From: a virus
Direction: 5' to 3' (one strand)
Length of the DNA: 64,000 nucleotides
IMG/VR virus record: IMGVR_UViG_3300030060_004050
Span: 1-64,000 of that record
Shown here: in pieces, positions 1 to 64,000 of the stretch
How the letters are laid out: every line of letters begins with the position of its first letter
Numbering within the stretch: the first letter of the stretch is position 1
Translations under genes and position numbers: made by a program
Notes under the pieces: generated by a model
What the model was told of the DNA's origin: nothing
Databases searched by the model: none
What the model saw: the letters and a program-made list of their open reading frames with translations, nothing else

Positions 1-129
1 CTTCTCCTGCATGGAGATCTGGCGGAGTTCTGCACGGGAGAACTGAACCTTGTTGGTGTCGATACCCAGGCTGGGGGCGTGAGTAAGGATTGCGTTAACA
101 TATGCGGTCTGGCGCTTGGTAAGTGTCAT
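1..129 (-). CDS. Partial hypothetical protein running off the window start (MTLTKRQTAYVNAILTHAPSLGIDTNKVQFSRAELRQISMQEK...)
   Basis: Read by hand on the minus strand: GAAAGGA RBS, ATG at 129, frame open to base 1. It loosely resembles the N-terminal domain of the CobS-like ORF. Confidence 0.65.
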   Translation of the reverse strand, partial: MTLTKRQTAYVNAILTHAPSLGIDTNKVQFSRAELRQISMQEK

Positions 130-140
130 GTCGGTTCCTT

Positions 141-401
141 TCAAATAAACCTTCCGGAGGCATCCTCTTCCGCGAGGAATGCATAGGCCTCTGCGGTGAG
201 ACCTCCGGTTTCATCAAAAAATTCAATGGCGTCATCGCCAGTGATACCCATCTCGTAGGGATCACGTTCCAGTTCCTCCCAGTCCTCATCGTCGGACCAG
301 GGTTCGTCTTCATCATCATCGGGATCGGGGTCGGGGTAGAAGTCCTCGCACTGGATGTCGTCGAAGTCGTCCCAGGCGTCACGTTCGTTGATCATGCTCA
401 T
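141..401 (-). CDS. Small acidic hypothetical protein
   Basis: 86-aa D/E-rich ORF directly downstream of a sigma70-like promoter and co-oriented with its neighbours. Confidence 0.65.
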   Translation of the reverse strand: MSMINERDAWDDFDDIQCEDFYPDPDPDDDEDEPWSDDEDWEELERDPYEMGITGDDAIEFFDETGGLTAEAYAFLAEEDASGRFI

Positions 402-407
402 GGTGTA

Positions 408-435
408 ATTATACCTCCAGAAAGGGTCGAGTCAA
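408..435 (-). promoter_or_regulatory. Sigma70-like promoter TTGACT-N16-TATAAT
   Basis: Minus strand: TTGACT at 435-430, TATAAT at 413-408, ATG 6 nt downstream. Confidence 0.7.
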
Positions 436-442
436 GAAGAAA

Positions 443-949
443 TTAGCAAGAAACTGGAGATTCTTTGATTCGCCGGAATCCCAGTTCCATCAATGCATCC
501 CAGAATGATCTGGCACCTTCAAGGTGATGCCAGGACGTTCCCGTGGGTGCCGAGGAATCGCCGGACATGGGCTTCCAACTGGCAATTCCCTGATCAGCAT
601 ACACCCGGAAGATCCCACGGACATCATCGTTGATCAGTTCGTATACATCAGTGGCACCAGCAGCACCCACCCACGCAGCAGCCAAGTCGTTGTCCATCGT
701 ACCGATGAACCCGTTGGCCATCTTACGCTGGTTGATTTCGTGCAGACGCTTCAGGGTAACAGCAGGACTTGGCAAGTACCAGTACTTCTCGTTCGCATTC
801 CATTTAGCACCCCACCCCTTCACCTCGTCCTTATCGTCGAAGTGAACGGCCAGGCGAAGTCCCTCAGCAGGGATCCGGCCATGCGCCTCGTAGTCCCCTT
901 GGAGTTCACGGTAGTTTTCTTGGAATTTCTTTAGATCACGCTTGTTCAT
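443..949 (-). CDS. DUF5710-like domain protein
   Basis: The motif L.V.FDDKDEVKGWGAKWNANEKYWY matches the DUF5710 pattern from memory; TAAGGA RBS. Confidence 0.6.
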   Translation of the reverse strand: MNKRDLKKFQENYRELQGDYEAHGRIPAEGLRLAVHFDDKDEVKGWGAKWNANEKYWYLPSPAVTLKRLHEINQRKMANGFIGTMDNDLAAAWVGAAGATDVYELINDDVRGIFRVYADQGIASWKPMSGDSSAPTGTSWHHLEGARSFWDALMELGFRRIKESPVSC

Positions 950-1014
950 GGAGTTCCTTAATTAGCACATGGAGATGAAGCAGAGAATCGACAGGTAAAC
1001 TTCAAATCGTGTCA

Positions 1015-2265
1015 TCAGAAGGGGCACTCCGTGTCCGTGATAGTGGCAACCCCGTCCGCGTCTTCCAGCGACTCGGAGTCATTCATGTTGGCTTCTGCAT
1101 CCACCTTCCCGTAGAGGGAGAGGAATGCTTCCTTAGTGTCATCGTCGAACCGAGCAAGGCACATGGCAAGCGCCTTCTCCTTCTCACCGAAGATCTTCCA
1201 GGCGTTGACGATATCCACCAGACGGCGAGTCGAGATGATCTCGTCAACCGCACCCTCATAGAAGGACTTGCGGATGATCTCGCTCCACTGGGTCAGGTGG
1301 TCAGCGAAGGACTTATCGTCGCATCCCGCCTTGGCGAGAATCTTACGCTCGGTAGCCTTGGTGGGATAGGGCTGCTCAAGGGTCACCGGGAAGCGGTCGA
1401 GCATGGCTTCGTTCATGATACCAGTCCCGACGAATCGTCCGTCATCCGAACCCTTACCCTTGGTGTTGGCAGTGGCGAACACCGTGAAACCGGGAGCAGG
1501 AACAACCCACTCACCAGTCTTCTTGATGAACACACCCTTACCTTCCAGCACGGGCTGGAGACACATGAGGTTGGCAGAACCAAGGTCGATCTCGTCGAGG
1601 AGAAGAACACCACCGGACTTCATCGCGTTGACGACGGGTCCGTAGACAAACTTGGTCTCACCGTTCATGAGACGGAAACCACCGATCAGGTCATCCTCAT
1701 CGGTCTGCTTCGTAATGTTGACGCGGTAGCATTCACGCTTCTGCTTGGCGCAAACCTGCTCCACCATGAGGGTCTTACCGTTACCGGAGAGTCCGGTGAC
1801 GAAGATCGGGTAGAACTGGCGCGACTTGACGATCTTCTCGACATCAGTGAAGTGTCCCCAAGCAACGTAACCATCGAAGCGAGGCGGGACGAGAGTGGCT
1901 CGTTCACCACCAGTCATTCCCATAGTCATCGCAGCGATGGTCGAAGTAGCGGCGGTCTCAACCGCACCCTGAACCGGCGCACTGGAACACTGATCGTTGG
2001 TCGTATTGCCTACAGTGTTCGCAACCGGAGCAGGGGCGGGAGACGCAGCAGCACCCGAACCGGCGACCTCAGCCAGTTCGGGGCAATCGTAGAGTCCACG
2101 CCCGACTTTGCGGGTCGAGTCTTGAGTGAGCCAGGACGGAGGGCAAGCGTAAGCACCGGAGGCCTCGCAGGCCTCGACGAGTTCCTGGCGGGAGACGGGA
2201 GAAGTCGCACCCATATCGGCGAGGGCGCGGAGAAGATCAATTTGTCGTGGTTTGAGGTTGTTCAT
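1015..2265 (-). CDS. cobS: CobS-like / MoxR-family AAA+ ATPase
   Basis: Walker A GLSGNGKT, Walker B LLLDEID, ATANTKG and LDRF motifs. Start placed at ATG 2265 after the TAAGGA RBS (the ORF track begins at an upstream TTG). Confidence 0.88.
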   Translation of the reverse strand: MNNLKPRQIDLLRALADMGATSPVSRQELVEACEASGAYACPPSWLTQDSTRKVGRGLYDCPELAEVAGSGAAASPAPAPVANTVGNTTNDQCSSAPVQGAVETAATSTIAAMTMGMTGGERATLVPPRFDGYVAWGHFTDVEKIVKSRQFYPIFVTGLSGNGKTLMVEQVCAKQKRECYRVNITKQTDEDDLIGGFRLMNGETKFVYGPVVNAMKSGGVLLLDEIDLGSANLMCLQPVLEGKGVFIKKTGEWVVPAPGFTVFATANTKGKGSDDGRFVGTGIMNEAMLDRFPVTLEQPYPTKATERKILAKAGCDDKSFADHLTQWSEIIRKSFYEGAVDEIISTRRLVDIVNAWKIFGEKEKALAMCLARFDDDTKEAFLSLYGKVDAEANMNDSESLEDADGVATITDTECPF

Positions 2266-2323
2266 GGTCAAAATTCCTTATCGGACAGAGGAGGTCATGT
2301 CTCGGAATCGTCCCGAGAACATG

Positions 2324-2367
2324 TTAATTATACCACATGGCCGCCCCGGCGCAAGTACTTGTACCCA
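2324..2367 (-). promoter_or_regulatory. Early-type promoter for the cobS-like gene (TTGCGC-N16-TATAAT, extended -10)
   Basis: 44-bp element, 33/44 identical to the divergent element at 2611-2654. Confidence 0.7.
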
Positions 2368-2480
2368 TTTTTCGGTGTTTTTCTTGAGAAAACTGACAGA
2401 TCCTGTCAGTTTACGCCTAAATCCAGATATTATAGGGACTTACAAAAACCCCTCTGGCAGGGCGAAAACGGGGGTTTTAT

Positions 2481-2500
2481 CTGTCCACAAGTTATCCACA
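2481..2500 (+). promoter_or_regulatory. DnaA box (TTATCCACA) with an adjacent degenerate box
   Basis: Perfect TTATCCACA at 2492-2500 and CTGTCCACA at 2481-2489, in a 240-bp non-coding gap. Confidence 0.5.
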
Positions 2501-2610
2501 ATTACCCTAACAGCACCCTAACCGTGATAGTACGTCCGATAACCCCTATAGGGGACGTAAGTCCGGTAATGGCAGGGGTTTAAAAAAAGATGCAAAAAAA
2601 CCCCTAAAAA

Positions 2611-2654
2611 TGGACACAAGCACTTGCATGGGGGCCGATATATGGTACAATTAA
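2611..2654 (+). promoter_or_regulatory. Early-type promoter for the cobT-like gene (TTGCAT-N16-TACAAT, extended -10)
   Basis: TTGCAT at 2624-2629, TGG-TACAAT at 2643-2651; twin of the element at 2324-2367. Confidence 0.7.
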
Positions 2655-2658
2655 GTAT

Positions 2659-4998
2659 ATGAGTCACCGAAAAACCACTACCGTTTCAACGTCCAATAAG
2701 TCCTCTAAGGATATCCTTGCCCGTGCGATGGCGCAGGAGGATATCTTCGTCGAGCATTCCGCCCAGGCGGAAACTGCTGCCTTCGACGTTGCGAATCGTC
2801 GCCTGATTCTTCCCGTGTGGAAGGACATGGATGACGCCCTTTACGATATGCTCGTCGGGCACGAAGTCTCTCACGCCCTGCATACTCCTGCTACTGGTTG
2901 GCAGGAGTTTGTTGGTAATGGACCTCAGTCCGGTGTGCGTCACATGTTCGTCAACGTTGTCGAAGACGCCCGTATCGAACGAATGATCAAGGCGAAGTTC
3001 CCCGGACTTCGACGCGACTTCTCGTCCGCTTACGCTTCGCTTCACGAACGTGACCTCTTCCAGATTACTGGTAAGGATCTCACCGATCTCCCGCTGATCG
3101 ACCGACTCAATCTTCACTTCAAGATTGGTTTGTTCGGACTTGAAACTATCACGTTCGCCGCTGACGAGAAGCAGTACGTCACTCGCATGGAAAACACCAC
3201 GACCTTCGAAGAGGTTGTCGAACTTGCTCAGGAACTCTACGACCTGTGGAAGGAAGACCAGCCAGAAGCAGAAGAGGAGAACGGTGACGAAAACGAAAGC
3301 GTCGAGTCTCCCGAAGGTGGTGAGGGTGAAGGACCCTCGAGCGAGTCCGGCGAACAAGAGCAGGACGGACCTCAGGGTAACGGTGCCACTGGTGGTGAGT
3401 CCGATGAGGGAGAAGAAGAAGGCGAGACCGGTGAGGGTGGTTCCGGTGAGGGTGACGGAGAAGAGTCCGAAGGTGACGGTGAGTCCGGTTCGCCTTCCGG
3501 TGGTGAAGACTCCGGTGAATCGATGGAAGACGATACCGACGATGGTTCGTCCGCCGAAGGTGAGGAGTCAACCGCTGACGGGACTGGTTCGCAGTCCGGA
3601 CGATACGACGACTACCAGAACGGTGTTTCCCAGCCCGGTGCCACTCAGGCTGCCATGGAGCAGGGAGTGAACGATCTCCGCGACGAGTACGCGAGAGACT
3701 ATGCCTACTTCGATCTTCCGACTCCCGATCTCAACAACATCGTCATCACTCCGAAGCAGATTGCTGCCGAGTTCGAAACCATTTCCGATTCGGTTTGGAA
3801 CCGCGAAGATCAGGTTAAGGCACGACAGGATGTCGATGCTCAACTCAAGACCTACCGAAACTCGATCAAGGGTACGGTTGCTCAGATGGTTCAGCAGTTC
3901 CAGATGAAGCAAGCCGCTGACGCCAGCAAGCGAACCGAAGTCGCCAAGACTGGTGTTCTCGATCCCGTCTCCATGATCAACTATCGCTGGAGTGAGGACA
4001 TCTTCCTCAAGAACGAGACTCACGCCGCTGGTAAGAACCACGGTATGATCATCTACCTTGACTGGAGCGGTTCGATGGTGGACATCTTCGACGATACCAT
4101 GGACCAGTTGCTGGTGCTGGTGGAGTTCTGCCGCAAGGTTAACATCCCGTTCGAAGTCTTCGCTTTCTCCTCGCAGGAAGCAGCGTCCTTCGCTGGTGTT
4201 GATCGTTACGACTGGGAAGCCCAGAAGAAGTGGGGCGAAGAAAACCCCAGTTGGAACGGTGGTGAAGATATGCGGATTCACGGTTTCTGCCTTCTGAATC
4301 TTCTCTCTTCCACCATGAAGAAGCGAGACTTTGAGTCTGCACTGACCAACCTTTGGTATCTCCGATCCTACAACGGACCTGGACGATACAACGGGAACTA
4401 CGCGGTGACTTGTCCCGGAACCCTTTCGCTGGGTTCGACTCCTCTGAACGAATCGGTTCTCTGCGCCATGAAGCAGGTTCCCGCCTTCAAGAACGCCAAC
4501 GGTGTGCAGATCGTCAACTGTGTGTTCCTGACTGACGGTGACGGTTCTTCGATCCTCCCCTATTGCAGTGCCACTACCGTCCTGCGAGATCCCAAGACTC
4601 GTAAGACTGCTACCATCGACCGAGGACGACGAGAAACCGACAACCTGATCGGAATGCTGCGGGAGTCCACTGGTGCGAACTGCATCGGTATCCGTCTCCA
4701 CAACGCCAAGAACGTGAACAACATGGTTCGGTATGCTGACGGAATCACCATGGAGCAAGCCGAGATGATGAACAAGAATTACAAGACTCAGAACTTCTGC
4801 GTCTGGCCGGACACCAACTACAACGAGTCCTTCATCATCAAGGGTAACACCGAAGTCCAGACGGATGCGATGGACAACCTCGACGGAGACGCCAGCATGA
4901 CCAAGATCAAGAATGCGTTCATGAAGGGTGGTAAGTCCAAGAAGAGCAGTCGAGTGATTGCCAACCGAATGGTGGACATCTTCTCAGTCGCATCATGA
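2659..4998 (+). CDS. CobT-like protein: N-terminal zincin (HExxH) domain, acidic linker, C-terminal VWA/MIDAS domain
   Basis: HEVSH and VNVVEDARIER in the N-terminal domain, a long E/G/S/D-rich linker, MIDAS motifs DWSGS and FLTDG; adjacent to a MoxR-type ATPase. Confidence 0.8.
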   Translation: MSHRKTTTVSTSNKSSKDILARAMAQEDIFVEHSAQAETAAFDVANRRLILPVWKDMDDALYDMLVGHEVSHALHTPATGWQEFVGNGPQSGVRHMFVNVVEDARIERMIKAKFPGLRRDFSSAYASLHERDLFQITGKDLTDLPLIDRLNLHFKIGLFGLETITFAADEKQYVTRMENTTTFEEVVELAQELYDLWKEDQPEAEEENGDENESVESPEGGEGEGPSSESGEQEQDGPQGNGATGGESDEGEEEGETGEGGSGEGDGEESEGDGESGSPSGGEDSGESMEDDTDDGSSAEGEESTADGTGSQSGRYDDYQNGVSQPGATQAAMEQGVNDLRDEYARDYAYFDLPTPDLNNIVITPKQIAAEFETISDSVWNREDQVKARQDVDAQLKTYRNSIKGTVAQMVQQFQMKQAADASKRTEVAKTGVLDPVSMINYRWSEDIFLKNETHAAGKNHGMIIYLDWSGSMVDIFDDTMDQLLVLVEFCRKVNIPFEVFAFSSQEAASFAGVDRYDWEAQKKWGEENPSWNGGEDMRIHGFCLLNLLSSTMKKRDFESALTNLWYLRSYNGPGRYNGNYAVTCPGTLSLGSTPLNESVLCAMKQVPAFKNANGVQIVNCVFLTDGDGSSILPYCSATTVLRDPKTRKTATIDRGRRETDNLIGMLRESTGANCIGIRLHNAKNVNNMVRYADGITMEQAEMMNKNYKTQNFCVWPDTNYNESFIIKGNTEVQTDAMDNLDGDASMTKIKNAFMKGGKSKKSSRVIANRMVDIFSVAS

Positions 4999-5037
4999 CT
5001 CTCACAGGATAGAGTCCAATGGATTCTCCTGTTTAAC

Positions 5038-5079
5038 GTCCCCCGTACTTAGTGACTCAGGTGCGGGGGACATCTTTTT
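5038..5079 (+). terminator. Rho-independent terminator
   Basis: GTCCCCCGTAC/GTGCGGGGGAC stem followed by a T tract, after the cobT-like stop. Confidence 0.7.
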
Positions 5080-5125
5080 ACTATCACGCCGGCGTATATG
5101 CACCTATATAGTATAGGAGTACGTT

Positions 5126-5413
5126 ATGCCACGACAGAAGAAACAATCGGTAGACTACAGTGTAGTAAAGGTAGAATGGTTGGATGCTGAAGAGAATGGT
5201 GATGTGGGGTGGAATGATCTGAAGAAACAGTTGGCACACGCCAAGAAACCATGTCCGCTTATGAAGAGTGTTGGGTTCTTAGTGTTCGAGGGTGAAGAAC
5301 ACATTGCGATACTCAGCACGATTGGTCCAGACGAGGCGAGTACGCTTGAGAAGATCCCGAAGAGTTTCATCAAGTCTATTACCCATCTAGTACCCCAAAC
5401 TAAGGCAAAGTAA
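5126..5413 (+). CDS. Hypothetical phage protein (V.V.W.DA ... SVGFL ... IP family)
   Basis: AGGAG RBS; 95 aa; motif pattern typical of small phage proteins. Confidence 0.7.
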   Translation: MPRQKKQSVDYSVVKVEWLDAEENGDVGWNDLKKQLAHAKKPCPLMKSVGFLVFEGEEHIAILSTIGPDEASTLEKIPKSFIKSITHLVPQTKAK

Positions 5414-5459
5414 TGCGCCTTATGCCTCGACAAACCTATTAAAATAATATTAAATTAAT

Positions 5460-5491
5460 TAAAAACCCTCCTGGCACTACGCCAAGAGGGT
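5460..5491 (-). terminator. Terminator downstream of the Flp pilin
   Basis: ACCCTC-TGGC...GCCA-GAGGGT stem; the A run at 5460-5465 gives a U tail on the minus strand. Confidence 0.55.
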
Positions 5492-5514
5492 CTCTATTTT
5501 CGTGTTATGTGGGT

Positions 5515-5712
5515 TTACCCGCCTCCACCTACGCTACCATCAGAGGCAACATTAAGTGCTTCAGTCATCTCTTGAAACTTTGCGGTCTGCCCGTCACGCA
5601 CTGCCTTAACAGCACCGATTGAACCCGCACCCATTACAGTACCAAGGATCATATACTCTGCGACTTGCATACCCTCTTCGTCTCGTAAAAACTTCTTAAT
5701 TGCTTCAAACAT
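5515..5712 (-). CDS. flp: Flp/Fap (type IVb/Tad) prepilin
   Basis: 65 aa; leader KFLRDEEG, then G|MQVAEY with E+5/Y+6, followed by a hydrophobic helix. GAAAGGA RBS, with CATAAATA upstream at 5748-5755. Confidence 0.8.
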   Translation of the reverse strand: MFEAIKKFLRDEEGMQVAEYMILGTVMGAGSIGAVKAVRDGQTAKFQEMTEALNVASDGSVGGGG

Positions 5713-5760
5713 TTAGTTTTCCTTTCTAACTATTTTGTTTTTTCTTTTATTTATGTGGGT

Positions 5761-6423
5761 TCACCTAAAAGGTAGACCTAAGTTGTTTAGGAAATCTAAT
5801 ATTGTCCACAATGTGTTGTAGTATTCTTGACTTAGGAAGATGGCGTCTGGACTTACTGCATTATTTTGTCCAAATTGAAGTACTCCATCCACATTCTCAA
5901 TAGTAAATGCTCCATTGGGTCCAAACAGGACATTTAAGTCACCCATACCACCAGGCGAGTGTTCTCTGAGGAAGTTAAACAAATCATTCACAATATCTCC
6001 CGTATAATCTCCCTGAAGGAATGATCTTTCCGCCCACCTAAGAAAGTCTAGAACCATTCGAACACTTTCGGCGTTTCCTACGTCCAACAAACCTTCAATT
6101 TCAGTTAAAAATGCCTCCCACAAGTTGTTCCATGGTACACCACCACCAGTCCACCAGTCTGGAGGCATTCCCATTATTCTCGATAGGTTTCCCATAATTC
6201 TTTCCCATACTGGATTGTCCATGATATGTCTACCAATGGAAAATCCAGAATCCGAATCCATGGGTCCAGTTAATCTTCCTTTTGGAAAGTTTGGTTCTGG
6301 TGTTGGACGACCTCCACCACCACCACCATCTGCAATGCGAAGCAATCTACCAAGCACTCTTCCGAGTTGCTCATTTAGACCTTGTTGCTTGTCAAAATTG
6401 TCGTATTTTTCGTAAAGATTCAT
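5761..6423 (-). CDS. Putative head-internal (gp21-processed) protein
   Basis: Leader MNLYEKY...GLNE|Q, then a cationic amphipathic helix and a Gly/Pro linker. Confidence 0.6.
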   Translation of the reverse strand: MNLYEKYDNFDKQQGLNEQLGRVLGRLLRIADGGGGGGRPTPEPNFPKGRLTGPMDSDSGFSIGRHIMDNPVWERIMGNLSRIMGMPPDWWTGGGVPWNNLWEAFLTEIEGLLDVGNAESVRMVLDFLRWAERSFLQGDYTGDIVNDLFNFLREHSPGGMGDLNVLFGPNGAFTIENVDGVLQFGQNNAVSPDAIFLSQEYYNTLWTILDFLNNLGLPFR

Positions 6424-6995
6424 GGTAGTGGGTTACCATATCCGTTTTCTAGGATATCAATCATGATGTCTATGAGTCCGTCTACGATACCAAGGATACC
6501 CTCCATGTAGATCTGAAGTTGTTGATCAATTGCAGGATCGGTGTGGTGGAAGAATATTCTTCCGGCGTCTACATCCCAACTGATGGTTATATCCATGTCG
6601 TACAGATAGTCGAGTAATGAATTTGCAGCAGCCTCACTTGCTGAGTTTGGAGTTCCCATTATTTTTCTCAACATCATTCTGAATGCAAGAAATGCGTCTT
6701 CATGTAGTTGAAAGAGACCTGGGAAAATGTTGGGGAGATTGTTGTAGTATTGTTCTGCAACTTCCCGAAGCATACCTAGAATTTCATCAGCATAACCGGG
6801 GTTTACCAGTGAGTCAGGTTTGAAACCTGATTCTGGTTTTGGTTTTGGTGTACGAGGACCTCTTGGTGGTCTTCCACCAACAATTGGAGGAGAAGGCCTT
6901 CTTGGGATTAAGTCACCAAGATATCTGACGAGTCTACCTAAGGCTTGTTCATCTAACTCTATAAATTCTTTAAATGTGTACATTTTTTTATCCAT
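6420..6995 (-). CDS. Putative head-internal protein
   Basis: Leader MYTFKEFIELDE|Q resembles the T4 capsid-targeting sequence MKTYQEFIAE. Confidence 0.6.
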   Translation of the reverse strand: MDKKMYTFKEFIELDEQALGRLVRYLGDLIPRRPSPPIVGGRPPRGPRTPKPKPESGFKPDSLVNPGYADEILGMLREVAEQYYNNLPNIFPGLFQLHEDAFLAFRMMLRKIMGTPNSASEAAANSLLDYLYDMDITISWDVDAGRIFFHHTDPAIDQQLQIYMEGILGIVDGLIDIMIDILENGYGNPLP

Positions 6996-7442
6996 TTATC
7001 CAAACATTTCGTCCAAGTAGTTTCGAATGTCCATCGGGTTGTTTGGATCTGGAGGTCCCATCAAAGGAGATCCCGGCGTTCCAACAGGAGGATCGCCAGT
7101 AATAGGTCCGACAAATCCAGCAGGAACCTCTCCGTAGGGGTTGGAACCGGGAGGACGAGGAGATGCTTGATCAATAAGATCCAAAAGAGATGCGTCATCA
7201 AGATTTGCGTTGTTTGGATCGGTGATAATGTCAACAATCTTGTCTATTTCGGGATCAATTTCAACATCAATATCTGGACCTCGAACAATTCGTTTAACAG
7301 CACGAATTAAAGTCCTGATTAAGTTCTCTTGTAGATAAATGACTTCTTCATTTAACGTATTGTTACGTTTAGCGACGGCTTCTCTTAATTGCTTAAGCAA
7401 AGTTTGTCGATTCCAATTATCGTACTTACCATATAAGTTCAT
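6996..7442 (-). CDS. Putative head-internal protein
   Basis: Start reassigned to ATG 7442 (MNLYGKYDNW, paralogous to the 5761-6423 leader); TATACATA upstream at 7464-7471. Confidence 0.6.
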   Translation of the reverse strand: MNLYGKYDNWNRQTLLKQLREAVAKRNNTLNEEVIYLQENLIRTLIRAVKRIVRGPDIDVEIDPEIDKIVDIITDPNNANLDDASLLDLIDQASPRPPGSNPYGEVPAGFVGPITGDPPVGTPGSPLMGPPDPNNPMDIRNYLDEMFG

Positions 7443-7502
7443 AACTGTCTCCCAGTGGTACAATATGTATACGGCATATATATTTGATATTGGAGAGAAA
7501 AC

Positions 7503-8135
7503 ATGTCCACACCATTTCAAAAATATCTGATTGAACAACTACAAACGGTTCCGAATATCAAACCCTACGATATGGATGGGGATGGTGTCCCTGATCTCAT
7601 TCAAAAACCAGTGGAGCCAGTGAAAGATCCGTTTCCTGGCATAGATGATGACTATTGGAATCCTCCAATGGCTCCCCCTGACATTGATGATATCATGTAC
7701 GCATATCCAGATTTGTTTAATGAGGTAATGCAGGAGTTTGCAGATTGGATAATTGAAAACTTTGCTCAGGGAAATCCAACCATCACTCGGTTGATGAGAC
7801 TTTTTGGATACGGACCAGAAGATCTTTTGAATGCTAATTTAACCGGACAGCAAATTTTAGAAAGTATCATATATGTGATTCAAAACTGGGGAGATCCTAG
7901 TGTTGGTGGACAACTTCCTGACTTCCCGTTTAGAGGACCTATCATGACTGGAAATCTTGGTTCCGGTGAAGGATTTGGTGGTTTGTTCGGAACTGTTTCC
8001 AATCTTCTCAACGACTACTTGGATCAAATCATGGATGGTACGCTTTACGGAGATGATCCCCAAACGGCAGATTACATTGCACAATTCTTGCAAATGTTAA
8101 TCGATGCAATCAATCAACAAGAAGGAAATCCGTAA
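7503..8135 (+). CDS. Putative head-internal protein with a DxDxDG loop
   Basis: Leader MSTPFQKYLIE|Q; contains DMDGDGVPD; GGAG RBS. Confidence 0.6.
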   Translation: MSTPFQKYLIEQLQTVPNIKPYDMDGDGVPDLIQKPVEPVKDPFPGIDDDYWNPPMAPPDIDDIMYAYPDLFNEVMQEFADWIIENFAQGNPTITRLMRLFGYGPEDLLNANLTGQQILESIIYVIQNWGDPSVGGQLPDFPFRGPIMTGNLGSGEGFGGLFGTVSNLLNDYLDQIMDGTLYGDDPQTADYIAQFLQMLIDAINQQEGNP

Positions 8136-8146
8136 ACTTTTCTGGT

Positions 8147-8154
8147 TATACATA
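8147..8154 (+). promoter_or_regulatory. Late-promoter-like TATACATA (representative of a recurring motif)
   Basis: The same octamer lies upstream of genes at 9429, 14033, 38571 and 54731 on plus, and at 7464, 13989, 19331 and 24948 on minus. It differs by one base from the T4 late promoter TATAAATA. Confidence 0.65.
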
Positions 8155-8182
8155 AAACAGACACACTTTCAAGGAGAAACTT

Positions 8183-8374
8183 ATGTCATTTTACATCAAC
8201 GAATTCAAACAACATCTCGCTGACGTTGCTAAGAAGGTAGATCGTCCATACGACGAACCAGCATCACGACGACAGATGCAAGAGACTCGCACCGTGGGCG
8301 AAGTCTATGCTTCAATGCCTAAAAGACCAGTTCCTCAGCACCTAATGGAACAAATTACAAAGCAAAGAAGTTGA
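8183..8374 (+). CDS. Hypothetical protein
   Basis: 63 aa, AAGGAG RBS, TATACATA upstream. Confidence 0.6.
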   Translation: MSFYINEFKQHLADVAKKVDRPYDEPASRRQMQETRTVGEVYASMPKRPVPQHLMEQITKQRS

Positions 8375-8377
8375 AAC

Positions 8378-9016
8378 ATGCATAGGTGGAACGAACTATC
8401 TGAAAGCACACAACGTTGGTTGGAGCAAAATGGCTATCAACCGGATCTTCCTGTTCAGAGATCTCTTCATGAATCTTTGAATGAACCATTAGATGAACAA
8501 ACGGGCAGTGCTATCAGAAACTTACTGCGACTCTTAAAAAGAAGTCCTGAAGTTCCAGATACTCCCGGTGGCGGAGGAGTTCCCATCCCCGGTAGTGGTG
8601 GTGTTCCCAAACCATTCGTTATGGATGATCTTGTAAATATGTTAGATGATTTTCCCACCAGCGGTCAAGGTGGAATGCTCGGTATTCTTCAGTCTATCCT
8701 AAATGGAAGTCTAACAGGAAAGGCTCTCGAAAATCAAATGCAATTGTATGGTAGAATGTTCCGACAGTTTGGTTGGGAGTTCTATGACAATGGCGGTAAC
8801 GTAGGAATTAGAGAAATTAAGGGATTTGAGCCTTCCGGTAATCCTGTGGTCGCATCGGAACAAGGATTCTATGATACGTTAGCAGAGATTCTTTCTGATC
8901 TCTTTGGTCAAAACAACATCCCATGGAGTCCCGGAATGGTGATTCCACCAAGTTCGATCTCTCCAAACTTCCCTGCCGGTGGAGGCGGACGATTCGTACC
9001 CTTCGATGAAATTTAA
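8378..9016 (+). CDS. Putative head-internal protein
   Basis: Several LxE sites (LHE, LNE, LDE|Q), then the helix SAIRNLLRLLKRS and a Pro/Gly linker. Confidence 0.6.
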   Translation: MHRWNELSESTQRWLEQNGYQPDLPVQRSLHESLNEPLDEQTGSAIRNLLRLLKRSPEVPDTPGGGGVPIPGSGGVPKPFVMDDLVNMLDDFPTSGQGGMLGILQSILNGSLTGKALENQMQLYGRMFRQFGWEFYDNGGNVGIREIKGFEPSGNPVVASEQGFYDTLAEILSDLFGQNNIPWSPGMVIPPSSISPNFPAGGGGRFVPFDEI

Positions 9017-9034
9017 TTTAAAAAGAGAAAACAA

Positions 9035-9072
9035 ATGAATCTAAACGAACAACTACAACAAGCATATGAAGC
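9035..9072 (+). repeat. 38-bp exact direct repeat (second copy at 16089-16126)
   Basis: ATGAATCTAAACGAACAACTACAACAAGCATATGAAGC occurs at both positions. Confidence 0.9.
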
Positions 9073-9367
9073 AGGTCGTCAACAGGCTCTCAATGAGCAG
9101 GTGATGCCGAATCCATACATGCCAACATCTACCCCAGACATGAAGGGTATGAGTGATCTTAACGATCCGATGCTCTATGGTAAGATGCGATACGGTAAGA
9201 AATACTCCGGTATTCCATCAGGTCAGCAAAGAAGTAGTGGTATGTCTCCTCCGGGTGGCTGGAACACTGGTTATGAAGGCCAGACTTGGGAAGACAGGTT
9301 TGGTAACTTCTACCAATATAAAGGTGGACGGTGGGTACATTTGTCCAAACTCTCCACCAATAAGTAA
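9035..9367 (+). CDS. Putative head-internal protein
   Basis: Leader MNLNEQLQQAYEAGRQQALNE|Q, which is also found at 16089. Confidence 0.6.
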   Translation: MNLNEQLQQAYEAGRQQALNEQVMPNPYMPTSTPDMKGMSDLNDPMLYGKMRYGKKYSGIPSGQQRSSGMSPPGGWNTGYEGQTWEDRFGNFYQYKGGRWVHLSKLSTNK

Positions 9368-9386
9368 AAAAAGAAAACAAAAAAAG

Positions 9387-9411
9387 AAACCCCACTTCGG
9401 TGGGGTTTTTT
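9387..9411 (+). terminator. Rho-independent terminator
   Basis: AAACCCCAC-TTCG-GTGGGGTTT followed by a T run. Confidence 0.85.
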
Positions 9412-9467
9412 ATTGAATCATATTTCGTTATACATATAATACAAACATAGACACAAGCGAGGAAATA

Positions 9468-10457
9468 ATGCCAAGCCCATTTCAAACACATTTAATCAAT
9501 ACTCTTCGAGAGCAAGTTGATCCGAAAATTGCTGCGAATCAACCTTTACGAATGTTTGGACCTACTGGAAAAGAAGTTAACCCAGCAGACGTTGGTATTG
9601 ATGTTAAACCAGTAGACACCGATGGTGAAGTAGAAGTTGTAGATCCTCCAGATCCAGATGATGTAGAAAACGAAGAGGGCGAACAACCAATTGACTATCC
9701 TAATGGACTTGAACCAGTGGACGTTGATGGTGATGGAGTAACAGATCACTGGGTAGACGCTGCCGGAAACATTTATGATGTCACCATCATTTCTGTTAAC
9801 CATAATGGTGTAGATGGGTATATGGAGGTAATTACATACTCCTACACCAACGCAAATGGTGTGACTTATCAATTAGGTTTCGTCAACAACATGTGGCAAT
9901 TAATTGGTGAGGTTAATGGTATTCCAACTCTCATGCCTGGTGTCTTTATCGTGAACTTCCAAGGAGGAGGCACTCCCGTGTGGGGATATCAAGATCACCT
10001 CGGAAACTACTGGTTTACCATTGGGGATCCATACGCAACCAATCCACCAGCAACTTGGACAAACCCACTGACAGGTGGTCAAGTTGCTGGTGATCAAGTT
10101 GATTATCCACAGGGTTGGAGTGTTTGGATGGATTTCCAATTCGACAGCAACGGAAATCCAGTTGGTGTAAGTGGAATTCCACTTGTTCCCGGCGGTGGTC
10201 AGCAAAACACTATCCGTCCAGGCGCATCCAGTATTCCGGGTACACAAACAGGAATTTTTGTTGGAGTTAACATTCCATTTCCCAGTGAGTCATATGGTGG
10301 TAGTCCATTCCTACACCGAATTATGTGGGGACATTTTGTTAACTTGTATCTTGAAATATTCGGAGAACATCCACCAGAGTCTTCATGGCCTACAAACGCA
10401 GACTGGTGGGATATATGGTCTCAACCACCATTAGGATACGGTCCTCCCTATAGTTGA
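9468..10457 (+). CDS. Putative head-internal protein, aromatic/Gly/Pro-rich
   Basis: Leader MPSPFQTHLINTLRE|Q (cf. MSTPFQKYLIE|Q); contains DVDGDGVTD; TATACATA upstream. Confidence 0.6.
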   Translation: MPSPFQTHLINTLREQVDPKIAANQPLRMFGPTGKEVNPADVGIDVKPVDTDGEVEVVDPPDPDDVENEEGEQPIDYPNGLEPVDVDGDGVTDHWVDAAGNIYDVTIISVNHNGVDGYMEVITYSYTNANGVTYQLGFVNNMWQLIGEVNGIPTLMPGVFIVNFQGGGTPVWGYQDHLGNYWFTIGDPYATNPPATWTNPLTGGQVAGDQVDYPQGWSVWMDFQFDSNGNPVGVSGIPLVPGGGQQNTIRPGASSIPGTQTGIFVGVNIPFPSESYGGSPFLHRIMWGHFVNLYLEIFGEHPPESSWPTNADWWDIWSQPPLGYGPPYS

Positions 10458-10479
10458 AAACTAAACAAGGAATAAAAAA

Positions 10480-10908
10480 ATGTCAAACATTAAAAGTATA
10501 ATCGCAGAGTATTTACAAGAACAGGGTAGTGTATCAGTTCCATCTCCACCAGGCGCCGGGGGTGGTGCAATCGACTGGAGCGGAGGGACATTCCAAGGAG
10601 GAGTTCTCACCAATATCAGTGGAAATGGTGCAGGACAAGGTGGACCTCCAACTCCCGGTGGCGGAATCGACTGGGGCGGTGGACAAAACCAAGGTGGTAT
10701 CCTTACTCCAATTATGAAACCAGACTTTACTGGTGGTGGTGCTGGTGCTGGTGGTGGCCAAGGCAAACCCACCAACCTTCCACCTTGGGCAATCGGCAGA
10801 CCACAAGTCGGTATTCGTCCCGTCATAGGATCGGGTGGTCAACTTGGTGTTGGTGGAAGATTTGTACTTCAAGGACTTGGTGACGTAAAACCACTACCAA
10901 AACGATAA
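10480..10908 (+). CDS. Gly-rich putative head-internal protein
   Basis: Leader ...AEYLQE|Q; internal duplication GG.IDW.GG..QGG.LT.I. Confidence 0.55.
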   Translation: MSNIKSIIAEYLQEQGSVSVPSPPGAGGGAIDWSGGTFQGGVLTNISGNGAGQGGPPTPGGGIDWGGGQNQGGILTPIMKPDFTGGGAGAGGGQGKPTNLPPWAIGRPQVGIRPVIGSGGQLGVGGRFVLQGLGDVKPLPKR

Positions 10909-10920
10909 GGAAAATATATA

Positions 10921-11223
10921 ATGCCAATTTATGAATATGAATGTGAGTCGTGTGAGCATGTATTTGAAGTGATGCTTGGAATGAATGATCGTGATAAACC
11001 TCTTGAAGATCCTTGTCCTGAGTGTTCCGAAAAAAGTGTGCGAAGATCGGTTGGTATGTTTCAAGCCGGAGCAGATTCTACCATGACGGTGGATAAGATG
11101 TGTCCCGGATTCTCTAAGAGAATGGATCATATCAAAAAAGGTGCGATGATCAATGAATCCGCAAGGAAGAACATTGATCGGGCACAAAACTTTAGTCCCC
11201 ATGGATACCTGAAACCAAGTTAA
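10921..11223 (+). CDS. FmdB-family zinc-ribbon protein
   Basis: MPIYEYECESC...CPECS with two CxxC pairs. Confidence 0.85.
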   Translation: MPIYEYECESCEHVFEVMLGMNDRDKPLEDPCPECSEKSVRRSVGMFQAGADSTMTVDKMCPGFSKRMDHIKKGAMINESARKNIDRAQNFSPHGYLKPS

Positions 11224-11325
11224 TGGATAATGACTTTTTCATTTTACTTTTATTGACATGTGTAATGCTCCTTGATATATGGTCACCGGAGGACAAAGAA
11301 TAGATAGGTAAGCAAGGAGACTTAC

Positions 11326-12558
11326 ATGGCACTAGAATTTTCAGAGATTGCGACTCTTGGATGCCTATTCTACAGTGAAAGAGAATTGAAAAAAGCAGCG
11401 AGTGACGTAGGGACACTCGCTAAGTTTACTGCTACTGTTCGAGATAAAGTAAACAAAGATCGATTCGTCAAGTTCGGAACAGGAAAAGCAGAGTTCATTC
11501 GTGCCATGGATCCCACAAATAAAGTGGTTCTTGATGATATGTGTAGAGGTATCTCTGCTGCACTTGCAATCAAGAAGTGGATGACTCAGCACCACAACGA
11601 ACCAACAGACACAAAAATTAAAGCCGGATACATGACTGGTAATGTCTGGCCTTCTCCCGTCGATGCATTTAAAATCGATGCGTTTGGTATGGCAGACTAC
11701 AACTCCTCGGACTTCATTCTATACACCGGGAGACAGGGAACCAACGAATACTACTATGGCATTTCTCTCAAGAAGAAAAATGTAGAACATGCTGCCGATC
11801 CCACCCTAATTAATAAGGCATTTGATTCTGTCATGGACGGTAGAGAATTTGACAAGATCAAAGATGACATCAAGACACTGAGAGTCTCTTGGTTTGCGAA
11901 CAAAGTACGAGAGGCGAGTAAGCAAGGACTAATCCAAATAGAATCCGCACACGAAAAACTACCAGATGAAAAACTTATACTTTCAAGTCCTGCTGGAACC
12001 AAAAAATCATACCCTAATATCAAAGGTTTGTTGAAGGAAGGGTATGAGTCTGGTAATGGGTTTAGAACGTGGATGAACCGACAGGTTGGTAGGGGAGATC
12101 TCTATAGTTCTATGATGAAAATTATTGAACCTCACATGGAGATGTTTGCAAACTCCTTGATTAACTTAGTTCTCAAGGTAAATCTAAACGACAAACTAAA
12201 CGCAAACAAAGATCTTAACAAGTACTATTTTGGATTTGCACTAGCAACTGGGGTAGGACAGATGAAAAAGGACGTTCCTTTCGTTGGTACGGGATCTGTG
12301 TACCCACAGGAGAGTGTCTTGTGTGCTTTGAGTCATCTTGCAAGTTCTAAGAAACCATTCAAGATGGTTCAGGTTCCAAACCCCGCCGGCGATGAATCAG
12401 ACGCAGCAAAGGTGTTCTTTGAAATTCGCAAGGGTAATGTTGCTATTTTAGATCTGCAAGTTCGCTATAAAGGTTCTTTCACTGCACAACCTCAGTTCCA
12501 GGCATTCCTCACCAAAGACTTTAAGAGAATTATCGCTGGCGAATGCGTTAATCCTTGA
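11326..12558 (+). CDS. Putative PD-(D/E)xK / restriction-endonuclease-like protein
   Basis: SSDFIL...YGISLKKK resembles a D...SxK nuclease core; AAGGAG RBS; TTGACA at 11253. The function is an inference. Confidence 0.4.
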   Translation: MALEFSEIATLGCLFYSERELKKAASDVGTLAKFTATVRDKVNKDRFVKFGTGKAEFIRAMDPTNKVVLDDMCRGISAALAIKKWMTQHHNEPTDTKIKAGYMTGNVWPSPVDAFKIDAFGMADYNSSDFILYTGRQGTNEYYYGISLKKKNVEHAADPTLINKAFDSVMDGREFDKIKDDIKTLRVSWFANKVREASKQGLIQIESAHEKLPDEKLILSSPAGTKKSYPNIKGLLKEGYESGNGFRTWMNRQVGRGDLYSSMMKIIEPHMEMFANSLINLVLKVNLNDKLNANKDLNKYYFGFALATGVGQMKKDVPFVGTGSVYPQESVLCALSHLASSKKPFKMVQVPNPAGDESDAAKVFFEIRKGNVAILDLQVRYKGSFTAQPQFQAFLTKDFKRIIAGECVNP

Positions 12559-12567
12559 TATATAAAA

Positions 12568-12780
12568 GACAACCTCCCGCCTGTGACTCTGAGCGGGAGG
12601 TCGTCTACTATGATGACGGTCGTAAGGTAGCGAAATTCCTTGGTGTAGATTAAAACACAGAATAATCTACACCGTGCATGGATGGCGCAACGTTCTGGAA
12701 CACTGTCGCCAAGTTGCCCGGCCGCCTGATTTTGTATAATTGAAAAAACGACGGCACCACTTAAGGCGTCGTCGTTTTTT
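12568..12780 (+). ncRNA. Putative structured RNA mimicking 23S rRNA helices 69-71
   Basis: 12616-12642 matches the universal 23S segment ACGGTCCTAAGGTAGCGAAATTCCTTG at 26/27 positions, with H69-like and H71-like hairpins. It is bounded by TATATAAA (12559-12566) and a terminator. Confidence 0.6.
12743..12780. terminator. Bidirectional terminator
   Basis: AAAAAACGACGGC...GTCGTCGTTTTTT. Confidence 0.8.
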
Positions 12781-12846
12781 CGAGTTAAAGTATTGGTTTC
12801 TTTTACTCACTGTTATATGTATAAAACCACAGTAAAAAGAGAACAC

Positions 12847-12871
12847 AAAAAACCCCTCTTACGAGGGGTTT
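12847..12871 (-). terminator. Terminator for ORF 12901-13944
   Basis: AAACCCCTC-TTAC-GAGGGGTTT, with the A run giving a U tail on the minus strand. Confidence 0.8.
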
Positions 12872-12900
12872 CTTGTTTAAATTTAAAATTATTTTTCGGA

Positions 12901-13944
12901 TCAACCTGGTCCTCCGGGACCACCGGGACCACCACCACCGCCGGGAGGATCACCACCACCAGTGTCATCGCCTCCGGGAGGATCACCACCACCAGTGTCA
13001 TCACCACCATCATCAACATCATCCCCTGGCGGTTCCTCGGGAGGATCACTTGGCGGAACTGGAGGTCCACCTGATTCGGTGTTTTGGTGTTCGTTATTCT
13101 CCAACCAATCCAAAAGTTCTGCACCCAACCAGATTGCACCTGCAACGGCAGCAGCGATGAGTACAGCCTGGAACCAAGCGGGTTGCCTGTCCCACCAACC
13201 CGCAAGTCCGCCTTCTGGTGCGTTCCAATCAGAGGGTTCGTCTGGCACCCATGCTCCATCGTCATACACACCATCACCGTCAGGATCTGCTACCCATTGA
13301 CCGTTAGCGAGTCTACGGACAACGTATGGTACTCCGAGGTATTGAGGTGGATTTCCGGGAAGAAATTCAATGTAAAGTCCACCACCATGAGCGATGTGTG
13401 CAGGCATACCGTTTCCAGCAGGAACGCTGAACAGTGGAATACCCATGTCATCGAACATTAAAAATTGCCAGTTACCGGGAATTGGTTGAACTTGACCGTT
13501 CATATAAATGTACTGTTGTGCGATTGCACCGTCAGGACCGATGACTCGGTAGATCTTAATAAGATTACCACCGATTTCAATTTCTACTAGGTTTACCTGA
13601 TAACCTGCTGGTAGTGGGTAAAGTCCGTTTGCAGTGAACCAATCGATCAACCACTGTGGTAGAACTTGAACGGGAACACCCTCTGAGTCTTGTGTACCAT
13701 TGTCATCAACAATAACACCACCACTCTCTACTGGTCTAATTGTAAGATTTGGCTTTGATGGTCTTTTACCCATAATAGGACCTGGTGGGACATTGGGTGC
13801 AAGTTTAAGGCCCTGGTCGCCACCTGCTTGCTCAAACATAGTACCATAATACATCCACCTCATCGGGGAAGGTGATGAAAGTACTTTCTCTAGTGCATCT
13901 TCAAACTGTTCTTGAAGCATTCGTTTAAATGAATAGTCGCTCAT
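12901..13944 (-). CDS. Putative head-internal protein with a single transmembrane helix
   Basis: Leader MSDYSFKRMLQE|Q; contains DPDGDGVYD; hydrophobic segment WFQAVLIAAAVAGAIWLGAELL; acidic Gly/Pro tail; TATACATA upstream. Confidence 0.6.
   Translation of the reverse strand: MSDYSFKRMLQEQFEDALEKVLSSPSPMRWMYYGTMFEQAGGDQGLKLAPNVPPGPIMGKRPSKPNLTIRPVESGGVIVDDNGTQDSEGVPVQVLPQWLIDWFTANGLYPLPAGYQVNLVEIEIGGNLIKIYRVIGPDGAIAQQYIYMNGQVQPIPGNWQFLMFDDMGIPLFSVPAGNGMPAHIAHGGGLYIEFLPGNPPQYLGVPYVVRRLANGQWVADPDGDGVYDDGAWVPDEPSDWNAPEGGLAGWWDRQPAWFQAVLIAAAVAGAIWLGAELLDWLENNEHQNTESGGPPVPPSDPPEEPPGDDVDDGGDDTGGGDPPGGDDTGGGDPPGGGGGPGGPGGPG
12941..13002. repeat. 29-bp tandem coding repeat (33-bp period, GGDDTGGGDPP)
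   Basis: CCGGGAGGATCACCACCACCAGTGTCATC at 12941 and 12974. Confidence 0.85.
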
Positions 13945-14074
13945 GTATTTTTCTCCATACTCGGTAGGATTACCTATTGATTGTACATTATGTATAAGAC
14001 TATTTTCTTCAACGAACCAAACTCAACTCTGTTATACATAATCATGAAGAACTTTCCAAGACTAGGAGAATACA

Positions 14075-14344
14075 ATGGCAGGAAAAGACGTTTACAAAGT
14101 AGCACAGGGGATTCCTTCGTCAGCAGGACCTACTGGGGATACTACCATATATGGTGTTGCAATATACAACGGTCATGCATCGGGGACAGGTTCGATTGGT
14201 GTTCAAACGGTGAACGGACAAAATATTCAATTTAAAAATGTTCCGGCTGGATCAATACTTCCTGTTCATCACTCTAAAGTCTACGGTGTAACTGCCGATG
14301 CAGCATTGAGAACCACAGCGACTAACATTATCTCTCTACTTTGA
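14075..14344 (+). CDS. Small virion protein resembling the head-spike base family (RcGTA Rcc01079-like)
   Basis: The C-terminal pattern FKNVPAGSILPV..KV...TTATNIISL is recalled from that family; late motif upstream. Confidence 0.5.
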   Translation: MAGKDVYKVAQGIPSSAGPTGDTTIYGVAIYNGHASGTGSIGVQTVNGQNIQFKNVPAGSILPVHHSKVYGVTADAALRTTATNIISLL

Positions 14345-14352
14345 GGATTTAA

Positions 14353-14862
14353 ATGAAAGATTATAGAACATTTCTATCCGAACAAGTAGAACTTAATGAA
14401 AAGGCAAAAAATACATTGTCTACATTAGCAGGTTCTCTTGGTGGACAAGCAGACAAAGCAAACACCATTGCAAGCACCAGAGGAGTCACTGTTAAAATTG
14501 ATCCCTCTGATGTCTCTATGATAAAAGCAATATCAGATAGAACTGTTTATAACTTTGATGCTCTTTTGAGTGGGTTCGAAGCACTTTCTTCATACACAAT
14601 ACGTCCAGAGGAGAAGGCAAACTACAAAAGAACCCTGTCTCAACTAAGAGATGAAGATCCTAGAAAAGTAAAGATACTTCAAGAGTTAGAAAATATAATG
14701 GTTCTTCCTGCAAGTGCGGACAGAACATATAGAACACAGAGTGTTCTTGACACACTAAACAACATTGCAACTGAGATGGGACAGGGAAGTTTGTCCTATG
14801 ATCAGGTGCAACCACAAACATACATACCAGGCAGGTATATGAATTTCGGTAGGGGCAACTGA
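14353..14862 (+). CDS. Putative head-internal protein
   Basis: Leader MKDYRTFLSE|Q closely resembles the T4 capsid-targeting sequence. Confidence 0.6.
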   Translation: MKDYRTFLSEQVELNEKAKNTLSTLAGSLGGQADKANTIASTRGVTVKIDPSDVSMIKAISDRTVYNFDALLSGFEALSSYTIRPEEKANYKRTLSQLRDEDPRKVKILQELENIMVLPASADRTYRTQSVLDTLNNIATEMGQGSLSYDQVQPQTYIPGRYMNFGRGN

Positions 14863-16502
14863 TGAAACTTAGTAAAAGAGATTTTAAATCGTTTAATAAG
14901 GAGGAGCAAGAACTTCTCTCAATGGTTGCTACTATGACAACTGGTGGATCCCCGGTTGTGGAACCTAAAAATTTACATCTCATGACAAAACAAGGGATGA
15001 AAGAAACCCTTGACATGATGAAAAAGGAACAGAAAAATATGTCATCAAAGGGTAAAAAGTTAGTGCAGTCAATTCTCAAAAAAGCCAAACCTCTAGCAGA
15101 GCAGGTTCAGTTTAGTCAGTACGGTAGGAAACGTCCTGACGAAGAAGAGATTCGTAAGATCGCACAGATGACACTGAACAATGCAAAGAGAAACATGGAG
15201 AAACTGGCTCCTGAAATGAAGGGTATGATGAAACCCGGAGCCGTTCGTCCACTTGAGACTGGTCAGCCTGGTGCTGTAAGTGCTGATCTTGGGTTTGATG
15301 ATCTTGCAGGGATGGTAAGAAAACCATCTCTACCTCCACCACCATCTACTGGATCACCAGTGATGCCTGGTATGGAACAGAAACCACCTATGCCTCCAGC
15401 ACCAACAATGGACGATCAACCCGCACTTCCACCTAAACCCAGACAAGCACCCCCACCTCCCGGTGGTATGCCTGGAATGCCTCCAATGCCTGGTATGGGT
15501 GGTCCTCAACCTTCTGAAACCGAAGGACCAAGAGCAATGGAACCTGCAAAGGACTTTGCTCAGAGGATGGGAATCAAAGATGTCGAAAGACACCATCTTC
15601 GTCCAGAAGAGGACGATGCTCCTGTAGACATGGCTCCAGAAACCGCAGATGCTCCCGGACCAGGAATGCCCCCTGCTGGTATGATGGCTCCACAAGCAGG
15701 TCCACAACAAGGACAACCAGTTCCTCCACAACTAGCACAAGATCCTGCTGCACCCAAGGAGATGCCTCGACAACTTCCTCCCGGAACAACCGAAGCATCA
15801 CAAGAGTTTATTGACAAGTATGCAGGTCAAATCAAGTCTTTCCTAAAGAACATTGCAAGGGAAGAAGAGGAAAAGTTTGCTAGGGCCAGAGATCTCACTG
15901 CTATGCCAAAAGCACCTATGAAAGAACAAGCAGTCAACGCAGTCGGTAGTGGTATGTCTCCTGTTGTCGGTGGAGAGGGTGAGATCAAAGGACGAGACAA
16001 GATGCTTGGTGGTAAGACTGCTGGAATGCGTCGGCGCAAAATGATGGAAAATCATACATATAGAACAAACCTTCAAGGAGAAGATGACATGAATCTAAAC
16101 GAACAACTACAACAAGCATATGAAGCCGGAAAACAGTCTGCTTTGAATGAGCAGATGTCAGGCGGTGGCGTAGGTCCTATCTTTACACCCGGACAAAGAC
16201 CAACTAGTCCTTCCCTCCAACCCAACTACGTTCCTCCCGCAGCAAATCCAAACTATAACCCAGGCCAACCCGGACATGTTCCCGGTGCAAAACCAAGAAA
16301 GCCTGGGACGGGTGGATTCCGGATTCCCGCTAGATTTGATAAGAATGGTGATGGAAAGATTGATGCTAAAGAAAGAAGAGCATATATTGAATATATGAGG
16401 CAAATGTACAAAAGATATCTTGAATATAGGCGAACCACCAATGACAATCCTCCGATGCCTTTCAATCAATATTTCAACCAACAAGGATCAAGTCAACTAT
16501 AA
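14862..16502 (+). CDS. Pro/Met-rich multi-module putative head polyprotein (contains a gp23-like segment, a second leader and an EF-hand-like loop)
   Basis: Several xxE|Q sites; EQAVNAVGSGMSPVVGGEGEIKGRD; internal AAGGAG RBS with ATG at 16089; DKNGDGKIDAKE. Confidence 0.65.
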   Translation: MKLSKRDFKSFNKEEQELLSMVATMTTGGSPVVEPKNLHLMTKQGMKETLDMMKKEQKNMSSKGKKLVQSILKKAKPLAEQVQFSQYGRKRPDEEEIRKIAQMTLNNAKRNMEKLAPEMKGMMKPGAVRPLETGQPGAVSADLGFDDLAGMVRKPSLPPPPSTGSPVMPGMEQKPPMPPAPTMDDQPALPPKPRQAPPPPGGMPGMPPMPGMGGPQPSETEGPRAMEPAKDFAQRMGIKDVERHHLRPEEDDAPVDMAPETADAPGPGMPPAGMMAPQAGPQQGQPVPPQLAQDPAAPKEMPRQLPPGTTEASQEFIDKYAGQIKSFLKNIAREEEEKFARARDLTAMPKAPMKEQAVNAVGSGMSPVVGGEGEIKGRDKMLGGKTAGMRRRKMMENHTYRTNLQGEDDMNLNEQLQQAYEAGKQSALNEQMSGGGVGPIFTPGQRPTSPSLQPNYVPPAANPNYNPGQPGHVPGAKPRKPGTGGFRIPARFDKNGDGKIDAKERRAYIEYMRQMYKRYLEYRRTTNDNPPMPFNQYFNQQGSSQL

Positions 16503-16517
16503 TTTTATAAAAAATAA

Positions 16518-16545
16518 TTGACTTTTGATAATTTTGTTGTATACT
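16518..16545 (+). promoter_or_regulatory. Sigma70-like promoter TTGACT-N16-TATACT
   Basis: Read directly upstream of the exonuclease gene. Confidence 0.65.
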
Positions 16546-16563
16546 TTATGAAACAGGTGATAT

Positions 16564-17241
16564 ATGGACTTGAAGAAATTTAAACATGTTGTCCTTGAAG
16601 AGGCGTTCAAGGATCTAAACACAGTAAATCAGAACGGACAGCGTTTCTACTCCACACCGGAGGGACACTATCCGTCTGTCACCACCGTAACTGGCTGGGA
16701 GAAGCGAAAGTTTTTCGCTAAATGGAGAGCAGAGAATCCCAAGGAATCTAGGCGAGTCCTTGATCGAGGGAACAAACTACACAGTCTCATCGAAGAGTAT
16801 ATCGACAACTGCTTCGACGACAAGACTCTTGGTGGATTGAATCCGTTCATTCTAGATCTCTTTATCAATCTGAAACCAGAGTTAGACAAGATTGACAACG
16901 TGTACGCACAAGAGGTTCCGTTATGGTCTTCCACACTAGAACTAGCAGGGCGAGTAGATTGTGTTGCTGAGTATGATGGTAAATTATCCATTATCGACTT
17001 CAAGGGTTCTACCAAGAAGAAGAGAAAAGAGGATATCCTCAACTACTTCATGCAAGCAACTGCATATTCTATTATGTGGCAAGAGATGACAGGAAAGAAG
17101 ATTGATAATATTGTAATCTTGATTGCAACAGAGACTGGTGAAACCCAAGTCTTCCAAGACAATCCTTTACGATATGTAAAAGCACTTCTCAACTGCATTC
17201 GAAACTACCAAGAAGAAATACTAGTCAATAACGAGATCTAG
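16564..17241 (+). CDS. Exonuclease, PD-(D/E)xK / Cas4-like (cyanophage ExoA type)
   Basis: Motifs YPSVTTV, RGNKLH, QEVPL, LAGRVDC, IIDFK, YFMQATAY. Confidence 0.85.
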   Translation: MDLKKFKHVVLEEAFKDLNTVNQNGQRFYSTPEGHYPSVTTVTGWEKRKFFAKWRAENPKESRRVLDRGNKLHSLIEEYIDNCFDDKTLGGLNPFILDLFINLKPELDKIDNVYAQEVPLWSSTLELAGRVDCVAEYDGKLSIIDFKGSTKKKRKEDILNYFMQATAYSIMWQEMTGKKIDNIVILIATETGETQVFQDNPLRYVKALLNCIRNYQEEILVNNEI

Positions 17242-18199
17242 TCTTTCGTCCAGATCTGGTGCTGATTGCATATTTGTTGCCTAGGTAGTGGTGAAGTCTG
17301 GTTAGATTTTTCTCTGACAGTTTGCTGTCATAAATTAAAATCTCTGCGATGTCACCATCATACTTGTCTTTGTATGTTGTGCTACCTCTGCCAGCGACGG
17401 GCACAGATCCCATATGAAGTTTTGCAAGGTCTCCGAGGGCTAAACCCGTGGCGTTTCCAAGTTCAAAAGATGAGTCAGAAGCACTCTTGTGTCCGTCTTG
17501 AAAAAGGAACATTTCTGTTTCTGATTGATCATATACTGCGGTAAAAATATGTGCTTCGTTATCTGATATTGCATTTGCCGCTGTAACGAGATCACCGTTG
17601 GTGGACTTTCCACATATTGAAAACTTAGAGGAATTCTTGATACCCATCCAAAATACATTACGTTCGTTCGAAGCGATAAGGGATCCGATGTTGGTGCTGG
17701 AATAAAGTCCAAAAATTCTTTGACCGTTATCTGATACATCATGAGGTCTACAAACAATCATCACGGTAAAGTCGCTTCCGAAGTCCTCATCGAACAAACC
17801 ACCTGCTTCGTAATCAGAACTCGTTCTTAAATACTCACTGGTTCCATCAAAGGTAATTGCTGGTTTGGAGTTAATCGCACTTGCGGTGTATGTTGGTTGT
17901 TCAGATGAAGTAGAGGAGTGTGCAAAACTTCCTGTGTTTCCCTCGTTTGAAACTGTGTGACTGGAGGTGATGTTGTCTCCATTTGACGGTCCACTAATCT
18001 GATCTGCTCTGAACCAGAAGTAACAACCTGAAATGTCAAGCGGATCGAACCCTGCTGGTCCTCCACCGACATCAATTGTAGAAACTTTTAATGCTGCTTT
18101 CCGTTTACGCAGAACACCTCTAGACGCAGTAGGTTCTGGTCTTCTGTTTGATTTTTGTCTTGCTGGTTTCTTGTTCTTTGTAAACTTTTCGCTTAACAT
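17225..18199 (-). CDS. LamG / concanavalin-like virion protein with a basic N-terminus
   Basis: WFRAD, INSKPAITFDG and GDIAEILIYD...YL.NKY motifs. Confidence 0.7.
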   Translation of the reverse strand: MLSEKFTKNKKPARQKSNRRPEPTASRGVLRKRKAALKVSTIDVGGGPAGFDPLDISGCYFWFRADQISGPSNGDNITSSHTVSNEGNTGSFAHSSTSSEQPTYTASAINSKPAITFDGTSEYLRTSSDYEAGGLFDEDFGSDFTVMIVCRPHDVSDNGQRIFGLYSSTNIGSLIASNERNVFWMGIKNSSKFSICGKSTNGDLVTAANAISDNEAHIFTAVYDQSETEMFLFQDGHKSASDSSFELGNATGLALGDLAKLHMGSVPVAGRGSTTYKDKYDGDIAEILIYDSKLSEKNLTRLHHYLGNKYAISTRSGRKTRSRY

Positions 18200-18200
18200 A

Positions 18201-19292
18201 TCAGTTTGCGTAGTAGCAGTAATTCATTCCCGCATCTACCGTTCCCCGTACATAAATTTTGTTTAGGTTATCCACTTCGACAAAGACTTCTTCTGCATCG
18301 TCGAGATCCCATCCACCAGTCATTGCTGATGTTGATCCAGCAGCAGTGTCATATGAAACGGTAAGTGTACCGGATCCATGCACATTCTTGACACGAACAC
18401 CCGATTTAAGTGCAACGGATGAGGTTCTGATTTGAATACCAGCAGATCCACCATAAGCACCACCTGTGCCAGCAGTACTAGATCCGATGACGTTTGGATT
18501 ATCGACTGCTACCGAACCGATTCCAATGGTAACTCCACCAGCAATTGCGGCAATAGAGTTTGCGAAAGTAAATCCTGTTAGTTCGGCAGAGGTTCCAATG
18601 GTAACTCCACCAGCAACCCCACGAAGATCTGCTGAGAGTCCGCTTACACGATGAACACCGTCCGCACCAGTCCCACCTACCTTGAGTTGACCGAGATAAC
18701 TTGCGATTGCTCTTAATTTAGCAGAAATGGTTCCGATGAATGCACCAGTTGTTCCTCTTGCCTTTGCAGCAGTTGCGTTGGTAGAGAATGTCGAACCAGT
18801 GTCAGTTGTCGCACCAACGTGAGGAATTGCTCCACCAACCGTGGAACCTGCAACCGGAACGTATGCGCCGTTAGTAGTTCCTGCCACTGCAATAAACGAA
18901 CCAGTTGCAGAACCTGCGTTTACATTAGAGATGTCTACTTGTGCTGCTGATCCACCTTGGTTAACAAGGTTGACATCTACGGCTCTGCTAGAGGATCCGC
19001 TGATTGCAGATGTGCTTACTGCGGCACCAGCAGAGGATCTAAGTTGAACTGGAAGTGGTCTAGCACCACCAGTTGTTCCAGTTGTAGTAGATACTTCCTC
19101 GTCTGCCCAATAAAACTCTCCAGTTGAACCCCAAGCAATCTTTACTACCTGACAATCAAGGTCTCCGGTGTATCCGGAAACTCCTGTCGTAATACCAGAT
19201 TGAGTTTGTCCCACTGCTTCGGTAAGAACATAAGAACCTGTGGTTCCCACAACCGCCGAAAGTTGAACTGATCCTTTTTTAGATGCTGCCAT
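18201..19292 (-). CDS. Gly/Thr/Ala-rich virion (fibre or decoration) protein
   Basis: Fibre-like composition, beta-sandwich-like C-terminus (GVRVKN...EVFVEVDNLNKIYV), late motif at 19331. Confidence 0.55.
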   Translation of the reverse strand: MAASKKGSVQLSAVVGTTGSYVLTEAVGQTQSGITTGVSGYTGDLDCQVVKIAWGSTGEFYWADEEVSTTTGTTGGARPLPVQLRSSAGAAVSTSAISGSSSRAVDVNLVNQGGSAAQVDISNVNAGSATGSFIAVAGTTNGAYVPVAGSTVGGAIPHVGATTDTGSTFSTNATAAKARGTTGAFIGTISAKLRAIASYLGQLKVGGTGADGVHRVSGLSADLRGVAGGVTIGTSAELTGFTFANSIAAIAGGVTIGIGSVAVDNPNVIGSSTAGTGGAYGGSAGIQIRTSSVALKSGVRVKNVHGSGTLTVSYDTAAGSTSAMTGGWDLDDAEEVFVEVDNLNKIYVRGTVDAGMNYCYYAN

Positions 19293-19343
19293 TTATTTTT
19301 CTCCTGATGATCAAAATCTTGATTACTTTATATGTATAAGCAG

Positions 19344-19371
19344 TTGACATTTTGCTCATGTGTTGTATAAT
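19344..19371 (+). promoter_or_regulatory. Sigma70-like promoter TTGACA-N16-TATAAT
   Basis: Both hexamers are perfect; upstream of gp33. Confidence 0.75.
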
Positions 19372-19396
19372 TTCCTATATAGAAAGGAGATTCAAT

Positions 19397-19609
19397 ATGA
19401 GTGTAACTGAGTTTGATTTTTGCCAGTTGGTTGAGCAGGAAGCAAAGATATGCGATTCTTACATTAGAGCCGTTATTAATTCTTGCGAATCATTTGACAT
19501 AGACTTTTCCGCCGGAGCAAGACTTCTGTCGAAACCTCTGATTGAGAAGATTCAGCAAGAAGGCGAGGATTCTGATCTCCTCCCAAAAATTACAAAATTA
19601 CCAGTATAA
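19397..19609 (+). CDS. gp33: Late-transcription coactivator gp33
   Basis: F...VE.......YI.AV...CE...I......LLSKPL.EKI..E pattern; immediately before gp32; start at ATG 19397 after AAAGGAG. Confidence 0.75.
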   Translation: MSVTEFDFCQLVEQEAKICDSYIRAVINSCESFDIDFSAGARLLSKPLIEKIQQEGEDSDLLPKITKLPV

Positions 19610-19612
19610 TAC

Positions 19613-19640
19613 TTGACAACAGTCATAAATACTGTATACT
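19613..19640 (+). promoter_or_regulatory. Sigma70-like promoter TTGACA-N16-TATACT with embedded CATAAATA
   Basis: Upstream of the A/C-rich unstructured gp32 leader. Confidence 0.7.
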
Positions 19641-19688
19641 TAACATACTTTCATACATCGTACACAACAAGAAAACAAAGGAGTACAT

Positions 19689-20573
19689 ATGTCGTTCAAA
19701 GATCTAAAAAGCAATTCCCGTTCTAGTTTCGAAAAGTTGACTGGTGAACTAAACAAGTTGACCAGCAAGAGTGAGTCCTACAAGGATGATCGTCTTTGGA
19801 AACCAGAAACTGACAAGGCAGGTAACGGATATGCGGTTATCCGATTCCTCCCTGCACCACAAAACGAGGAACTACCGTGGGTTCGAGTGTTCAATCATGG
19901 GTTCAAGGGACCTGGTGGTTGGTACATCGAGAACTCTCTCACCACACTGGGACAGAAGGATCCTGTGTCGGAAATGAACAGTCAACTGTGGAACAGTGGT
20001 GTTGATTCTGACAAGGAGATCGCAAGACAGCGTAAGCGTCGTCTAAGTTACTTCGCAAACATCTACGTTGTTTCTGATCCCAAGAATCCCGAGAACGAAG
20101 GAAAGGTTTTCCTTTACAAGTTCGGTAAGAAGATCTTTGATAAGATCATGGACAAGATGCAACCTGAGTTTGAAGATGACGAAGCAGTCAACCCATTTGA
20201 CATGTGGACTGGTGCAAACTTCCGACTCAAGATTCGTAAGGTTGCAGGATTCACCAACTACGACAAGAGTGAATTTGAGTCCGCCTCTGCTCTCCTTGAT
20301 GGTGATGATGAGAAGTTGGAAACCCTCTGGAAGAGTCAGTACTCTCTTCAGGAATTCCTTTCACCTTCTAACTTCAAGTCATACGATGAACTGAAGGAGA
20401 AACTCGACTCCGTGCTAAAGGGTGATGTTCGTCACATGGAGACTGCTGAAAATTCAAACATTCAGCAGGAAGAGCCCAAAACAACTTCAGAAGACACTAG
20501 CAATGCAAGTGATGATTCTTTTGAAAATGAAGATGCATTGTCTTACTTCGAGAAGTTGGCAAACGAAGGTTAA
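19689..20573 (+). CDS. gp32: Single-stranded DNA-binding protein gp32
   Basis: DDRLWKP..DKAGNGYAVIRFLP, WYIENSLTTLGQKDPV and LYKFGKKIFDKI motifs; acidic tail. Confidence 0.97.
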   Translation: MSFKDLKSNSRSSFEKLTGELNKLTSKSESYKDDRLWKPETDKAGNGYAVIRFLPAPQNEELPWVRVFNHGFKGPGGWYIENSLTTLGQKDPVSEMNSQLWNSGVDSDKEIARQRKRRLSYFANIYVVSDPKNPENEGKVFLYKFGKKIFDKIMDKMQPEFEDDEAVNPFDMWTGANFRLKIRKVAGFTNYDKSEFESASALLDGDDEKLETLWKSQYSLQEFLSPSNFKSYDELKEKLDSVLKGDVRHMETAENSNIQQEEPKTTSEDTSNASDDSFENEDALSYFEKLANEG

Positions 20574-20594
20574 GTCGAAACCTTTCGTTAGCAG

Positions 20595-20624
20595 AAACCC
20601 CCCTCTTCGGAGGGGGGTTTTTTT
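20595..20624 (+). terminator. Rho-independent terminator
   Basis: AAACCCCCCTC-TTCG-GAGGGGGGTTT followed by a T run. Confidence 0.88.
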
Positions 20625-22530
20625 ATCCTCTTCTATAATCGTTGTTTGCTGCGGCGAGTAGATCCATCCGATCATGATCACCGAATCCCTCTTCATGATC
20701 ACCTGCTGCAATATAGTTCGTGGTGTTTGTTTGTGAAATGCTAGGCGCATTTACACTATACAACCCAACGTCACGGACTCCGGTTCCAGAGGACAATGCG
20801 AGTTGATTATCAAACACACCAGAGGCATTTCTATCCAGAGTTACCATTCCTGTTACGCTTCTTTGTGTGGGCAACATGGAGATGGGTTTCATACCATCTG
20901 GTCCTAATAATTTTGATTTATCGAATAGTGTTGCTTCAGGAACTAGTGGTATTACATCTATACCACCCTCCATCAGTCCTTGCTCTATTAGTCGTTGGTT
21001 TCTTCTTCTTTGTCCCGCTTCGAATCTGCCACTGGTGATTGGGGTTACTTCTCCTGAGTCTGGATCTCTCTGTAGTCCTTCGAAACCAAATCCTGACATT
21101 GCTTTGTTTATAGTTGCATTGTTTATCATCCAAGGAGTTGTTCCCGTTGGGAACTGACCGGTATCAATAAATCCTGTATTGAATACTAGATTACCGTCTG
21201 GGTTGAAATATTGTAACATGGATAAAGTGCCTTTTAGTGTTGAGGTGGCGATAGGATCAAATAAAGCATTTAACTCTGTCCTAGCATTTTTAAGTTCCAT
21301 CATCGCGGCACCAAATGTATTTTTAGAATCAAATCTTATGATACTAAGTGCCTCTTCTAATGAACGAGGTGAAAGCAGTTGTGCGATTCTCCCTCTATCT
21401 TTAAGTAGAGTTTCTGCTGCTTCAAGGTGCTGAACCCCCTCGCCATCTTCCCCCTTTTCAAATGCTTTGTGTGCTGACTTTATCTGTTCAAAGACGAGTG
21501 CTTCATTTTCTCTCAACAAACCCCGAGCCAATTCCTGACCACTGGTCTCACCCGGCCGGGTTGGTTTACTTGGATCAAGTAGAACCATTCCAGTTCCGGG
21601 AATTACATTACCAAATACATCTCTTTGCACACCCACCGCCTGAGATCGTACAATCCCGTCATCATCTTTTTGCATTGATGGGATGTTTAAAAGAACTTCG
21701 TTTGCTCTAATTTCATCATTTGCTTCTTCGATCATTGCATTACCAATTTGATAGATGGCTTCAGTAATACCAAAACTCACCAAACCACCGAAGAATCTAC
21801 CCATCGAAATTGCTCTTGCTGTTCTAGACAAACCAGTGACAGCACTTGCAGTTCTTCCTGCTCTTGCTGTTTGTGCTGCTCTTTGGGCCTGTATGGCAGC
21901 AAAACCTATTCTACCAGTTTGTGCTACCTTTGTGGTTGCAAAGAATCCCTTTACAAATTGTCCCACTCTTGATTTTGCAAGTGCTTTTAAAGGTCCGGGG
22001 AGAATCATGGTTCCAAGTAAACCAAGATCCATCATGTCCAGTCCACCACCTGCACCCGCAGCACCTGCTGCTCCTGCTGCTCCCGCACGACCTGCTGCAC
22101 CCATACCACCTATAGCAACAATGGATGGATTTCCAACCAGACGATCAGTGTTGGATCTAATTGCTCTAAGATGATCTACTACCTCATCTTCTTTTGCAAC
22201 AACCTCTGATTCCCTTACATCAGCCTCTCTTGTTTCCTCTGCTCTTTCAGATGGAGTGGGTGTAGACTCGGGAGATTCAGGTCTTCTTTTCTTCTTTTCT
22301 CTTTCTAGTTGATCCTCTGCTCTCTTCAGATCACTTTCGGCTCTTCTTCTTTGTGCCTCTGTTACGCTTGCAGGAACATTAGACAGGAATCCACCAACCC
22401 TTGAACCAAGAATGGTAGTAAACAACGAAGCACCACGCTGTCCCGGATCTCCACCGGGAACAAGGTTTGATGCAATCCTTGATTTCGCATCCGCGATTCT
22501 CTTTTCTAGTTGTTCGATTCTATCCGACAC
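20623..22530 (-). CDS. Tape-measure-like / gp29-position protein
   Basis: Helical, Ala/Gly-rich with hydrophobic stretches; directly downstream of gp26-gp51; GTG start. Confidence 0.5.
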   Translation of the reverse strand: MSDRIEQLEKRIADAKSRIASNLVPGGDPGQRGASLFTTILGSRVGGFLSNVPASVTEAQRRRAESDLKRAEDQLEREKKKRRPESPESTPTPSERAEETREADVRESEVVAKEDEVVDHLRAIRSNTDRLVGNPSIVAIGGMGAAGRAGAAGAAGAAGAGGGLDMMDLGLLGTMILPGPLKALAKSRVGQFVKGFFATTKVAQTGRIGFAAIQAQRAAQTARAGRTASAVTGLSRTARAISMGRFFGGLVSFGITEAIYQIGNAMIEEANDEIRANEVLLNIPSMQKDDDGIVRSQAVGVQRDVFGNVIPGTGMVLLDPSKPTRPGETSGQELARGLLRENEALVFEQIKSAHKAFEKGEDGEGVQHLEAAETLLKDRGRIAQLLSPRSLEEALSIIRFDSKNTFGAAMMELKNARTELNALFDPIATSTLKGTLSMLQYFNPDGNLVFNTGFIDTGQFPTGTTPWMINNATINKAMSGFGFEGLQRDPDSGEVTPITSGRFEAGQRRRNQRLIEQGLMEGGIDVIPLVPEATLFDKSKLLGPDGMKPISMLPTQRSVTGMVTLDRNASGVFDNQLALSSGTGVRDVGLYSVNAPSISQTNTTNYIAAGDHEEGFGDHDRMDLLAAANNDYRRG

Positions 22531-22535
22531 TTAAT

Positions 22536-22667
22536 TTACCTCTGTTTTGCTTGTTCCATTTTTTTGTTCTGTTCTTCTATGTGTTGCGTTAAAAGGTTTG
22601 TGTAAACTTCTCTCTCCCATGGCATCATGTTTTCTAACTCTTCCAGCGAATACTTATGGTGTTGCAT
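22536..22667 (-). CDS. gp51: gp51-like baseplate hub / tail assembly chaperone (possibly the C-terminal part of a gp26 frameshift product)
   Basis: Not in the ORF track. Reads MQHHKYSLEELENMMPWEREVY, and the frame stays open upstream to the gp26 T7 run. Confidence 0.85.
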   Translation of the reverse strand: MQHHKYSLEELENMMPWEREVYTNLLTQHIEEQNKKMEQAKQR

Positions 22668-22717
22668 CAATTGAAAATTGAGTTTGTAGAATAACACTAA
22701 GGACTCATGTGAGAGAG

Positions 22718-23410
22718 TCAGAGAAAAAAATCACCAAGTCCCTCCAGCGTTACTTCGTTATCTTTTCCACACTGTGAACATGTATACTGTACGGTATGGC
22801 AAAGTCTAGGCATATCGGCAAAAAACTCAAGGATCTTTTCGAACTGTTCATGTGTTAGGTTTTCAATGAAAGCAACCAGTTCCTTCTTACCAATGGCTTC
22901 AGACTTGAATACTGCTTCACCTTCATAGATCATCTCGATGCAGTCTGCTATTGATGTCAGAGAAAGATCAACACCATCAACCTCTTCTTCTACATTTAGT
23001 GGTGGGTATCTTAGAACCATACCCACGTTTTCTCCGAGTTCTATCTTTTTATTCTTCTCTAGATCCCCAACGACTTGAATTTCAGAGAGGTTTATCTCCG
23101 TTGGATTCTTAAATCTACAGTGTTGACAGATCAGGTTTGGTTCAACGGTTTCACCAACGGACTTTGCTCTAATGTTTATAAACAAATAGCACACATCAAA
23201 GATGGGAATGTTTTCAATATCAAGTTGTTCATATGTGCAAGCATTTACAATGTCCTTAATCGCCTTTGCGATCATCGGATACTCACCACTTTCAAGTGCA
23301 ATCAATAAAACCTTTTCTTCCTTCACAACAAAAGGTCGGTAAAATACCTTTTCACCAGTCGATGGGACATGGATTTGGTATTTTGGTAAAGCAATGCTTG
23401 GTAATTTCAT
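22718..23410 (-). CDS. gp26: Baseplate hub assembly protein gp26
   Basis: LPKY...PSTGEKVFYRPFVVKEEKVLL, IRAKSVGE, CxxC pairs, ends GLGDFF; start after the GGAG RBS. Confidence 0.9.
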   Translation of the reverse strand: MKLPSIALPKYQIHVPSTGEKVFYRPFVVKEEKVLLIALESGEYPMIAKAIKDIVNACTYEQLDIENIPIFDVCYLFINIRAKSVGETVEPNLICQHCRFKNPTEINLSEIQVVGDLEKNKKIELGENVGMVLRYPPLNVEEEVDGVDLSLTSIADCIEMIYEGEAVFKSEAIGKKELVAFIENLTHEQFEKILEFFADMPRLCHTVQYTCSQCGKDNEVTLEGLGDFFL

Positions 23411-23428
23411 AGTATTCTCCATTTTATA

Positions 23429-24265
23429 TTATCCAAGTAAATCATTAAAGAAATCAGATGTCGCAAGTCCTGCATCATCTGTAAGTTGTCCGGGGTTCAA
23501 ACCAAAGGGAAGATTCAAGACAGTTCCACCAATGGCAGTTGGTTCCATGGGAATGGTTCCACCAAACATACCATCGAGTTTTCTGTTGAGTCTTCCGCGA
23601 AGATCGAGACGGTTGATCACACCCTGTAGGAAACCAACCTCGTCTGGTTTTCTGAATCTCCACTTTCTATAAGAGAACGAAACAGTCTGTCTCTGGATTC
23701 CATCTCTCTCATCTCCCAATTCAATTGGGTTGATTGTCTTGGGAAAGCAGTCCTCAAGAACCAAGTGGTAGATTGGTTGATCCTGCAAATCTAGTTGGGT
23801 TATTTCCATCTCGCATGAGTATGAGTCTTTGTAACCTAAGTTGTTGGTAGCAGGATCAACGATTAAATTTTGCCATGAGTCAAAAAAGTTTCTTTCGAAA
23901 TAGTCACCTGCAACTTTGAATGTTGCCTCAAGGTCACCAGCGAACGAAACTTCATATGGCATGTCATCAACTGGTCCGTGCGTTTTGATTTCTTGTGTTG
24001 AAATTGTTTTTCCGGGAAGCGAAACGCTCTCGCAAGAGACTGCAAGTCTGAGATTAGAAAGTGCATCAGCAGTGTTGAATGAGATTTCATATCGGAATGG
24101 ATATGAAAGATTCTTGTTGACAATCATTGCTACCATGGTGTCAACACCATTTGGAACTTTAGATCCCGTATCTCCAAATGGATCAATGCTACCAACGAGT
24201 GGTAGGTTGATGCTGGTGTCTATTTCTAATAAATTGTTCTGAAAATCTGGTGGTAATATTGGCAT
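23429..24265 (-). CDS. gp54: Baseplate tail-tube initiator gp54 (gp19-like fold)
   Basis: CESVSLPGK, PY...F, F.SWQ..I, LEDCFPKTI and FSYRKW motifs. Confidence 0.75.
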   Translation of the reverse strand: MPILPPDFQNNLLEIDTSINLPLVGSIDPFGDTGSKVPNGVDTMVAMIVNKNLSYPFRYEISFNTADALSNLRLAVSCESVSLPGKTISTQEIKTHGPVDDMPYEVSFAGDLEATFKVAGDYFERNFFDSWQNLIVDPATNNLGYKDSYSCEMEITQLDLQDQPIYHLVLEDCFPKTINPIELGDERDGIQRQTVSFSYRKWRFRKPDEVGFLQGVINRLDLRGRLNRKLDGMFGGTIPMEPTAIGGTVLNLPFGLNPGQLTDDAGLATSDFFNDLLG

Positions 24266-24942
24266 TACTGTTCTGCACTCCCCTCAATTTCTTCTGCTAG
24301 TTTACGTCTGGAATCTGTATAAACTACATTTCTGTTTGCTTTCTTGAACCTTTCTAGTGGAAGGTGAATTGCAAAGTCCCAGTCTTTGGGTGTAATTCTT
24401 AAAATTCTAGAACCAATATATCTAGTCTTATATCTTCGGATACAAGGTCTGTAAAGTCTAAATTGCCTCTGAGATTTTAACATATCATAGTTTATGTTTA
24501 TTCTTGCAAACTCGTCATCTACAGAACCTACCATTCTTTGTCGGATCAAGAGATAAAACCTCTCTCTCAGGTTGTTTGGTAGATAGTGTAGGTTTAACCC
24601 GTAAAATCCATCCTTCGTAAAATCCAACAACAGAACGAGAGGCATGGTGTCAAAGTATTTTAACTTTGATGCACCTTTCGGCATGTAATTGAATATAAAA
24701 AAGTTTCCTCTTCTTTTATATCCAGTCTTCTGAATAATTCGTGTTGGATCTCTAAGGAATGTCTCTTCTGGAGTTGCGTCTGTTTCGTCGAACAACTGAC
24801 GAGCAAGACTCCTAAACCAAGTCATCGCTTGCTGAGATCCTCTCGGGATTTCAGTTTCGTCGAACAGGTCCTCCAAGGCATCGAAGATGTTTTTCCTTGC
24901 TAGAACAGCATCCGGGTTTTCTACAATCTTTGACTTTGCCAT
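24265..24942 (-). CDS. gp2: DNA end protector gp2
   Basis: AMTWFR, Y.PK...L.YFD.MPLV, GLNLHYLP, Y..L, CI.RY and LP.E.F motifs. Confidence 0.88.
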   Translation of the reverse strand: MAKSKIVENPDAVLARKNIFDALEDLFDETEIPRGSQQAMTWFRSLARQLFDETDATPEETFLRDPTRIIQKTGYKRRGNFFIFNYMPKGASKLKYFDTMPLVLLLDFTKDGFYGLNLHYLPNNLRERFYLLIRQRMVGSVDDEFARININYDMLKSQRQFRLYRPCIRRYKTRYIGSRILRITPKDWDFAIHLPLERFKKANRNVVYTDSRRKLAEEIEGSAEQ

Positions 24943-24961
24943 GTAAATATGTATATCAAAC

Positions 24962-25396
24962 TTATGGAGCCAAAGTTTCGTCTGTCATAATTTTAAATTT
25001 CCAGCCTTTGTTTTCTGCATACTCAGACGCTGCTTTCCATTTTGCATTATTCACACCCCACGTTTTTATTTCGTTTAGGTACGTTCTTGTTTTCTTTTTT
25101 GGTTTTTTAGGCGCACAACACTGCTTCTTTGGTTTTACCTCTATCAGAAGAGTTTCGGTTATTCCATCTTTGTTTCTCAGTTTGACAACGAAGTCTACAT
25201 AGTAGCGGTGCATCCTATTATCCACCGGAGATTTGTAGGGGACAACAACCTCCTCGGAACCCCACTCCAATATGTTCTTGAATGTGTCACAATATACCAT
25301 GAATCGTCGTTCGAGGAGACTACGATAGATTATATTGGTTGGGTTTCCAATATATTTTTCTGGGTGTTTTGGTTTGTACCGTCCTTTGTATGCCAT
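24962..25396 (-). CDS. gp4: Head completion nuclease gp4
   Basis: MAYKGRYKPKHPEKY.GNPTNIIYRS, WGSEE and HRYYVDF motifs. Confidence 0.93.
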   Translation of the reverse strand: MAYKGRYKPKHPEKYIGNPTNIIYRSLLERRFMVYCDTFKNILEWGSEEVVVPYKSPVDNRMHRYYVDFVVKLRNKDGITETLLIEVKPKKQCCAPKKPKKKTRTYLNEIKTWGVNNAKWKAASEYAENKGWKFKIMTDETLAP

Positions 25397-25431
25397 ATAT
25401 ACTATGTAGTGTCAAATAAGAGAGGAATTGT

Positions 25432-26700
25432 ATGTCAATACCCGGATTAAATACTCCAGACTTTGGTTACTTCGGACCTTTGGATAACATGAGAAGGTCT
25501 AACCAAGAATCATATCAACCAACTGCCAGAGATTCCGTAAAGAATTTGTCTTCGGACTACTTTGGTAATATTACAGGTCAGAACAGATATACAACGGCAG
25601 ATAGACTAGAATATCCAATTACACTTGGAACAGAAAAGCACACACACATGATTGTGTTTCATGTTTATTCTGATATTGAAGCAGGTATTGATGGTTTAGA
25701 TCAACAGACAATTACCGATGCGAGAGAAGCCGAATCAAAAATTTTCTCTGGAGGATTAGCAGGTGGTGGTGCTGGAGCAGCAGCAGGATTTCTCGGAGCA
25801 AGATCGTTAGCAAGAAGTGGCAGACTCGGACGATACGGAGGGATTGCTCAGTTCCTTGCAACCGTTGGTGGTGCTTGGGGTGGATTTGAAGCAGGGGAGG
25901 CAGCAACAGAGGCATTTAGTGTTACCCCCGAACAATCAGAGGCACTTACTCAAGTTGCGGATGTAGAAGCAAACATCATAAACCAACAGGCAGAACACTC
26001 GGAGCAGGTTTTCGAATCTACCGGCAGACTTGCTAGATTCGGTGAAGCCAAGGTAAAATCAAAAGACACGATTGCACTGTACATGCCTCAGAAGATCCAG
26101 CAACTTTCGCTATTAGAGTATGAACAACAAGATCTCTCCTTTGTTCAAAATGCAATCAATGACTGGCAAGGACTTGCAGCAAGAACACTTATCACCAAGG
26201 CACCTCAAGTGGTGGACAGTGTTGCGGGATTACTTGGTATGAACACAAACATCGATTCTGCTATCCTAGCAGGGGCTAGGATCGCTCCTAACCCACGCAA
26301 ACAACTTCTTTTCAGAGAACCAATCTCTCGGAAGTTCGAATTCTCTTTTAACTTCTCCCCCAGAAACGAGGAGGAATCAGAGAGGGTTTATCAGATTATT
26401 AAGAGGTTTAAGAGACATGCATATCCAACCCTAAACAAGACATACGCACAGGGAGCATTCTACAACTTCCCAGCCGAGTTTGAAATTGAATATCAAACAG
26501 TAAACGAAGTAGGAGAAGTTGTAGAGAATGACTGGATCAACAGAATTGGTAGATGTGCCTTACGAGAAATTAACGTGGATTATTCGGCAGCAGGATCTTT
26601 CTCCACCTTCAAAAATGGCGCACCAACAAACATGTTGCTATCTCTAACCTTCGAGGAAATGTCTCTTCTCGATGCGGATCTCGTAGAACAGGGGTATTGA
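25432..26700 (+). CDS. gp48: Baseplate tail-tube cap gp48
   Basis: LEYP, IALYMP, NP..QLLF, RKFEFSF.F.PRN.EE, FP.EFEI and L.F.E motifs. Confidence 0.8.
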   Translation: MSIPGLNTPDFGYFGPLDNMRRSNQESYQPTARDSVKNLSSDYFGNITGQNRYTTADRLEYPITLGTEKHTHMIVFHVYSDIEAGIDGLDQQTITDAREAESKIFSGGLAGGGAGAAAGFLGARSLARSGRLGRYGGIAQFLATVGGAWGGFEAGEAATEAFSVTPEQSEALTQVADVEANIINQQAEHSEQVFESTGRLARFGEAKVKSKDTIALYMPQKIQQLSLLEYEQQDLSFVQNAINDWQGLAARTLITKAPQVVDSVAGLLGMNTNIDSAILAGARIAPNPRKQLLFREPISRKFEFSFNFSPRNEEESERVYQIIKRFKRHAYPTLNKTYAQGAFYNFPAEFEIEYQTVNEVGEVVENDWINRIGRCALREINVDYSAAGSFSTFKNGAPTNMLLSLTFEEMSLLDADLVEQGY

Positions 26701-26702
26701 TT

Positions 26703-27614
26703 ATGTACTTTAAGAATTTTCCTAAGATCATATTAGACGGAGCAACCGGAGCAACGGGTAGTTCTGTTATGGCAGTTGACATCCTGAGAAGAGTTGCCTT
26801 TTCTGCTGGTGGTAAAACAGGATCTGAGTTTTTCATAGACTACTATGTTCGTGACGAAGATACACCGGAAAGCGTATCTGAAAAAATTTATGGATCACCA
26901 GATTTCCACTGGGTAGTTATGCTGTTCAATGATAAGTTTGATTCATTCTTTGAATGGCCTATGGGTGTTAATAAATTTGAAAAGTATATTACTAAGAAGT
27001 ATCCGGGTGTCACTTTGTTTTTGGGATCATCGGGTGGTACATATGGCGTAACGGGTTCGTTTGCTAAAAATGACACGGTTATCAAAGTAGACGGAACCGG
27101 AACCACAGGGTGGGGTGGTTTAGTAAAAGACTTCGATCCAGTATTGAACAAAATCACCATTACAGGTTTAGTTTCTGGTGAAGAGTTTAGTGTAGATGAT
27201 ACGGTTAAATCCTACAACGCAAGTGGTGGAACTCTTGTGAGTCAAAACGTAGGAGAAGCAACCGTTCGAAAAGTAATTACTTCTTCGTTCGAATCCCTAA
27301 ATCATTTTGAAAACTCAGGATCCACATTTAGTGGTTATGATGACGTTGGTGGTGGTTATCAAACGACTACCACTTGGTTGGATCCCCTATCCAAGTACGA
27401 CGGTACAACACAACTCTCGATGGGTTCGGGTGGCGTTACCTATGGACAAACTCTTTTGTATTCTTATGTTGAAGGTGGTTCTAGCACATATGTCGTAACG
27501 GATCTACAAGATGAAAGAAACAATAACGAGGGTAAACGACTAATCTCTTTGCTCAATCCCGTTTTCCTAGATCAAGCAGTCAAAGAATTTAAGACGCTTA
27601 TCAATAAGAGATAA
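26703..27614 (+). CDS. gp53: Baseplate wedge gp53
   Basis: MYFKNFP, Y..RDEDTPE.V...YG..D.HWVVM.FN, and C-terminal NE.KR.I.LL.P motifs. Confidence 0.85.
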   Translation: MYFKNFPKIILDGATGATGSSVMAVDILRRVAFSAGGKTGSEFFIDYYVRDEDTPESVSEKIYGSPDFHWVVMLFNDKFDSFFEWPMGVNKFEKYITKKYPGVTLFLGSSGGTYGVTGSFAKNDTVIKVDGTGTTGWGGLVKDFDPVLNKITITGLVSGEEFSVDDTVKSYNASGGTLVSQNVGEATVRKVITSSFESLNHFENSGSTFSGYDDVGGGYQTTTTWLDPLSKYDGTTQLSMGSGGVTYGQTLLYSYVEGGSSTYVVTDLQDERNNNEGKRLISLLNPVFLDQAVKEFKTLINKR

Positions 27615-27616
27615 TT

Positions 27617-29032
27617 ATGCAATTTGATATTACATCATCTCCAAATACAGTTTCTGCGTCTAATCCACAGGCGTATAGTAGACTAAACGATGTCAGACTT
27701 AAAGACATAAGTATAGTCTCTCCAAACGGAACTGATATGAGCATCATGAATCAGTATGCTATTCTACAAATTCATGAGGACATATTTCAAAACAATCTTT
27801 CAGGCGTTGTGTCTAACATCGACGCATCGAACATTGTTGTTAACTTCCCCCTGACAGGCGAAGAGTTTTTGATGATAACATTCGAGACTCCCGGATCTGG
27901 TGATACGATTGAACTTGCTTTTATCATAGACAAAATTTTGGACAGAGCGCCACTTAGAAACAACCAGTCTCAGTTTTATGATATTCATTTTGTTTGTCCT
28001 ACCTTTACATGCAATTTGTTTTCCGATGTCTCAAAGGCATACAACACTACGATATCAAGCATGGTGTCCGATATATTTAAGAACAACATAAATGCAGGTG
28101 GAGCAGACTCTACCAGAAAAGAACTAAAGACAAACGAAAAAACCTTTGGTGAGCAAAATGTAATCATACCATCATGGAATGCGTTTACATCAATCAACTG
28201 GTTATCAAGAAGAGCAGTATCGGAAACAAATCAAAAGATATGTGATTATGTTTTTTATCAGGACTTAGATGGTTTTCATTTTAGATCTATAAGTTCCATG
28301 TTTGATGGTGAACCAATGCAAACTTACATTTATGGAGTAGACAATTCAATAGACTTTGTAAGAGATACACCAAACTCTGAAATTGATATGCAGAAGTCAT
28401 TTCAAAACATAAGAAAACTGGCTGCTGGTGGATTTGACAGAAGCAAAGAAACAATGAAAGGTGCTTATGCTTCTAGCGTATTAGTTCACGACATGGTGAC
28501 AAAATCATACGATGAAACAGATTACAAATACTTGGATGATTTTGATCAGAAACCATCACTGAATGGTAATCCAATTATGCCCAAGAATCACATGTACTCA
28601 GACAAAACAAATGCTAGAGGACATTTTGTTCCGTCTCACTTGAACCTATATGGCGAACCATCACAAAGTGAAGAAAACAGTGGCAACGATGGTGTTGAGA
28701 TCTGGCTACCCAGACACGAAGCACAGTTGTGTATGTTGCAGTCGAGTCACATAGAAATTGAAGTGGCAGGAGACAGTTCTCGCAGGGTGGGGGACAAAGT
28801 ATTTGCACTCGTAAACTCATTTGAAGGTGTTGATGAGCAAGGTAGAGTTAAGAACGACACATCTGCGACTGGAAATTACATAATAACAAGAATTACACAC
28901 ACGATACACAAAACAGTTGGACATACAATGCAAATGCAATTGTGTAAAGAGTCAAATATGAATTCAACTCCACAAAATCTATCCTTTGACTCTAACGTTT
29001 TACCAAGTGGAACAGGGAACATTTTATCATGA
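27617..29032 (+). CDS. Baseplate hub protein (gp27 / late-control-D-like)
   Basis: I.EDIF...LSG, FYQDLDGFHFRSI and G.Y.IT.I.H motifs; lies between gp53 and gp5. Confidence 0.65.
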   Translation: MQFDITSSPNTVSASNPQAYSRLNDVRLKDISIVSPNGTDMSIMNQYAILQIHEDIFQNNLSGVVSNIDASNIVVNFPLTGEEFLMITFETPGSGDTIELAFIIDKILDRAPLRNNQSQFYDIHFVCPTFTCNLFSDVSKAYNTTISSMVSDIFKNNINAGGADSTRKELKTNEKTFGEQNVIIPSWNAFTSINWLSRRAVSETNQKICDYVFYQDLDGFHFRSISSMFDGEPMQTYIYGVDNSIDFVRDTPNSEIDMQKSFQNIRKLAAGGFDRSKETMKGAYASSVLVHDMVTKSYDETDYKYLDDFDQKPSLNGNPIMPKNHMYSDKTNARGHFVPSHLNLYGEPSQSEENSGNDGVEIWLPRHEAQLCMLQSSHIEIEVAGDSSRRVGDKVFALVNSFEGVDEQGRVKNDTSATGNYIITRITHTIHKTVGHTMQMQLCKESNMNSTPQNLSFDSNVLPSGTGNILS

Positions 29033-30012
29033 GTTTTATGGGTACAGATGGGTTTGTTTGGTTTCAGGGGGTTGTAGAAGATAGAGCCGATCCCCTGTTT
29101 CTTGGTAGGTGCAGGATTAGATGTCTTGGTTACCACACGGATGACAAGACACAAATACCAACCTCAAGTTTACCTTGGGCGCATCCGATACAACCAATCA
29201 CATCCGCTGCGATTAGCGGCGTTGGACAGTCTCCCATCGGTCCAGTCGAGGGGACTTGGGTTGTCGGTTTCTTCCGAGATGGTTTGAATTGTCAAGAGCC
29301 AGTTTTCTTTGGAACCATAGGCGGTATACCTGCGGAATCACCAGATACCGGAAAAGGATTCAGTGATCCGAACGGTATGTATCCAAAAGAGGATCTTCTA
29401 AAAGAGCAAGACACCAATAGACTTGCAAGAGGTTTAACTGCGGACACAATCGTACAGTCTAAAATAGAAGCAGCGGGGGATCATGCGGAACATGCAACTG
29501 CTAATGAAGCAGGAGATCACAACTGGTCAGAACCCGAGACTCCATTCGACGCAAAGTATCCTAACAATCATGTATATCAAAGCGAAAGTGGTCACGTTCA
29601 AGAATTTGACGACACCGAAGGTGCGGAAAGAATTCACACATACCATAAAGCGGGAACCTTCGAGGAGATTCATCCAGACGGAAGCAAAGTTATAAAAGTC
29701 GTAGGTGACGATTATGAATTGCTTCTTGGTAAAAAGTTCGTGCATGTTTCGGGTAACGCAAACATTCTTGTTGATGGACAAAGCACATTCTATGTAAAAG
29801 GTGATTCTGACATTCAAGTGGATGGTAATGTAAAACAGGTTGTTGGTGGAAACGTCGAGCAAGAAGTAACGGGAAATGTTAAAGTAGATGCTGACGGTGA
29901 GTTTGATGTAAAAGCAAATTCAATAAAAATGGATGCAGGGAGTGGAACAATTAACATAGAGACAAACGGTAACATGGTACTCAAGGGTACTGCGGGTATT
30001 GATCTAAACTAG
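29029..30012 (+). CDS. gp5: Baseplate central spike gp5 (OB fold plus beta-helix, no lysozyme domain)
   Basis: FVWFQGVVEDR.DP..LGR.R.R, YPNNHVY.SESGH..EFDDT.GAERIH and 8-residue beta-helix repeats. Confidence 0.92.
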   Translation: MSFMGTDGFVWFQGVVEDRADPLFLGRCRIRCLGYHTDDKTQIPTSSLPWAHPIQPITSAAISGVGQSPIGPVEGTWVVGFFRDGLNCQEPVFFGTIGGIPAESPDTGKGFSDPNGMYPKEDLLKEQDTNRLARGLTADTIVQSKIEAAGDHAEHATANEAGDHNWSEPETPFDAKYPNNHVYQSESGHVQEFDDTEGAERIHTYHKAGTFEEIHPDGSKVIKVVGDDYELLLGKKFVHVSGNANILVDGQSTFYVKGDSDIQVDGNVKQVVGGNVEQEVTGNVKVDADGEFDVKANSIKMDAGSGTINIETNGNMVLKGTAGIDLN

Positions 30013-30020
30013 GAGTAAAC

Positions 30021-30296
30021 ATGCCTAAATCACCTATATCAAGATCAGTAGATCCTACCGTACCCTCCGGTGCGATTGCAACATTGTTTGCAAGTAACGT
30101 TCGAGTAAACGGACAGCCGGTTACCCTAGCAAACTCTCCACTAACACCCCATGGAGTTCCTCCTAAACCCGGAGTTATGTCGCAGAGTTCGATTACTGTT
30201 AAAGCAAACGGACAAGGTGTGGTTAGACAAGGGGATGCCTCGTCCACCGGAGAAATTGCAACAAGCGGCGCACCATTAGTGAGAGCAGGAGACTAA
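30021..30296 (+). CDS. PAAR-like spike tip (gp5.4 equivalent)
   Basis: SNVRVNGQPV, TVKANGQGVVRQGD; directly after gp5. Confidence 0.8.
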   Translation: MPKSPISRSVDPTVPSGAIATLFASNVRVNGQPVTLANSPLTPHGVPPKPGVMSQSSITVKANGQGVVRQGDASSTGEIATSGAPLVRAGD

Positions 30297-30297
30297 G

Positions 30298-31041
30298 ATG
30301 GGGATTTTACCAACAGACGGATGTACAATCGATTCGGTAAAACTTACAGACAATGAAAAGTCTGTAATAAACCAAGTAACAACAGGAAATGCATTTGTCA
30401 ATCCTGACGAGACTGGTGTGCAAGGTGCAAGTGCATCGACATCAACCACTCTAACACTGATTGCGGGTGCAGTGACTGCTGGAATTTTTGGTACACTAAC
30501 AACCGCGTTAAATACTTTCAATGGAAACCTTACTTCATACCTGACACACAGTAACCGATTATCTGGGGTTGTGTTAGGCGCAACTGGACCTAGTGCTGAA
30601 CCCGGACTCGTTGGACTTCTGGGTGTTGCAAAGGCATATAATTCTATTTGCGAATCTGTCACTGGAGGAACCAAGGACAACTTCAGTCCAATCTTCAATA
30701 GCATTCTTGGACCCGGATCTTTCAAACTAGGAAGAGCAAAAGACATAATTGACAATCAAATCAAAACCTTCGTTGAACGTGAAAGTAGTAGAGGTGCGTC
30801 CAGCGATTCGTTTAATGCAGAGTTGGCAACTCATGTTACCAAGGTTAATTCTTTGTCAACTGATATCACTGGACTGATCACCACCGACAATGCGTCATAT
30901 GAAACGGCAACACAGATAGTCCGCAACTACAACATAGGGGTATCCCTACTTGCCAGTTCTTCAGATCCTTGTTTCACTGGGAAACTTGTAGACAGGATTG
31001 CGTCCAATTCAATGAAAGAAAAACTAGGCAGCATTGAATAA
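30298..31041 (+). CDS. Hypothetical protein (baseplate cluster)
   Basis: 247-aa ORF coupled to the PAAR stop; no family recognised. Confidence 0.6.
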   Translation: MGILPTDGCTIDSVKLTDNEKSVINQVTTGNAFVNPDETGVQGASASTSTTLTLIAGAVTAGIFGTLTTALNTFNGNLTSYLTHSNRLSGVVLGATGPSAEPGLVGLLGVAKAYNSICESVTGGTKDNFSPIFNSILGPGSFKLGRAKDIIDNQIKTFVERESSRGASSDSFNAELATHVTKVNSLSTDITGLITTDNASYETATQIVRNYNIGVSLLASSSDPCFTGKLVDRIASNSMKEKLGSIE

Positions 31042-31072
31042 TATCATACATATGAGAAGTAAAGGAAGTTAG

Positions 31073-31723
31073 ATGGATATATCACATATGGATGACTGGA
31101 TTGCTCTTGGAGTCTCTTCTGCCGCACTGGTAGCAGGTTTTTTTTCGTTCTTTTTTGCAAAGAGGAGAAAATTAAACAAGAAAGCAGAGGGAATAATCTC
31201 TCCAGACATAGACTTTCCAGATAACTTTTGGGGTGTTCATACGAAGATACAAGAAACACTTACAGAACTTCGAGTGAAAATTGACTCCGCAAGATCTAAC
31301 TTGGTTCAGTTCCACAATGGTGGAACATTCGTAGATGGAATAAGCATGAAAAGAATGTCTCTTACACACGAATCTTTGGAAAGAAGTGTAACAGGAGAGA
31401 TGAAAAATCATCAAGATCTTCTCATGTCAACTTACATGGAATTTCTGAACTGCGTAAGAGAAAATAATAGCAAGTTAAGAAAAGTCAGTGAGATGGAAGA
31501 GTGCTATGCAAAGCAGGATCTAGATAGTGCCAATGTTCTTGCATTTTCCGTTTTACCTATCAAACAAAACAGTTTAATAGTTGGTTATATTACTACAGAA
31601 TGGTGTAGTTGGAACAAACTGGATGAAGCAGACGAAGAACTCATCACAGATTGGATGACAAGAAGCCAGTCTTTGATAGAAGTAGAATTAACAAACCAAA
31701 AGAGAAAAATAAAGCATAAATAA
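31073..31723 (+). CDS. Membrane-anchored GAF-like protein, possible holin or lysis regulator
   Basis: N-terminal hydrophobic helix, KRRKLNKK, then QFHNGG.F..G.SM...S.T.E. Confidence 0.45.
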   Translation: MDISHMDDWIALGVSSAALVAGFFSFFFAKRRKLNKKAEGIISPDIDFPDNFWGVHTKIQETLTELRVKIDSARSNLVQFHNGGTFVDGISMKRMSLTHESLERSVTGEMKNHQDLLMSTYMEFLNCVRENNSKLRKVSEMEECYAKQDLDSANVLAFSVLPIKQNSLIVGYITTEWCSWNKLDEADEELITDWMTRSQSLIEVELTNQKRKIKHK

Positions 31724-31726
31724 AAT

Positions 31727-32125
31727 ATGGCAGGACAATCAAACACAACCAGATTTAAAGACATAGACTTGGATTTTCTAGCACATCCTGTCACAGGCGA
31801 TGTCGTGCAAAAAACCAACAAAGAGTCAATAAAGCAGTCTTTGAAAAATCTTGTGTTGATGGGTAGATTTGACAAACCATTTCAACCCGAGTTAAGTGGC
31901 AACATTAGAAACTTGCTGTTTGAACCAGACAGTCCTTTGACAAAAGTAGAAATGAGAAAATCTATTTTTGATGTTGTAAAAAGATACGAACCCAGAGTTA
32001 ACCTCTTGGATGTAAGAGTTCTACACAATATCGCAGAAAATTCATACGGAGTAACAATCACATATCAAGTTGTAAACTCCCCACAGGTTGAGGACTTGAC
32101 ACTAACGATGGAGAGGTTAAGATGA
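31727..32125 (+). CDS. gp25: Baseplate wedge gp25
   Basis: FKDIDL.F..HPVTGD, SIKQSLKNL and YEPRV motifs. Confidence 0.92.
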   Translation: MAGQSNTTRFKDIDLDFLAHPVTGDVVQKTNKESIKQSLKNLVLMGRFDKPFQPELSGNIRNLLFEPDSPLTKVEMRKSIFDVVKRYEPRVNLLDVRVLHNIAENSYGVTITYQVVNSPQVEDLTLTMERLR

Positions 32126-34110
32126 GCAAAAAAATAGAAATAAACGATTTAGATTTCTTTGGTATCAAGAACAATCTAAAAACGTACCTAAGCGGACTTG
32201 ACGAATTCAAAGATTTTAATTTTGAAGGATCGGGAACGTCTATTCTTCTAGACCTTCTTGCTTACGTCACACACTACCAAGGATTCTATAACAACATGGT
32301 TGCTAATGAGATGTTCTTAGACAGTGCAGTAAAAAGAACATCCGTTGTTTCTCATGCAAAATCTTTGGGATATACACCAACATCCTCCACCGCAGCAACC
32401 GCCGTTGTTGATGTTACAATTAACAATGCAGATTCAAGCACAACCTACCTCACAAAGAGGACAAAATTTACTGCGGCGAAAGATAGTGTTTCGTATACTT
32501 TCTCAAACGTGGACACAGAAGAGTTCGAGGTTTTAAACAGCACACAGAAAATTGCCAGAAACGTTACCATAGTAGAGGGGACATGGAGAAATGCATCTTT
32601 TGTGGTTGACAGCAATCTTTCAACTCAGAGGTTTATCATTGCAGATAAAAACATAGACACCTCTCGAATGACTGTCAACATTCAAACCTCCACAACCAAC
32701 ACATCAGGTTACGCAGATACCTGGTCTCCAGTTTCAGACATTACGACACTTACTCCTACAAGCAAAGTGTATTTTCTACAGGAGACAGAAGAGGGACAAT
32801 ATGAACTCTACTTTGGTGACGGGATTCTAGGAACTGCTCTAGCGGATGGAAATCTCATAACGGTGAACTACCTAGTCACCAATGGAGTTGGAGCAAATGA
32901 TATTGGAAGTCAAGATTCTGAAAGTTCAAGATCTTTCAGTTCCAGTCTCTCTGGTGTTGCTGATATTGCCGTAGTTACCTCTTCTAACGGAGGTTCGGGT
33001 AAAGAGACTCTTGCTTCAATTAAATTTAATGCGCCCAAGTCATTCCAATCTCAAAATAGAAACGTCACAACAAACGATTACAAGAGTTACATAGAGACAA
33101 ACTACACTAATGCTAGTGATGTTTTTGTTTGGGGTGGTGAAGACAACACTCCTCCGGAGTTTGGTAAAGTGTTTGTCGCTGTAAAACCGTCAAACTCCAC
33201 CGTCTTAAACAACGAAGAAAAGATCAGTTTACAAAACCTTATCAAAGGTCAAAACATAGTCAGCGTGATACCCGATGTTGTTGATCCGGATTACACATAC
33301 CTTAAGATTAACACTAAGGTTTATTTTGATGCAGACAAAACAACAAAAAGTGCAAGTGATATCAGAAGCGAAGTTATTAACGGAATTGTTGCATTTAAAC
33401 TTTTGTCTCTCGAAAAATTCTCTAGAAACTTACGATACTCTAAGTTTGTCAAAGATATAGATGACACTGATCAGTCAATCATCAGTAACGAAACTTCAAT
33501 CATCTTAGAAAAGAGAATAACCCCGTCCATTGGACAGGAGAGTTCGTACACAATTAAATTTGAAAATCCAATTTACCACCCCGTTGATGGATATCAGCCG
33601 GTTGTAAACACATCTGAATTTACATATACCAAAACAGATGGATCTACATGTGAGGCACATATCGACGACGATGGTAGTGGTAAACTAAGACTTTACGAAT
33701 TAGTGGGTGGAGTTAGAACTTACATCTTGACTGATATCGGAGACGTTAACTACGCAACCGGAACTCTGTCGATTGAAAAATTAAACCCGACTTCAATTTC
33801 AGATGGAATTCTAAAGATAACTGTCGAACCAGAGAACAGAGATATTTTGGCTGAAAGAAGTTCAATTCTATTGATTGACACCGGAGACTCCACTGCAATA
33901 ACAGTGAACGTAGAGGCATACAAACCATACGGAACTAACATTTCATCTGGAAGTGTTCAGATTGCTTCAACCGAAACAACCACGACTACAACAAGTAGTA
34001 CAAGCAGTAGCAGCAGTTCTTCATCTTCGAGCAGCAGCAGTAGTAGTAGCAGTGGTGGAGGTGGTTCATCACCAGGCGGTGGAGGTGGTGGATACGGTGG
34101 AGGTTATTGA
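32122..34110 (+). CDS. gp6: Baseplate wedge gp6
   Basis: DLDFF.IK.NLK, DFNFEGS, NEMFLDSA..R.SVVSHAK.LGY.P and WGGE motifs; Ser/Gly C-terminal tail. Confidence 0.93.
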   Translation: MSKKIEINDLDFFGIKNNLKTYLSGLDEFKDFNFEGSGTSILLDLLAYVTHYQGFYNNMVANEMFLDSAVKRTSVVSHAKSLGYTPTSSTAATAVVDVTINNADSSTTYLTKRTKFTAAKDSVSYTFSNVDTEEFEVLNSTQKIARNVTIVEGTWRNASFVVDSNLSTQRFIIADKNIDTSRMTVNIQTSTTNTSGYADTWSPVSDITTLTPTSKVYFLQETEEGQYELYFGDGILGTALADGNLITVNYLVTNGVGANDIGSQDSESSRSFSSSLSGVADIAVVTSSNGGSGKETLASIKFNAPKSFQSQNRNVTTNDYKSYIETNYTNASDVFVWGGEDNTPPEFGKVFVAVKPSNSTVLNNEEKISLQNLIKGQNIVSVIPDVVDPDYTYLKINTKVYFDADKTTKSASDIRSEVINGIVAFKLLSLEKFSRNLRYSKFVKDIDDTDQSIISNETSIILEKRITPSIGQESSYTIKFENPIYHPVDGYQPVVNTSEFTYTKTDGSTCEAHIDDDGSGKLRLYELVGGVRTYILTDIGDVNYATGTLSIEKLNPTSISDGILKITVEPENRDILAERSSILLIDTGDSTAITVNVEAYKPYGTNISSGSVQIASTETTTTTTSSTSSSSSSSSSSSSSSSSSGGGGSSPGGGGGGYGGGY

Positions 34111-34113
34111 TAA

Positions 34114-36306
34114 ATGCCTTTATTAATATTTGAATCCAGTGGTGGACAAGGACAGGATCTCCCGACGCAGATTGTATCTTTATTAACTCCCGCCGATGAA
34201 GGAATTGAAAATCCTATATCATCAATTATTTCAGAGTATCTCCCTGCATTTGTTCGGGACAATCACTCTGGGTTTGTTAATTTTGTAGAGGCATACTACG
34301 AGTGGTTGGAGAAAAAAGCAAATCCCTATGGGACCTCCGCTACGCTCATGGATACCATGGACATCGATAGAACTCTGGATACGTTTATTGATTACTTCAA
34401 GGAAACATATCTACATGACTTTCCAAAAACATTTGCTGAATCAATCTCTGGGAACAAGGTAAACCAGAAAAATATTCTCAAGAACATTAATGATTTCTAT
34501 AAGGCAAAAGGCACTGAAAAGTCATATCAACTTTTATTCAGAATTCTACACGACAGTGATGTTTCGTTTTATTATCCGAAGCAAGATCTCCTTAGAGTTT
34601 CCGATGGTAAATGGGTAGAAAAGAAATCTATCAAAATTACCAGTCAAAACGGAACACAAAATTTTGACATGAAAAATCGTCTTGTGCAGCAGGTCGATTC
34701 AAGATTAAACGGAGCAGTTACTGCCTACGCAAACGTCGATAACGTTTATCAATATGATGTAAACCAGTATAAAATTACCGAGTTATTTCTCACCGACATT
34801 AACGGAGTATTTAATCAAGGTTCTAAACTAAAGTGTACGTTAAGTGACGGAACAGAACTTACCGAAGATATTTTCGGTGTCCCCACAGTTCCCATCACCA
34901 TCTCGAATGGTGGTGCTGGTTATAAAGTCGGAGACTCTGTAGAAATTGATACGACATCAACAGACTACGTTTCCGGTTCTGGTGCAGTAGGATCTGTCAC
35001 CAGAGTTTCTAACACAGGGATTATTCAAACAGCACAGATTGACAACTTCGGAGTTAACTATGCCTCATCAAATGCAGAAAACACTCTGCCTGTTGTATTC
35101 AAATCTGGATCGGGGTTTGGTGCCACTGGATATGTTGATCTGGATGCACTCTGCACATATCCAGGCTATTACGCTAATAATGACGGTAAGGTAAGTTCCA
35201 ACAAAAGAATAAGAGACAATGATCTTTACCAAGAATACTCTTATGTTCTAAAAACAGAAATCTCTCTAGACGCATATAAAGAGCAAATTAAAAAACTTGT
35301 TCACCCCGCAGGCACTAAACTGTTCGGGAACATTTCTATCCTAGACACGGTTACCTCCACTTCACCTTATAGCACACAACTACAACAAAAAACAAAGTCA
35401 GTTGTCGGTAGGTACGCACCATACACGTTTGAAACTCACGATAACTTAAGAGGTGCAACTGGATCTGGAGGTTCCGTAGATTTATATCCAAAGGGATTTA
35501 ATCCCGGTGCAACATCACCCAACCACTGTTTAGCAAATACCGGCGGAAGAATCGGAATTCAATCTACCGGGGATGGTGGTTTTACTATTGGATCTTTTAG
35601 ACAAGGAGAAGGTTTCACTGCTGCTAGTGGTGCGACTGGTGTGATCTTTGGTTGGCATAGAAATAGTGCAACTGGTGGCGCTTTGCTTTTGTACACTGCT
35701 GCCACAGGAGGAACCCTTGGATTTACTTCCGGAGAAACTATCACAGCAACTGGTGGGATGACTGCCTCTGTTACAAGCGTTCAACTTGGAAACGGGACGG
35801 TGTATGAGTTTGATTCTCATGTTCATGTAACAGGCGGAGCAGCACTGACAGCAGGAGCGACTGCGTATGGTGCAACTGCATACTGGGACGTTCAGAGTTC
35901 TCCTATCGTAGCATCAGGAACCACTGAAGTTATAACTGTTCAAAAATTTACAACCACTTCAGGATATACAGCAGGATATGACTTTACCATAGGTAATGTT
36001 GTAACACAAGGTTCTCAAGCAAATGGAAACCTCAGTAGAGGAATTGTCAAAGATTGGATTCCAGGCGCATCTGGTTCTTCCAGCAATACTTTAAAAATAC
36101 AGTTAACCTCTGGTAATAATTTTTCAGCAGGCACAATAAACGAGATAGATAATAGGACAGGAAGTATTTCCGTGTCGTATACTGTAAGTGGATCGATGAC
36201 AGAGGAAACCACCTTTAGAAATAAAGTAAAACATCTAAAGATGGATGACTTCTTAACACTCGCTCCAACATGGCAATACCACAGCGATCATGGATATACA
36301 ATCTAG
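34114..36306 (+). CDS. gp7: Baseplate wedge gp7-like
   Basis: FV.F.EAYYEW, KNI.DFYKAKGTEKSY..LFR, YQEYSYV and VHPAG motifs. Confidence 0.85.
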   Translation: MPLLIFESSGGQGQDLPTQIVSLLTPADEGIENPISSIISEYLPAFVRDNHSGFVNFVEAYYEWLEKKANPYGTSATLMDTMDIDRTLDTFIDYFKETYLHDFPKTFAESISGNKVNQKNILKNINDFYKAKGTEKSYQLLFRILHDSDVSFYYPKQDLLRVSDGKWVEKKSIKITSQNGTQNFDMKNRLVQQVDSRLNGAVTAYANVDNVYQYDVNQYKITELFLTDINGVFNQGSKLKCTLSDGTELTEDIFGVPTVPITISNGGAGYKVGDSVEIDTTSTDYVSGSGAVGSVTRVSNTGIIQTAQIDNFGVNYASSNAENTLPVVFKSGSGFGATGYVDLDALCTYPGYYANNDGKVSSNKRIRDNDLYQEYSYVLKTEISLDAYKEQIKKLVHPAGTKLFGNISILDTVTSTSPYSTQLQQKTKSVVGRYAPYTFETHDNLRGATGSGGSVDLYPKGFNPGATSPNHCLANTGGRIGIQSTGDGGFTIGSFRQGEGFTAASGATGVIFGWHRNSATGGALLLYTAATGGTLGFTSGETITATGGMTASVTSVQLGNGTVYEFDSHVHVTGGAALTAGATAYGATAYWDVQSSPIVASGTTEVITVQKFTTTSGYTAGYDFTIGNVVTQGSQANGNLSRGIVKDWIPGASGSSSNTLKIQLTSGNNFSAGTINEIDNRTGSISVSYTVSGSMTEETTFRNKVKHLKMDDFLTLAPTWQYHSDHGYTI

Positions 36307-36316
36307 GAGATAATAA

Positions 36317-38647
36317 ATGGCATCTGATGCGATGACAAAATCATTCACTCTAACATTTGCAGAAGATCTAGCAAATGAATTTGAAAACGACAACACCAAT
36401 CAATACTTTTTGTATTTTGGTAAGGTTGATTCGTGGGAAAATTTACCATACTCTAGTGCAAGTGCGTCTACTCCTGCTAGTAACGTTGACTCTGTTGATA
36501 GAGCAAACTATGCGAAAAGAGACGCTGTTGCAGCAAAGAGAATTTCCTCCAGAAACATATACAGATTGGTTCCAAGAAATGACTGGACTAGTGGTACAAC
36601 ATACGATGAGTATGATCACACCGCAGAAATGCTGAGTAGCACGACAGTAAAAACATTCTTTGTATACACATCAACGGGAAACATTTACCTTTGCTTAGAC
36701 AACAACAATAGTGGAACATCAACATACGAACCCGATCATACTATTACTTCGCAGGTTTCATATACCGATGGTTATGTTTGGTTGTTCATGGGTAAAGTTC
36801 TTGAAGATGCCAGAGATTTCATTACCGAGTCTTACATTCCCGTTGAGTTTGCACTGGACAACTCGGAAAACTACTTAAACCAGTGGAATGCTCAACAAGC
36901 ATCTGTCGATGGTGCTGTCACAAAAATTAAAGTACAGACTCCGGGAGGCGGATTTACCGCCGCTGCTTGGGTAAGATCTTCTGCGAGTGCAGCAAGCAGC
37001 GAGGAAACAGACACCGAAGTAAGTCAGATCTCTGGAGTTGGTGCTACCACAATTTCAATTGCTGCTACCGATAGCAACATAGATGATTACTATAACAGTT
37101 ACGCAATTTATATAACAAGTGGTCCTGGCGTTGGACAGAGAAGAGTCATAACAGACTACGACGGAGCAAACAGAACAGTTTCATTTGCTGTCCCTCTAAT
37201 TACTGAGGTAAAACCTTCGGTTGGTGGTGTGCAGGGAAGTAAGTATAAAATCATACCGAACCTTGTAATCAATGGTGATGGTGTTTCTGCTGAAGCAGTC
37301 CCCACCCTGAACGCACAGTTTGAAATTACAGGAGTAAATGTAATTAACTCTGGCTATGATTATACGATAGGCGAAGTGGATGTGTATCCAAAGTCTGTCT
37401 CTGGTGGAGTAATTGGTTCAGACAATATTGCTGGACCTACCTTCTCCGTGGTTATCCCTCCCGTTGGAGGACACGCCGACGATATACTCAAAAGTCTTGG
37501 TGCAAACAAGGTAATGATCAGATCCGTAGTTAAGGGAACAGACACAAACTTCAAAACTGCACAAGATTATAGACAAATCACTTTGGTTAAAAATCCGACT
37601 CTTCTTGGTGGAACCAATGATGGTAAAGTGGCAGGATCTGAGATTGTAAGAAGAAAACAACTTAGAGTTGCAAAACCATACTTCATGACAAACAGTTTCA
37701 ACGACTCATCATTCGTCGCAGGAAACTCGGTGATGGGTGAAAATACAAGAGCAACTGGTAAAATTGAAGCATGGATTAGTGACGCAGATGGTTCTGTTGG
37801 TACACTTGAACTCACAAACATTCAAGGTAATTTTGATATTGAAGATCCAACTTCAACTCTTACCAGAATAGTTTTCCCATCTACCGCATCGGGTAACACA
37901 GGAGACTTTACGGTTGGTAATGTTGTAAAGCAAACTACCAGCGGTGTAATTGCAGAGGGGAAAGTGATAAATTGGGTTGCTCCTACAGATGGTCCATACG
38001 AACTTGTAATTAGAGTCACATCAAATTCTTTTTCTGCATCCACTATTGATCTTTCAAATGGTATTCTTGAATATAACTCAACAGGAACTGCGTTGACTGG
38101 TGTTGACTGGCTAGGAAGCACCGTCGTAGAAAGAAAAATGGGAGAACTACTAAAACACTTCTCTTCCATAGACGGAACAACTTTTGAATTTAAGACTTTC
38201 CCGACAACAAATGGATTCCAAAATGTAGCAAGGGCCAATAAACTCACAGATGTTCAGGACGAGGATACACTAGAAAGATCGTACAGACTTACTACCGATC
38301 TGATATTAGAAGATAGTGGTGCAGCGTTTGATGCGAACTCATTTGCAAAAGATGATACATTCTATCAAGTAAATTACGATGCAACTGGTATCACTGGTAA
38401 CATCGTAACCGGAAAAATTGTAGACTGGACTGCTTCGAGTGGATCAACCGGAGTTCTACATCTCAACGATGTGCGGGGATCCTTCTCCGCTGGAGGTATT
38501 TCTGGATCCACAAATCACTCAATTACTACAATTACTCAACCAGAATTAAAAATAGGCTCTGGAGAAGTCTTATACATAGAGAATATAAGACCTGTTACTA
38601 GAGGCATCGAGCAAGATGAAGAAATCAGGATCATAATTGGATTTTAG
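36317..38647 (+). CDS. gp8: Baseplate wedge gp8-like
   Basis: R.DWTSGTTYDEY, Y.CLDNN, DGYVW.F and SGEVLYIEN.RPV.R motifs. Confidence 0.85.
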   Translation: MASDAMTKSFTLTFAEDLANEFENDNTNQYFLYFGKVDSWENLPYSSASASTPASNVDSVDRANYAKRDAVAAKRISSRNIYRLVPRNDWTSGTTYDEYDHTAEMLSSTTVKTFFVYTSTGNIYLCLDNNNSGTSTYEPDHTITSQVSYTDGYVWLFMGKVLEDARDFITESYIPVEFALDNSENYLNQWNAQQASVDGAVTKIKVQTPGGGFTAAAWVRSSASAASSEETDTEVSQISGVGATTISIAATDSNIDDYYNSYAIYITSGPGVGQRRVITDYDGANRTVSFAVPLITEVKPSVGGVQGSKYKIIPNLVINGDGVSAEAVPTLNAQFEITGVNVINSGYDYTIGEVDVYPKSVSGGVIGSDNIAGPTFSVVIPPVGGHADDILKSLGANKVMIRSVVKGTDTNFKTAQDYRQITLVKNPTLLGGTNDGKVAGSEIVRRKQLRVAKPYFMTNSFNDSSFVAGNSVMGENTRATGKIEAWISDADGSVGTLELTNIQGNFDIEDPTSTLTRIVFPSTASGNTGDFTVGNVVKQTTSGVIAEGKVINWVAPTDGPYELVIRVTSNSFSASTIDLSNGILEYNSTGTALTGVDWLGSTVVERKMGELLKHFSSIDGTTFEFKTFPTTNGFQNVARANKLTDVQDEDTLERSYRLTTDLILEDSGAAFDANSFAKDDTFYQVNYDATGITGNIVTGKIVDWTASSGSTGVLHLNDVRGSFSAGGISGSTNHSITTITQPELKIGSGEVLYIENIRPVTRGIEQDEEIRIIIGF

Positions 38648-38659
38648 GAGTAACGCTTA

Positions 38660-41600
38660 ATGGTTTACAGTTCAACACTTTTTAATACCGATCCTTATTG
38701 GGACGATTATAACGAAGATAAGAAATTTCTTCGTATGCTGTTTAAACCCGGAAGAGCAGTTCAGGGTAGGGAATTAACTCAACTTCAAACTATTGTCCAA
38801 GATCAAATCAAAAGATTTGGAGATCATATCTTCAAAAATGGCTCTAGAGTTCTTGGTGGGGAACTTACTAACCAAGACGTTGTATTTCTTCGAGTGCAAA
38901 CCACAGAGCAATCTACCTTTAATGATCTTGATGTTTCTGCTCTAATCGGAACCGACATCACAACAAATACACCAGTTGGAACCGATACAAGAAGAGCAAA
39001 GGTTCTTCACGGTATAACTGGATCTACATCCGACAACGACAATTACTATATTCTTATGGTTCAATATGTCGATGGTGGTGGTGGTGCTGGTTCTCAATTC
39101 AACCCAGGCGACTACATCAAGGGAACCACAGGAACAAGCACATACATTGCTAGAGTTGGACTCACCTCTGGTGCAGCAGCAACAGATGCAGCAATAGTAA
39201 ACGGCATTACAGGAACTGCTAAACTTACAACTACGCAAAATGGCATTTTCTTTGTCGATGGTAGTTTTGTAAAGAGCGATACTCAATCAGTCTCTCCCTT
39301 TTCTATGACTGGTGCAAGAGGGTTCATCCGTGACTTCGGGAATCCTACCAGCAGAGTTGGTTTTAATATTGAAAAGACCATTGTAGAACACACCGAGGAT
39401 TATACTCTGAGAGATCCAGCGTCTGGTTCTTTCAACTACAACGCTCCTGGCGCAGATCGATACAAAGTTGATCTTAAACTGGACTTTAAAAACTTTGTAA
39501 ACGACTCCTCTTATGGTGTAAGTGGATTTGGTGATCCCAACTTCATCGACATGGTTAGATTTGTAGATGGTAAAATTAAAGTAACCAACGAGTTTAACCA
39601 GTACTCAGAGATTGAGAAAAATCTTGCCAGGAGAACATACGACGAGTCGGGTTCTTATACTACCAAACCATTTGAAATTGACATCAGAGAATCACTAACA
39701 ACACTAGGTGGACCTTACACATCCAGTGAAGGTGGTGGTGAAACTCTTGCTGCTGTTGGACTACAACCAGGCAAGGCATACGTCTTTGGTTATGAGTTTG
39801 AAACCCAAGGAACACAATATGTTCTTGTTGATAAGGCAAGAACTACGCAAACCTTAACCTCCCAACCAGTAAACGATGCACTCTATGGACAATTCATAAA
39901 GGTATCACCAAAGGCAAACATGTCACTCACTGGTGGTTTTGGAGAACTTCTCTCCACCAACTATCCTCTTGTCCAACTTAAGGATGGTGGTGGTGTAACT
40001 GGTGATGCTAGAGTCAGACAGATTATTCCAAACAACGATTTTGGATCTGCTGGTATGACAGCGATTGCTCAGACTTACAACATGTATCTTTTTGATATCA
40101 ACCTAAATGGCATTACTGCTTTTGGTAATGTCACCACCGTAGGGGAAACCAGTCTTGGAGCAGGAAGTCTCACCGCAGGATTTGTAATCGGATCTGGCGG
40201 AACTGCTGGAACCAGTGGTGGTACAGGTGGAACTATTCTTTTCCAACCCGGATTTAACTCATCCCTGTTCCCACTTCCAATCGGTAACTCTGTCAACGGA
40301 GTTTCAGATCTAACTTATAGAATCTATAAGGGATTCACCTTCTCGACATCTGATGCAACAACAGTTACCACAGTTTCGTCTGGTAGCGATGCAATGACTT
40401 TTGTGGGAACAACAGACTCAACAGACAACGACTCATATTTCCCAACAGACAAAAGATCTTTCTATACCTTAATCTGCGACGATGGTGGTGAGAACTCAAA
40501 GGGTAGATCTGGTGAAAGAGTTTTGACTGATACCATTCAGTTTAAACCGGCATCAGATAAAAAGTCGATTGAAATCGGTCACGCAAGCACCTCATCAAAG
40601 CAACTTGCGCCTGGTAACTATACCCTTATCTCAACAGTAGATGTTGCTGCTCCCTTCTTGTTTAGGAAAAAGACGGCAGCAACTGGAAGCACTTCATACT
40701 CAGTAAACAATGGTTCATCTGTAAGTCTCTCCGGTACTACAGGATCTTACTATGTTCCACTTGATCATCACGATATTATTGATGTCACCAGTGTCGTAGA
40801 CAACAACAACACAGTCTCTAACGCAGTAGGATTAGCAGCATCGGACGTAAAGGGTGCATTCTTGCTAGACAGTGGACAAAGAGACAACTACTACGATTTC
40901 GGTAGGTTGTACCTAAAACCAGACTTGGGTGTGGATGCCATTACTGGAGACATTAACCTAACAGTTAACTATACCAAATTTACACATGGAGCAGGAGAAG
41001 GTCCGTTTGTTGTAGACTCATACACACATGCCACTTCTGGGTTCACTTTTGATAACATTCCAATCTATGTGAGTCCTAAGACTGGTAAGAGTTTCTCTCT
41101 TAGAAACTGCGTTGACTTCCGAGGAACAAAACAATCTGATGGTACAATCAAACCTGACGGTCTAAGTATTAAGAGTTCTTCTGACTTTAGAGCAGACTAC
41201 ACACATCACCTCTCTAGAATTGATAAGATTGTTCTTACCAAAGAAAGAAAGTTTGATGTCATTAAGGGTATTCCTGCACTTAATCCAGTAACTCCTCCAG
41301 ATCGTCCTGATGCGATGACTTTGTATGTCATTACAGTTCCTGCATACACATACGACATCGACGACATTACCACCAAGTATGTTGAAAACAGAAGATACAC
41401 CATGAGAGACATTGGTGGTATCGAAAAGAGAGTTGAGCGGCTAGAATACTTTACAACTCTTTCTCTTCTGGAACAGCAAACAGAAAGCACATATTTTGCA
41501 GACAACGATGGTAATGATATCTTCAAGAACGGAATCTTGGTAGACGCATTCCGAGGACACTCTGTTGGAGATGTTCTAAACGGAGACTATGATTGTTCAA

Positions 41601-43897
41601 TCGATTTCGAGAATGGACATTTACGACCTCCATTCGTTGCAAAGAATGTAAAACTAGAGAACAGTTCGAACTCGGGTATTACAATTTCACCAGACGGAAT
41701 TGTAACTCTTGATTACTCAATCAACCCGCAGTTTATCTGGCAACCTTTTGCCAGTGACTGGGTAAAGGCAAATCCATTCAACGTTCCAAACTTCATGGGA
41801 CACATAGAGTTTGATGATCCGTTTGATAATTGGTGGGACGAAAACTACAAACCAACCGTCAAGATCAACACACAAGGCGAAAATGATCGTTGGAAAGTTA
41901 AGAATGAAAACACCTCTTACGGATTTGGTACACAGTGGAACGACTGGGAGGTAATCTGGTCGGGAAGAAACATCACTGAGAGTGATCTCTACGCAAACGA
42001 GGGTAGAAACTTCCTGAACAACATCACCACTGCGGATCTCAACAAGGACATCGAAGAAAGAACGGCAGTTGCAAATGATGCTTCCATTCGATCCACAGAG
42101 ACAACAAAGGTAAATCAGTCGAGAGTTGGAATTCGTGTTAGGAAACTTCCTCAAAGATTGGAAAAATTAGTCAACGATAGAATTGTAGATGCTAGTGTTG
42201 TTCCATATATGAGATCTAAGACTGTAACCTTCAATGCGTATGGATTAAAACCAAACACAACTTTTTATCCATACTTTGATGGTGACGAGGTTTCAAGTCA
42301 TTGTGGTCCTAGTGGTGGTGATTCGGGTGGTGCGATTACCTCCGGTTCTAGTGGTGAAATTGAAAATGCTTTCTTCTCCATTCCGCTTGGAACTTTCAAG
42401 TCTGGTGAGAAACTGTTTAGACTTACCGACAGTCCATCGAACACTCTTTCCGAAACTACAACCGCCGCAGATGCAATCTACTATTCAGCGGGTGTGGTTG
42501 ACTCAAGAGATGGAACTTTAGTTTCCACAAGACCTATTACTTCTAGAAGACAAGTTGTAAACGATGACTCTATTGTTCGGGATTCGTTCGATAGAGATAT
42601 CTACTACGATAGCATTTCAAACAACCTTTGGATTGATCCTCTTGCACAGACGTTCACCGTAAACGCCAGTGATCATGAAGAGGGTGTCTTCCTACACAGC
42701 GTTGACCTGTTCTTCCAAAGAAGATCAGAGAACGTTCCAATTACACTTGAGGTAAGACCCACACTGAATGGTTATCCTCACTTGTCCAAGGTTCTTCCAT
42801 TGTCTAGCGTTTCGCTCATTCCCGAAACCAGCGAGGTACGAGAAGACTTCCCAGAGGCAGGAACATACACCAGATTCAAGTTTACCAGTCCTCTTTTCTT
42901 AACACCAGGCGAATACGCACTATGCTTAAGAACCAGTAGTCAAGATTATAACTTGTTCAAGTCAACAATTGGACAGAACGATCTAAACAGCGGTGCTTAT
43001 ATTTCCGATCAACCTGCAAGCGGATCTCTATATGTTCCACAGAACACAGGAATTGCTACTAGCACTCCATCGGAAAATCTAATGTATAGGATCAACACTT
43101 GTAACTTTGATCTCTCTGGTAGCATTTCAACTGCAATACCATCCTCTGAATTTACAAGCGAAGGTTTAACTAACTCTGTTGTTGACACACTCAAGATTGT
43201 ATCTGGTGAACATACTCCAAGAAATACAACTCTAGGAGCAAGAGTAACACTCGGGACTGTTTTGTCAAACACCGACATTATTGCAAACGAGAATATTTAC
43301 TTAGAAAGTCCTGCGACTCTAGCATCAACTTCAGACTTCTCTTTGACTTCAACTCTAACATCAACCAACAACGATGTTTCTCCGGTAATTGACTTGAGAA
43401 GATTGGATCTTGTTTCAATACACAATGATGTAAACAACAGCACCGACACCTCTACCAACGGCGAACTTAATGCGAATTCCAATTCGTCAGACAGTTCTCT
43501 TTATGGACCAGGGACAGACAATCCTAATTCCACTGCTGGTGCAGCGGGACGGTACATCACAAGAAGAGTTACATTGGAGGACGGATTCGAATCCAAGAAC
43601 TTTAAGGTGATCATGTCTGTTAACAAACCAGCAGAGGCAAGTGTTCAGGTGTTTGTCAAACCTCTTGGAGTGGACGATGCAACTCCGTTCGAGGAAGTTG
43701 CATTCACACAGATGACCGCCGACTCGACAATTTCAAACTCGGGTAGTGATTATGACTTCGACGATGTTACATTCTCTTTGTCTACAAACTTTACCAACCC
43801 AGTGAAAACTTTTGCTGTTAAAATCTGCCTATACAGTTCATCCTCTACTAAAGTTCCTTTGGTAAGAGATCTCAGAGTGATCGCACTACAAGGATAA
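38660..43897 (+). CDS. DUF4815 (VrlC-like) large baseplate / virion structural protein
   Basis: PYWDDY...K.F.R.LFKPGRAVQGRELTQLQ, LARRTYDESG, RRYTMRDIG..E.R and FKNGILVD.F motifs. Confidence 0.88.
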   Translation: MVYSSTLFNTDPYWDDYNEDKKFLRMLFKPGRAVQGRELTQLQTIVQDQIKRFGDHIFKNGSRVLGGELTNQDVVFLRVQTTEQSTFNDLDVSALIGTDITTNTPVGTDTRRAKVLHGITGSTSDNDNYYILMVQYVDGGGGAGSQFNPGDYIKGTTGTSTYIARVGLTSGAAATDAAIVNGITGTAKLTTTQNGIFFVDGSFVKSDTQSVSPFSMTGARGFIRDFGNPTSRVGFNIEKTIVEHTEDYTLRDPASGSFNYNAPGADRYKVDLKLDFKNFVNDSSYGVSGFGDPNFIDMVRFVDGKIKVTNEFNQYSEIEKNLARRTYDESGSYTTKPFEIDIRESLTTLGGPYTSSEGGGETLAAVGLQPGKAYVFGYEFETQGTQYVLVDKARTTQTLTSQPVNDALYGQFIKVSPKANMSLTGGFGELLSTNYPLVQLKDGGGVTGDARVRQIIPNNDFGSAGMTAIAQTYNMYLFDINLNGITAFGNVTTVGETSLGAGSLTAGFVIGSGGTAGTSGGTGGTILFQPGFNSSLFPLPIGNSVNGVSDLTYRIYKGFTFSTSDATTVTTVSSGSDAMTFVGTTDSTDNDSYFPTDKRSFYTLICDDGGENSKGRSGERVLTDTIQFKPASDKKSIEIGHASTSSKQLAPGNYTLISTVDVAAPFLFRKKTAATGSTSYSVNNGSSVSLSGTTGSYYVPLDHHDIIDVTSVVDNNNTVSNAVGLAASDVKGAFLLDSGQRDNYYDFGRLYLKPDLGVDAITGDINLTVNYTKFTHGAGEGPFVVDSYTHATSGFTFDNIPIYVSPKTGKSFSLRNCVDFRGTKQSDGTIKPDGLSIKSSSDFRADYTHHLSRIDKIVLTKERKFDVIKGIPALNPVTPPDRPDAMTLYVITVPAYTYDIDDITTKYVENRRYTMRDIGGIEKRVERLEYFTTLSLLEQQTESTYFADNDGNDIFKNGILVDAFRGHSVGDVLNGDYDCSIDFENGHLRPPFVAKNVKLENSSNSGITISPDGIVTLDYSINPQFIWQPFASDWVKANPFNVPNFMGHIEFDDPFDNWWDENYKPTVKINTQGENDRWKVKNENTSYGFGTQWNDWEVIWSGRNITESDLYANEGRNFLNNITTADLNKDIEERTAVANDASIRSTETTKVNQSRVGIRVRKLPQRLEKLVNDRIVDASVVPYMRSKTVTFNAYGLKPNTTFYPYFDGDEVSSHCGPSGGDSGGAITSGSSGEIENAFFSIPLGTFKSGEKLFRLTDSPSNTLSETTTAADAIYYSAGVVDSRDGTLVSTRPITSRRQVVNDDSIVRDSFDRDIYYDSISNNLWIDPLAQTFTVNASDHEEGVFLHSVDLFFQRRSENVPITLEVRPTLNGYPHLSKVLPLSSVSLIPETSEVREDFPEAGTYTRFKFTSPLFLTPGEYALCLRTSSQDYNLFKSTIGQNDLNSGAYISDQPASGSLYVPQNTGIATSTPSENLMYRINTCNFDLSGSISTAIPSSEFTSEGLTNSVVDTLKIVSGEHTPRNTTLGARVTLGTVLSNTDIIANENIYLESPATLASTSDFSLTSTLTSTNNDVSPVIDLRRLDLVSIHNDVNNSTDTSTNGELNANSNSSDSSLYGPGTDNPNSTAGAAGRYITRRVTLEDGFESKNFKVIMSVNKPAEASVQVFVKPLGVDDATPFEEVAFTQMTADSTISNSGSDYDFDDVTFSLSTNFTNPVKTFAVKICLYSSSSTKVPLVRDLRVIALQG

Positions 43898-43901
43898 TGC
43901 A

Positions 43902-44129
43902 ATGGGTGAACTGATAGAAATAGAAGGAAGAGAAGACGTAGCAAGAGATATTAACTCAAAGGCTCTTTTAAAAACCAATCTTCGTGAAAAAGAAGCATGG
44001 TTAAGAAAAAAAGAAAGAGATAATAAAATTATAAGCAACGAAAATGAAATAAATAAAGTAAAAGAGGAACTTAGTGAAATGAAAAATACACTAAATCAAA
44101 TTCTCAAAATTGTAAGGAAGAGTAACTAA
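43902..44129 (+). CDS. Small coiled-coil protein
   Basis: RDINSKALL followed by a heptad C-terminus; the usual neighbour of DUF4815 genes. Confidence 0.65.
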   Translation: MGELIEIEGREDVARDINSKALLKTNLREKEAWLRKKERDNKIISNENEINKVKEELSEMKNTLNQILKIVRKSN

Positions 44130-45538
44130 TGGGCGTTGAAGATAAAGATTACAACATACCAGAACTCGTTCTCGGAGATACGTTCTTTGAGTGGTTGAAG
44201 GTAACAAACGATTCAATTATCACCAAACTAAACAGCATTGGAACATACAATGCTACAGGTGGTGATGGTGTCAACGTCACCACTTCTTCCGCAGGATTGT
44301 CCGAGGTTTCTCTTGCAGATACCATTCCCAATGGTGTTACTTTTTCTGGTAACGTAATCTTTAATGGTGCAGTTACTACAGTAAACTCCACTGAAATTAC
44401 AGTAGACGACTTCAACCTTGTTCTGGGTGCAACTGGATCTGGTAAGTCGGACGCATACATTGGTGCAAGCGGCGGTGGTGGTATCATACTCATGAGAGCA
44501 GACGGTCCAACTGCTTCTTTCTTGTGGAGGGGAATGACAACTGGTAGTGCCAGTTTAACTTTCAATGCACTTGGTGTTGGTAGTTCGGGTGCATGGACTT
44601 GCTCTGAGTACCTAAACCTTACTGGTGGTGTAGGACTGAAATCCAACGACAGCACTCTAAGATTTAAGTCTGGTGTTAACGCAACAGGTGCGGGTATGAT
44701 GTTAAAAAGCATCGGTACTGCTGGTGGACCTCATATGGCAGGAGACGTTGTGTACTCCTCCGAGTCTATGCAACTGAGTCACATGGGAACAGGAAGTGTT
44801 TCTAATACAGGTGGTGTCTTCTTTGACGAAGACGGAATGGTTAGAATTTATAATGGCGTAAACAAGAGAAAGTTTACACATGCAAGTCACGGATTTACTT
44901 TTGGACAATCGGTAAGACTAAATGGTTTTACTTGTGCTTTAGCACATGCAAACACTGAAGCAGATGCAGAAGTGTTTGGTGTTGTCTCTGAAGTTCTAAA
45001 CAGTGATGAATTTGTTGTAACCATGCAGGGTGAAGTTCACGGAGACTTTGGTGTTGCACTTGGTAGTGCAGGTGCCACCGTTCAACCCGGAGTGGTTTAC
45101 TTCTTAGGAGGAACCGCAGGAAACAGTGGTGAAATTTCCTCCTCGGAAATTACAACCGCTGGTAAGATTAGAAAACCAATGTTGATTGGTATAGGAGCAA
45201 CTGCTGGTTATGTGTTGCAGTATGTTGGTGCAAAGATTGCTCCAGAAGTAGATACTGTTGCTCCGGTAATGAGAAGACTAACCTTAGATAAGGACGGGGT
45301 TAAACAGTCCGGATCTAGCAGCATAACTTGTGCAAAAATTGCAACTGGACAATACTCACTTACTCATGGATTTGGAAGTGCAAACTATTCAGTAAGCGTT
45401 GCAGGAAATACAACAGGAGCAGTAATCGGAACCCTCCTAGATAAACAATCAAACGGTTGCACCATTGGTGTCTTCGGACATGCTGGTTCAGCAGTTGATT
45501 GTGCGGCAGAAATTATACTAGCAAAGGATGTATCATAA
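44129..45538 (+). CDS. Tail fibre protein
   Basis: N-terminal DTF.EW...TN anchor, L.V.G..TTVNSTE..V.D motif, Gly/Thr-rich. Confidence 0.7.
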   Translation: MGVEDKDYNIPELVLGDTFFEWLKVTNDSIITKLNSIGTYNATGGDGVNVTTSSAGLSEVSLADTIPNGVTFSGNVIFNGAVTTVNSTEITVDDFNLVLGATGSGKSDAYIGASGGGGIILMRADGPTASFLWRGMTTGSASLTFNALGVGSSGAWTCSEYLNLTGGVGLKSNDSTLRFKSGVNATGAGMMLKSIGTAGGPHMAGDVVYSSESMQLSHMGTGSVSNTGGVFFDEDGMVRIYNGVNKRKFTHASHGFTFGQSVRLNGFTCALAHANTEADAEVFGVVSEVLNSDEFVVTMQGEVHGDFGVALGSAGATVQPGVVYFLGGTAGNSGEISSSEITTAGKIRKPMLIGIGATAGYVLQYVGAKIAPEVDTVAPVMRRLTLDKDGVKQSGSSSITCAKIATGQYSLTHGFGSANYSVSVAGNTTGAVIGTLLDKQSNGCTIGVFGHAGSAVDCAAEIILAKDVS

Positions 45539-45539
45539 T

Positions 45540-45872
45540 ATGGCTCAGAGTGCAAGACAAATAACTGGTGCAGGTCCAAGAAATGCTTTCATCATGCATG
45601 GTAACAGCAGCAACGCTGGTTGCACTGTTGATCAGGTTCTTGGTGTAGATATTTCTGCTGCGAGAACTGCTGCTGGTAAATATACAATTACCCACAACAT
45701 GGGTAAGACCGGATATTGTGCAGTCTTTACCGCAGATGATAATGGTGCGGATGGTATACCTCTAATCATAAGGTTGTTCGGAAGATCTGGTAACACATGT
45801 GATCTTAGAGTAGAAGACGATGCGGGTTCCCTCACTGATCCAGACTTTGTACACGGTGTCTTTTACGACTGA
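45540..45872 (+). CDS. Small fibre-associated protein
   Basis: G.Y.ITH..G..Y.V domain, also present at the C-terminus of the upstream fibre. Confidence 0.55.
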   Translation: MAQSARQITGAGPRNAFIMHGNSSNAGCTVDQVLGVDISAARTAAGKYTITHNMGKTGYCAVFTADDNGADGIPLIIRLFGRSGNTCDLRVEDDAGSLTDPDFVHGVFYD

Positions 45873-45884
45873 TTGGAGAAATAA

Positions 45885-47891
45885 ATGGCAAACTCAGCAT
45901 TCACACTTACAAGTTCAGTCGGCACAGATGGTAAATCTATGCGGGCTACTAAATTCCAAACATCACACGGATTTTCTGCTGGTAGCGTTATCCGGTATGT
46001 TCAACAAACAGATGGTGTTACTGGAAACTTTGCACTCGCACAGGCAGATGGTGGTGTAACTGCTGAGGCCGTTGGTATTGTTGAAAGCGTTGATGCAGCA
46101 GGAAACGAATTCACTGTAGTGTATGGTGGTGAAATTAACACCGCAAACTTTGCATCCGTAAACTCAACTCTAGGTGTAACTGGTTCGGATGTTTGGTTCC
46201 TAGATCCAGATGTTCTTGGTGGACTTACAGATACTGCTCCAACAAACAGCGGTGATGTTGTTAAACCAATTCTCACACTGGTAAGCGGATCTCTAGACGA
46301 TAGAGGTCTTGTAACCAACTATGTTGGTACGCAAATTGGTGGTGAGAATACTGTAAGTCTTGATTCAGTTCACCCAGTTGGTGAAATTATTGCGTTCGCA
46401 GGAAACACTTCGGATGTACCGGATGGTTGGCAACTTTGCGACGGTAGCACTCTTTCAGTTGAAGGTGACTATGCAGAGTATTTTGCAAGAGTTGGAACCA
46501 AGTATGGTTACAACATTGAACTTGAAATCGTAGATCGCGGACACACAGGTTTTATTGGCAAAACTGGTTCCCAAGAAATTTCCTCAACAGCAATTCCAAG
46601 TTTCTGTTTAGGGTTTACCGCAAGTGCAGGAACAACTGCTCAGGTGTTGTTGAACCCAGACACACTGACTGGAATCACCGGAGGCGAAACTGTTGGTGAC
46701 AACACTGGATTCCCCTCTGGTTTAGTTTATTCAAACTCTACTTTTGTTTCTCTGCAACACGACAGCGGTGGTGCCACTTACACTGTAAACAGTGCCACCG
46801 TTAAACTAGTAAAAACCCCAGACTTAAGATCTAGAACTCTTATTGGTGCAACATCGGATTACTTTGGTGTTACTGGTGACAGAAGATCCACTGGTATGGA
46901 TGGATTTACTGCTGGACAAATCGGTGGTGCGGAGGATGCAGTAACTGTTGAGATTGCTGATACTGGAAGTGGAACTCATGTCTACAGTGCCCAAGCATCT
47001 GGTGAAGCGTCACTTCGACAACCATTCATGGCAGCACACTATATTATTCGAACAAAGAACACTGCAAAGGCAGCACTTGTTGATGGTTTAAATGTTGCTC
47101 TTGCTGATGCAGGACTTACCGATCACGAAACAACAAATGTAAATGATGGTGACTTTACAGTCTACGATGGAACGGATAGTAAGTTTAAAGAACTCAAGAT
47201 TCTTGACTCTTATCCAAACGATCAAACAAACTTTGAAGCATCATTCCGAATCAACTCGTCGAACGGTTACATTTCCGTTGGACACAATGGTGGGGACTAT
47301 CCTCTTCATGTTAAGAACGCCGCTAATGCGGAAATTCGTGTTGAAGATACTACAAATAGTAGAACTTTAAGTATGAAGGCAAGAGATGGTGTAACCGAAC
47401 TTGAGGCATCTAGCGGAAGCGTTTTAGATATCATAGGAAGTGGTACGATTGGTATTAGAGATGGTGGGGACAATACTAGACTTTTCAAAGATACAGTTAC
47501 TGTAGATGGTACTCTTGGAGTTACCAATGGTATCGAAGCAAGAACCGGAAATATTTTCGCAAAAGATGGTCAAATATACTCAGAGGTTGATAACAGATCA
47601 GTGAGTTCATCCTTTACCCCTGATGCCTCGAACGGAAACATATTTAATGCAACAGTGAGTGCAACATCTTTGACGTTGAATAATATGACAAATGAAGCAG
47701 CAGGTGCAGCATACAGTATTGTTTTGAATAACTCGGGTTCTGCAAATTGCACACTAACTTTTGGTAATCAGTATAAATTTGCAAATGGAATTAAACCTAA
47801 TATAATAAGAGGAAACTCCACGTTAGTAATTTCTGTCATTTGCAATCAGTCGAACAATTTCTTATGTACATGGGCAGAGGACTTCTCATAA
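45885..47891 (+). CDS. Tail fibre with a phage tail-collar domain
   Basis: PVGEIIAFAG...PDGWQLCDG and PDLRSR...G motifs. Confidence 0.8.
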   Translation: MANSAFTLTSSVGTDGKSMRATKFQTSHGFSAGSVIRYVQQTDGVTGNFALAQADGGVTAEAVGIVESVDAAGNEFTVVYGGEINTANFASVNSTLGVTGSDVWFLDPDVLGGLTDTAPTNSGDVVKPILTLVSGSLDDRGLVTNYVGTQIGGENTVSLDSVHPVGEIIAFAGNTSDVPDGWQLCDGSTLSVEGDYAEYFARVGTKYGYNIELEIVDRGHTGFIGKTGSQEISSTAIPSFCLGFTASAGTTAQVLLNPDTLTGITGGETVGDNTGFPSGLVYSNSTFVSLQHDSGGATYTVNSATVKLVKTPDLRSRTLIGATSDYFGVTGDRRSTGMDGFTAGQIGGAEDAVTVEIADTGSGTHVYSAQASGEASLRQPFMAAHYIIRTKNTAKAALVDGLNVALADAGLTDHETTNVNDGDFTVYDGTDSKFKELKILDSYPNDQTNFEASFRINSSNGYISVGHNGGDYPLHVKNAANAEIRVEDTTNSRTLSMKARDGVTELEASSGSVLDIIGSGTIGIRDGGDNTRLFKDTVTVDGTLGVTNGIEARTGNIFAKDGQIYSEVDNRSVSSSFTPDASNGNIFNATVSATSLTLNNMTNEAAGAAYSIVLNNSGSANCTLTFGNQYKFANGIKPNIIRGNSTLVISVICNQSNNFLCTWAEDFS

Positions 47892-47892
47892 A

Positions 47893-49773
47893 ATGATCGG
47901 TGGATTAGGAACACATGTCAAGTCTCCATACGGCTGGAAATGTGAGACAACTGGTGAACCTGAAGTATACTACTGGCAGGGACCTGTTTTCTATTACAAC
48001 CCCACATATGATTATGTGAATAATTCATTTGTTCTAAACTATGCCGTTTCGATTGATGAAAACAAAAGCAACAAACTTTATAAACTAACCTTTAACCACA
48101 CCACCAGAGAGGTGAGTAGAGAATTGGTTTGGGATGGTGCTTCTACTTTTATATCGAATAATAGTAATTATAGTAAGACTTTTGGAAACCTCGAATTTAT
48201 ATCAAGAGATACCTTCTTGATTACTGAAGAGTATAGTCCAGCAGATCCTAATCATGCACTTGCAAACACCTATCGAAAAGCAATCATCTGGGCAAACAAA
48301 ATAGAGGATGATGGTACAGTTACTCCTAAAGTTTGGAGTCGAGTTGTATTTCAAGATAATGTAACGGAAAATGCCAGTGAATCTGCAAACCAGTTTGATT
48401 ATCCCGGATCGATTATGGGCGTATCCAGCATATCTCCACTGTCCAATTTGTATGATTCCTATAGCAAATATAAAAATATTGTTATCATGACTGCCCCTGG
48501 CGACTACGGAAAGCCATGGTTTGCATCTACAAACAATGATCATGCTAAAAAGTTTTTAAGACTCGATGCAGATGGTGAAGATATTACCAACAACGAATAT
48601 CTTGCAAACTCCGGAGCATGGAATGGTGTTAGAGCAGCAGGAACTCCAGGCGATTTTAAACTCATAGGAGAGATTCCGTTCCAGAACACATCAAACGAAA
48701 GTGGACATGGAATTAATGAAGGTTTTATGACAATAGCGTCAGACGACTCTGTAATTTACGGAAACGTTCAGGGTTATAAAGACAACAGTTCAGGTGAGTG
48801 TTTTGAGCAAGGAAGAGGCACAGGATACTGGTCGCAAAATCCGGGAGCAACAGGAATTTATTGGAACAGATGTGCTGGATCATATCAAGGTCCACCCGAT
48901 TTTGATAACATAACAACAGACAGACTTTATTATCATGACATCGGACTTGTTGAAGATCTTAATTCTTCACTAACAGAAATTCAATCTTCCAACGCAGGAA
49001 ACCACTCTGCTTGTAAACTAGACAGAGGACTCACATATGATTATGAAAATGGAATTAGATGGCGATTTAATATTAGTAATGACACCAAGTATGGAACAAA
49101 CGGGAACGGTGACAAGGAAGAGCAAGCAGAAACGGGTTATGGAAGATACTACGAGTACTGGAATAACAAGACATTTGCTGATGGAGCATGTACAGATTGG
49201 TTTGCTGAAACAAAATGGGGACAAGAATATGGCAGAGATGTGATCCTCATGCATGTTGCAAGAAATCAATCCGGACCAATTTTTGCTCCAGATGATGGGT
49301 GGGGAAATTCGTTTGTGACAAACCGAGAAGGCATTCTCGTAATGAAAAGAGATGAAAACAGCAACAATTTGGTTCTGTTAGATCAGGATCAATTGAACTC
49401 CGGTGACTTTACCGACATTAATGGTTATGAAAAACTTGCGTATAAGTTTGACAACACTTGGGGAACTATATACAACTCTCCTTGCTGCGAAGACTCTAGT
49501 GGAGTTTGTTTTGATCTGCCTAGTAACCCCACTTTGGTGATGACAGATTGTTCCAACAAACCTACTTTTATTTGGCCTAATCCAAACGGACCTTATGTTG
49601 GTGGGTATTATGACTGGGCAAACTGGAGTGAATCCTCTGTTCAGGAATCATATGGACTCGCAGACAACGGAGATATCCCTACTCTTCGAGGATCTCTCCA
49701 ACCATGGTTACCTCAACCCTTCTACAGTGCAAGTTCAGGCGGACTTTCCTTTAGACCTAACTGGAAGATATGA
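47893..49773 (+). CDS. Hypothetical W/Y/N-rich protein, possible receptor-binding or adhesin subunit
   Basis: 626 aa directly after the fibre genes; no family recognised. Confidence 0.5.
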   Translation: MIGGLGTHVKSPYGWKCETTGEPEVYYWQGPVFYYNPTYDYVNNSFVLNYAVSIDENKSNKLYKLTFNHTTREVSRELVWDGASTFISNNSNYSKTFGNLEFISRDTFLITEEYSPADPNHALANTYRKAIIWANKIEDDGTVTPKVWSRVVFQDNVTENASESANQFDYPGSIMGVSSISPLSNLYDSYSKYKNIVIMTAPGDYGKPWFASTNNDHAKKFLRLDADGEDITNNEYLANSGAWNGVRAAGTPGDFKLIGEIPFQNTSNESGHGINEGFMTIASDDSVIYGNVQGYKDNSSGECFEQGRGTGYWSQNPGATGIYWNRCAGSYQGPPDFDNITTDRLYYHDIGLVEDLNSSLTEIQSSNAGNHSACKLDRGLTYDYENGIRWRFNISNDTKYGTNGNGDKEEQAETGYGRYYEYWNNKTFADGACTDWFAETKWGQEYGRDVILMHVARNQSGPIFAPDDGWGNSFVTNREGILVMKRDENSNNLVLLDQDQLNSGDFTDINGYEKLAYKFDNTWGTIYNSPCCEDSSGVCFDLPSNPTLVMTDCSNKPTFIWPNPNGPYVGGYYDWANWSESSVQESYGLADNGDIPTLRGSLQPWLPQPFYSASSGGLSFRPNWKI

Positions 49774-50042
49774 ATTATTTGTACCATAAAAATGATGTCG
49801 TTGAAATAAACAATAGAAAGTTCAACGTAGAAGTTTTAAAAACCTTTGATCCAGATTTTGAAGAACCGCCTACTGGGTGGGTTCGATCATATCAACAGGG
49901 TAGAAGACATCTATTAACCAACGGAAGAAATCAAGTTGGTTGTGATTTTCCATGGAACCAAGGAGACAAATACATCAAATCTGTTCCTGAACTAATACTT
50001 GTCGAGAGACAAATCGCCTTAGATAATGAATCTAATAATTGA
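49770..50042 (+). CDS. Hypothetical protein (possible fibre assembly factor)
   Basis: 90 aa, start overlaps the upstream stop. Confidence 0.5.
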   Translation: MNYLYHKNDVVEINNRKFNVEVLKTFDPDFEEPPTGWVRSYQQGRRHLLTNGRNQVGCDFPWNQGDKYIKSVPELILVERQIALDNESNN

Positions 50043-50087
50043 TGTGAGGCATTAGTTACATACATATAAAGGAAAAGGAGCGTCAAA

Positions 50088-50831
50088 ATGGCTAAACCGT
50101 CTTCACGATCAACACTAAAAGAATACGCTTTGCGACGACTAGGTGCGCCAGTAATTGATATTAATGTAGATGATGCTCAACTGGAAGATAGAATTGATGA
50201 TGCACTTCAGTTTTTCGCAGAGTATCATTTCGATGGTGTAGAGAAAACATATCTCAAGCACGAAATTACACAAACAGACATCGATAATGAATACATCACT
50301 GTTGATGACAGCGTTATCTCCGTAACTAAACTGTTTCAGTTCAGCGAAGGAACCGTAAATCTGTTTGATGTTCGATATCAAATGGCACTAAATGACTTTT
50401 ACGGACTTAGGAACCCCAACCAGTCAATGGTTCAGTATGATATTACAAAACGACATCTCTCGTTGATTCAGGATATTCTTTCTCCTGAAAAAATGATTAG
50501 GTTTAGTAGAGTCACTAACCAACTAAAGGTGGACATGGATTGGAGCGAAGAGGTGGTTGTCGGTGACTTCTTAGTTGCTGAAGCATACGCCGTTCTTGAT
50601 CCGGACACATACCCCGAGATCTACAACGACAGACTCTTGAAGAGATACGTCACTGAACTGTTCAGAAGGCAGTGGGGTGAAAATCTTTCCAAGTTTGAAG
50701 GTATTCAACTTCCAGGCGGAGTTACCTTCAACGGCAGAGAGATTATGCAAACTGCACAAACCGAAATCGATAAGATCGAGGAGAACGTCCAACTAATGTA
50801 TGAACTCCCTCCCGACATGATGGTGGGATAA
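50088..50831 (+). CDS. gp13: Neck protein gp13
   Basis: LKEYALRRLGAPVIDINVDDAQLEDRIDDALQ and LPGGVTFNG motifs. Confidence 0.93.
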   Translation: MAKPSSRSTLKEYALRRLGAPVIDINVDDAQLEDRIDDALQFFAEYHFDGVEKTYLKHEITQTDIDNEYITVDDSVISVTKLFQFSEGTVNLFDVRYQMALNDFYGLRNPNQSMVQYDITKRHLSLIQDILSPEKMIRFSRVTNQLKVDMDWSEEVVVGDFLVAEAYAVLDPDTYPEIYNDRLLKRYVTELFRRQWGENLSKFEGIQLPGGVTFNGREIMQTAQTEIDKIEENVQLMYELPPDMMVG

Positions 50832-50834
50832 TAA

Positions 50835-51770
50835 ATGGCTACAAACAAGTTCTTTAGACATCAGGTTAAGTCAGAGCAAAATCTTGCTGAGGATCTTACA
50901 ATCGAAGCAATTCGAATGTATGGTCATGATGTCATTTACATTCCAAGAACACTTGTAAATAAAGACTTCTTGTTTGGTGAGGATACCATTTCAAAATTTG
51001 AGCAGGGTTTAAACATAGAGATGTATATTTCCAGCATCGATGGGTTTGAAGGAGAGGGTGACTTTGCATCAAAGTTTGGTATTCAGATTAGAGATACCGT
51101 AGAGTTTATCGTATCAAAGAAAGTATTTGAAAAAAATCTATCGCACGAAACAACAATAAACAGACCTAGAGAAGGAGATTTGATTTATCTTCCGTTATCT
51201 AAAGGACTGTTTGAAATTAAATTTGTAGAACATGAAAATCCATTCTACCAAATGGGTAAACTATATACGTTTAAACTTTCGTGTGAATTGTTCGACTATA
51301 GTCAAGAGGACTTCGATACAGGATTCTCCGATGTGGATAGAGTCGAAGGAGTCGCAGAAGACGTTGCGTTTAACATTTACCTAACAGGCGGTGCTACTAC
51401 TAACTACAGCGTTGGTGAACTTGTATATCAGGGATCTACTTTCGGAACAGAGGGTTCCAGTGCAGACTGGTATGCAACCGTACTTGAATGGGCAACAGCA
51501 GGAACTGCCGGACCTTCTGGTGCAGGGTACAACCTTCTCACCGTATCAGGTCCCTCTGGTGCAAGTGGATTCGTTGTTGGTGTTGGTGATACAGCAGGTG
51601 TTAGTGGATCTGTATCTAACGCATTCTATAAAGCAGGAACAACCGCAGACACAGCAATCAGAACAGTTACGATTGCAAGAGAGTTTGACGAGTCTGATGA
51701 TTTTGAACTTGAAGCAGACTCAATCTTTGACTTTACCGATAAGGATCCTTTCTCGGAGGGTAATATCTAA
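50835..51770 (+). CDS. gp14: Neck protein gp14
   Basis: EQ.L.EDL..EAI.MYG.DV.YIPR and RPREGDLIY.P...LFEI.FVEHE.PFYQ motifs. Confidence 0.93.
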   Translation: MATNKFFRHQVKSEQNLAEDLTIEAIRMYGHDVIYIPRTLVNKDFLFGEDTISKFEQGLNIEMYISSIDGFEGEGDFASKFGIQIRDTVEFIVSKKVFEKNLSHETTINRPREGDLIYLPLSKGLFEIKFVEHENPFYQMGKLYTFKLSCELFDYSQEDFDTGFSDVDRVEGVAEDVAFNIYLTGGATTNYSVGELVYQGSTFGTEGSSADWYATVLEWATAGTAGPSGAGYNLLTVSGPSGASGFVVGVGDTAGVSGSVSNAFYKAGTTADTAIRTVTIAREFDESDDFELEADSIFDFTDKDPFSEGNI

Positions 51771-52594
51771 TGTTTACTACATTTTACCACAACTCCGTTA
51801 GAAATTTGGTTGTTGCGTTCGGATCTCTGTTTAACGATATAGAGGTAGACAGAAAGAATGCAGATGGAACTACCAAAGAAAGAGTCAAGGTTCCAATCGC
51901 ATATGGTCCTAAAGAAAAGTTTCTGCGAAGAATAACAGAACCAAGTTCTATAAGTGACGACATAAAGACACAAATTACTTTACCTAGACTTGGTTTTGAA
52001 ATTACTGGCATGGATTACGATCCTACTCGTAAAAGAAACACAATGAACAGATACCATGTTACGTCTGGTGTTACTGCTGGACAAAACCTATCTTACGATT
52101 ACTCCGAAGTTCCATACAACTTTACCTTTCAGTTGTCTGCAATGGTTAGGCACATGGACGATGGTTTACAGATAACCGAGCAAATTCTTCCATACTTCAC
52201 TCCAGAGTTTAACGTATCTTTGAACTTCAACTCTCTACACACCAAAGTAGACGTTCCAATTATTCTACAATCCTCTACGATTGTGGAAGACTATGAGGGA
52301 GATTTCGATTCGAGACGATCAATTCAGTTTGACTTTACGTTCTTGGCAAAATCATATGTGTATGGACCTGTAAAGACATCGAAGATCATCAGAGAGGTGG
52401 ATATCAAATTCTTGGACACAGAGGACTTCACAACTACAGGTGGCGTCTCTGGTGCAACTGCTGCGTTGTCTAGAGTCATAACCACAGTAACTGGTCCATC
52501 TGGTTCGTCCTCTGGTATAAATAATTACTCATCCGAAAACACCACGTTTGTACAGGGTGCATCAATGGATGTTGCTGGTGTAACATATGCATAA
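51770..52594 (+). CDS. gp15: Tail sheath stabiliser / terminator gp15
   Basis: FYH..R..V.AFG.LFN.I, VP.AYGPKEKF, LPR.GFE and EQILPYF.P motifs. Confidence 0.93.
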   Translation: MFTTFYHNSVRNLVVAFGSLFNDIEVDRKNADGTTKERVKVPIAYGPKEKFLRRITEPSSISDDIKTQITLPRLGFEITGMDYDPTRKRNTMNRYHVTSGVTAGQNLSYDYSEVPYNFTFQLSAMVRHMDDGLQITEQILPYFTPEFNVSLNFNSLHTKVDVPIILQSSTIVEDYEGDFDSRRSIQFDFTFLAKSYVYGPVKTSKIIREVDIKFLDTEDFTTTGGVSGATAALSRVITTVTGPSGSSSGINNYSSENTTFVQGASMDVAGVTYA

Positions 52595-52606
52595 TTGAGG
52601 TGATAT

Positions 52607-54713
<2,107 letters not shown>

Positions 54714-54793
54714 ATGAAATACTCGATTAGTATACATAAATCAGAACATAATAATTCCTACTATGAATTAAGTAAGACTCAAGGAGAATTCAC

Positions 54794-56797
54794 ATGGCAT
54801 TTAGAGTAAGTCCCGGCGTATCCGTAACAGAGAAGGATTTCACTAATGTAATCCCTGCTGTTTCGACAACCAGAGGCGCCGCTGTAATTAACTCGGATTT
54901 TGGACCAGAAGAACAAAGAGTTCTCGTAGCAAACGAACCTGAACTTGTATCTCTCTTCGGAAAACCAAACGTAAACAACTATAGAAACTGGCTAAACGTT
55001 GCAAACTACCTCAGTTATGGTGGTTCGTGTCTCGTAGCAAGAGCAACCACTACCGACTCGATGAACTCCGGATTCGGTGGATCTGGTAAGCACATTAAGA
55101 ACGATGATGAATACAACACCGGATTTAGTGCAGGTGGTGCTGTATATGGGACTGGAGTTGCTGCCGGTAGTGTATTCTATGGTAAGTTCCCCGGTGATCT
55201 TGGTAACTCGCTAAGAGTTGCGGTTGTTGCTGGAGTTGCATCACAAGCAGGTGGTGGAACCGCACCAAACGGTATCAGAGCAAACTCTGCAACTGTTGCT
55301 GGTAGACACATGGGACTTTCTGGTTCCGCAGTCGCAACTGAAATTCTTGCAAGGACTGGTGGTACTGGTGGACAGACTGCTGCCATTGTAGGCGACACTC
55401 TTAAGATTGGAAACATCACCACTAAATTCACCGTCACTGGTGTTACTCACGGTTCTGCTGGTAGTACAATCTCGTTTACACCTGCACTCAGTGACGCTAC
55501 TGTTGCACTTGGAACCACTGCTGAGTGGGAATTCAAGTATGCTAATTTCGTTGAGCGTCCTTACACCACATCTAGCCTAGAATTTGTAGGTGGTACTGGT
55601 GATCAATTTACCGTTCTAGTCGTCGATGAAGATGGTAAGTTTAACGGAACCAAGGATGAAGTTCTTGAAGTGTTCAACGGAGTTTCTCTCGCTAACGATG
55701 CTAAGGATGGAGATGGAAACTCTAACTTCTATGTTGACATCATCAACAAGAACTCCAAGTACATCAAAGCAGGAAACCAACTTCTAGGTGTAACTGGTGG
55801 ATCTGGTGCAAACACAACCGTAGATAACGGTGCTGGTGGTGGAACTACCTTCGGTAACGTCATCCGACGATATGACTCTGGAGTTTCTGGTGCTTATGGT
55901 GCCACCTCCAGCGATACTCAACTTCTCACCGCATACAACTTGTACTCTGATCCAGACACAGTAGATGTTTCACTGATCCTTAGTGGTGCTGCAAGTGCAT
56001 CCCTCGCAGGAAGCATCGTCGATATTGCTGATGCAAGAAAAGACTGCGTTGCATTCATCTCTCCAGAAGAGGACGACTGTGTTGATGTCGATAACCTAAG
56101 CACTGGTGTTTCTAACGTCAAGGACTTTAGAAATACACAATTCAACAAGTCTAGTTCCTACGCATTCATGGATAGTGGTTGGAAGTATCAGTATGATCGA
56201 CACAACGACACTCTTCGTTGGGTTCCACTAAACGGTGACATGGCAGGACTCTGTGCTAGAACAGATAATGTCAACGATCCTTGGTTCTCTCCTGCTGGTT
56301 TCAACCGTGGACAGGTTCGTGGTGTAGTTAAACTTGCCATTAACCCAACACCAGAAGCACAGAGAGATGATCTCTACATCGATCAAATTAACCCTGTCGT
56401 TTCTTTCCCCGGAGAGGGAACAATCCTCTTCGGTGACAAGACTCTTCAGTCCAAGGGAAGTGCGTTTGATAGAATCAATGTTCGAAGACTCTTCATCGTC
56501 ATGGAGAAAGCAATCTCCACTGCTGCGAAGTTCCAACTCTTTGAACAGAACGATGCATTTACTCGATCACAGTTCAAGAACCTCATTGAGCCATTCTTGA
56601 GAGATATTCAGGGACGAAGAGGTATTACCGACTTTAAGGTTGTTTGTGACGACACCAACAACACATCTGAAGTCGTCGATGGTAATAGATTCGTTGCAGA
56701 CATCTTCGTCAAACCAACTCGTTCGATCAACTTCATCCAACTTAACTTCGTTGCTGCTCGATCTGGAGTAGATTTCAACGAAATCGCAGGTACTTGA
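54794..56797 (+). CDS. gp18: Tail sheath gp18
   Basis: SPGVSVTEKD, PWFSPAG.NRG and FDRINVRRLF motifs. Confidence 0.97.
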   Translation: MAFRVSPGVSVTEKDFTNVIPAVSTTRGAAVINSDFGPEEQRVLVANEPELVSLFGKPNVNNYRNWLNVANYLSYGGSCLVARATTTDSMNSGFGGSGKHIKNDDEYNTGFSAGGAVYGTGVAAGSVFYGKFPGDLGNSLRVAVVAGVASQAGGGTAPNGIRANSATVAGRHMGLSGSAVATEILARTGGTGGQTAAIVGDTLKIGNITTKFTVTGVTHGSAGSTISFTPALSDATVALGTTAEWEFKYANFVERPYTTSSLEFVGGTGDQFTVLVVDEDGKFNGTKDEVLEVFNGVSLANDAKDGDGNSNFYVDIINKNSKYIKAGNQLLGVTGGSGANTTVDNGAGGGTTFGNVIRRYDSGVSGAYGATSSDTQLLTAYNLYSDPDTVDVSLILSGAASASLAGSIVDIADARKDCVAFISPEEDDCVDVDNLSTGVSNVKDFRNTQFNKSSSYAFMDSGWKYQYDRHNDTLRWVPLNGDMAGLCARTDNVNDPWFSPAGFNRGQVRGVVKLAINPTPEAQRDDLYIDQINPVVSFPGEGTILFGDKTLQSKGSAFDRINVRRLFIVMEKAISTAAKFQLFEQNDAFTRSQFKNLIEPFLRDIQGRRGITDFKVVCDDTNNTSEVVDGNRFVADIFVKPTRSINFIQLNFVAARSGVDFNEIAGT

Positions 56798-56832
56798 TCA
56801 AAGTAGGCATACATATAGAGAAGGAAACTTAA

Positions 56833-57423
56833 ATGAACATTAATACTTTTAAGAACAATCTAAAGCAAGGTGGAGTTCGACCGAATCTCTTCAGAGTTAA
56901 CGGTCAAATCGGTCCAGAAGGGACAGACGATTCAGTTAGTTTTCTATGTAGATCTGCTGCACTACCAGCGTCAAATATGAGTACTATTCTTGTTCCTTTC
57001 CGTGGTAGACAGTTAAAACTACCCGGAAACAGAACTTTTGATGATTGGACAATCACAATCATCAGTGACAGCGAGTTCAATCTTCGCACTAAGTTTGAGC
57101 GTTGGTTCGAAGCAATCAATTCTACAATCGGAAACGTTGCAGAGCAAGCACACGACCTAAGTCAGGGAAGTTTCCTTGCTGGTGGTCTTTTCCCAACATG
57201 GAGCGTGGATCAACTAGATCGACAAAATAATCCAATCAAGACATACTCATTCTTCCACTGTTTCCCAACAGTGATTGGTGATATGGCACTTGATTCTGAT
57301 GCAAGTGATACTCTCTCTGAGTTCACAGTGACACTAAGTTACTCCTACTTCTTAGCGAGTGACGCACCTGATGCCAATCTCATCGAATCCGTCGATCTCG
57401 GCGCTGTCGGTGAAATCGGTTAA
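56833..57423 (+). CDS. gp19: Tail tube gp19
   Basis: GG.RPNLF.V, FLCRSA.LP and VPFRGR.LKL.G.RTFDDWTIT motifs. Confidence 0.95.
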   Translation: MNINTFKNNLKQGGVRPNLFRVNGQIGPEGTDDSVSFLCRSAALPASNMSTILVPFRGRQLKLPGNRTFDDWTITIISDSEFNLRTKFERWFEAINSTIGNVAEQAHDLSQGSFLAGGLFPTWSVDQLDRQNNPIKTYSFFHCFPTVIGDMALDSDASDTLSEFTVTLSYSYFLASDAPDANLIESVDLGAVGEIG

Positions 57424-57447
57424 TCAGATACAAAATGAGGATTTATA

Positions 57448-58959
57448 ATGCCAGAATTATTCGGATTTAGTTTCGGGAGAAAGAAGAATCCTGACGTACC
57501 AGTAAATGATGTAGAGTCTTTCGTCCCAAGAGATAGAGAAGATGGTGCTACAACAGTAGTATCAGGCGGTTTCTATGGATCGTATCTAGATCTCGAAGGT
57601 GATCAAAAATCAGATAGCGGATTTATCAACCACTATAGAACCATGATTCTTCAACCAGAGGTTGAGATTGCGGTTCAAGATATTGTCAACGAAAGTATTG
57701 TGTTTGATGATTACAGAACTCCTGTAAAATTAAATCTAGATCACTACGATCAAAGCAAAACAATCAAAAGTAAAGTCCAAGAAGAGTTCAAGGAAATTCT
57801 ATCTCTCCTTGATTTTAATAATAAAGGTATTGACATGTACAGGAAGTGGTTTGTTGATGGCAGACTATACTTCCACAAGGTGGTTGACGAAAAGAACACC
57901 AAAAAGGGGATCGTTGAATTACGACCTATTGATCCCACTCGAATTAAAAAGATTCGTGAGGTTAAAAAAGAAAAAGACAATAAGGGTGTAGAAGTAGTTA
58001 AAGAGACAAACGAATTCTACATGTACGACATGTCAGAAAAGACTTCTAAGTATCAACCACAGTTCGTACAAAAGGGAATCAAAGTATCTCCCGATGCAAT
58101 CTGCTACGTCACCTCCGGGTTGTTTGATTCTACTAAGAAAAAGGTAATCGGTTATCTACACAAAGCCATTCGTCCTCTGAATCAATTAAGAATGATCGAG
58201 GACTCCGTTGTCATCTATAGAATCTCCCGTGCGCCAGAAAGAAGAGTGTTCTATGTTGACGTTGGTAACCTACCCAAGAACAAAGCAGAGCAGTATCTAA
58301 AAGGTCTAATGAACCAGTATCGAAACAAACTTGTTTACGATGCAAACACTGGTGAAATTAAAGACGACAAGAAGCATATGAATATGCTTGAGGATTACTG
58401 GTTGCCACGAAGAGAGGGTGGTAGAGGAACAGAGATCTCCACACTTGATGGTGGACAAAACCTCGGTGAAATGGAAGACGTTCAGTACTTCCAGAAGAAA
58501 TTGTTCCGATCTCTCGGTATCCCTACCAGTAGACTAGAAGCCGAAAACGGTTTTAACATGGGACGAAGTGCTGAGATCACCAGAGACGAAGTTCGTTTTT
58601 CCAAGTACATCGAACGACTAAGACATCGCTTCAGTGATCTATTCATGGATCTTCTTAAGACTCAACTCATTCTGAAAGGCGTTATTACTGCTGATGACTG
58701 GAAGCATATCAGTCAAGACGGGTACATCGAATACGCCACTGACTCTTACTTCTCTGAACTAAAAGAATCAGAAATTCTTAAAGAAAGAATGGATGTGTTA
58801 AGAGAGGTCAATGAATACATAGGTAAGTATTACTCCATGGAGTGGATTCGTAAAAACATCCTTAAGTTCAACGAGGATGAAATTAAGGAAATGGATGCTC
58901 AGATGTCCAGCGAAAAAGAAGGCGGACTTTACTCAGAGGGGGATGAAGGAGAACTCTAA
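57448..58959 (+). CDS. gp20: Portal protein gp20
   Basis: YLHKAIRPLNQLRMIED..VIYR..RAPERR.FY.DVGNLP and EDYWLPRREGGRGTEI motifs. Confidence 0.97.
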   Translation: MPELFGFSFGRKKNPDVPVNDVESFVPRDREDGATTVVSGGFYGSYLDLEGDQKSDSGFINHYRTMILQPEVEIAVQDIVNESIVFDDYRTPVKLNLDHYDQSKTIKSKVQEEFKEILSLLDFNNKGIDMYRKWFVDGRLYFHKVVDEKNTKKGIVELRPIDPTRIKKIREVKKEKDNKGVEVVKETNEFYMYDMSEKTSKYQPQFVQKGIKVSPDAICYVTSGLFDSTKKKVIGYLHKAIRPLNQLRMIEDSVVIYRISRAPERRVFYVDVGNLPKNKAEQYLKGLMNQYRNKLVYDANTGEIKDDKKHMNMLEDYWLPRREGGRGTEISTLDGGQNLGEMEDVQYFQKKLFRSLGIPTSRLEAENGFNMGRSAEITRDEVRFSKYIERLRHRFSDLFMDLLKTQLILKGVITADDWKHISQDGYIEYATDSYFSELKESEILKERMDVLREVNEYIGKYYSMEWIRKNILKFNEDEIKEMDAQMSSEKEGGLYSEGDEGEL

Positions 58960-60050
58960 TGTCAAACACACATGATCTAGTAAACAGTGCTTTAAATAAA
59001 AATCTACAAGAATTTAGACAGCATTTCTCTAAAGTGTTGGCAGAAAGATCTGTTGATTTTTTAGGTGCTAGATCTACAAATCTATCTAAAGAATTGGTTA
59101 CCGAGTGTGAGTGTGGTTGCGATGCTCCCATAGATGAGGTAAAAACCTTACATCAAGACACCCATAAGATTAAAAAGACAAGAAATGGGTATCAGTTGTT
59201 TATCTATAGTCCAAGCACTGGTAAGTTTATCGCACAAGGACCTCCACACAAAACAAAAAGAGCAGCAGAAAAAGACGCAAGGAAGTTTCTAGAAAGTCTA
59301 GACGAAGAAAAGGCAACTTCAAGGAATATTGTCAAGGGACTCTCTGATGCTGATGGACCGTTTACCGTTGTAGCAATCAAAAACAACAAGGTAATTAAAC
59401 AAGAAGGCACCAAGATGAAAAACATGCTTCCTGCTATCGTTAAAGAGATGCGGAAAGATGTTGGTCGTGGGGTTACAATTTCCATCGAGGACAGAAAGGG
59501 AACTATTCGTAGTACCTTTAAGGAACAAAAAATCAATGAGGCAGTAAAAAGCGTTGATCAAAAAATTGCCATTAACGTATATAACAAACTAAAAAAAGGT
59601 GATAAAGTAAGAGTAAATTTTGGTAACGTAATGTCCATGAACTCAAAACCAATCGAATTAGTTGTAACAAGTCCTCATAGAATTGTAGGTAAATCAAAAG
59701 TCGGTAGAATTATTCTCAAGAACCCAAAGAATATGGGGGGTGTAAAGTACACACTATACAACCGGGGTGGAAAAGTTTCACTCGCTCAGGGAGATATGGG
59801 AACAGTTCTTAAAGATATTCAGATTATCAAAGAATCAAACCTCTATTCTATCGCAGAATCGGCAAGAACCAAAATGCCGGTTGATATAGATATAGATGGA
59901 AATATCGTTCACGTTACACCAGATGTATCAGAGCGAATAGTAGACTTACACGATGAATTGAATGAATCGAATCAAAAAGACATGATCAAACTTTTAGAGT
60001 CTGATACGAGTTCATTCTTAAAACTAGTTAAATTCACTCAGGAGAGGTAA
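58959..60050 (+). CDS. Prohead core protein (gp67/gp68-like) with inserted modules
   Basis: Lies between gp20 and gp21; several LxE/IxE sites; C-terminal L...NQ..M...L..S...F.K.V.F. Confidence 0.6.
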   Translation: MSNTHDLVNSALNKNLQEFRQHFSKVLAERSVDFLGARSTNLSKELVTECECGCDAPIDEVKTLHQDTHKIKKTRNGYQLFIYSPSTGKFIAQGPPHKTKRAAEKDARKFLESLDEEKATSRNIVKGLSDADGPFTVVAIKNNKVIKQEGTKMKNMLPAIVKEMRKDVGRGVTISIEDRKGTIRSTFKEQKINEAVKSVDQKIAINVYNKLKKGDKVRVNFGNVMSMNSKPIELVVTSPHRIVGKSKVGRIILKNPKNMGGVKYTLYNRGGKVSLAQGDMGTVLKDIQIIKESNLYSIAESARTKMPVDIDIDGNIVHVTPDVSERIVDLHDELNESNQKDMIKLLESDTSSFLKLVKFTQER

Positions 60051-60051
60051 A

Positions 60052-60480
60052 ATGGACCAAAGAGTAAACAATATTTTAAACCAAATTCTTAATGGTAATC
60101 TAGTAGAGACTAAGGATGAACTCCAGTCTGTTCTTTTCTCAAAAGCAAACATGTTCATTGAGGGTAAAAAGAAGAGCAACCTATACGGTGAGTTAGATCC
60201 AGTTGGTAAAGAAGACGACGACGTTGACAACGACGGAGATGTCGATTCATCCGACAAGTATCTAAAGAAGCGCCGTAAGGCTATTGGTAAGTCAATGAAG
60301 AATGAGCAAAGAAGACCTGTTGGAGAACCTAGACCGGGAAGTCCTTATGGTAAGCAAGATCCATACTCCGGAATGGATCCGCGAAAACGTCGAGAGATTG
60401 GTAAGAAAAGACCTTCCGCTGCTGTAAACTTTGCAAGAGCATCAGAACTATCTGGTGGTATGCCATCATCAATGGGTTGA
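60052..60480 (+). CDS. Prohead core-like protein
   Basis: LDPVGKED.D.DNDGDVD.SDKYL..RRKAIG motif, familiar from T4-like marine phages. Confidence 0.6.
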   Translation: MDQRVNNILNQILNGNLVETKDELQSVLFSKANMFIEGKKKSNLYGELDPVGKEDDDVDNDGDVDSSDKYLKKRRKAIGKSMKNEQRRPVGEPRPGSPYGKQDPYSGMDPRKRREIGKKRPSAAVNFARASELSGGMPSSMG

Positions 60481-60485
60481 AGTAA

Positions 60486-60881
60486 ATGAATCTATACGAA
60501 AAGTACAATCTACTAGAGCAAGGTATGCCCCCACAACTCGCAGCAATGATGGGTGGAGGTCCGGGAGGTCCGGGAGGTCCGGGAGGTCCACAGGGCCCCC
60601 CTCCTAGTATTGCAGATAAACTTTTTGATAGAGTTAGAGCATACCCAAAAATTGATTTATTCATTCAAAAGTTGCAACAAGCAGGAGTTTCAGACTCTCG
60701 TATTCTAGATGAGATCTATGAAAAATTTAAACCAGAGTTTGTTTATTTTGCTAAAGAAATAATTCAACAGGAAAACAAACCCAAACCACCTGCTGGACCT
60801 GGAGGTCCCGGTGGTATGCCTGGTATGCCTGGTATGCCTCCAATGCCTGCTGGTGAACCCATGGGTGCAGGAGGAGAATAA
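60486..60881 (+). CDS. Gly/Pro-rich head-internal / core protein
   Basis: Leader MNLYEKYNLLE|Q is shared with the island ORFs; GGP and PGM repeats; immediately before gp21. Confidence 0.6.
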   Translation: MNLYEKYNLLEQGMPPQLAAMMGGGPGGPGGPGGPQGPPPSIADKLFDRVRAYPKIDLFIQKLQQAGVSDSRILDEIYEKFKPEFVYFAKEIIQQENKPKPPAGPGGPGGMPGMPGMPPMPAGEPMGAGGE

Positions 60882-60885
60882 TCAA

Positions 60886-61530
60886 ATGAAACTAATTACA
60901 GAAACAACTGAAGACATTAAACTCATCAAAGAAAATGTAGAGGGTGGTAATCCAAACTATTACATTAGTGGTGTGTTTATGCAAGCCGAACAAAAGAACC
61001 GAAACGGGAGAATCTATCCCAAAGATGTTCTCATGAACGAAATTAAAAAGTATAATCAAGACTTTGTTTCGGGAAAGAGAGCATTTGGTGAACTTGGACA
61101 TCCGGACGGTCCAACCGTAAACCTAGAAAGAGTATCCCACCTTATTACAGATTTACATGAAAATGGCGATGATGTGATGGGTAAAGCAAAAATCATGGAC
61201 ACCCCCATGGGTAAGATTGTAAAGAATCTTCTTGATGAAGGCGCTCAACTTGGAGTTTCCTCCCGAGGAATGGGTAGTTTAGAAGAAAAAGGTGGTAAGA
61301 AAATCGTAGGTAAAGATTTTATGCTTGCTGCCGTTGATATTGTCGCAGATCCATCTGCACCAAATGCATTCGTCGATGGAATCATGGAAGGTAAAGAGTG
61401 GATTTGGGACAATGGTATGATCAAAGAGTCTACCATTGCTGGATATAAGAACATAATCAATAAAGCAAGTCAAAGAACAGAAGACGATATCGCAACTTTC
61501 TGTTTTGCCGACTTTTTGTCCAAATTATAA
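60886..61530 (+). CDS. gp21: Prohead protease gp21
   Basis: MKLITE, KNRNGRIYP, GELGHP, GVSSRG.GS and DIVADPSAP.AFV.G motifs; start at ATG 60886 after GGAGGAG. Confidence 0.96.
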   Translation: MKLITETTEDIKLIKENVEGGNPNYYISGVFMQAEQKNRNGRIYPKDVLMNEIKKYNQDFVSGKRAFGELGHPDGPTVNLERVSHLITDLHENGDDVMGKAKIMDTPMGKIVKNLLDEGAQLGVSSRGMGSLEEKGGKKIVGKDFMLAAVDIVADPSAPNAFVDGIMEGKEWIWDNGMIKESTIAGYKNIINKASQRTEDDIATFCFADFLSKL

Positions 61531-61535
61531 AAAAG

Positions 61536-61543
61536 TATAAATA
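61536..61543 (+). promoter_or_regulatory. T4 late promoter TATAAATA
   Basis: Exact consensus upstream of gp22. Confidence 0.8.
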
Positions 61544-61577
61544 AACCTATAAGTACCAAAACTAAGGAGAATCTCCA

Positions 61578-62936
61578 ATGAACAGTGTAATTAACAGCGC
61601 CCGAAACCTTATGGAGCGGGCACAGCAAGAATCGGCAAAACGATCAGACGGTAGAGTTGATTTAGTAATCTCTGAACTCAACTCTATGGGCGTTTCTGAT
61701 CAGTACATCGGCGGTGTTTTAGAAAGACTTTCAGTCTTCGACAACGAGTCCGACCTCGCAGAAGCAATCGACAGAGAACTTTACAAGGCAGCACAGTTCG
61801 CTCTTATGGAAGACGACGAAGAGGATGCTACTGGTAAGGGTTCTGAGGATGCTTCCGGTAAAGGTGCTGTCTTTGCTCGTCCCGTTGCAAAGCAGGACGC
61901 AGCAAGCACCCTAAAGGGTAAAAAGAAGAAGAAGATGGAAATGGCTCATGAGGGTTACCATGAAGATGCTCACGCTTCCATGGAAGATCCTGATGACGAA
62001 AAGAAGAGAATCAAGATGATGGCCGCGTACATGAAAGAGTACGGTGGTGGTATGAAGGAAATGCACCACGGTAAGAAGAAGATGAACGCTGGTTACCATA
62101 AAGAGATGGCTCATGGTGGTAAAAAGAAGATGAACGCAGGTCACATGATGAATGCTGGACACAGCATGAAGATGGAGCATCTCGACGCTCTGTTCTCCGG
62201 CGAAGATCTAACCCCAGAGTTCAAGGCAAAGACTGCTGCAATCTTTGAAGCAGCAGTTAACGCTAGAGTTGAAGAAGTTCAAGCAGAACTAGTTCGTCAG
62301 TCAAGAGACGTATTCGTAGAGGAAGTCACTTCTGCAAAGGCAGATATGGCAGAAAAACTAGACGATTACATGAACTATGTTGTCTCTGAGTGGATGAGCG
62401 AAAACGAACTCGCCATTGATTCTGGTATTCAGACTGAAGTTACTGAGTCATTCATGACTGGTCTTCGTGATCTCTTTGAGAGTCACTACATCGAAGTTCC
62501 TGAAAGCAAGGTTGATTTGGTTGATGCACTTACCAGCAAGGTAGATGCTCTTACTGAAAAACTCAACGAGAGCATTCATGAAAACGTTCAACTAAGCAAC
62601 GCAAAGACTGTATCAAACTGTGATGCACTCTTTGAAGCCGCTTGTCACGGACTAGCAGCAACCGAAGTTGAAAAGTTTAAGTCCCTCGCAAGAGGTATTG
62701 AATATCGAACCGAGGATGAGTTTGCTACCAAACTAGCAACCATCAAGGAAAGTTACTTTAACAGTTCAGCAAGAGGCGTTTCCGGACTTCTCACTGAAAC
62801 AGTTGAAGACTACACTCTACCCTCGAACGCAGTCGCCTCTACTCCTATCGTAGAGAATCTAGATCCAAGAATGTCTGCGTACTTCAACAGCGTTGGTAGA
62901 CTCGCTGATCACGAACGCCAGAACTCACAGTCGTAA
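61578..62936 (+). CDS. gp22: Prohead scaffold gp22
   Basis: LF.GEDLT.EFK.K...IFEAAV, LDDY.NYVV.EW..EN.LA and F..K...IKE.YF motifs. Confidence 0.93.
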   Translation: MNSVINSARNLMERAQQESAKRSDGRVDLVISELNSMGVSDQYIGGVLERLSVFDNESDLAEAIDRELYKAAQFALMEDDEEDATGKGSEDASGKGAVFARPVAKQDAASTLKGKKKKKMEMAHEGYHEDAHASMEDPDDEKKRIKMMAAYMKEYGGGMKEMHHGKKKMNAGYHKEMAHGGKKKMNAGHMMNAGHSMKMEHLDALFSGEDLTPEFKAKTAAIFEAAVNARVEEVQAELVRQSRDVFVEEVTSAKADMAEKLDDYMNYVVSEWMSENELAIDSGIQTEVTESFMTGLRDLFESHYIEVPESKVDLVDALTSKVDALTEKLNESIHENVQLSNAKTVSNCDALFEAACHGLAATEVEKFKSLARGIEYRTEDEFATKLATIKESYFNSSARGVSGLLTETVEDYTLPSNAVASTPIVENLDPRMSAYFNSVGRLADHERQNSQS

Positions 62937-63008
62937 ATTTTAAAATTACTATATAAAAAGAACTCATAAACAGGTCTTTAACAACAGACAAACAAGGAGA
63001 ATCATCAA

Positions 63009-64000
63009 ATGAGTAATCTCGAAACCGCAGCCCAGTTCTTGGGTGAGAAATGGAAGCCCATCATTGAGCATCCAAGTCTTCCCGCCATTAAGGACTCATA
63101 TAGAAAGAACGTCACAACCGTTCTTCTTGAGAACCAAGAGAAGGCACTTCAAGAGCAGGCTAACAACATTGTAGGTGGCGGTATGTCGCCTGTCGTAGGT
63201 AGTGAAGGTGAGATTAAGGGTTTCGATCCTATTCTTATCTCGCTCGTTCGTCGTGCTATGCCTAACCTAATGGCATACGATATCTGTGGTGTTCAGCCAA
63301 TGACTGGACCTACTGGACTTATCTTCGCACTTCGTGCTAAGTTTGCCACACAGGATGGTACTGAAGCCCTCTTCAACGAACCTGACTTTACCTTCTCCGG
63401 TTCTACCAGTGCAACTGGTGGTACTGGTATCACTCACGGTGCTTCCGGTACTGATGGTGATCCAATTGGTCAAGCAGCATTCCGAGATGGTGCTAGTGCT
63501 GATGGTAACGCCAACTCTTACTCCGGTGCTACCGTACAGGGTGGTCTTTCTACTTCTGTCGGTGAAGTCCTTGGTGCATCTGGTAACTTCGTATTCCCAG
63601 AGATGGCATTCAGCATCGAGCGAACCTCGGTTGAAGCCAAGACTCGCGCCCTCAAGGCAGAGTACACCACTGAACTCGCACAGGACCTCAAGGCTGTTCA
63701 CGGACTAGACGCTGAGACTGAACTTGCTAACATCCTTAGCACCGAAGTCCTTGCTGAAATCAACCGTGAAGTCATCCGTACCATCTACCGAATTGCTAAA
63801 CTTGGTGCCCAGCAGAGTGATCTCTACTTTGGACCAGGTGGTACTACAACTGCTGGTGCCCTCAAGGCAGCAACTGGTGGTGGTGCAACCGCTATCGCAA
63901 CTGCTGGACTCGGTGGTATCTACGACCTCGACAAGGACTCTGACGGACGTTGGAGTGCTGAGAGATTCCGTGGACTCCAGTTCCAGTTAGAGCGTGAAGC
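63009..64000 (+). CDS. gp23: Major capsid protein gp23 (partial, runs off the window end)
   Basis: Translated by hand: MSNLETAAQFLGEKWKPIIEH...FDPILISLVRRAMPNLMAYDICGVQPMTGPTGLIFALR; AAGGAG RBS; TATATAAA at 62950. Confidence 0.97.
   Translation, partial: MSNLETAAQFLGEKWKPIIEHPSLPAIKDSYRKNVTTVLLENQEKALQEQANNIVGGGMSPVVGSEGEIKGFDPILISLVRRAMPNLMAYDICGVQPMTGPTGLIFALRAKFATQDGTEALFNEPDFTFSGSTSATGGTGITHGASGTDGDPIGQAAFRDGASADGNANSYSGATVQGGLSTSVGEVLGASGNFVFPEMAFSIERTSVEAKTRALKAEYTTELAQDLKAVHGLDAETELANILSTEVLAEINREVIRTIYRIAKLGAQQSDLYFGPGGTTTAGALKAATGGGATAIATAGLGGIYDLDKDSDGRWSAERFRGLQFQLERE

Follow-up and report, generated by a model that had tools for sequence, protein, structure and literature searches.

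A fast-evolving island of ~11 kb (positions 5761-16502) in the genome of an uncultured marine T4-like (Kyanoviridae-like) phage carries, on 11 of its 15-16 coding units, an N-terminal leader ending in the motif L-x-E. The 11 mostly unrelated, putatively late genes probably share a helical tag that ends in a head-protease motif and would load their products into the capsid, as in T4. We consider it fairly likely that the island proteins are head proteins targeted to the prohead core and trimmed by gp21, and that they represent an expanded T4 internal-protein system of about 20 genes genome-wide. The analysed window comprises the first 64,000 nt of a 118.5-kb genome with 132 called genes.

Island genes and their leaders

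The island genes are as follows (slashes mark putative cleavage positions; CTS, T4 capsid-targeting sequence).

5761..6423, minus strand: gene A, 220 aa; leader MNLYEKYDNFDKQQGLNE/Q (GLNEQ), amphipathic basic helix LGRVLGRLLRIA, Gly/Pro linker, acidic C-terminal domain; no Pfam or PHROG match
6420..6995, minus strand: gene B, 191 aa; leader MYTFKEFIELDE/Q (ELDEQ), T4-CTS-like, then helix ALGRLVRYLGDLI; true start probably Met5
6996..7442, minus strand: gene C, 148 aa; long leader MNLYGKY...TLNEEVIYLQE/N, then helix LIRTLIRAVKRIV
7503..8135, plus strand: gene D, 210 aa; leader MSTPFQKYLIE/Q with T4 CTS spacing F5-Y8-L9-E11
8183..8374, plus strand: gene E, 63 aa; opens MSFYINEFKQHL, leader-like
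8378..9016, plus strand: gene F, 212 aa; 40-aa leader ending PLDE/Q, then helix GSAIRNLLRLLKR, Gly/Pro linker
9035..9367, plus strand: gene G, 110 aa; two-site leader MNLNE/QLQQAYEAGRQQALNE/Q (ALNEQ)
9468..10457, plus strand: gene H, 329 aa; leader MPSPFQTHLINTLRE/Q (TLREQ), variable acidic linker, conserved Trp-rich beta-type domain with DGDG motif
10480..10908, plus strand: gene I, 142 aa; leader MSNIKSIIAEYLQE/Q (YLQEQ), then basic low-complexity protein, 43% Pro+Gly
10921..11223, plus strand: gene J, 100-aa zinc-ribbon protein (FmdB-like; Pfam Zn_ribbon_8, 7.8e-15), no leader
11326..12558, plus strand: gene K, 410 aa; phrog_3060 (7.5e-35), function unknown, no leader
12901..13944, minus strand: gene L, 347 aa; leader MSDYSFKRMLQE/Q (MLQEQ)
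14075..14344, plus strand: gene M, 89 aa; no leader
14353..14862, plus strand: gene N, 169 aa; leader MKDYRTFLSE/QVELNE/K
14862..16502, plus strand: gene O, 546 aa, Met/Pro-rich

All 11 leaders quoted in the preliminary description are present at the gene starts it named (6423, 6995, 7442, 7503, 8378, 9035, 9468, 10480, 13944, 14353 and 16089). Its general statement that the island ORFs open with L-x-E leaders holds for these 11, but four of the 15 genes (J, K, M and, in its N-terminal part, O) have none, and E lacks a clear early L-x-E site. Having no leader, J falls outside the tagged set. Gene O is composite: residues 352-394 (nt 15915-16043) duplicate gp23 at its predicted cleavage site and the beginning of the mature protein (PMKE/QAVNAVGSGMSPVVGGEGEIKG), and a G-like module, MNLNEQLQQAYEAGKQSALNE/Q (ALNEQ), begins at an in-frame internal Met (16089), with the motif TCATACATATA at 16054-16060, 28 nt before that start. 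In L085, this module is a separate gene. The leader class of G recurs at 16089, and again at genome position 64574.

The heptamer ATACATA is 9-fold enriched upstream of genes and precedes sheath, tube and baseplate-region genes as well as the start at 16089 inside O and genes C, E, H, L, M and O. The motif TATACATA, located 21 nt upstream of C (7464-7470, minus strand) and at 8148-8154 (E), 9430-9436 (H), 13989-13995 on the minus strand (L) and 14034-14040 (M), also precedes sheath and tube genes, suggesting that the island genes are expressed late. Late-promoter motifs had been proposed for several of these genes; such promoter-like motifs are indeed shared with structural genes, but are mostly TATACATA rather than the T4 form TATAAATA. 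Three operons can be recognized in the island: C-B-A, E-F-G and M-N-O, with C, E and M, respectively, as first genes.

Head genes and the predicted processing site

The presumed processing machinery is encoded ~45 kb away from the island, in the head module:

60052-60480: gp67-like ORF, assigned by position and N-terminal sequence
60486..60881, plus strand: ORF at the gp68 position, 131 aa, directly upstream of gp21; opens MNLYEKYNLLEQ, leader MNLYEKYNLLE/Q
60886..61530, plus strand: gp21-type prohead protease (phrog_207, 1e-81), presumed processing enzyme
61578..62936, plus strand: gp22-type scaffold protein (phrog_237, 3.7e-72), presumed docking partner of the leaders
63009..64000, plus strand: gp23 major capsid protein, extending beyond the window end; predicted maturation site L47-Q-E49/Q50 (nt 63147-63158)

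As had been claimed, the motif is present in gp23 (A46-L-Q-E49-Q50) and in the ORF preceding gp21. The gp23 site is a predicted one: from the propeptide block to the conserved core, gp23 has no canonical L-x-E other than ALQE49/Q50, and in the HMMER alignment this ALQE block lies opposite T4 residues 43-46, not at the T4 cut 65/66. T4 gp21 cleaves after L/I-X-E (PMC9026906), and judged by sequence, the island motif has the form of both this rule and the phage's own predicted gp23 site. The ORF at the gp68 position is Gly/Pro/Met-rich after a leader of the class found on A and C, and this leader is conserved in L001-L004 as MNL[YF]EK[YH]NLI.EQ/GPPPG.

Enrichment of the motif and match to T4 targeting determinants

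Within the first 45 residues, L.EQ occurs in 9 of the 15 island genes compared to 7 of the 117 genes elsewhere (Fisher p = 1.6e-6; 132 called genes), bearing out the suspected enrichment over other ORFs. Counted by position, 17 instances in 5,544 N-terminal positions stand against 14 in 31,713 others, a 7-fold N-terminal excess, and the N-terminal rate is ~19 times the composition expectation (1.6e-4). Most L.EQ genes outside the island adjoin head genes or belong to a second cluster of leader genes at 109-118 kb. The motif is written with all six Leu codons, both Glu and both Gln codons and hence appears to be selected at the protein level rather than to be an RNA signal.

In the T4 CTS, targeting depends on residues 4 and 7 and processing on residues 8 and 10 (PMC9026906). 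Taking MKTYQEFIAE as the reference sequence, these four positions are reproduced in several leaders, best in N (M1, K2, Y4, F7, L/I8, E10) and closely in D, B and H; the two leaders previously singled out as T4-like are N, the closest, and B. The strict pattern [FYW]xx[FYW][LI]xE is found in the first 20 residues of 6 genes, against 0.2 expected, and an AF2 prediction places a helix at residues 4-19 of N with moderate confidence. Taken as a whole, the structure models are too weak to strengthen the case. At least three leader classes exist, with Gln nearly always at P1'; in two of them (MNLYEKY... and ...AYEAGRxxALNEQ), the T4 CTS determinants are not matched. Many leaders contain two or more L-x-E sites, a redundancy of propeptide sites also reported for phiKZ (PMC9026906).

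Could the common N-terminus instead be an uncleaved module unrelated to packaging, such as a helix for oligomerization, chaperone docking or membrane association, or a translation feature of late mRNAs? We regard this as improbable. On its side, packaging is argued here from sequence, two leader classes are devoid of T4 CTS determinants and L.EQ lies near the N-terminus of some non-head genes (19358, 89672). Yet, the motif agrees with both the gp21 rule and the gp23 site, its codons vary, CTS positions 4, 7, 8 and 10 recur, and none of the replication and nucleotide-metabolism genes among the 132 called genes has L.EQ in its first 45 residues.

Conservation of leaders in relatives

Island gene content differs between relatives, forming a hypervariable block between conserved flanks. 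In L081, the syntenic island of a related phage, orthologues are 25-60% identical, as compared to 70-91% for flanking genes (A, a weak orthologue, 27%; L, 33%; E, 53%; M, 62%). The leaders, by contrast, are 50-91% identical versus 15-48% for the next 40 residues (B, D, G, H, I, N): 69% against 18% in B, whose orthologue opens MHSFKEFIQLDE, 75% against 22% in D, 68% against 18% in G and 73% against 25% in I. Homologue families behave alike. Five metagenomic homologues of H (79-38% identity) retain M1, F5, Q6, L13 and Q16 of the leader, followed by a hypervariable stretch; in four homologues of F, H2, W4-T11 and L38-D-E40 are invariant; and among 15 homologues of N, M1, F7 and Q11 are invariant and K2 and T6 nearly so (consensus MKDFKTFLSEQ), the leader being the most conserved block of the 14 aligned sequences, down to 23% identity. 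Across families and the syntenic island, the leader is the best-conserved part of otherwise rapidly diverging proteins.

Chance, or ORF calls misled by the composition of a Pro/Gly-rich region, would be a conceivable source of so short a motif with three fixed residues, the more so as low-complexity regions yield spurious ORFs in several frames. The Fisher test, the 19-fold excess over composition and the retention of leaders by orthologues and homologue families render it exceedingly improbable; enrichment together with leader conservation in the H and N families effectively refutes it.

Cargo proteins

The description of these ORFs as otherwise unrelated was well founded: all-vs-all BLASTP recovered leader-to-leader matches alone, hhalign found nothing between cargo families, and searches of leader-bearing cargo against Pfam and PHROGs gave zero matches and no recognizable domain in any of them. 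The cargo consists of ORFans without relationship to one another, most of them acidic (pI 4.1-4.9) and Pro/Gly-rich; the Pro/Gly richness described earlier is confirmed, with a Pro+Gly fraction of 0.19-0.43 in all island mature parts except N (0.10), versus 0.124 genome-wide. The mature part of D, for example, has a pI of 4.1 and a DGDGVPD motif, while that of L is acidic, with a single strongly hydrophobic stretch (aa 260-278) and a Pro/Gly/Asp tail. Mature parts carry no fewer internal [LI]-x-E sites than composition predicts (38 observed, 28.7 expected) and so give no sign of selection for resistance to the protease. The leader tag is also borne by enzyme-type proteins encoded outside the island, namely a nucleotidyltransferase-DUF192-HNH protein and a DUF6267 protein. 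The idea, put forward earlier, that the island proteins are injected effectors or anti-defence proteins gains no support from these sequences.

This composition contrasts with the basic internal proteins of T4 and keeps scaffold-like filler as a rival, wherein the tagged, processed proteins are core or scaffold accessories (filler or size-determining, like gp67/gp68) that are degraded and expelled before DNA packaging instead of being delivered as effectors. The acidic, disordered, Pro/Gly-rich sequences resemble scaffold-type proteins, unavoided internal L/I-x-E sites would permit multiple cuts, and in T4, gp22 and gp67 of the core are processed to fragments that exit the head (PMC9026906). 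Moreover, A and C share the MNLYEKY leader class with the conserved ORF beside gp21, which core or scaffold-like roles would suit equally well. However, a set of twenty distinct core proteins would have no precedent, divergence of the island far outpaces that of flanking structural genes and its content varies, H, F and N have folded, conserved C-terminal domains, and the tag extends to enzyme-type proteins. We therefore judge this rival unlikely and favour an expanded internal-protein system.

Discussion

What might the leaders do? A leader of 10-40 residues would form a short amphipathic helix that, like the T4 CTS, would dock its cargo onto the gp22 scaffold core during prohead assembly. 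The prohead protease gp21 would then cleave after the Glu of L-x-E, here nearly always ahead of Gln, the leader peptide would exit, and the mature protein would remain in the head alongside the DNA, with which it could leave at infection. In A, B, C and F, cleavage would leave the mature protein with an exposed basic amphipathic helix at its start. Docking, cleavage, head retention and host delivery are all steps that we infer.

The T4 precedent is close in architecture. There, the CTS on IPI, IPII, IPIII and the Alt propeptide (PMC9026906) is likewise a short N-terminal tag ending in L/I-x-E and removed by gp21; N, D and close variants also have its aromatics at 4 and 7, its L/I at 8 and its E at 10. 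Both phages have gp21, gp22 and gp23, diverse cargo on which the tag alone is conserved and a hypervariable locus, the T-even IP locus also lying between conserved flanks (PMC3012670; PMC9026906). There are also differences. The leaders here fall into several classes with their near-constant Gln, and whereas T4 internal proteins are small, basic and DNA-associated, those of the island have a mature length of 100-350 aa and are for the most part acidic and rich in Pro and Gly, and sequence homology of island cargo to IPI-III is absent. The T4 core proteins gp67 and gp68, encoded between genes 20 and 21, have positional counterparts here in the gp67-like ORF and the leader-bearing ORF 60486-60881, and the island proteins resemble them in acidic, disordered composition and, for A and C, in leader class; unlike them, the island genes are distant from the head module, numerous and variable between relatives.

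In the giant phages phiKZ, 201phi2-1 and SPN3US, a protease related to gp21 cleaves numerous head proteins behind a Glu, and the proteins are ejected into the host (PMC9026906). A Glu cleavage motif and redundant propeptide sites are shared with the present phage; these jumbo phages differ in their S/A-x-E sites and inner body, and a T4-type CTS is not involved.

T4-type leaders are widespread in marine T4-like contigs: among 1,987 genes from 153 such loci, the pattern was found at 40 N-termini versus 2.9 expected, its carriers including small basic proteins adjoining gp21 (e.g. L050, MKTYSEFIAE...) and enzyme-size proteins. The earlier description of the set as unusually large holds against T4 and less so among marine T4-like phages. 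By sequence, ~11 tagged genes are recognized in this island and about 20 genome-wide, against four in T4, so that the number of capsid-tagged genes in this phage is probably far above that of T4.

Leader motif at the N-termini of the island proteins

How real is the shared leader of the island ORFs? Gene calling on the whole genome gave 132 genes, with 15 ORFs (A–O, left to right) in the island at 5761–16502. Each of the eleven leaders quoted in the preliminary description was found at its start, and eleven coding units of the island carry leaders of 10–40 aa that end in L/I-x-E; the eleventh starts inside the 546-aa ORF O, at an in-frame Met (16089). L-x-E-Q is commoner at island N-termini than in other genes (9/15 versus 7/117; Fisher p = 1.6e-6), and four of the seven genes outside the island adjoin head genes (60486, 64574) or sit in a cluster at 109–118 kb. 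Taking residues 1–45 of every gene as N-terminal, the motif occurs 17 times in 5,544 N-terminal positions versus 14 times in 31,713 others (132 genes), a 7-fold excess and ~19 times the compositional expectation. The pattern of island leaders is real and non-random. All six Leu codons, both Glu codons and both Gln codons are used within L-x-E-Q, which argues for selection on the peptide rather than on the RNA. Many leaders contain at least two L-x-E sites; redundant cleavage sites have been described in phiKZ propeptides (PMC9026906).

Correspondence with the T4 prohead protease and capsid-targeting sequence

PHROGs profiles identify a gp21-type protease together with gp22-type scaffold and gp23 capsid proteins, in a head module (gp20–gp21 at 57.4–61.5 kb) distant from the island.

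Head genes of the phage
57448–58959: portal protein gp20
60886–61530: gp21-type prohead protease (phrog_207, 1e-81)
61578–62936: gp22-type scaffold (phrog_237, 3.7e-72)
63009 onward: gp23 major capsid protein (phrog_138, 3.2e-82; T4 gp23 structures matched at 3e-39)

T4 gp21 cleaves after the Glu of L/I-X-E, and T4-type propeptides comprise about 7–65 residues with L/I-x-E at their end (PMC9026906). The mature form of T4 gp23 has 456 of 521 residues. The gp23 of the present phage does share the L-x-E|Q form of the leaders: its predicted site is A46-L-Q-E49|Q50, and no other canonical site lies between the propeptide block and the core, both of them conserved.

In the T4 capsid-targeting sequence (CTS), for which MKTYQEFIAE served as reference, aromatic residues at positions 4 and 7 mediate targeting, and L/I at position 8 and E at position 10 mediate processing (PMC9026906). 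The resemblance claimed for the leader of gene N (MKDYRTFLSE) is borne out at M1, K2, Y4, F7, L8 and E10, so that this gene fits all CTS determinants exactly; in gene D (MSTPFQKYLIE) this spacing recurs with an offset of one residue, and B (MYTFKEFIELDE from Met5) and H have near-CTS leaders. Outside the island, 66634, 116328 and 117533 fit the determinants as well. The strict pattern [FYW]xx[FYW][LI]xE within residues 1–20 is present in six genes versus 0.2 expected. Two further leader classes, MNLYEKY... (A, C, 60486, 65733) and ...AYEAGRxxALNEQ (G, 16089, 64574), do not fit the T4 determinants and have the same terminal site.

Judging from these sequence features, capsid targeting combined with protease cleavage is the best explanation of the leaders, a view that we hold with moderate confidence. 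The tagged proteins might instead form prohead scaffold or fill the prohead core. We regard this as a serious rival because the MNLYEKY leaders recur on the conserved ORF that occupies the gp68 position. Unlike the genes of the T4 core proteins gp67 and gp68, the island (5.7–16.5 kb) does not lie between the portal and protease genes, where only 60052–60480 and 60486–60881 are situated.

Conservation of the tag and turnover of the cargo

A search of 1.84 billion representative proteins yielded 15 homologues of gene N, and in an alignment of 14 sequences of this family, down to 23% identity to N, residues 1–11 are the best-conserved block (consensus MKDFKTFLSEQ; M1, F7 and Q11 invariant). For gene H, five marine metagenomic homologues were retrieved (79–38% identity); in this family, M1, F5, Q6, L13 and Q16 are invariant, and a hypervariable stretch of ~60 residues separates them from a conserved domain. 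A syntenic island from a related phage is present on the IMG/VR contig L081. Here, the flanking genes are 70–91% identical to those of the window (exonuclease 88%) versus 25–60% for the island orthologues, and leader identity in B, D, G, H, I and N is 50–91% versus 15–48% for the 40 residues that follow. In the left part of the L081 island, the leader-bearing genes are partly different from those of the window. From this comparison, the island behaves as a hyperplastic locus with a stable tag and changing cargo. The T-even internal-protein locus has been described as hyperplastic (PMC3012670), and the island resembles it in combining a conserved tag with diverse cargo between conserved genes.

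Properties of the cargo

That the cargo proteins are otherwise unrelated holds at the sensitivity of all-versus-all BLASTP, hhalign, Pfam and PHROGs. The only BLASTP links were among the leaders of G, the internal unit of O and 64574, and between gp23 and a segment of O; hhalign between cargo families (H family versus L, F family versus A) recovered a DGDG motif and runs of Gly, and nothing else. Pfam and PHROGs gave no family match for the leader-tagged island proteins, including none to IPI, IPII, IPIII or Alt. Gene A had no match by tblastn against 50,697 phage records or in an IMG/VR scan, megablast with the island as query returned none from phage records, and Rfam reported no family at gathering score in 5000–17500, including the convergent K–L intergenic region (12559–12900). 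AlphaFold2 predicted a leader helix and a three-helix bundle for gene N (pLDDT 67); this model and that of gene H (pLDDT 44) were too weak for a fold search. An ESM Atlas search with gene L gave no usable match, and neither these predictions nor the atlas search provided a functional lead.

The Pro/Gly richness noted earlier was confirmed in the mature parts, which contain 19–43% Pro+Gly except for N (0.10), versus 12.4% genome-wide. Seven of ten island mature proteins (A, B, C, D, F, H, L) are acidic (pI 4.1–4.9), which leaves G, I and N as the basic ones. In this respect the island differs from the internal proteins of T4, which are small, basic and DNA-associated. Acidic, Pro/Gly-rich cargo would instead suit core proteins of the gp67/gp68 kind, small, acidic or disordered and cut at several L/I-x-E sites; internal L/I-x-E is present at about the expected frequency. 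As a test of protease exposure, the latter count (38 [LI]-x-E in mature parts versus 28.7 expected, no depletion) is uninformative, since controls behaved alike.

In A, B, C and F, a basic amphipathic helix of 12–15 residues directly follows the predicted cut and precedes a Gly/Pro linker (for example LGRVLGRLLRIA, LIRTLIRAVKRIV and GSAIRNLLRLLKR); it is also present in the L081 counterparts (genes 1–606, 1152–1835, 1804–2394 and 3787–4437).

Post-cut helices
6369–6332: ORF A
6944–6909: ORF B
7322–7287: ORF C
8501–8539: ORF F

Predicted cleavage would place this helix at the new N-terminus of the four proteins, where it could possibly bind membrane or DNA.

Many tagged proteins, and a gp67-like ORF as well, share DxDGDG-type, calcium-binding-like motifs such as DMDGDGVPD, VDVDGDGVTD, DPDGDGVYD and DKNGDGKID; Pfam EF-hand matches to them were only sub-threshold.

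DxDGDG-type motifs
7575–7595: ORF D
9717–9746: ORF H
13269–13293 (−): ORF L
16332–16367: ORF O
60211–60240: gp67-like ORF

A gp23-like segment and an internal module in ORF O

Residues 352–394 of ORF O (15915–16043) copy gp23 residues 46–88 (63144–63272), that is, the cleavage site and the mature N-terminus (PMKEQAVNAVGSGMSPVVGGEGEIKG in O versus ALQEQANNIVGGGMSPVVGSEGEIKG in gp23), and the copy is kept in the L081 orthologue. It may allow O to undergo the same processing as the capsid protein, or to dock at the place of the gp23 N-arm. The C-terminal module of O (16089–16502) exists as a free-standing gene in a related contig (L085, 4821–5932; leader MNLNEQ...ALNEQ), which points to an in-frame fusion or a nested gene in the window phage. 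This separate gene supports independent expression of the module from 16089.

Promoter-like motifs

ATAAATA and ATACATA are each ~9-fold enriched within 80 nt upstream of genes. A TATACATA-type motif precedes C (C-B-A operon), E (E-F-G), H (H-I), L, M (M-N-O) and O, is found 28 nt ahead of the internal start 16089, and also lies upstream of the genes for sheath (54732) and tube (56809), as well as of several genes in the baseplate region.

Promoter-like motif sites besides the island
54732: upstream of the sheath gene
56809: upstream of the tube gene
50060: motif site
24954 (−): motif site
19337 (−): motif site

The canonical T4 late promoter TATAAATA was considered and rejected as the island promoter, as the island has TATACATA, like the sheath and tube genes. 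The late-promoter motifs reported before island genes thus stand insofar as the structural-gene motif is present, but they are mostly TATACATA and not the T4 form. From this sharing we infer that TATACATA is the promoter of structural and island genes.

Tagged genes beyond the island and in other marine phages

The window covers the first 64 kb of the phage genome, a single contig of 118,538 bp. A search for a terminal overlap that would join the 109–118 kb leader cluster with the island gave none, and the genome is therefore possibly incomplete. Portal proteins of isolated phages reach no more than 54% identity to the portal, with cyanomyoviruses as best matches, and for one gene beyond the window Pelagibacter phage HTVC008M (family Kyanoviridae) is the best isolate match (45%). 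On these identities, the phage is of a marine T4-like lineage without a close cultured relative among the collections searched.

At the left end of the window, G+C is 54% in the first 4 kb and 48% in the 4–6 kb bin, versus ~41% across the remaining genome. The high-G+C stretch (1–5000) encodes a 779-aa vWA/CobT-like protein (phrog_459 'peptidase', 1.4e-182). A 65-aa ORF at 5515–5712 (−), MFEAIKKFLRDEEGMQVAEYMILGT..., lies downstream of a CATAAATA motif and resembles Flp/Tad-type prepilin; Pfam and PHROGs returned no match for it.

Genome-wide, ~20 of 132 genes are tagged, 11 of them in the island; leaders also occur at 60486 (adjoining gp21), 64574, 66634, 111676, 115494 and 117533. Gene 109661 possibly carries one too: its extra N-terminal LNEQ was considered as a tag added to a conserved protein, a case left ambiguous by an extension of only 5–6 residues beyond orthologues. 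The leader MKSYREIQANIRE|Q is found on a 904-aa protein that combines cytidylyltransferase-like, DUF192 and HNH domains, and a nearby 401-aa DUF6267 protein has MKNFLTYLKE|S.

Tagged proteins with recognizable domains
112496–115210 (locus L082, 8497–11211, minus strand): 904-aa protein
116328–117533 (locus L082, 12329–13534, minus strand): DUF6267 protein

Parts of both are spanned by phrog_455, indicating that they are fused in some phages. Their homologues occur in HTVC008M and most cyanomyoviruses, and the DUF6267 and nucleotidyltransferase homologues have or lack the tag depending on the phage.

Among 1,987 distinct genes of 153 marine T4-like IMG/VR loci, the T4-type pattern was present at 40 N-termini versus 2.9 expected. 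This survey suggests that the leader code is widespread and that the present phage is an expanded case. Some marine T4-like contigs encode small, very basic proteins with a near-T4 CTS directly upstream of gp21, which look like analogues of classical internal proteins. Their starts include MKTYSEFIAE (L050), MLSFKEFIAE and MKTFKELRE...; elsewhere, there are clusters of MKSF..YISE genes. The basic protein of L050 had no match by tblastn against phage records.

Basic CTS proteins or MKSF..YISE clusters in other marine T4-like loci
L050, 3–371
L044, 3310–3678
L064, 9705–10004
L075, 1683–2422
L091, 6246–8509

A possible arsenal of head-delivered proteins

The T4 capsid-targeting tag is the textbook route for loading head proteins that are delivered with the DNA, and IPI* is the classic injected anti-restriction protein. 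An open-literature search for 'capsid targeting' together with cyanophages gave a general T4 review as the only link. Relative to the T4 CTS/internal-protein system, the island differs in scale, leader classes, P1′ Gln and acidic, Pro/Gly-rich cargo. An injected anti-defence arsenal would be a plausible extension of the capsid-targeting reading, though one of rather low confidence. With equally low confidence, ~15% of the genes (~20, 11 in the island) might constitute an 'injectome' of unrelated, rapidly diversifying, head-loaded effectors of host takeover or anti-defence. Such proteins would enter the head by way of a capsid-targeting code that is conserved between T4 and marine phages, undergo trimming at L-x-E|Q and then be delivered to the host along with the DNA; in one subclass, cleavage would unmask a basic amphipathic helix as the new N-terminus.

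The T4 code is seen in a distant marine T4-like lineage, where numerous unrelated ORFans of a late, hypervariable island carry it. Should the proteins be expelled scaffold filler instead, T4-type prohead cores would be more complex than pictured and the view of them would have to be revised. If packaging is confirmed, a sequence rule would give the head location and delivery route for much of the 'dark matter' of marine phages and indicate candidate counter-defence or takeover proteins. If the 'injectome' is true as well, head-delivered effectors could be read straight from the genomes of uncultured marine phages.

Follow-up and report, generated by a model that had tools for sequence, protein, structure and literature searches.

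The region 12568-12780 of the window, a 64,000-nucleotide stretch that comprises positions 1-64,000 of IMG/VR virus record IMGVR_UViG_3300030060_004050, holds a phage element that, on comparative sequence evidence, is non-coding, conserved and structured and stems from helices 69-71 of 23S rRNA. The 23S gene around these helices is present here as an inverted and remodelled copy, so that a transcript of the - strand would be complementary to the rRNA. The best reading of the element, to which we assign a probability of about 0.45, is that it specifies a - strand small RNA of approximately 170-185 nt predicted to pair with helix 69-70 of the host 23S rRNA. A relation to helices 69-71 had been proposed in a first-pass annotation made from the sequence alone, and it is upheld here by the homologues and the covariation that were found.

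In a local alignment against Salmonella 23S rRNA (locus L001), 28 out of 30 bases were identical over 12613-12642, a segment that contains the 26/27 match recorded earlier at 12616-12642 and that includes an unbroken run of 20 identical bases at 12623-12642 (the core). We take these segments to correspond to E. coli positions of about 1916-1945 and, for the core, about 1926-1945. Weaker rRNA-like stretches extend past the core to ~12710, and a gapped alignment tracked the rRNA loosely to ~12745. Among them, the second rRNA-like stretch, previously noticed at 12674-12707, was confirmed by alignment at 12674-12710 (presumably about 1964-2000 in E. coli). According to the Rfam structure line of true rRNA, the matched parts are the helix 69 (H69) loop and 3' strand, the irregular helix/loop 70 and helix 71, followed by the 3' strands of helices 67, 64, and 61. 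Position 12622 is a G where the rRNA has a C, a change common to families A-C (see below) that in family A breaks the local rRNA pair C1925-G1929 (E. coli numbering). A 19-mer carrying this G had a single match, in a non-rRNA context, among 185,579 reference genomes, indicating that it is not a variant of host rRNA. Nor is the element an ordinary rRNA gene fragment, given that the Infernal search suggested in the first-pass annotation, run with the LSU model (RF02541, Rfam) on window positions 11000-15000, gave no match at E <= 1; a true 23S segment scores 385 bits under the same model. With all 4227 models of Rfam 15, including the 23S-methyl motif, the element was left unmatched under E-value as well as gathering cut-offs, and only chance-level matches on the neighbouring terminators were obtained.

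Exact-word scans detected a 22-mer around the core in four other IMG/VR contigs and a 19-mer of the core region in 19 metagenome contigs, of marine and freshwater origin. The window's type of element, family A, recurs in over 20 independent contigs from phages or metagenomes, which rules out a chimeric assembly with host rDNA, an artefact considered at the outset. Family A comprises 12 distinct sequences, of which L012 and L019 lack the hairpin that takes the place of helix 71 (P3). A scan with a 17-base core matched 32 viral contigs; two of these were true rRNA, and the remaining ~30 fall on at least 12 unrelated scaffold types, grouped by eye, which have little in common beyond the core and, partly, the second rRNA-like stretch. 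These matches are not chance words, since all of them extend the rRNA identity past the 17 bases. Altogether, more than 45 contigs, representing at least 12 scaffolds, carry the core without any change, its flanks being remodelled with compensatory changes. The linker at 12606-12622 is conserved between families A and B, and the linker, core and second stretch that they have in common make family B homologous to family A; P3 is absent from families B and C, as it is from L012 and L019. Rfam models applied to 15 loci of the other scaffold families recognised tRNA and tmRNA only, leaving the element uncovered. Among the cultured phages of INPHARED, a single copy was found, that of family F in Roseobacter phage CRP-7, all other matches being host rRNA contamination; no cultured relative of families B, C or E was detected in this collection. 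The one exception was a short partial match to the family-D flank (51 nt, 82% identity) in Streptococcus phage Javan240.

The elements occupy recurrent genomic positions. They lie beside tRNA genes in families B, C, and L, within the tRNA arrays of two jumbo phages in family K, and next to a phage tmRNA in family E. In families C, E, and L the element is placed after, not before, the tRNA or tmRNA genes, and in family B the tRNA array follows it on the antisense strand. On that strand, a gene starts 70-83 nt past the core's complement in five families, encoding the large terminase (terL) in family F, the tail tube in G, the prohead protease in I and proteins of unknown function in family E and in the L004 type of family A, where the U-tail is degenerate and is followed by a ribosome-binding site (RBS) and a start codon; in family D, terL starts 232 nt past the core's complement.

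Several features of these loci were recorded in their own right. In CRP-7 (L058, MK613349.1 54261-54486), the large terminase is annotated to start ~100 nt inside the family-F element, and an RBS with an ATG ~20 nt past the element hairpin looks like the true start. Family D (L009 3380-3760, L045, and L056) comes from prophage-like contigs; about four copies of a 23-nt hairpin motif lie between element and terL, and an 11-base stretch ~100 nt from the core is identical to the 3' end of 16S rRNA and thus gives, when read antisense, a perfect extended Shine-Dalgarno sequence. The 222-kb jumbo-phage contig L050 carries at 1049-5638 an array of 26 tRNAs, two of them with anticodon UUA (reading the UAA stop), a possible sign that a stop codon is reassigned or suppressed in this phage. 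Phage tmRNA genes were found within a few hundred bases of elements in L030 (7440-7767, permuted type), L038, and L055, and a few kilobases from the rRNA-derived element in L052 (6539-6864).

The record itself spans 118.5 kb, is an estimated 66% complete and carries T4-type baseplate wedge, tail, portal, large terminase and scaffold genes; the virus is a marine T4-like phage. The element sits between the convergent ORFs 11326-12558 (+) and 12901-13944 (-), and so do three terminator-like hairpins, namely P1 and T2, described below, and the one at 12845-12876. Only the latter was picked up by a simple terminator scan, P1 and T2 being missed because of a 12-nt loop and a mismatch, respectively. 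The upstream ORF (410 aa) belongs to phrog_3060, of unknown function, has no Pfam family, and adjoins the element in only four family-A contigs; it is therefore not an obligate partner, and no protein partner common to the element loci was found across families. Past the element on the - strand, no gene lies ahead in the window, the next gene being convergent. Neither a tRNA gene nor a second copy of the element was found in the 118.5-kb record, and a tRNA linkage in the window's own genome was discarded for lack of such a gene.

As regards the other neighbours, the 347-aa product of 12901-13944 (-) has a Gly/Pro/Asp-rich low-complexity C-terminal tail, belongs to no Pfam or PHROG family, and adjoins the element in eight family-A contigs at 29-42% identity; a search for distant relatives through this neighbour, whose alignment was too variable as a query, found none. 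An ORF of the PD-(D/E)XK nuclease family (PF12705, E 2e-8) lies ~4 kb from the element, at 16564-17241 (+). The block 12782-12876, between T2 and the strong bidirectional terminator 12845-12876, is kept in 10/11 family-A contigs; on its + strand a second late-promoter-like box at ~12812-12826 could yield a + strand RNA of ~50 nt ending at 12871-12880, and alternatively the block could be part of a - strand unit ending at T2.

Read on the - strand, the RNA would start at roughly 12730-12742 and run down to hairpin P1 (12605-12568), with a U-tail to ~12560. P1 has 13 bp and a 12-nt loop, folds at -27.6 kcal/mol on the - strand versus -23.6 on the + strand, and is interpreted as ending the - strand RNA by intrinsic termination, because a U-rich tail (12559-12567) follows it; at least five U in 8 nt come after P1 on this strand in eight of the nine family-A sequences tested. 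Read on the + strand, the same positions hold TATATAAA (12559-12566), immediately past the stop codon of the 410-aa ORF, a late-promoter-like box that resembles the T4 late consensus, is exact in L020, and precedes the element by a constant distance throughout family A. At the opposite end, hairpin T2 (12743-12780), preceded by an A-run and followed by a T-run, is bidirectional by sequence, is conserved in sequence in all family-A members, and abuts the element in L012, L020, and L026. Both flanking signals had been pointed out before, and both are present as described.

Between these limits, the linker (12606-12622) is single-stranded, and its - strand is complementary to the 23S H69 loop (12607-12611, five bases) and to the H69 3' strand (12616-12621, six bases). 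The - strand of the core provides 20 bases perfectly complementary to 23S rRNA and adopts, in the minimum-energy fold, a 4-bp stem (12624-12627/12638-12641) with a 10-nt loop (12628-12637). For this loop, the predicted probability of being unpaired is 0.7-0.9 in families A, B, E, and K, and in D in only one of three members (L056). P3 (12642-12651/12664-12673) is a 10-bp hairpin, of unrelated sequence, in the place of helix 71. The second rRNA-like stretch (12674-12710) contains a further hairpin, P4 (12684-12710), which on the - strand gains two G.U pairs in the window's own sequence. Finally, the long-range helix P2 (12615-12622/12719-12726) closes the rRNA-like domain, enclosing the core, P3, the second stretch and P4.

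The same architecture, consisting of P1, a single-stranded stretch, P2 and T2, was predicted by RNAfold in 12/12 family-A members. A covariance model was built and the family realigned to it; in RNAalifold on the plain MAFFT alignment, the hairpins had been misaligned. In the covariance alignment, one of the checks proposed in the first-pass annotation, 87% of cells pair, compared with 35-50% when the partner columns are slid, and 14 out of 35 pairs change on both sides, including six in P1 and six of the nine in P3. The covariation and the pairing on this alignment indicate that the element is a real, selected RNA structure, and they also substantiate the earlier observation of a different hairpin where helix 71 should be. 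In P2, 88.5% of cells pair and the changes are one-sided only (G.U/G-C, U-A/U.G). The H69-like hairpin proposed at 12599-12605/12615-12621 stood in part: it can pair in 90.5% of cells across the 12 relatives, and two U-to-C changes improve it. Nevertheless, it shows no covariation, its 3' arm being invariant, and it is missing from the minimum-energy fold of every family member; it competes with P1 and P2. Taken as a whole, the element region folds at -88 kcal/mol on the + strand (z -6.4) and at -92.7 kcal/mol on the - strand (z -7.3).

Most of this structural evidence cannot separate the two strands, as the helices on them are mirror images. The assignment of the strand rests on the fact that a G.U pair on one strand reads as A.C on the other, and on the terminators. 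Counted on the + strand, P1 shows 145 Watson-Crick, 0 G.U and 11 A.C cells (the latter in four columns) and P3 76, 0 and 6 (in three columns). Each of them reads as a - strand helix, since the 17 A.C cells, in seven columns and with no G.U, leave the helices intact only on the - strand; P3 is, besides, ~5 kcal/mol more stable on the - strand in five of the seven relatives scored. T2, with 159 Watson-Crick, 14 G.U and 1 A.C cells, appears from this pattern to be selected as a + strand terminator, and these G.U pairs imply that + strand transcripts probably cross the element. The counts of P2 (74, 11 and 10) are uninformative on strand.

Comparison across families was also used in the choice of strand. 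An antisense hairpin with a U-rich tail lies 11-27 nt past the core's complement (42 nt in family H) in 9/12 families, and for 22 of the 30 distinct sequences the antisense version of this hairpin is the more stable one. In families B, E, and F, the antisense fold is better than the sense fold by 8-18 kcal/mol; family B, with a margin of 7-17 kcal/mol in the comparison of its members, reaches -55 to -61 kcal/mol antisense versus -42 to -53 sense, with 7-9 versus 1-4 G.U pairs, and the family-F hairpin has on the antisense strand about 21 G.U versus 4 A.C cells. All genes neighbouring the CRP-7 element are on the antisense strand, and so are the neighbouring tRNA or tmRNA genes of families B, C, E, and L. 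The sense strand gives the better fold in families D, H, I, and L and a slightly better one in K, whose surrounding tRNA array is on the rRNA-sense strand; within family A, the overall fold is better on the + strand in L006, L012, and L019. A conserved -10-like box, read by eye, precedes the antisense 5' end by 7-8 nt in family B, and no convincing - strand promoter was found in family A. On balance, these sequence-based signs suggest that the functional strand in the window is probably the - strand. The + strand, chosen in the first-pass annotation, was probably the wrong one in view of the A.C-only defects of P1 and P3, the - strand terminators and the antisense folds of families B, E, and F.

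The element shows several of the features expected of an antisense RNA, with 20 bases of contiguous complementarity, a seed that is accessible by prediction and a 3' intrinsic terminator, and its 10-nt loop and the single-stranded linker that follows complement universally conserved rRNA bases. The RNA would dock on the host 23S rRNA at helix/loop 70 and at the loop of helix 69, by loop-loop pairing and by pairing of its linker. The helix 69 loop is exposed on the free 50S subunit and forms bridge B2a. Helix/loop 70 is single-stranded and open to cleavage by MazF-mt6 in the free 50S subunit, though not in the 70S ribosome (PMC5408214, review), and a point mutation in it abolishes subunit association (PMC5408214). 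The putative docking site would be the free 50S subunit or a late pre-50S particle, where the target is exposed, and not the 70S ribosome; in mature ribosomes most target bases are engaged in tertiary contacts, and pairing may consequently be limited to immature particles. As a result, large subunits might be held back from subunit joining or final maturation in late infection. The target is universal and lies at the subunit interface, beside bridge B2a, where a single mutation blocks subunit association (PMC5408214), so an RNA that binds it could switch off the 50S subunit or stop its maturation.

A different product has to be weighed, namely a late + strand RNA, running from the box at 12559-12566 to T2, that would mimic 23S helices 69-71 as a decoy for a protein recognising this rRNA site, for instance a toxin such as a MazF-type nuclease, a modification enzyme, RRF or HflX. 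This product, close to the mechanism originally proposed, is considered less likely than the - strand small RNA. The fixed T4-late-like box of family A, exact in L020, the selection of T2 on the + strand, the pairing of the H69-like hairpin and its improvement by two U-to-C changes, and the sense-strand tRNA array of the jumbo-phage family K all speak for it, together with P2, which is perfect on the + strand in L012 and L019. Mimicry of a host RNA by a phage RNA also has a precedent in pseudo-ToxI of phage phiTE. However, a + strand decoy accounts neither for the A.C defects that P1 and P3 show only on that strand nor for the antisense terminators, and the sister families are clearly antisense. 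The idea of mimicry is itself weakened, since the rRNA helices are not kept by sense-strand compensation: the H69-like hairpin neither covaries nor appears in any minimum-energy fold, the C1925-G1929 pair is lost, and helix 71 has given way to another hairpin or is missing. Furthermore, the UUCCU site of MazF-mt6 is lost across families, as the base after the core varies, and a decoy for this particular nuclease was rejected on the grounds that the site is not conserved beyond the core. Should the + strand be the functional one instead, this would be the first rRNA decoy of a phage, a finding no less novel.

The arrangement of genes raises the alternative that the - strand sequence acts in cis, as a leader or intergenic element (an attenuator or a processing/stability signal) ahead of late genes or tRNA arrays. 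The antisense gene starts at 70-83 nt in five families and the family-D terL at 232 nt fit such a role, as do the tRNA array that follows in family B and the L004 type, in which a degenerate U-tail leads to an RBS and start codon. We regard it as improbable, however, because no gene follows on the window's own - strand, where the next gene is convergent, because an alternative antiterminator pairing was not found, and because families C, E, and L have the element behind their tRNA or tmRNA genes. It is far harder to accept that the element is a decaying piece of captured host rDNA, devoid of RNA function, between the terminators of convergent genes. The three terminator-like hairpins between the convergent ORFs are compatible with such a relic, which would nevertheless hardly retain an unchanged core across more than 45 contigs of at least 12 scaffold types amid compensatory changes in the flanks, or a fixed terminator spacing, or recur in tRNA islands and ahead of late genes. 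Two further roles were dismissed on specific findings: an rRNA-repair splint for an RNA ligase, as no PF09414 ligase was found in the 118-kb record, and a box C/D guide, as the C-/D-like letters (12609-12615 and 12727-12730) occur only in the window and are not conserved in its relatives.

The small RNA that would pair with helix 69-70 may be part of a broader phenomenon. We put forward, with more reservation, the possibility that many phage lineages have repeatedly made anti-23S helix 69-70 small RNAs from inverted 23S copies, which would grip the host 50S subunit or its precursor; the lineages tentatively included are marine T4-like phages, freshwater phages, a roseophage, jumbo phages and Firmicutes prophages. 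If this is true, it would amount to RNA-based control of the host ribosome, on a par with the adjoining tRNA and tmRNA genes, and the antisense reading may explain conserved non-coding stretches in phage tRNA islands and ahead of late genes. Naturally occurring anti-ribosomal RNAs that suit a very broad range of hosts would then form a class of their own, for which the presence of the same target in E. coli would offer a simple test system. In agreement with the first-pass annotation, which knew of no such phage RNA, no description of a phage RNA that mimics or pairs with 23S rRNA was found in the literature or in Rfam. To our knowledge, phages influence translation by means of proteins, tRNAs, tmRNAs and a small number of ribosomal proteins, and an RNA whose action consists in pairing with rRNA is not known to us from bacteria or phages.

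Different aspects of the element can nonetheless be related to known systems. Like the rRNA mimics in mRNA leaders, such as those of ribosomal-protein autoregulation and the 23S-methyl motif (RF01065), it places rRNA-like sequence in a non-rRNA transcript, and these leaders would match a + strand mimic or decoy; they are, however, read on the sense strand ahead of the gene for the binding protein, whereas the element leans towards antisense and has no such gene nearby. The box C/D and H/ACA guides of archaea and eukaryotes are also small RNAs with 10-21 nt complementary to conserved rRNA sites, but the C/D-like letters of the element are not conserved, and the protein partners of guide RNAs are, as far as we know, not found in bacteria or their phages. 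Ribosome-associated ncRNAs, known from Haloferax and yeast as fragments of tRNAs or mRNAs bound to ribosomal subunits, provide a parallel in that a ribosomal subunit is the proposed direct target of a small RNA, although they are processing products with no long complementarity to rRNA, and the element would be a dedicated phage gene. Trans-acting base-pairing sRNAs, among which are some derived from 3'-UTRs and tRNA trailers such as 3'ETS-leuZ, resemble it in being small, with an accessible conserved seed and a rho-independent terminator, and some of the families described here likewise lie at the 3' end of a tRNA operon. Their known targets are mRNAs and sRNAs rather than rRNA, whereas the seed of the element, of 17-20 nt, is universal among bacteria. 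Finally, the loop-presenting antisense RNAs of plasmids and phages, including CopA/CopT of R1, RNA I/RNA II of ColE1, and Sok/hok, combine a short perfect complement in a hairpin loop, a single strand into which pairing can extend and an intrinsic terminator, just as the predicted - strand RNA does. Their target, nevertheless, is an mRNA or primer of the same locus, whereas the partner of the element would be the host 23S rRNA, encoded elsewhere.

What the first reader, a model, noticed from the sequence alone, without database searches (positions are those of the whole stretch)
15924..15998. 25-aa copy of the mature major-capsid N-terminus inside a cargo ORF
Seen: EQAVNAVGSGMSPVVGGEGEIKGRD (15924-15998) versus gp23 EQANNIVGGGMSPVVGSEGEIKGFD (63153-63227) is 20/25 identical. 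The copy begins exactly at the predicted gp21 site, and many identical residues use different codons, so the similarity is maintained at protein level. The copy is followed by a basic stretch (GMRRRKMME) instead of the gp23 PILISLVRR. Inference: a peptide that mimics the gp23 N-arm, to dock cargo on the inner capsid wall, modulate assembly or size, or act as a decoy for host sensors that recognise the capsid protein (CapRel- or Lit-like precedent).
Basis: partly seen in the sequence, partly recalled or inferred. Interest (0 to 1): 0.75.

Follow-up and report, generated by a model that had tools for sequence, protein, structure and literature searches.

The report
Capsid-arm copy inside a head protein
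An uncultured marine T4-like phage keeps, under protein-level selection, a free copy of the first 25 residues of its mature capsid protein (the "N-fist") together with the protease cut site, near the end of a disordered head-associated protein; phage T4 has an unstudied small gene of the same kind, so the idea can be tested in a model phage.

Summary
Window 15924-15998 and 63153-63227 encode 25-residue peptides that are 20/25 identical (E 3e-8 within the genome; profile-profile E 1.6e-13). Twelve of the 20 shared residues use different codons.

In gp23 the segment is the mature N-terminus just after the L-Q-E|Q maturation site. It is equivalent to the T4 "N-fist" and is conserved in about 85 environmental gp23 genes.

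The carrier (14862-16502) is a conserved, mostly disordered, Pro/Gly/Met-rich protein. It lies in an island of genes whose leaders end in hydrophobic-x-E|Q. The copy, preceded by M-K-E|Q, is its best-conserved block.

The same module occurs in an unrelated modular family, in a 58-residue mini-protein, and in T4's own sequence version in T4 gp61.1 (17/37 identical to T4 gp23 57-93). Each copy matches its own phage's gp23 at deep level; at fine level the tracking is mixed.

Best reading (about 0.45): a gp21-processed head-internal protein whose freed N-fist replica engages the partners of the gp23 arm during assembly. The role is inferred, not shown.

Earlier agents of this scan found the T4 61.1-type mimic on other DNA. 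I found no published description.

The parts
14862..16073 (+). Core of the carrier protein 'X' (404 aa): helical N-domain (about residues 1-80), long disordered Pro/Gly/Met-rich middle, helix 311-341, then the capsid-arm copy and a basic tail
   Evidence: ORF. Fourteen homologues and alignment A1. Conserved synteny in 8 loci. AF2 model with mean pLDDT 54; only the N-domain and a few helices are confident. No Pfam or PHROG family.
15918..15926 (+). Predicted gp21 maturation site M353-K354-E355, cut after E355 (next residue Q356)
   Evidence: E355 and Q356 are invariant in all 15 family members. The site aligns with L47-Q48-E49|Q50 of gp23. It fits the hydrophobic-x-E|Q pattern of the leaders in this genome. 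Cleavage itself is inferred.
15924..15998 (+). 25-residue copy of the mature gp23 N-terminus (N-fist equivalent), carrier residues 355-379
   Evidence: It is the most conserved block of the family (20 invariant columns in about 30, against a mean column identity of 35%). Predicted disordered on its own (pLDDT below 50).
15999..16073 (+). Arm-like linker and basic tail after the copy (K-M-L-G ... M-R-R-R-K ...); the carrier ends here in relatives
   Evidence: Alignment A1. All non-gp23 carriers have L-G-K/R followed by an R/K cluster at about the spacing of the gp23 V-R-R element.
16074..16502 (+). Read-through fusion. CAA stands where relatives have the stop, followed by an AGGAG ribosome site and an ATG at 16089 that opens a separate leader-bearing module (137 aa)
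   Evidence: Sequence. Relatives end after ...T-N-L. The module's first 23 residues are 87% identical to the start of ORF 9035-9367. In L129 the corresponding gene is a separate ORF.
63009..64000 (+). Major capsid protein gp23 (runs past the window end; 504-codon frame in the genome)
   Evidence: Pfam PF07068, E 2.1e-135. About 50% identity to gp23 of Melnitz, pelagimyophage and cyanomyoviruses. Matches solved T4 gp23 structures.
63153..63227 (+). Original segment in gp23: E49 of the L-Q-E|Q site plus the first 24 mature residues. Equivalent to T4 gp23 residues about 65-91 (N-fist)
   Evidence: query E66 aligns with T4 S85. The same motif sits directly after an (L/I/M)-x-E site in about 85 environmental gp23 genes.
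60886..61530 (+). Prohead maturation protease gp21
   Evidence: Pfam Peptidase_S77, E 3.3e-37.
14075..14862 (+). Two small genes (89 aa and 169 aa) always found directly upstream of X. The 169-aa protein starts with a T4-CTS-like leader ending F-L-S-E|Q
   Evidence: Synteny in all X loci. Leader scan.
5761..14862 (.). Island of about 11 Pro/Gly-rich ORFs with short N-terminal leaders ending in hydrophobic-x-E|Q (putative head-targeted cargo)
   Evidence: 10 of 62 ORFs against about 1.8 expected, nine of them in this island. None has a PHROG family.

Best explanation
The carrier X is a prohead-internal, core-associated protein of a T4-like phage, processed by the maturation protease gp21. Near its C-terminus it carries a replica of the gp23 cleavage junction, the 25-residue N-fist, and an arm-like basic stretch.

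In T4 this gp23 segment lies disordered inside the unexpanded prohead. There it is thought to contact the scaffolding core, and length mutations map to it. On expansion it moves out and clamps four neighbouring subunits.

The proposal is that the replica engages the same partners (scaffold core or neighbouring shell subunits) during assembly. This would place X or its C-terminal peptide at the shell. gp21 would then cut at M-K-E|Q, exactly as it cuts gp23 at L-Q-E|Q, separating the disordered body from a basic N-fist peptide of about 50 residues.

Shown:
- the sequence copy and its conservation;
- the matching site pattern;
- the genomic company of leader-bearing genes and of gp21;
- the recurrence of the module in other proteins, including T4 gp61.1;
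- that copies follow their own phage's gp23 at deep level.

Inferred: cleavage, head localisation, and the binding partner.
For: - The copy is real and selected at protein level. It is the best-conserved block of an otherwise fast-evolving family; neighbouring genes are 73-90% identical while X is 43-67%.
- E|Q is invariant in X. The phage's leaders, its gp68-like protein and gp23 all end in hydrophobic-x-E|Q. gp21 is encoded in the window.
- X shares its Gly/Pro/Met-rich composition with the gp68-like core ORF at 60486-60881 and lies in the leader-bearing island.
- A profile search of 1.84 billion representatives gave 24 hits. These comprise X-type proteins, gp23 fragments, an unrelated modular family with the module 76 residues from the C-terminus, and a 58-aa leader + copy + basic-tail protein.
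- T4 gp61.1 is 17/37 identical to T4 gp23 57-93, E 1e-9. Copies match their own gp23 and not the other phage's. In a five-genome comparison the cognate pairing ranks in the top 4 of 120 permutations.
- T4 literature:
  - Residues 66-105 are disordered and point inward in the unexpanded head, probably contact the core, and carry length mutations (PMC9546572).
  - The N-fist is 25 residues and touches four subunits (PMC9958956).
  - Alt and gp21 have C-terminal propeptides (PMC9026906).
Against: - There are no virion proteomics, no expression data and no complex model, so cleavage and localisation are untested.
- The P3 residue in X is Met, Phe, Thr or Tyr rather than the Leu or Ile seen in the leaders.
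- X lacks a clean N-terminal T4-type targeting leader.
- The sequences after E|Q in the other leader-bearing ORFs are unrelated. The 25 residues are therefore not needed for cutting, and their role has to be something else, still unknown.
- Mini-proteins such as T4 gp61.1 already have a leader. The copy is therefore more likely a payload than a mere address tag.
- Coupling to gp23 is not obligatory:
  - The G009 homologue keeps the site and the D-K-M-L-G element but has a decayed copy, while its gp23 is intact.
  - In complete genome G007 the related segment differs from its gp23 in the middle.
  - Complete genome G006 carries the motif only in gp23.
- In mature T4 capsids the N-fist is on the outside, which is hard to reach for an internal peptide.
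Confidence: 0.45

Rival explanations
1. Structural patch. The released N-fist peptide is built into the mature lattice. It fills N-fist sockets that lack a gp23 donor, for example next to the portal vertex or at vertices, or adds extra clamps. On this reading it is a minor capsid component and not cargo.
For: - In T4 each N-fist binds two subunits of its own capsomer and two of a neighbour, and helps form the Soc site (PMC9958956, PMC9546572).
- The copy covers exactly the fist plus part of the arm.
- No gp24-type vertex protein is found in the held part of the genome.
- The copy is disordered alone, as expected for a segment that folds on binding.
Against: - Sockets without a donor are few, and the need for such a patch is undocumented.
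- Published T4 maps report no extra density assigned to gp61.1.
- The copy decayed in G009 and G007 while gp23 kept the motif.
- The fist ends up outside the shell, while a leader-targeted peptide starts inside.
Confidence: 0.17
2. Assembly regulator. The copy competes with gp23 for the scaffold core or for gp21. This would tune the timing of maturation cleavage or the head size, in the way of a trans-acting competitor such as SaPI1 CpmB or T4 Inh.
For: - T4 length mutations A66D, A94V and G97S lie in the copied segment (PMC9546572).
- Minor core proteins and DarA/Hdf or CpmB-type extra scaffolds change head size (PMC12810830).
- The junction itself is copied, not only the fist.
Against: - gp23 is present in roughly a thousand copies per head, so a competitor would have to be abundant.
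- Other leader-bearing proteins already compete for gp21.
- T4 Inh has no such copy.
- Nothing is known of a 61.1 phenotype (one search found no paper).
Confidence: 0.15
3. Immune decoy or titrant. The free copy occupies a host sensor or factor that recognises the nascent gp23 N-terminus or the gp21 substrate junction, blunting an abortive-infection response.
For: - Capsid proteins and phage proteases are known triggers: Gol-Lit (PMC3014915), CapRel (PMC9712102) and protease-activated CBASS (PMC12991175, title and abstract only).
- T4 gene 61.1 lies among early or middle genes next to primase.
Against: - The copy ends before the most conserved gp23 block after the arm, the region described as Gol (PMC3014915; alignment A3).
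- The copies are joined to leaders and E| sites typical of head-targeted proteins.
- In X the copy sits at residue 355 of a disordered protein lying among cargo genes.
Confidence: 0.08
4. Evolutionary relic. The copy is a fragment of gene 23 captured by illegitimate recombination and has no function of its own.
For: The copy decays in some lineages (G009, G007).
Against: - Twenty invariant columns persist across carriers that are only 46-95% identical overall.
- Synonymous sites are saturated.
- The module recurs independently in three architectures and in T4.
Confidence: 0.04

Closest known systems
T4 gp61.1 (NP_049649, 54 aa, annotated hypothetical; gene next to primase gene 61)
   Same: It contains a copy of its own phage's gp23 cleavage junction and N-fist (17/37 identical to T4 gp23 57-93), followed by a Lys-rich stretch. 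The Glu of the site is aligned. A mini-protein of the same layout but carrying the aquatic motif exists (P0019).
   Different: It is tiny, and a T4-type leader sits directly before the copy. X has a 350-residue disordered body in front and no clean leader. The two copies are unrelated in sequence, since each follows its own gp23. Nothing is published on its function that I could find. PHROG gave no common family.
T4 internal proteins IPI, IPII, IPIII and Alt (capsid targeting sequence, gp21 processing)
   Same: These are head-internal proteins cut by gp21 after (L/I)-x-E. They are encoded by variable genes, and Alt and gp21 also lose C-terminal propeptides (PMC9026906, PMC3012670). The window holds a whole island of leader-bearing ORFs.
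   Different: The T4 leader is a 10-residue N-terminal tag that is removed. Here the conserved element lies after the cut, copies the mature capsid protein and is C-terminal.
N-fist and N-arm of T4 gp23* (residues 66 to about 105)
   Same: It is the homologous segment. It begins at the maturation cut, the fist is 25 residues, it is disordered and internal before expansion, and it clamps four subunits afterwards (PMC9958956, PMC9546572; alignment).
   Different: In X the segment is detached from any HK97-fold body. The profile match covers only 30 columns, and Pfam Gp23 does not match X.
Phage P1 DarA-Hdf; SaPI1 CpmB; encapsulin cargo-loading peptides (the last two partly from general knowledge)
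   Same: These are protease-processed or peptide-tagged proteins that dock on the inner face of an HK97-fold shell. They can influence head size and can face the DNA with a basic surface (PMC12810830).
   Different: None of them is reported to work by copying a segment of the capsid protein itself. There is no sequence relation.

Membership tests
T4-type leader-bearing internal head proteins (IP/Alt class) | Encoded by a phage with a gp21 (Peptidase_S77) maturation protease | tested here: met
   Window 60886-61530, PF03420, E 3.3e-37.
T4-type leader-bearing internal head proteins (IP/Alt class) | N-terminal leader of about 10 residues with aromatic residues at positions 4 and 7 and (L/I)-x-E at 8-10 | tested here: inconclusive
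   The X N-terminus has a D-F-K-S-F-N-K-E-E stretch shifted by 4 residues and no hydrophobic P3. Clean leaders are present in neighbouring ORFs.
T4-type leader-bearing internal head proteins (IP/Alt class) | Cut by gp21 after Glu and present in proheads or virions | not testable with these tools
   Only the site pattern M-K-E|Q with invariant E-Q is seen. No proteomics exist for this uncultured phage.
gp61.1-type capsid-junction mimic (not described in the literature; noted by earlier agents of this scan) | Contains a copy of its own phage's gp23 cleavage junction and first mature segment | tested here: met
   20/25 identity, E 3e-8. hhalign E 1.6e-13. Own-versus-foreign matrix.
gp61.1-type capsid-junction mimic (not described in the literature; noted by earlier agents of this scan) | Small protein (about 50-60 aa) with the leader directly before the copy | tested here: not met
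   The copy starts at residue 355 of a 404-aa core (546 aa as fused).
gp61.1-type capsid-junction mimic (not described in the literature; noted by earlier agents of this scan) | Basic cluster after the copy | tested here: met
   M-R-R-R-K at residues 391-395. Compare K-K-K-K in T4 gp61.1 and R-R-R in P0019.
Major capsid protein family Gp23 (PF07068) | HK97-fold body matching the Pfam model | tested here: not met
   Pfam finds no Gp23 match in X. The genome has one PF07068 gene. The profile match is limited to 30 columns.
Modular 'Y' family (DUF5661-containing proteins with a conserved C-terminal module) | Alpha/beta domain of about 76 residues (F-A-G-K-Q-V-F ... Y-L-K-Y-G) directly after the copy | tested here: not met
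   Searching the own genome with profile A6 hits only the two motif copies and no C-domain. X continues differently after the copy.
Gol-type trigger or decoy of Lit-like defence | Contains the conserved gp23 region that binds EF-Tu (Gol) | tested here: inconclusive
   The copy ends at gp23 residue 76, before the most conserved block of alignment A3. The exact Gol coordinates were not in the text I could read (PMC3014915).

The most novel reading that the evidence does not exclude
T4-like phages in general, T4 included through gp61.1, make trans-acting replicas of the capsid protein's cleavage junction and N-fist. gp21 frees these inside the prohead. They then act on the shell itself, by occupying N-fist or arm contacts to control expansion, head size or vertex and portal neighbourhoods. 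This would be an unrecognised class of capsid-arm mimic assembly factors, and it recurs fused to different cargo domains.
Probability: 0.3. Interest if true: 0.8.

Novelty: new variant of a known kind. Interest (0 to 1): 0.66.

Why it matters
Head assembly of T4 is one of the best-studied assembly pathways. No trans-acting copy of the capsid protein's N-fist is part of the published model as far as my searches reached.

The module is conserved. It recurs in three protein architectures in aquatic T4-like phages and, in T4's own sequence version, in T4 gp61.1.

If these peptides dock on the shell or the scaffold, this would add a new way of loading or anchoring head proteins. It could also explain part of head-size and expansion control. 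It would give a natural address or anchor peptide for engineering packaged cargo.

The hypothesis becomes directly testable in T4 by three routes: deleting gene 61.1, looking for the peptide in heads, and modelling it on the solved lattice.

Tried and rejected
- **GenBank phages.** tblastn of X and of the 30-residue motif found nothing. This may be due to low-complexity masking or short query length, so it is no evidence of absence.
- **Contig look-up.** The long ENA contigs holding P0008 and P0004 could therefore not be used to pair X with gp23.
- **Pairing in IMG/VR.** All seven other X loci lie on contigs of 42 kb or less without gp23. Fine-scale co-variation for X thus rests on one genome plus G009.
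- **Rare X variant.** A pattern scan for a gp23 sharing the 3-residue insertion of variant P0037 found nothing.
- **Second copy in isolates.** A profile search for a second junction copy in Melnitz, Mosig, MED4-213, DSL-LC03 and DLP_6 found only gp23. The first-look filter may miss short copies.
- **Late promoters.** TATAAATA occurs only twice in the window, once before gene 22, and not upstream of the X operon. Expression timing is left open.
- **Folds.** The motif is disordered in both models. PDB and BFVD searches with the Y model gave only helical-hairpin look-alikes and weak rows naming Inh (TM about 0.28). T4 Inh itself has no junction copy.
- **ESM Atlas.** Uninformative for X.
- **PHROGs.** No family is shared by X, Y, P0019 and the motif segments. 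I did not confirm the PHROG numbers quoted in earlier notes.
- **Protease exosite.** I considered that the 25 residues are a gp21 exosite needed for cutting. I rejected this because the other leader-bearing ORFs have unrelated sequence after E|Q.

Full report
**Observation**

- The first lies at residues 355-379 of ORF 14862-16502 (546 aa, here called X).
- The second lies at residues 49-73 of gp23 (63009 to beyond the window).
- In the whole held genome (118.5 kb IMG/VR record, 66% complete) the 25-mer finds only these two places, the second at E 3.1e-8.
- A profile-profile comparison of the X family with gp23 N-termini gives 98% probability and E 1.6e-13. It covers only 30 columns, X 353-382 against gp23 47-76.
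- The DNA is 51/75 identical, and 12 of the 20 shared residues use different codons.

The match is therefore not chance and not a recent duplication or assembly artefact.

**What the segment is in gp23**

The phage is a distant aquatic T4-like myovirus. Its gp23 is about 50% identical to those of Melnitz, pelagimyophage Mosig and cyanomyoviruses.

A degenerate DNA pattern for V-G-x-G-M-S-P-V-x-G-x-E-G retrieved 94 stretches from IMG/VR.
- About 85 are gp23 genes of several divergent clades. In all of them the motif sits two to six residues after an (L/I/M)-x-E site.
- Cultured relatives and T4 have other sequences at this place.
- Alignment to solved T4 gp23 puts window residue E66 on T4 S85. 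The segment therefore corresponds to about T4 residues 65-91.

In T4 this is the 25-residue N-fist, which starts at the gp21 cut (E65|A66).
- It is disordered and points inward in the cleaved, unexpanded head.
- It probably contacts the scaffolding core and carries length mutations (A66D, A94V, G97S).
- On expansion it moves to the outer surface, clamps four subunits and helps form the Soc site (PMC9546572, PMC9958956).

**The carrier**

X has no Pfam or PHROG family.
- Fourteen homologues were found. In their alignment the block E-Q-x-x-N-A-V-G-x-G-M-S-P-V-x-G-x-E-G-x-I-x-G-R-D-K-x-L-G is by far the best conserved. In most members it lies 45-60 residues from the C-terminus.
- In seven further viral contigs and in the G009 record the gene order is kept: 89-aa gene, 169-aa gene, X, PD-(D/E)XK exonuclease, two reverse-strand genes, gp32. 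X evolves faster (43-67% identity) than its neighbours (73-90%).
- AlphaFold2 predicts a helical N-domain (1-80), a long disordered Pro/Gly/Met-rich middle, a helix at 311-341 and a disordered motif.
- The window's X is a read-through fusion. Relatives stop after residue 404. Here a CAA replaces the stop (16074-16076), followed by AGGAG and an ATG at 16089. That ATG opens a separate module whose first 23 residues are 87% identical to the start of ORF 9035-9367. In L129 this module is a separate gene.

**The cut site and the company X keeps**

gp21 is encoded at 60886-61530.
- Ten of 62 ORFs start with a short leader ending in hydrophobic-x-E-Q, against about 1.8 expected. Nine of them lie at 5.7-14.9 kb next to X, and the tenth is the gp68-like core ORF.
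- Several resemble the T4 capsid targeting sequence. The 169-aa neighbour starts M-K-D-Y-R-T-F-L-S-E|Q. In the T4 leader, targeting depends on residues 4 and 7 and processing on residues 8 and 10 (PMC9026906).
- gp23 has L-Q-E|Q and X has M-K-E|Q.
- The claim that the copy starts at the predicted gp21 site is thus supported by a genome-wide pattern, though not by experiment.
- After E|Q the other ORFs are unrelated, so the 25 residues are not needed for cutting.

**Other carriers**

A 32-column profile of the motif was run against 1.84 billion representative proteins and gave 24 hits. Besides X-type proteins and gp23 fragments, they comprise the following:
- **A modular family, here called Y.** Members are 171-894 residues with variable N-terminal parts, often DUF5661. 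They share an invariant C-terminal module of site + copy + R-R-K-K + a small alpha/beta domain of about 76 residues. The motif always lies about 76 residues from the end (fold).
- **A 58-residue protein** made only of a T4-like leader, the copy and a basic tail.

Y homologues occur in about thirty viral contigs. Their pre-domain segment varies by lineage.

Following a lead from earlier notes of this scan, I read T4 gene 61.1 from the T4 record. Its 54-residue product aligns with T4 gp23 residues 57-93 at 17/37 identity, E 1e-9, with the cleavage Glu in register, and ends in a Lys run. I found no paper on it.

**Co-variation**

| Comparison | Result |
|---|---|
| T4 gp61.1 vs T4 gp23 | z = 17 against 2000 shuffles, reached by none |
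| Window X vs window gp23 | z = 18 against 2000 shuffles, reached by none |
| The four cross pairs | all z below 2 |
| Five genomes holding both genes (T4, window, G023, G026, G007) | summed cognate score in the top 4 of 120 permutations |

At fine scale the picture is mixed.
- In G023 the copy and gp23 share a rare S-P-H-M variant.
- In the window both have E-G-E-I-K-G.
- In the complete genome G007 the Y segment has the same length as the gp23 segment but differs in the middle.
- In G009 the X homologue keeps an L-Q-E site and D-K-M-L-G, but its copy has decayed while gp23 is intact.
- Complete genome G006, like G007, carries the motif only in gp23. G007 does hold the diverged Y segment above; G006 was not searched for a Y homologue.

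**Mechanism**

The best-supported reading is that X is a gp21-processed, core-associated head protein. Its C-terminal replica of the gp23 junction, fist and arm would engage the same partners as the gp23 segment inside the prohead. gp21 would then free it as a basic peptide of about 50 residues. I put this at about 0.45.

Because mini-proteins already have a leader, the copy looks like a functional payload rather than a mere address.

The rivals are:
- a lattice patch filling fist sockets (0.17);
- a competitor tuning cleavage timing or head size (0.15);
- an immune decoy (0.08), disfavoured because the copy stops before the most conserved gp23 block, described as the Gol region in PMC3014915;
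- a relic (0.04).

Precedents for docking and size effects are P1 DarA-Hdf and SaPI1 CpmB (PMC12810830). The precedent for C-terminal propeptides is T4 Alt (PMC9026906).

**Comparison and novelty**

X works like a T4 internal or core protein, but it fails the strict leader test and is not a gp23 family member. It shares the defining copy and basic tail with T4 gp61.1, but not its size or layout.

I class it as a new variant of a known kind: protease-processed head-internal proteins, here with an undescribed capsid-arm mimic module. Earlier agents of this scan reported 61.1-type mimics in other genomes. I verified the T4 case independently.

**Limits**

- There is no expression, proteomic or complex-structure evidence.
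- Only one genome pairs X with gp23, apart from G009.

Noticed in passing
window 5761-14862 and 60486-60881: About 11 Pro/Gly-rich ORFs begin with short leaders ending in hydrophobic-x-E|Q, some very like the T4 capsid targeting sequence. That is 10 of 62 ORFs against about 1.8 expected. The gp68-like core ORF has the same leader type. This is probably a large repertoire of head-targeted proteins.
   Followed up: partly
window 16074-16502 and 9035-9367: X is fused by loss of its stop codon (CAA) to a downstream leader-bearing module that keeps its own AGGAG ribosome site and ATG. The module's first 23 residues are 87% identical to the start of ORF 9035-9367, so the leader is duplicated. The module also has an EF-hand-like loop (Pfam EF-hand_5, below threshold).
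   Followed up: partly
L074:4-918, L140-L171, proteins P0020-P0031 and P0036: A widespread modular phage protein family has variable N-terminal domains (often DUF5661). Its conserved C-terminal module is site + capsid-arm-like segment + R-R-K-K + an alpha/beta domain of about 76 residues. The arm-like segment changes type between lineages. In L074 the gene lies next to an endolysin.
   Followed up: partly
L133:4967-5131 (T4 gene 61.1) and L134:6946-7350 (T4 gene 23): T4 gp61.1 residues 2-10 (leader) align with gp23 residues 57-65, just before the cut, with the aromatic residues and the hydrophobic-x-E in register. The T4 capsid targeting sequence may itself resemble the end of the gp23 propeptide.
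   Followed up: partly
window 1-5000: G+C is 54-55% here against about 41% in the rest of the window. The region holds an AAA_5 (MoxR/CobS-like) ATPase at 1015-2265 (-) and a 779-aa ORF without any family.
   Followed up: no
L131:3763-4887 (-) in record G009: A divergent X homologue lacks the N-terminal helical domain, has a five-fold G-G-M-P-P-M-D-M repeat, and carries a decayed arm copy behind an L-Q-E site. An extra 149-aa Trp/Gly-rich ORF sits between it and the upstream gene.
   Followed up: partly
window 60052-60480: The gp67-position ORF matches several PHROGs of unknown function only through an acidic D-x-D-x-D-G-D calcium-loop-like stretch.
   Followed up: no
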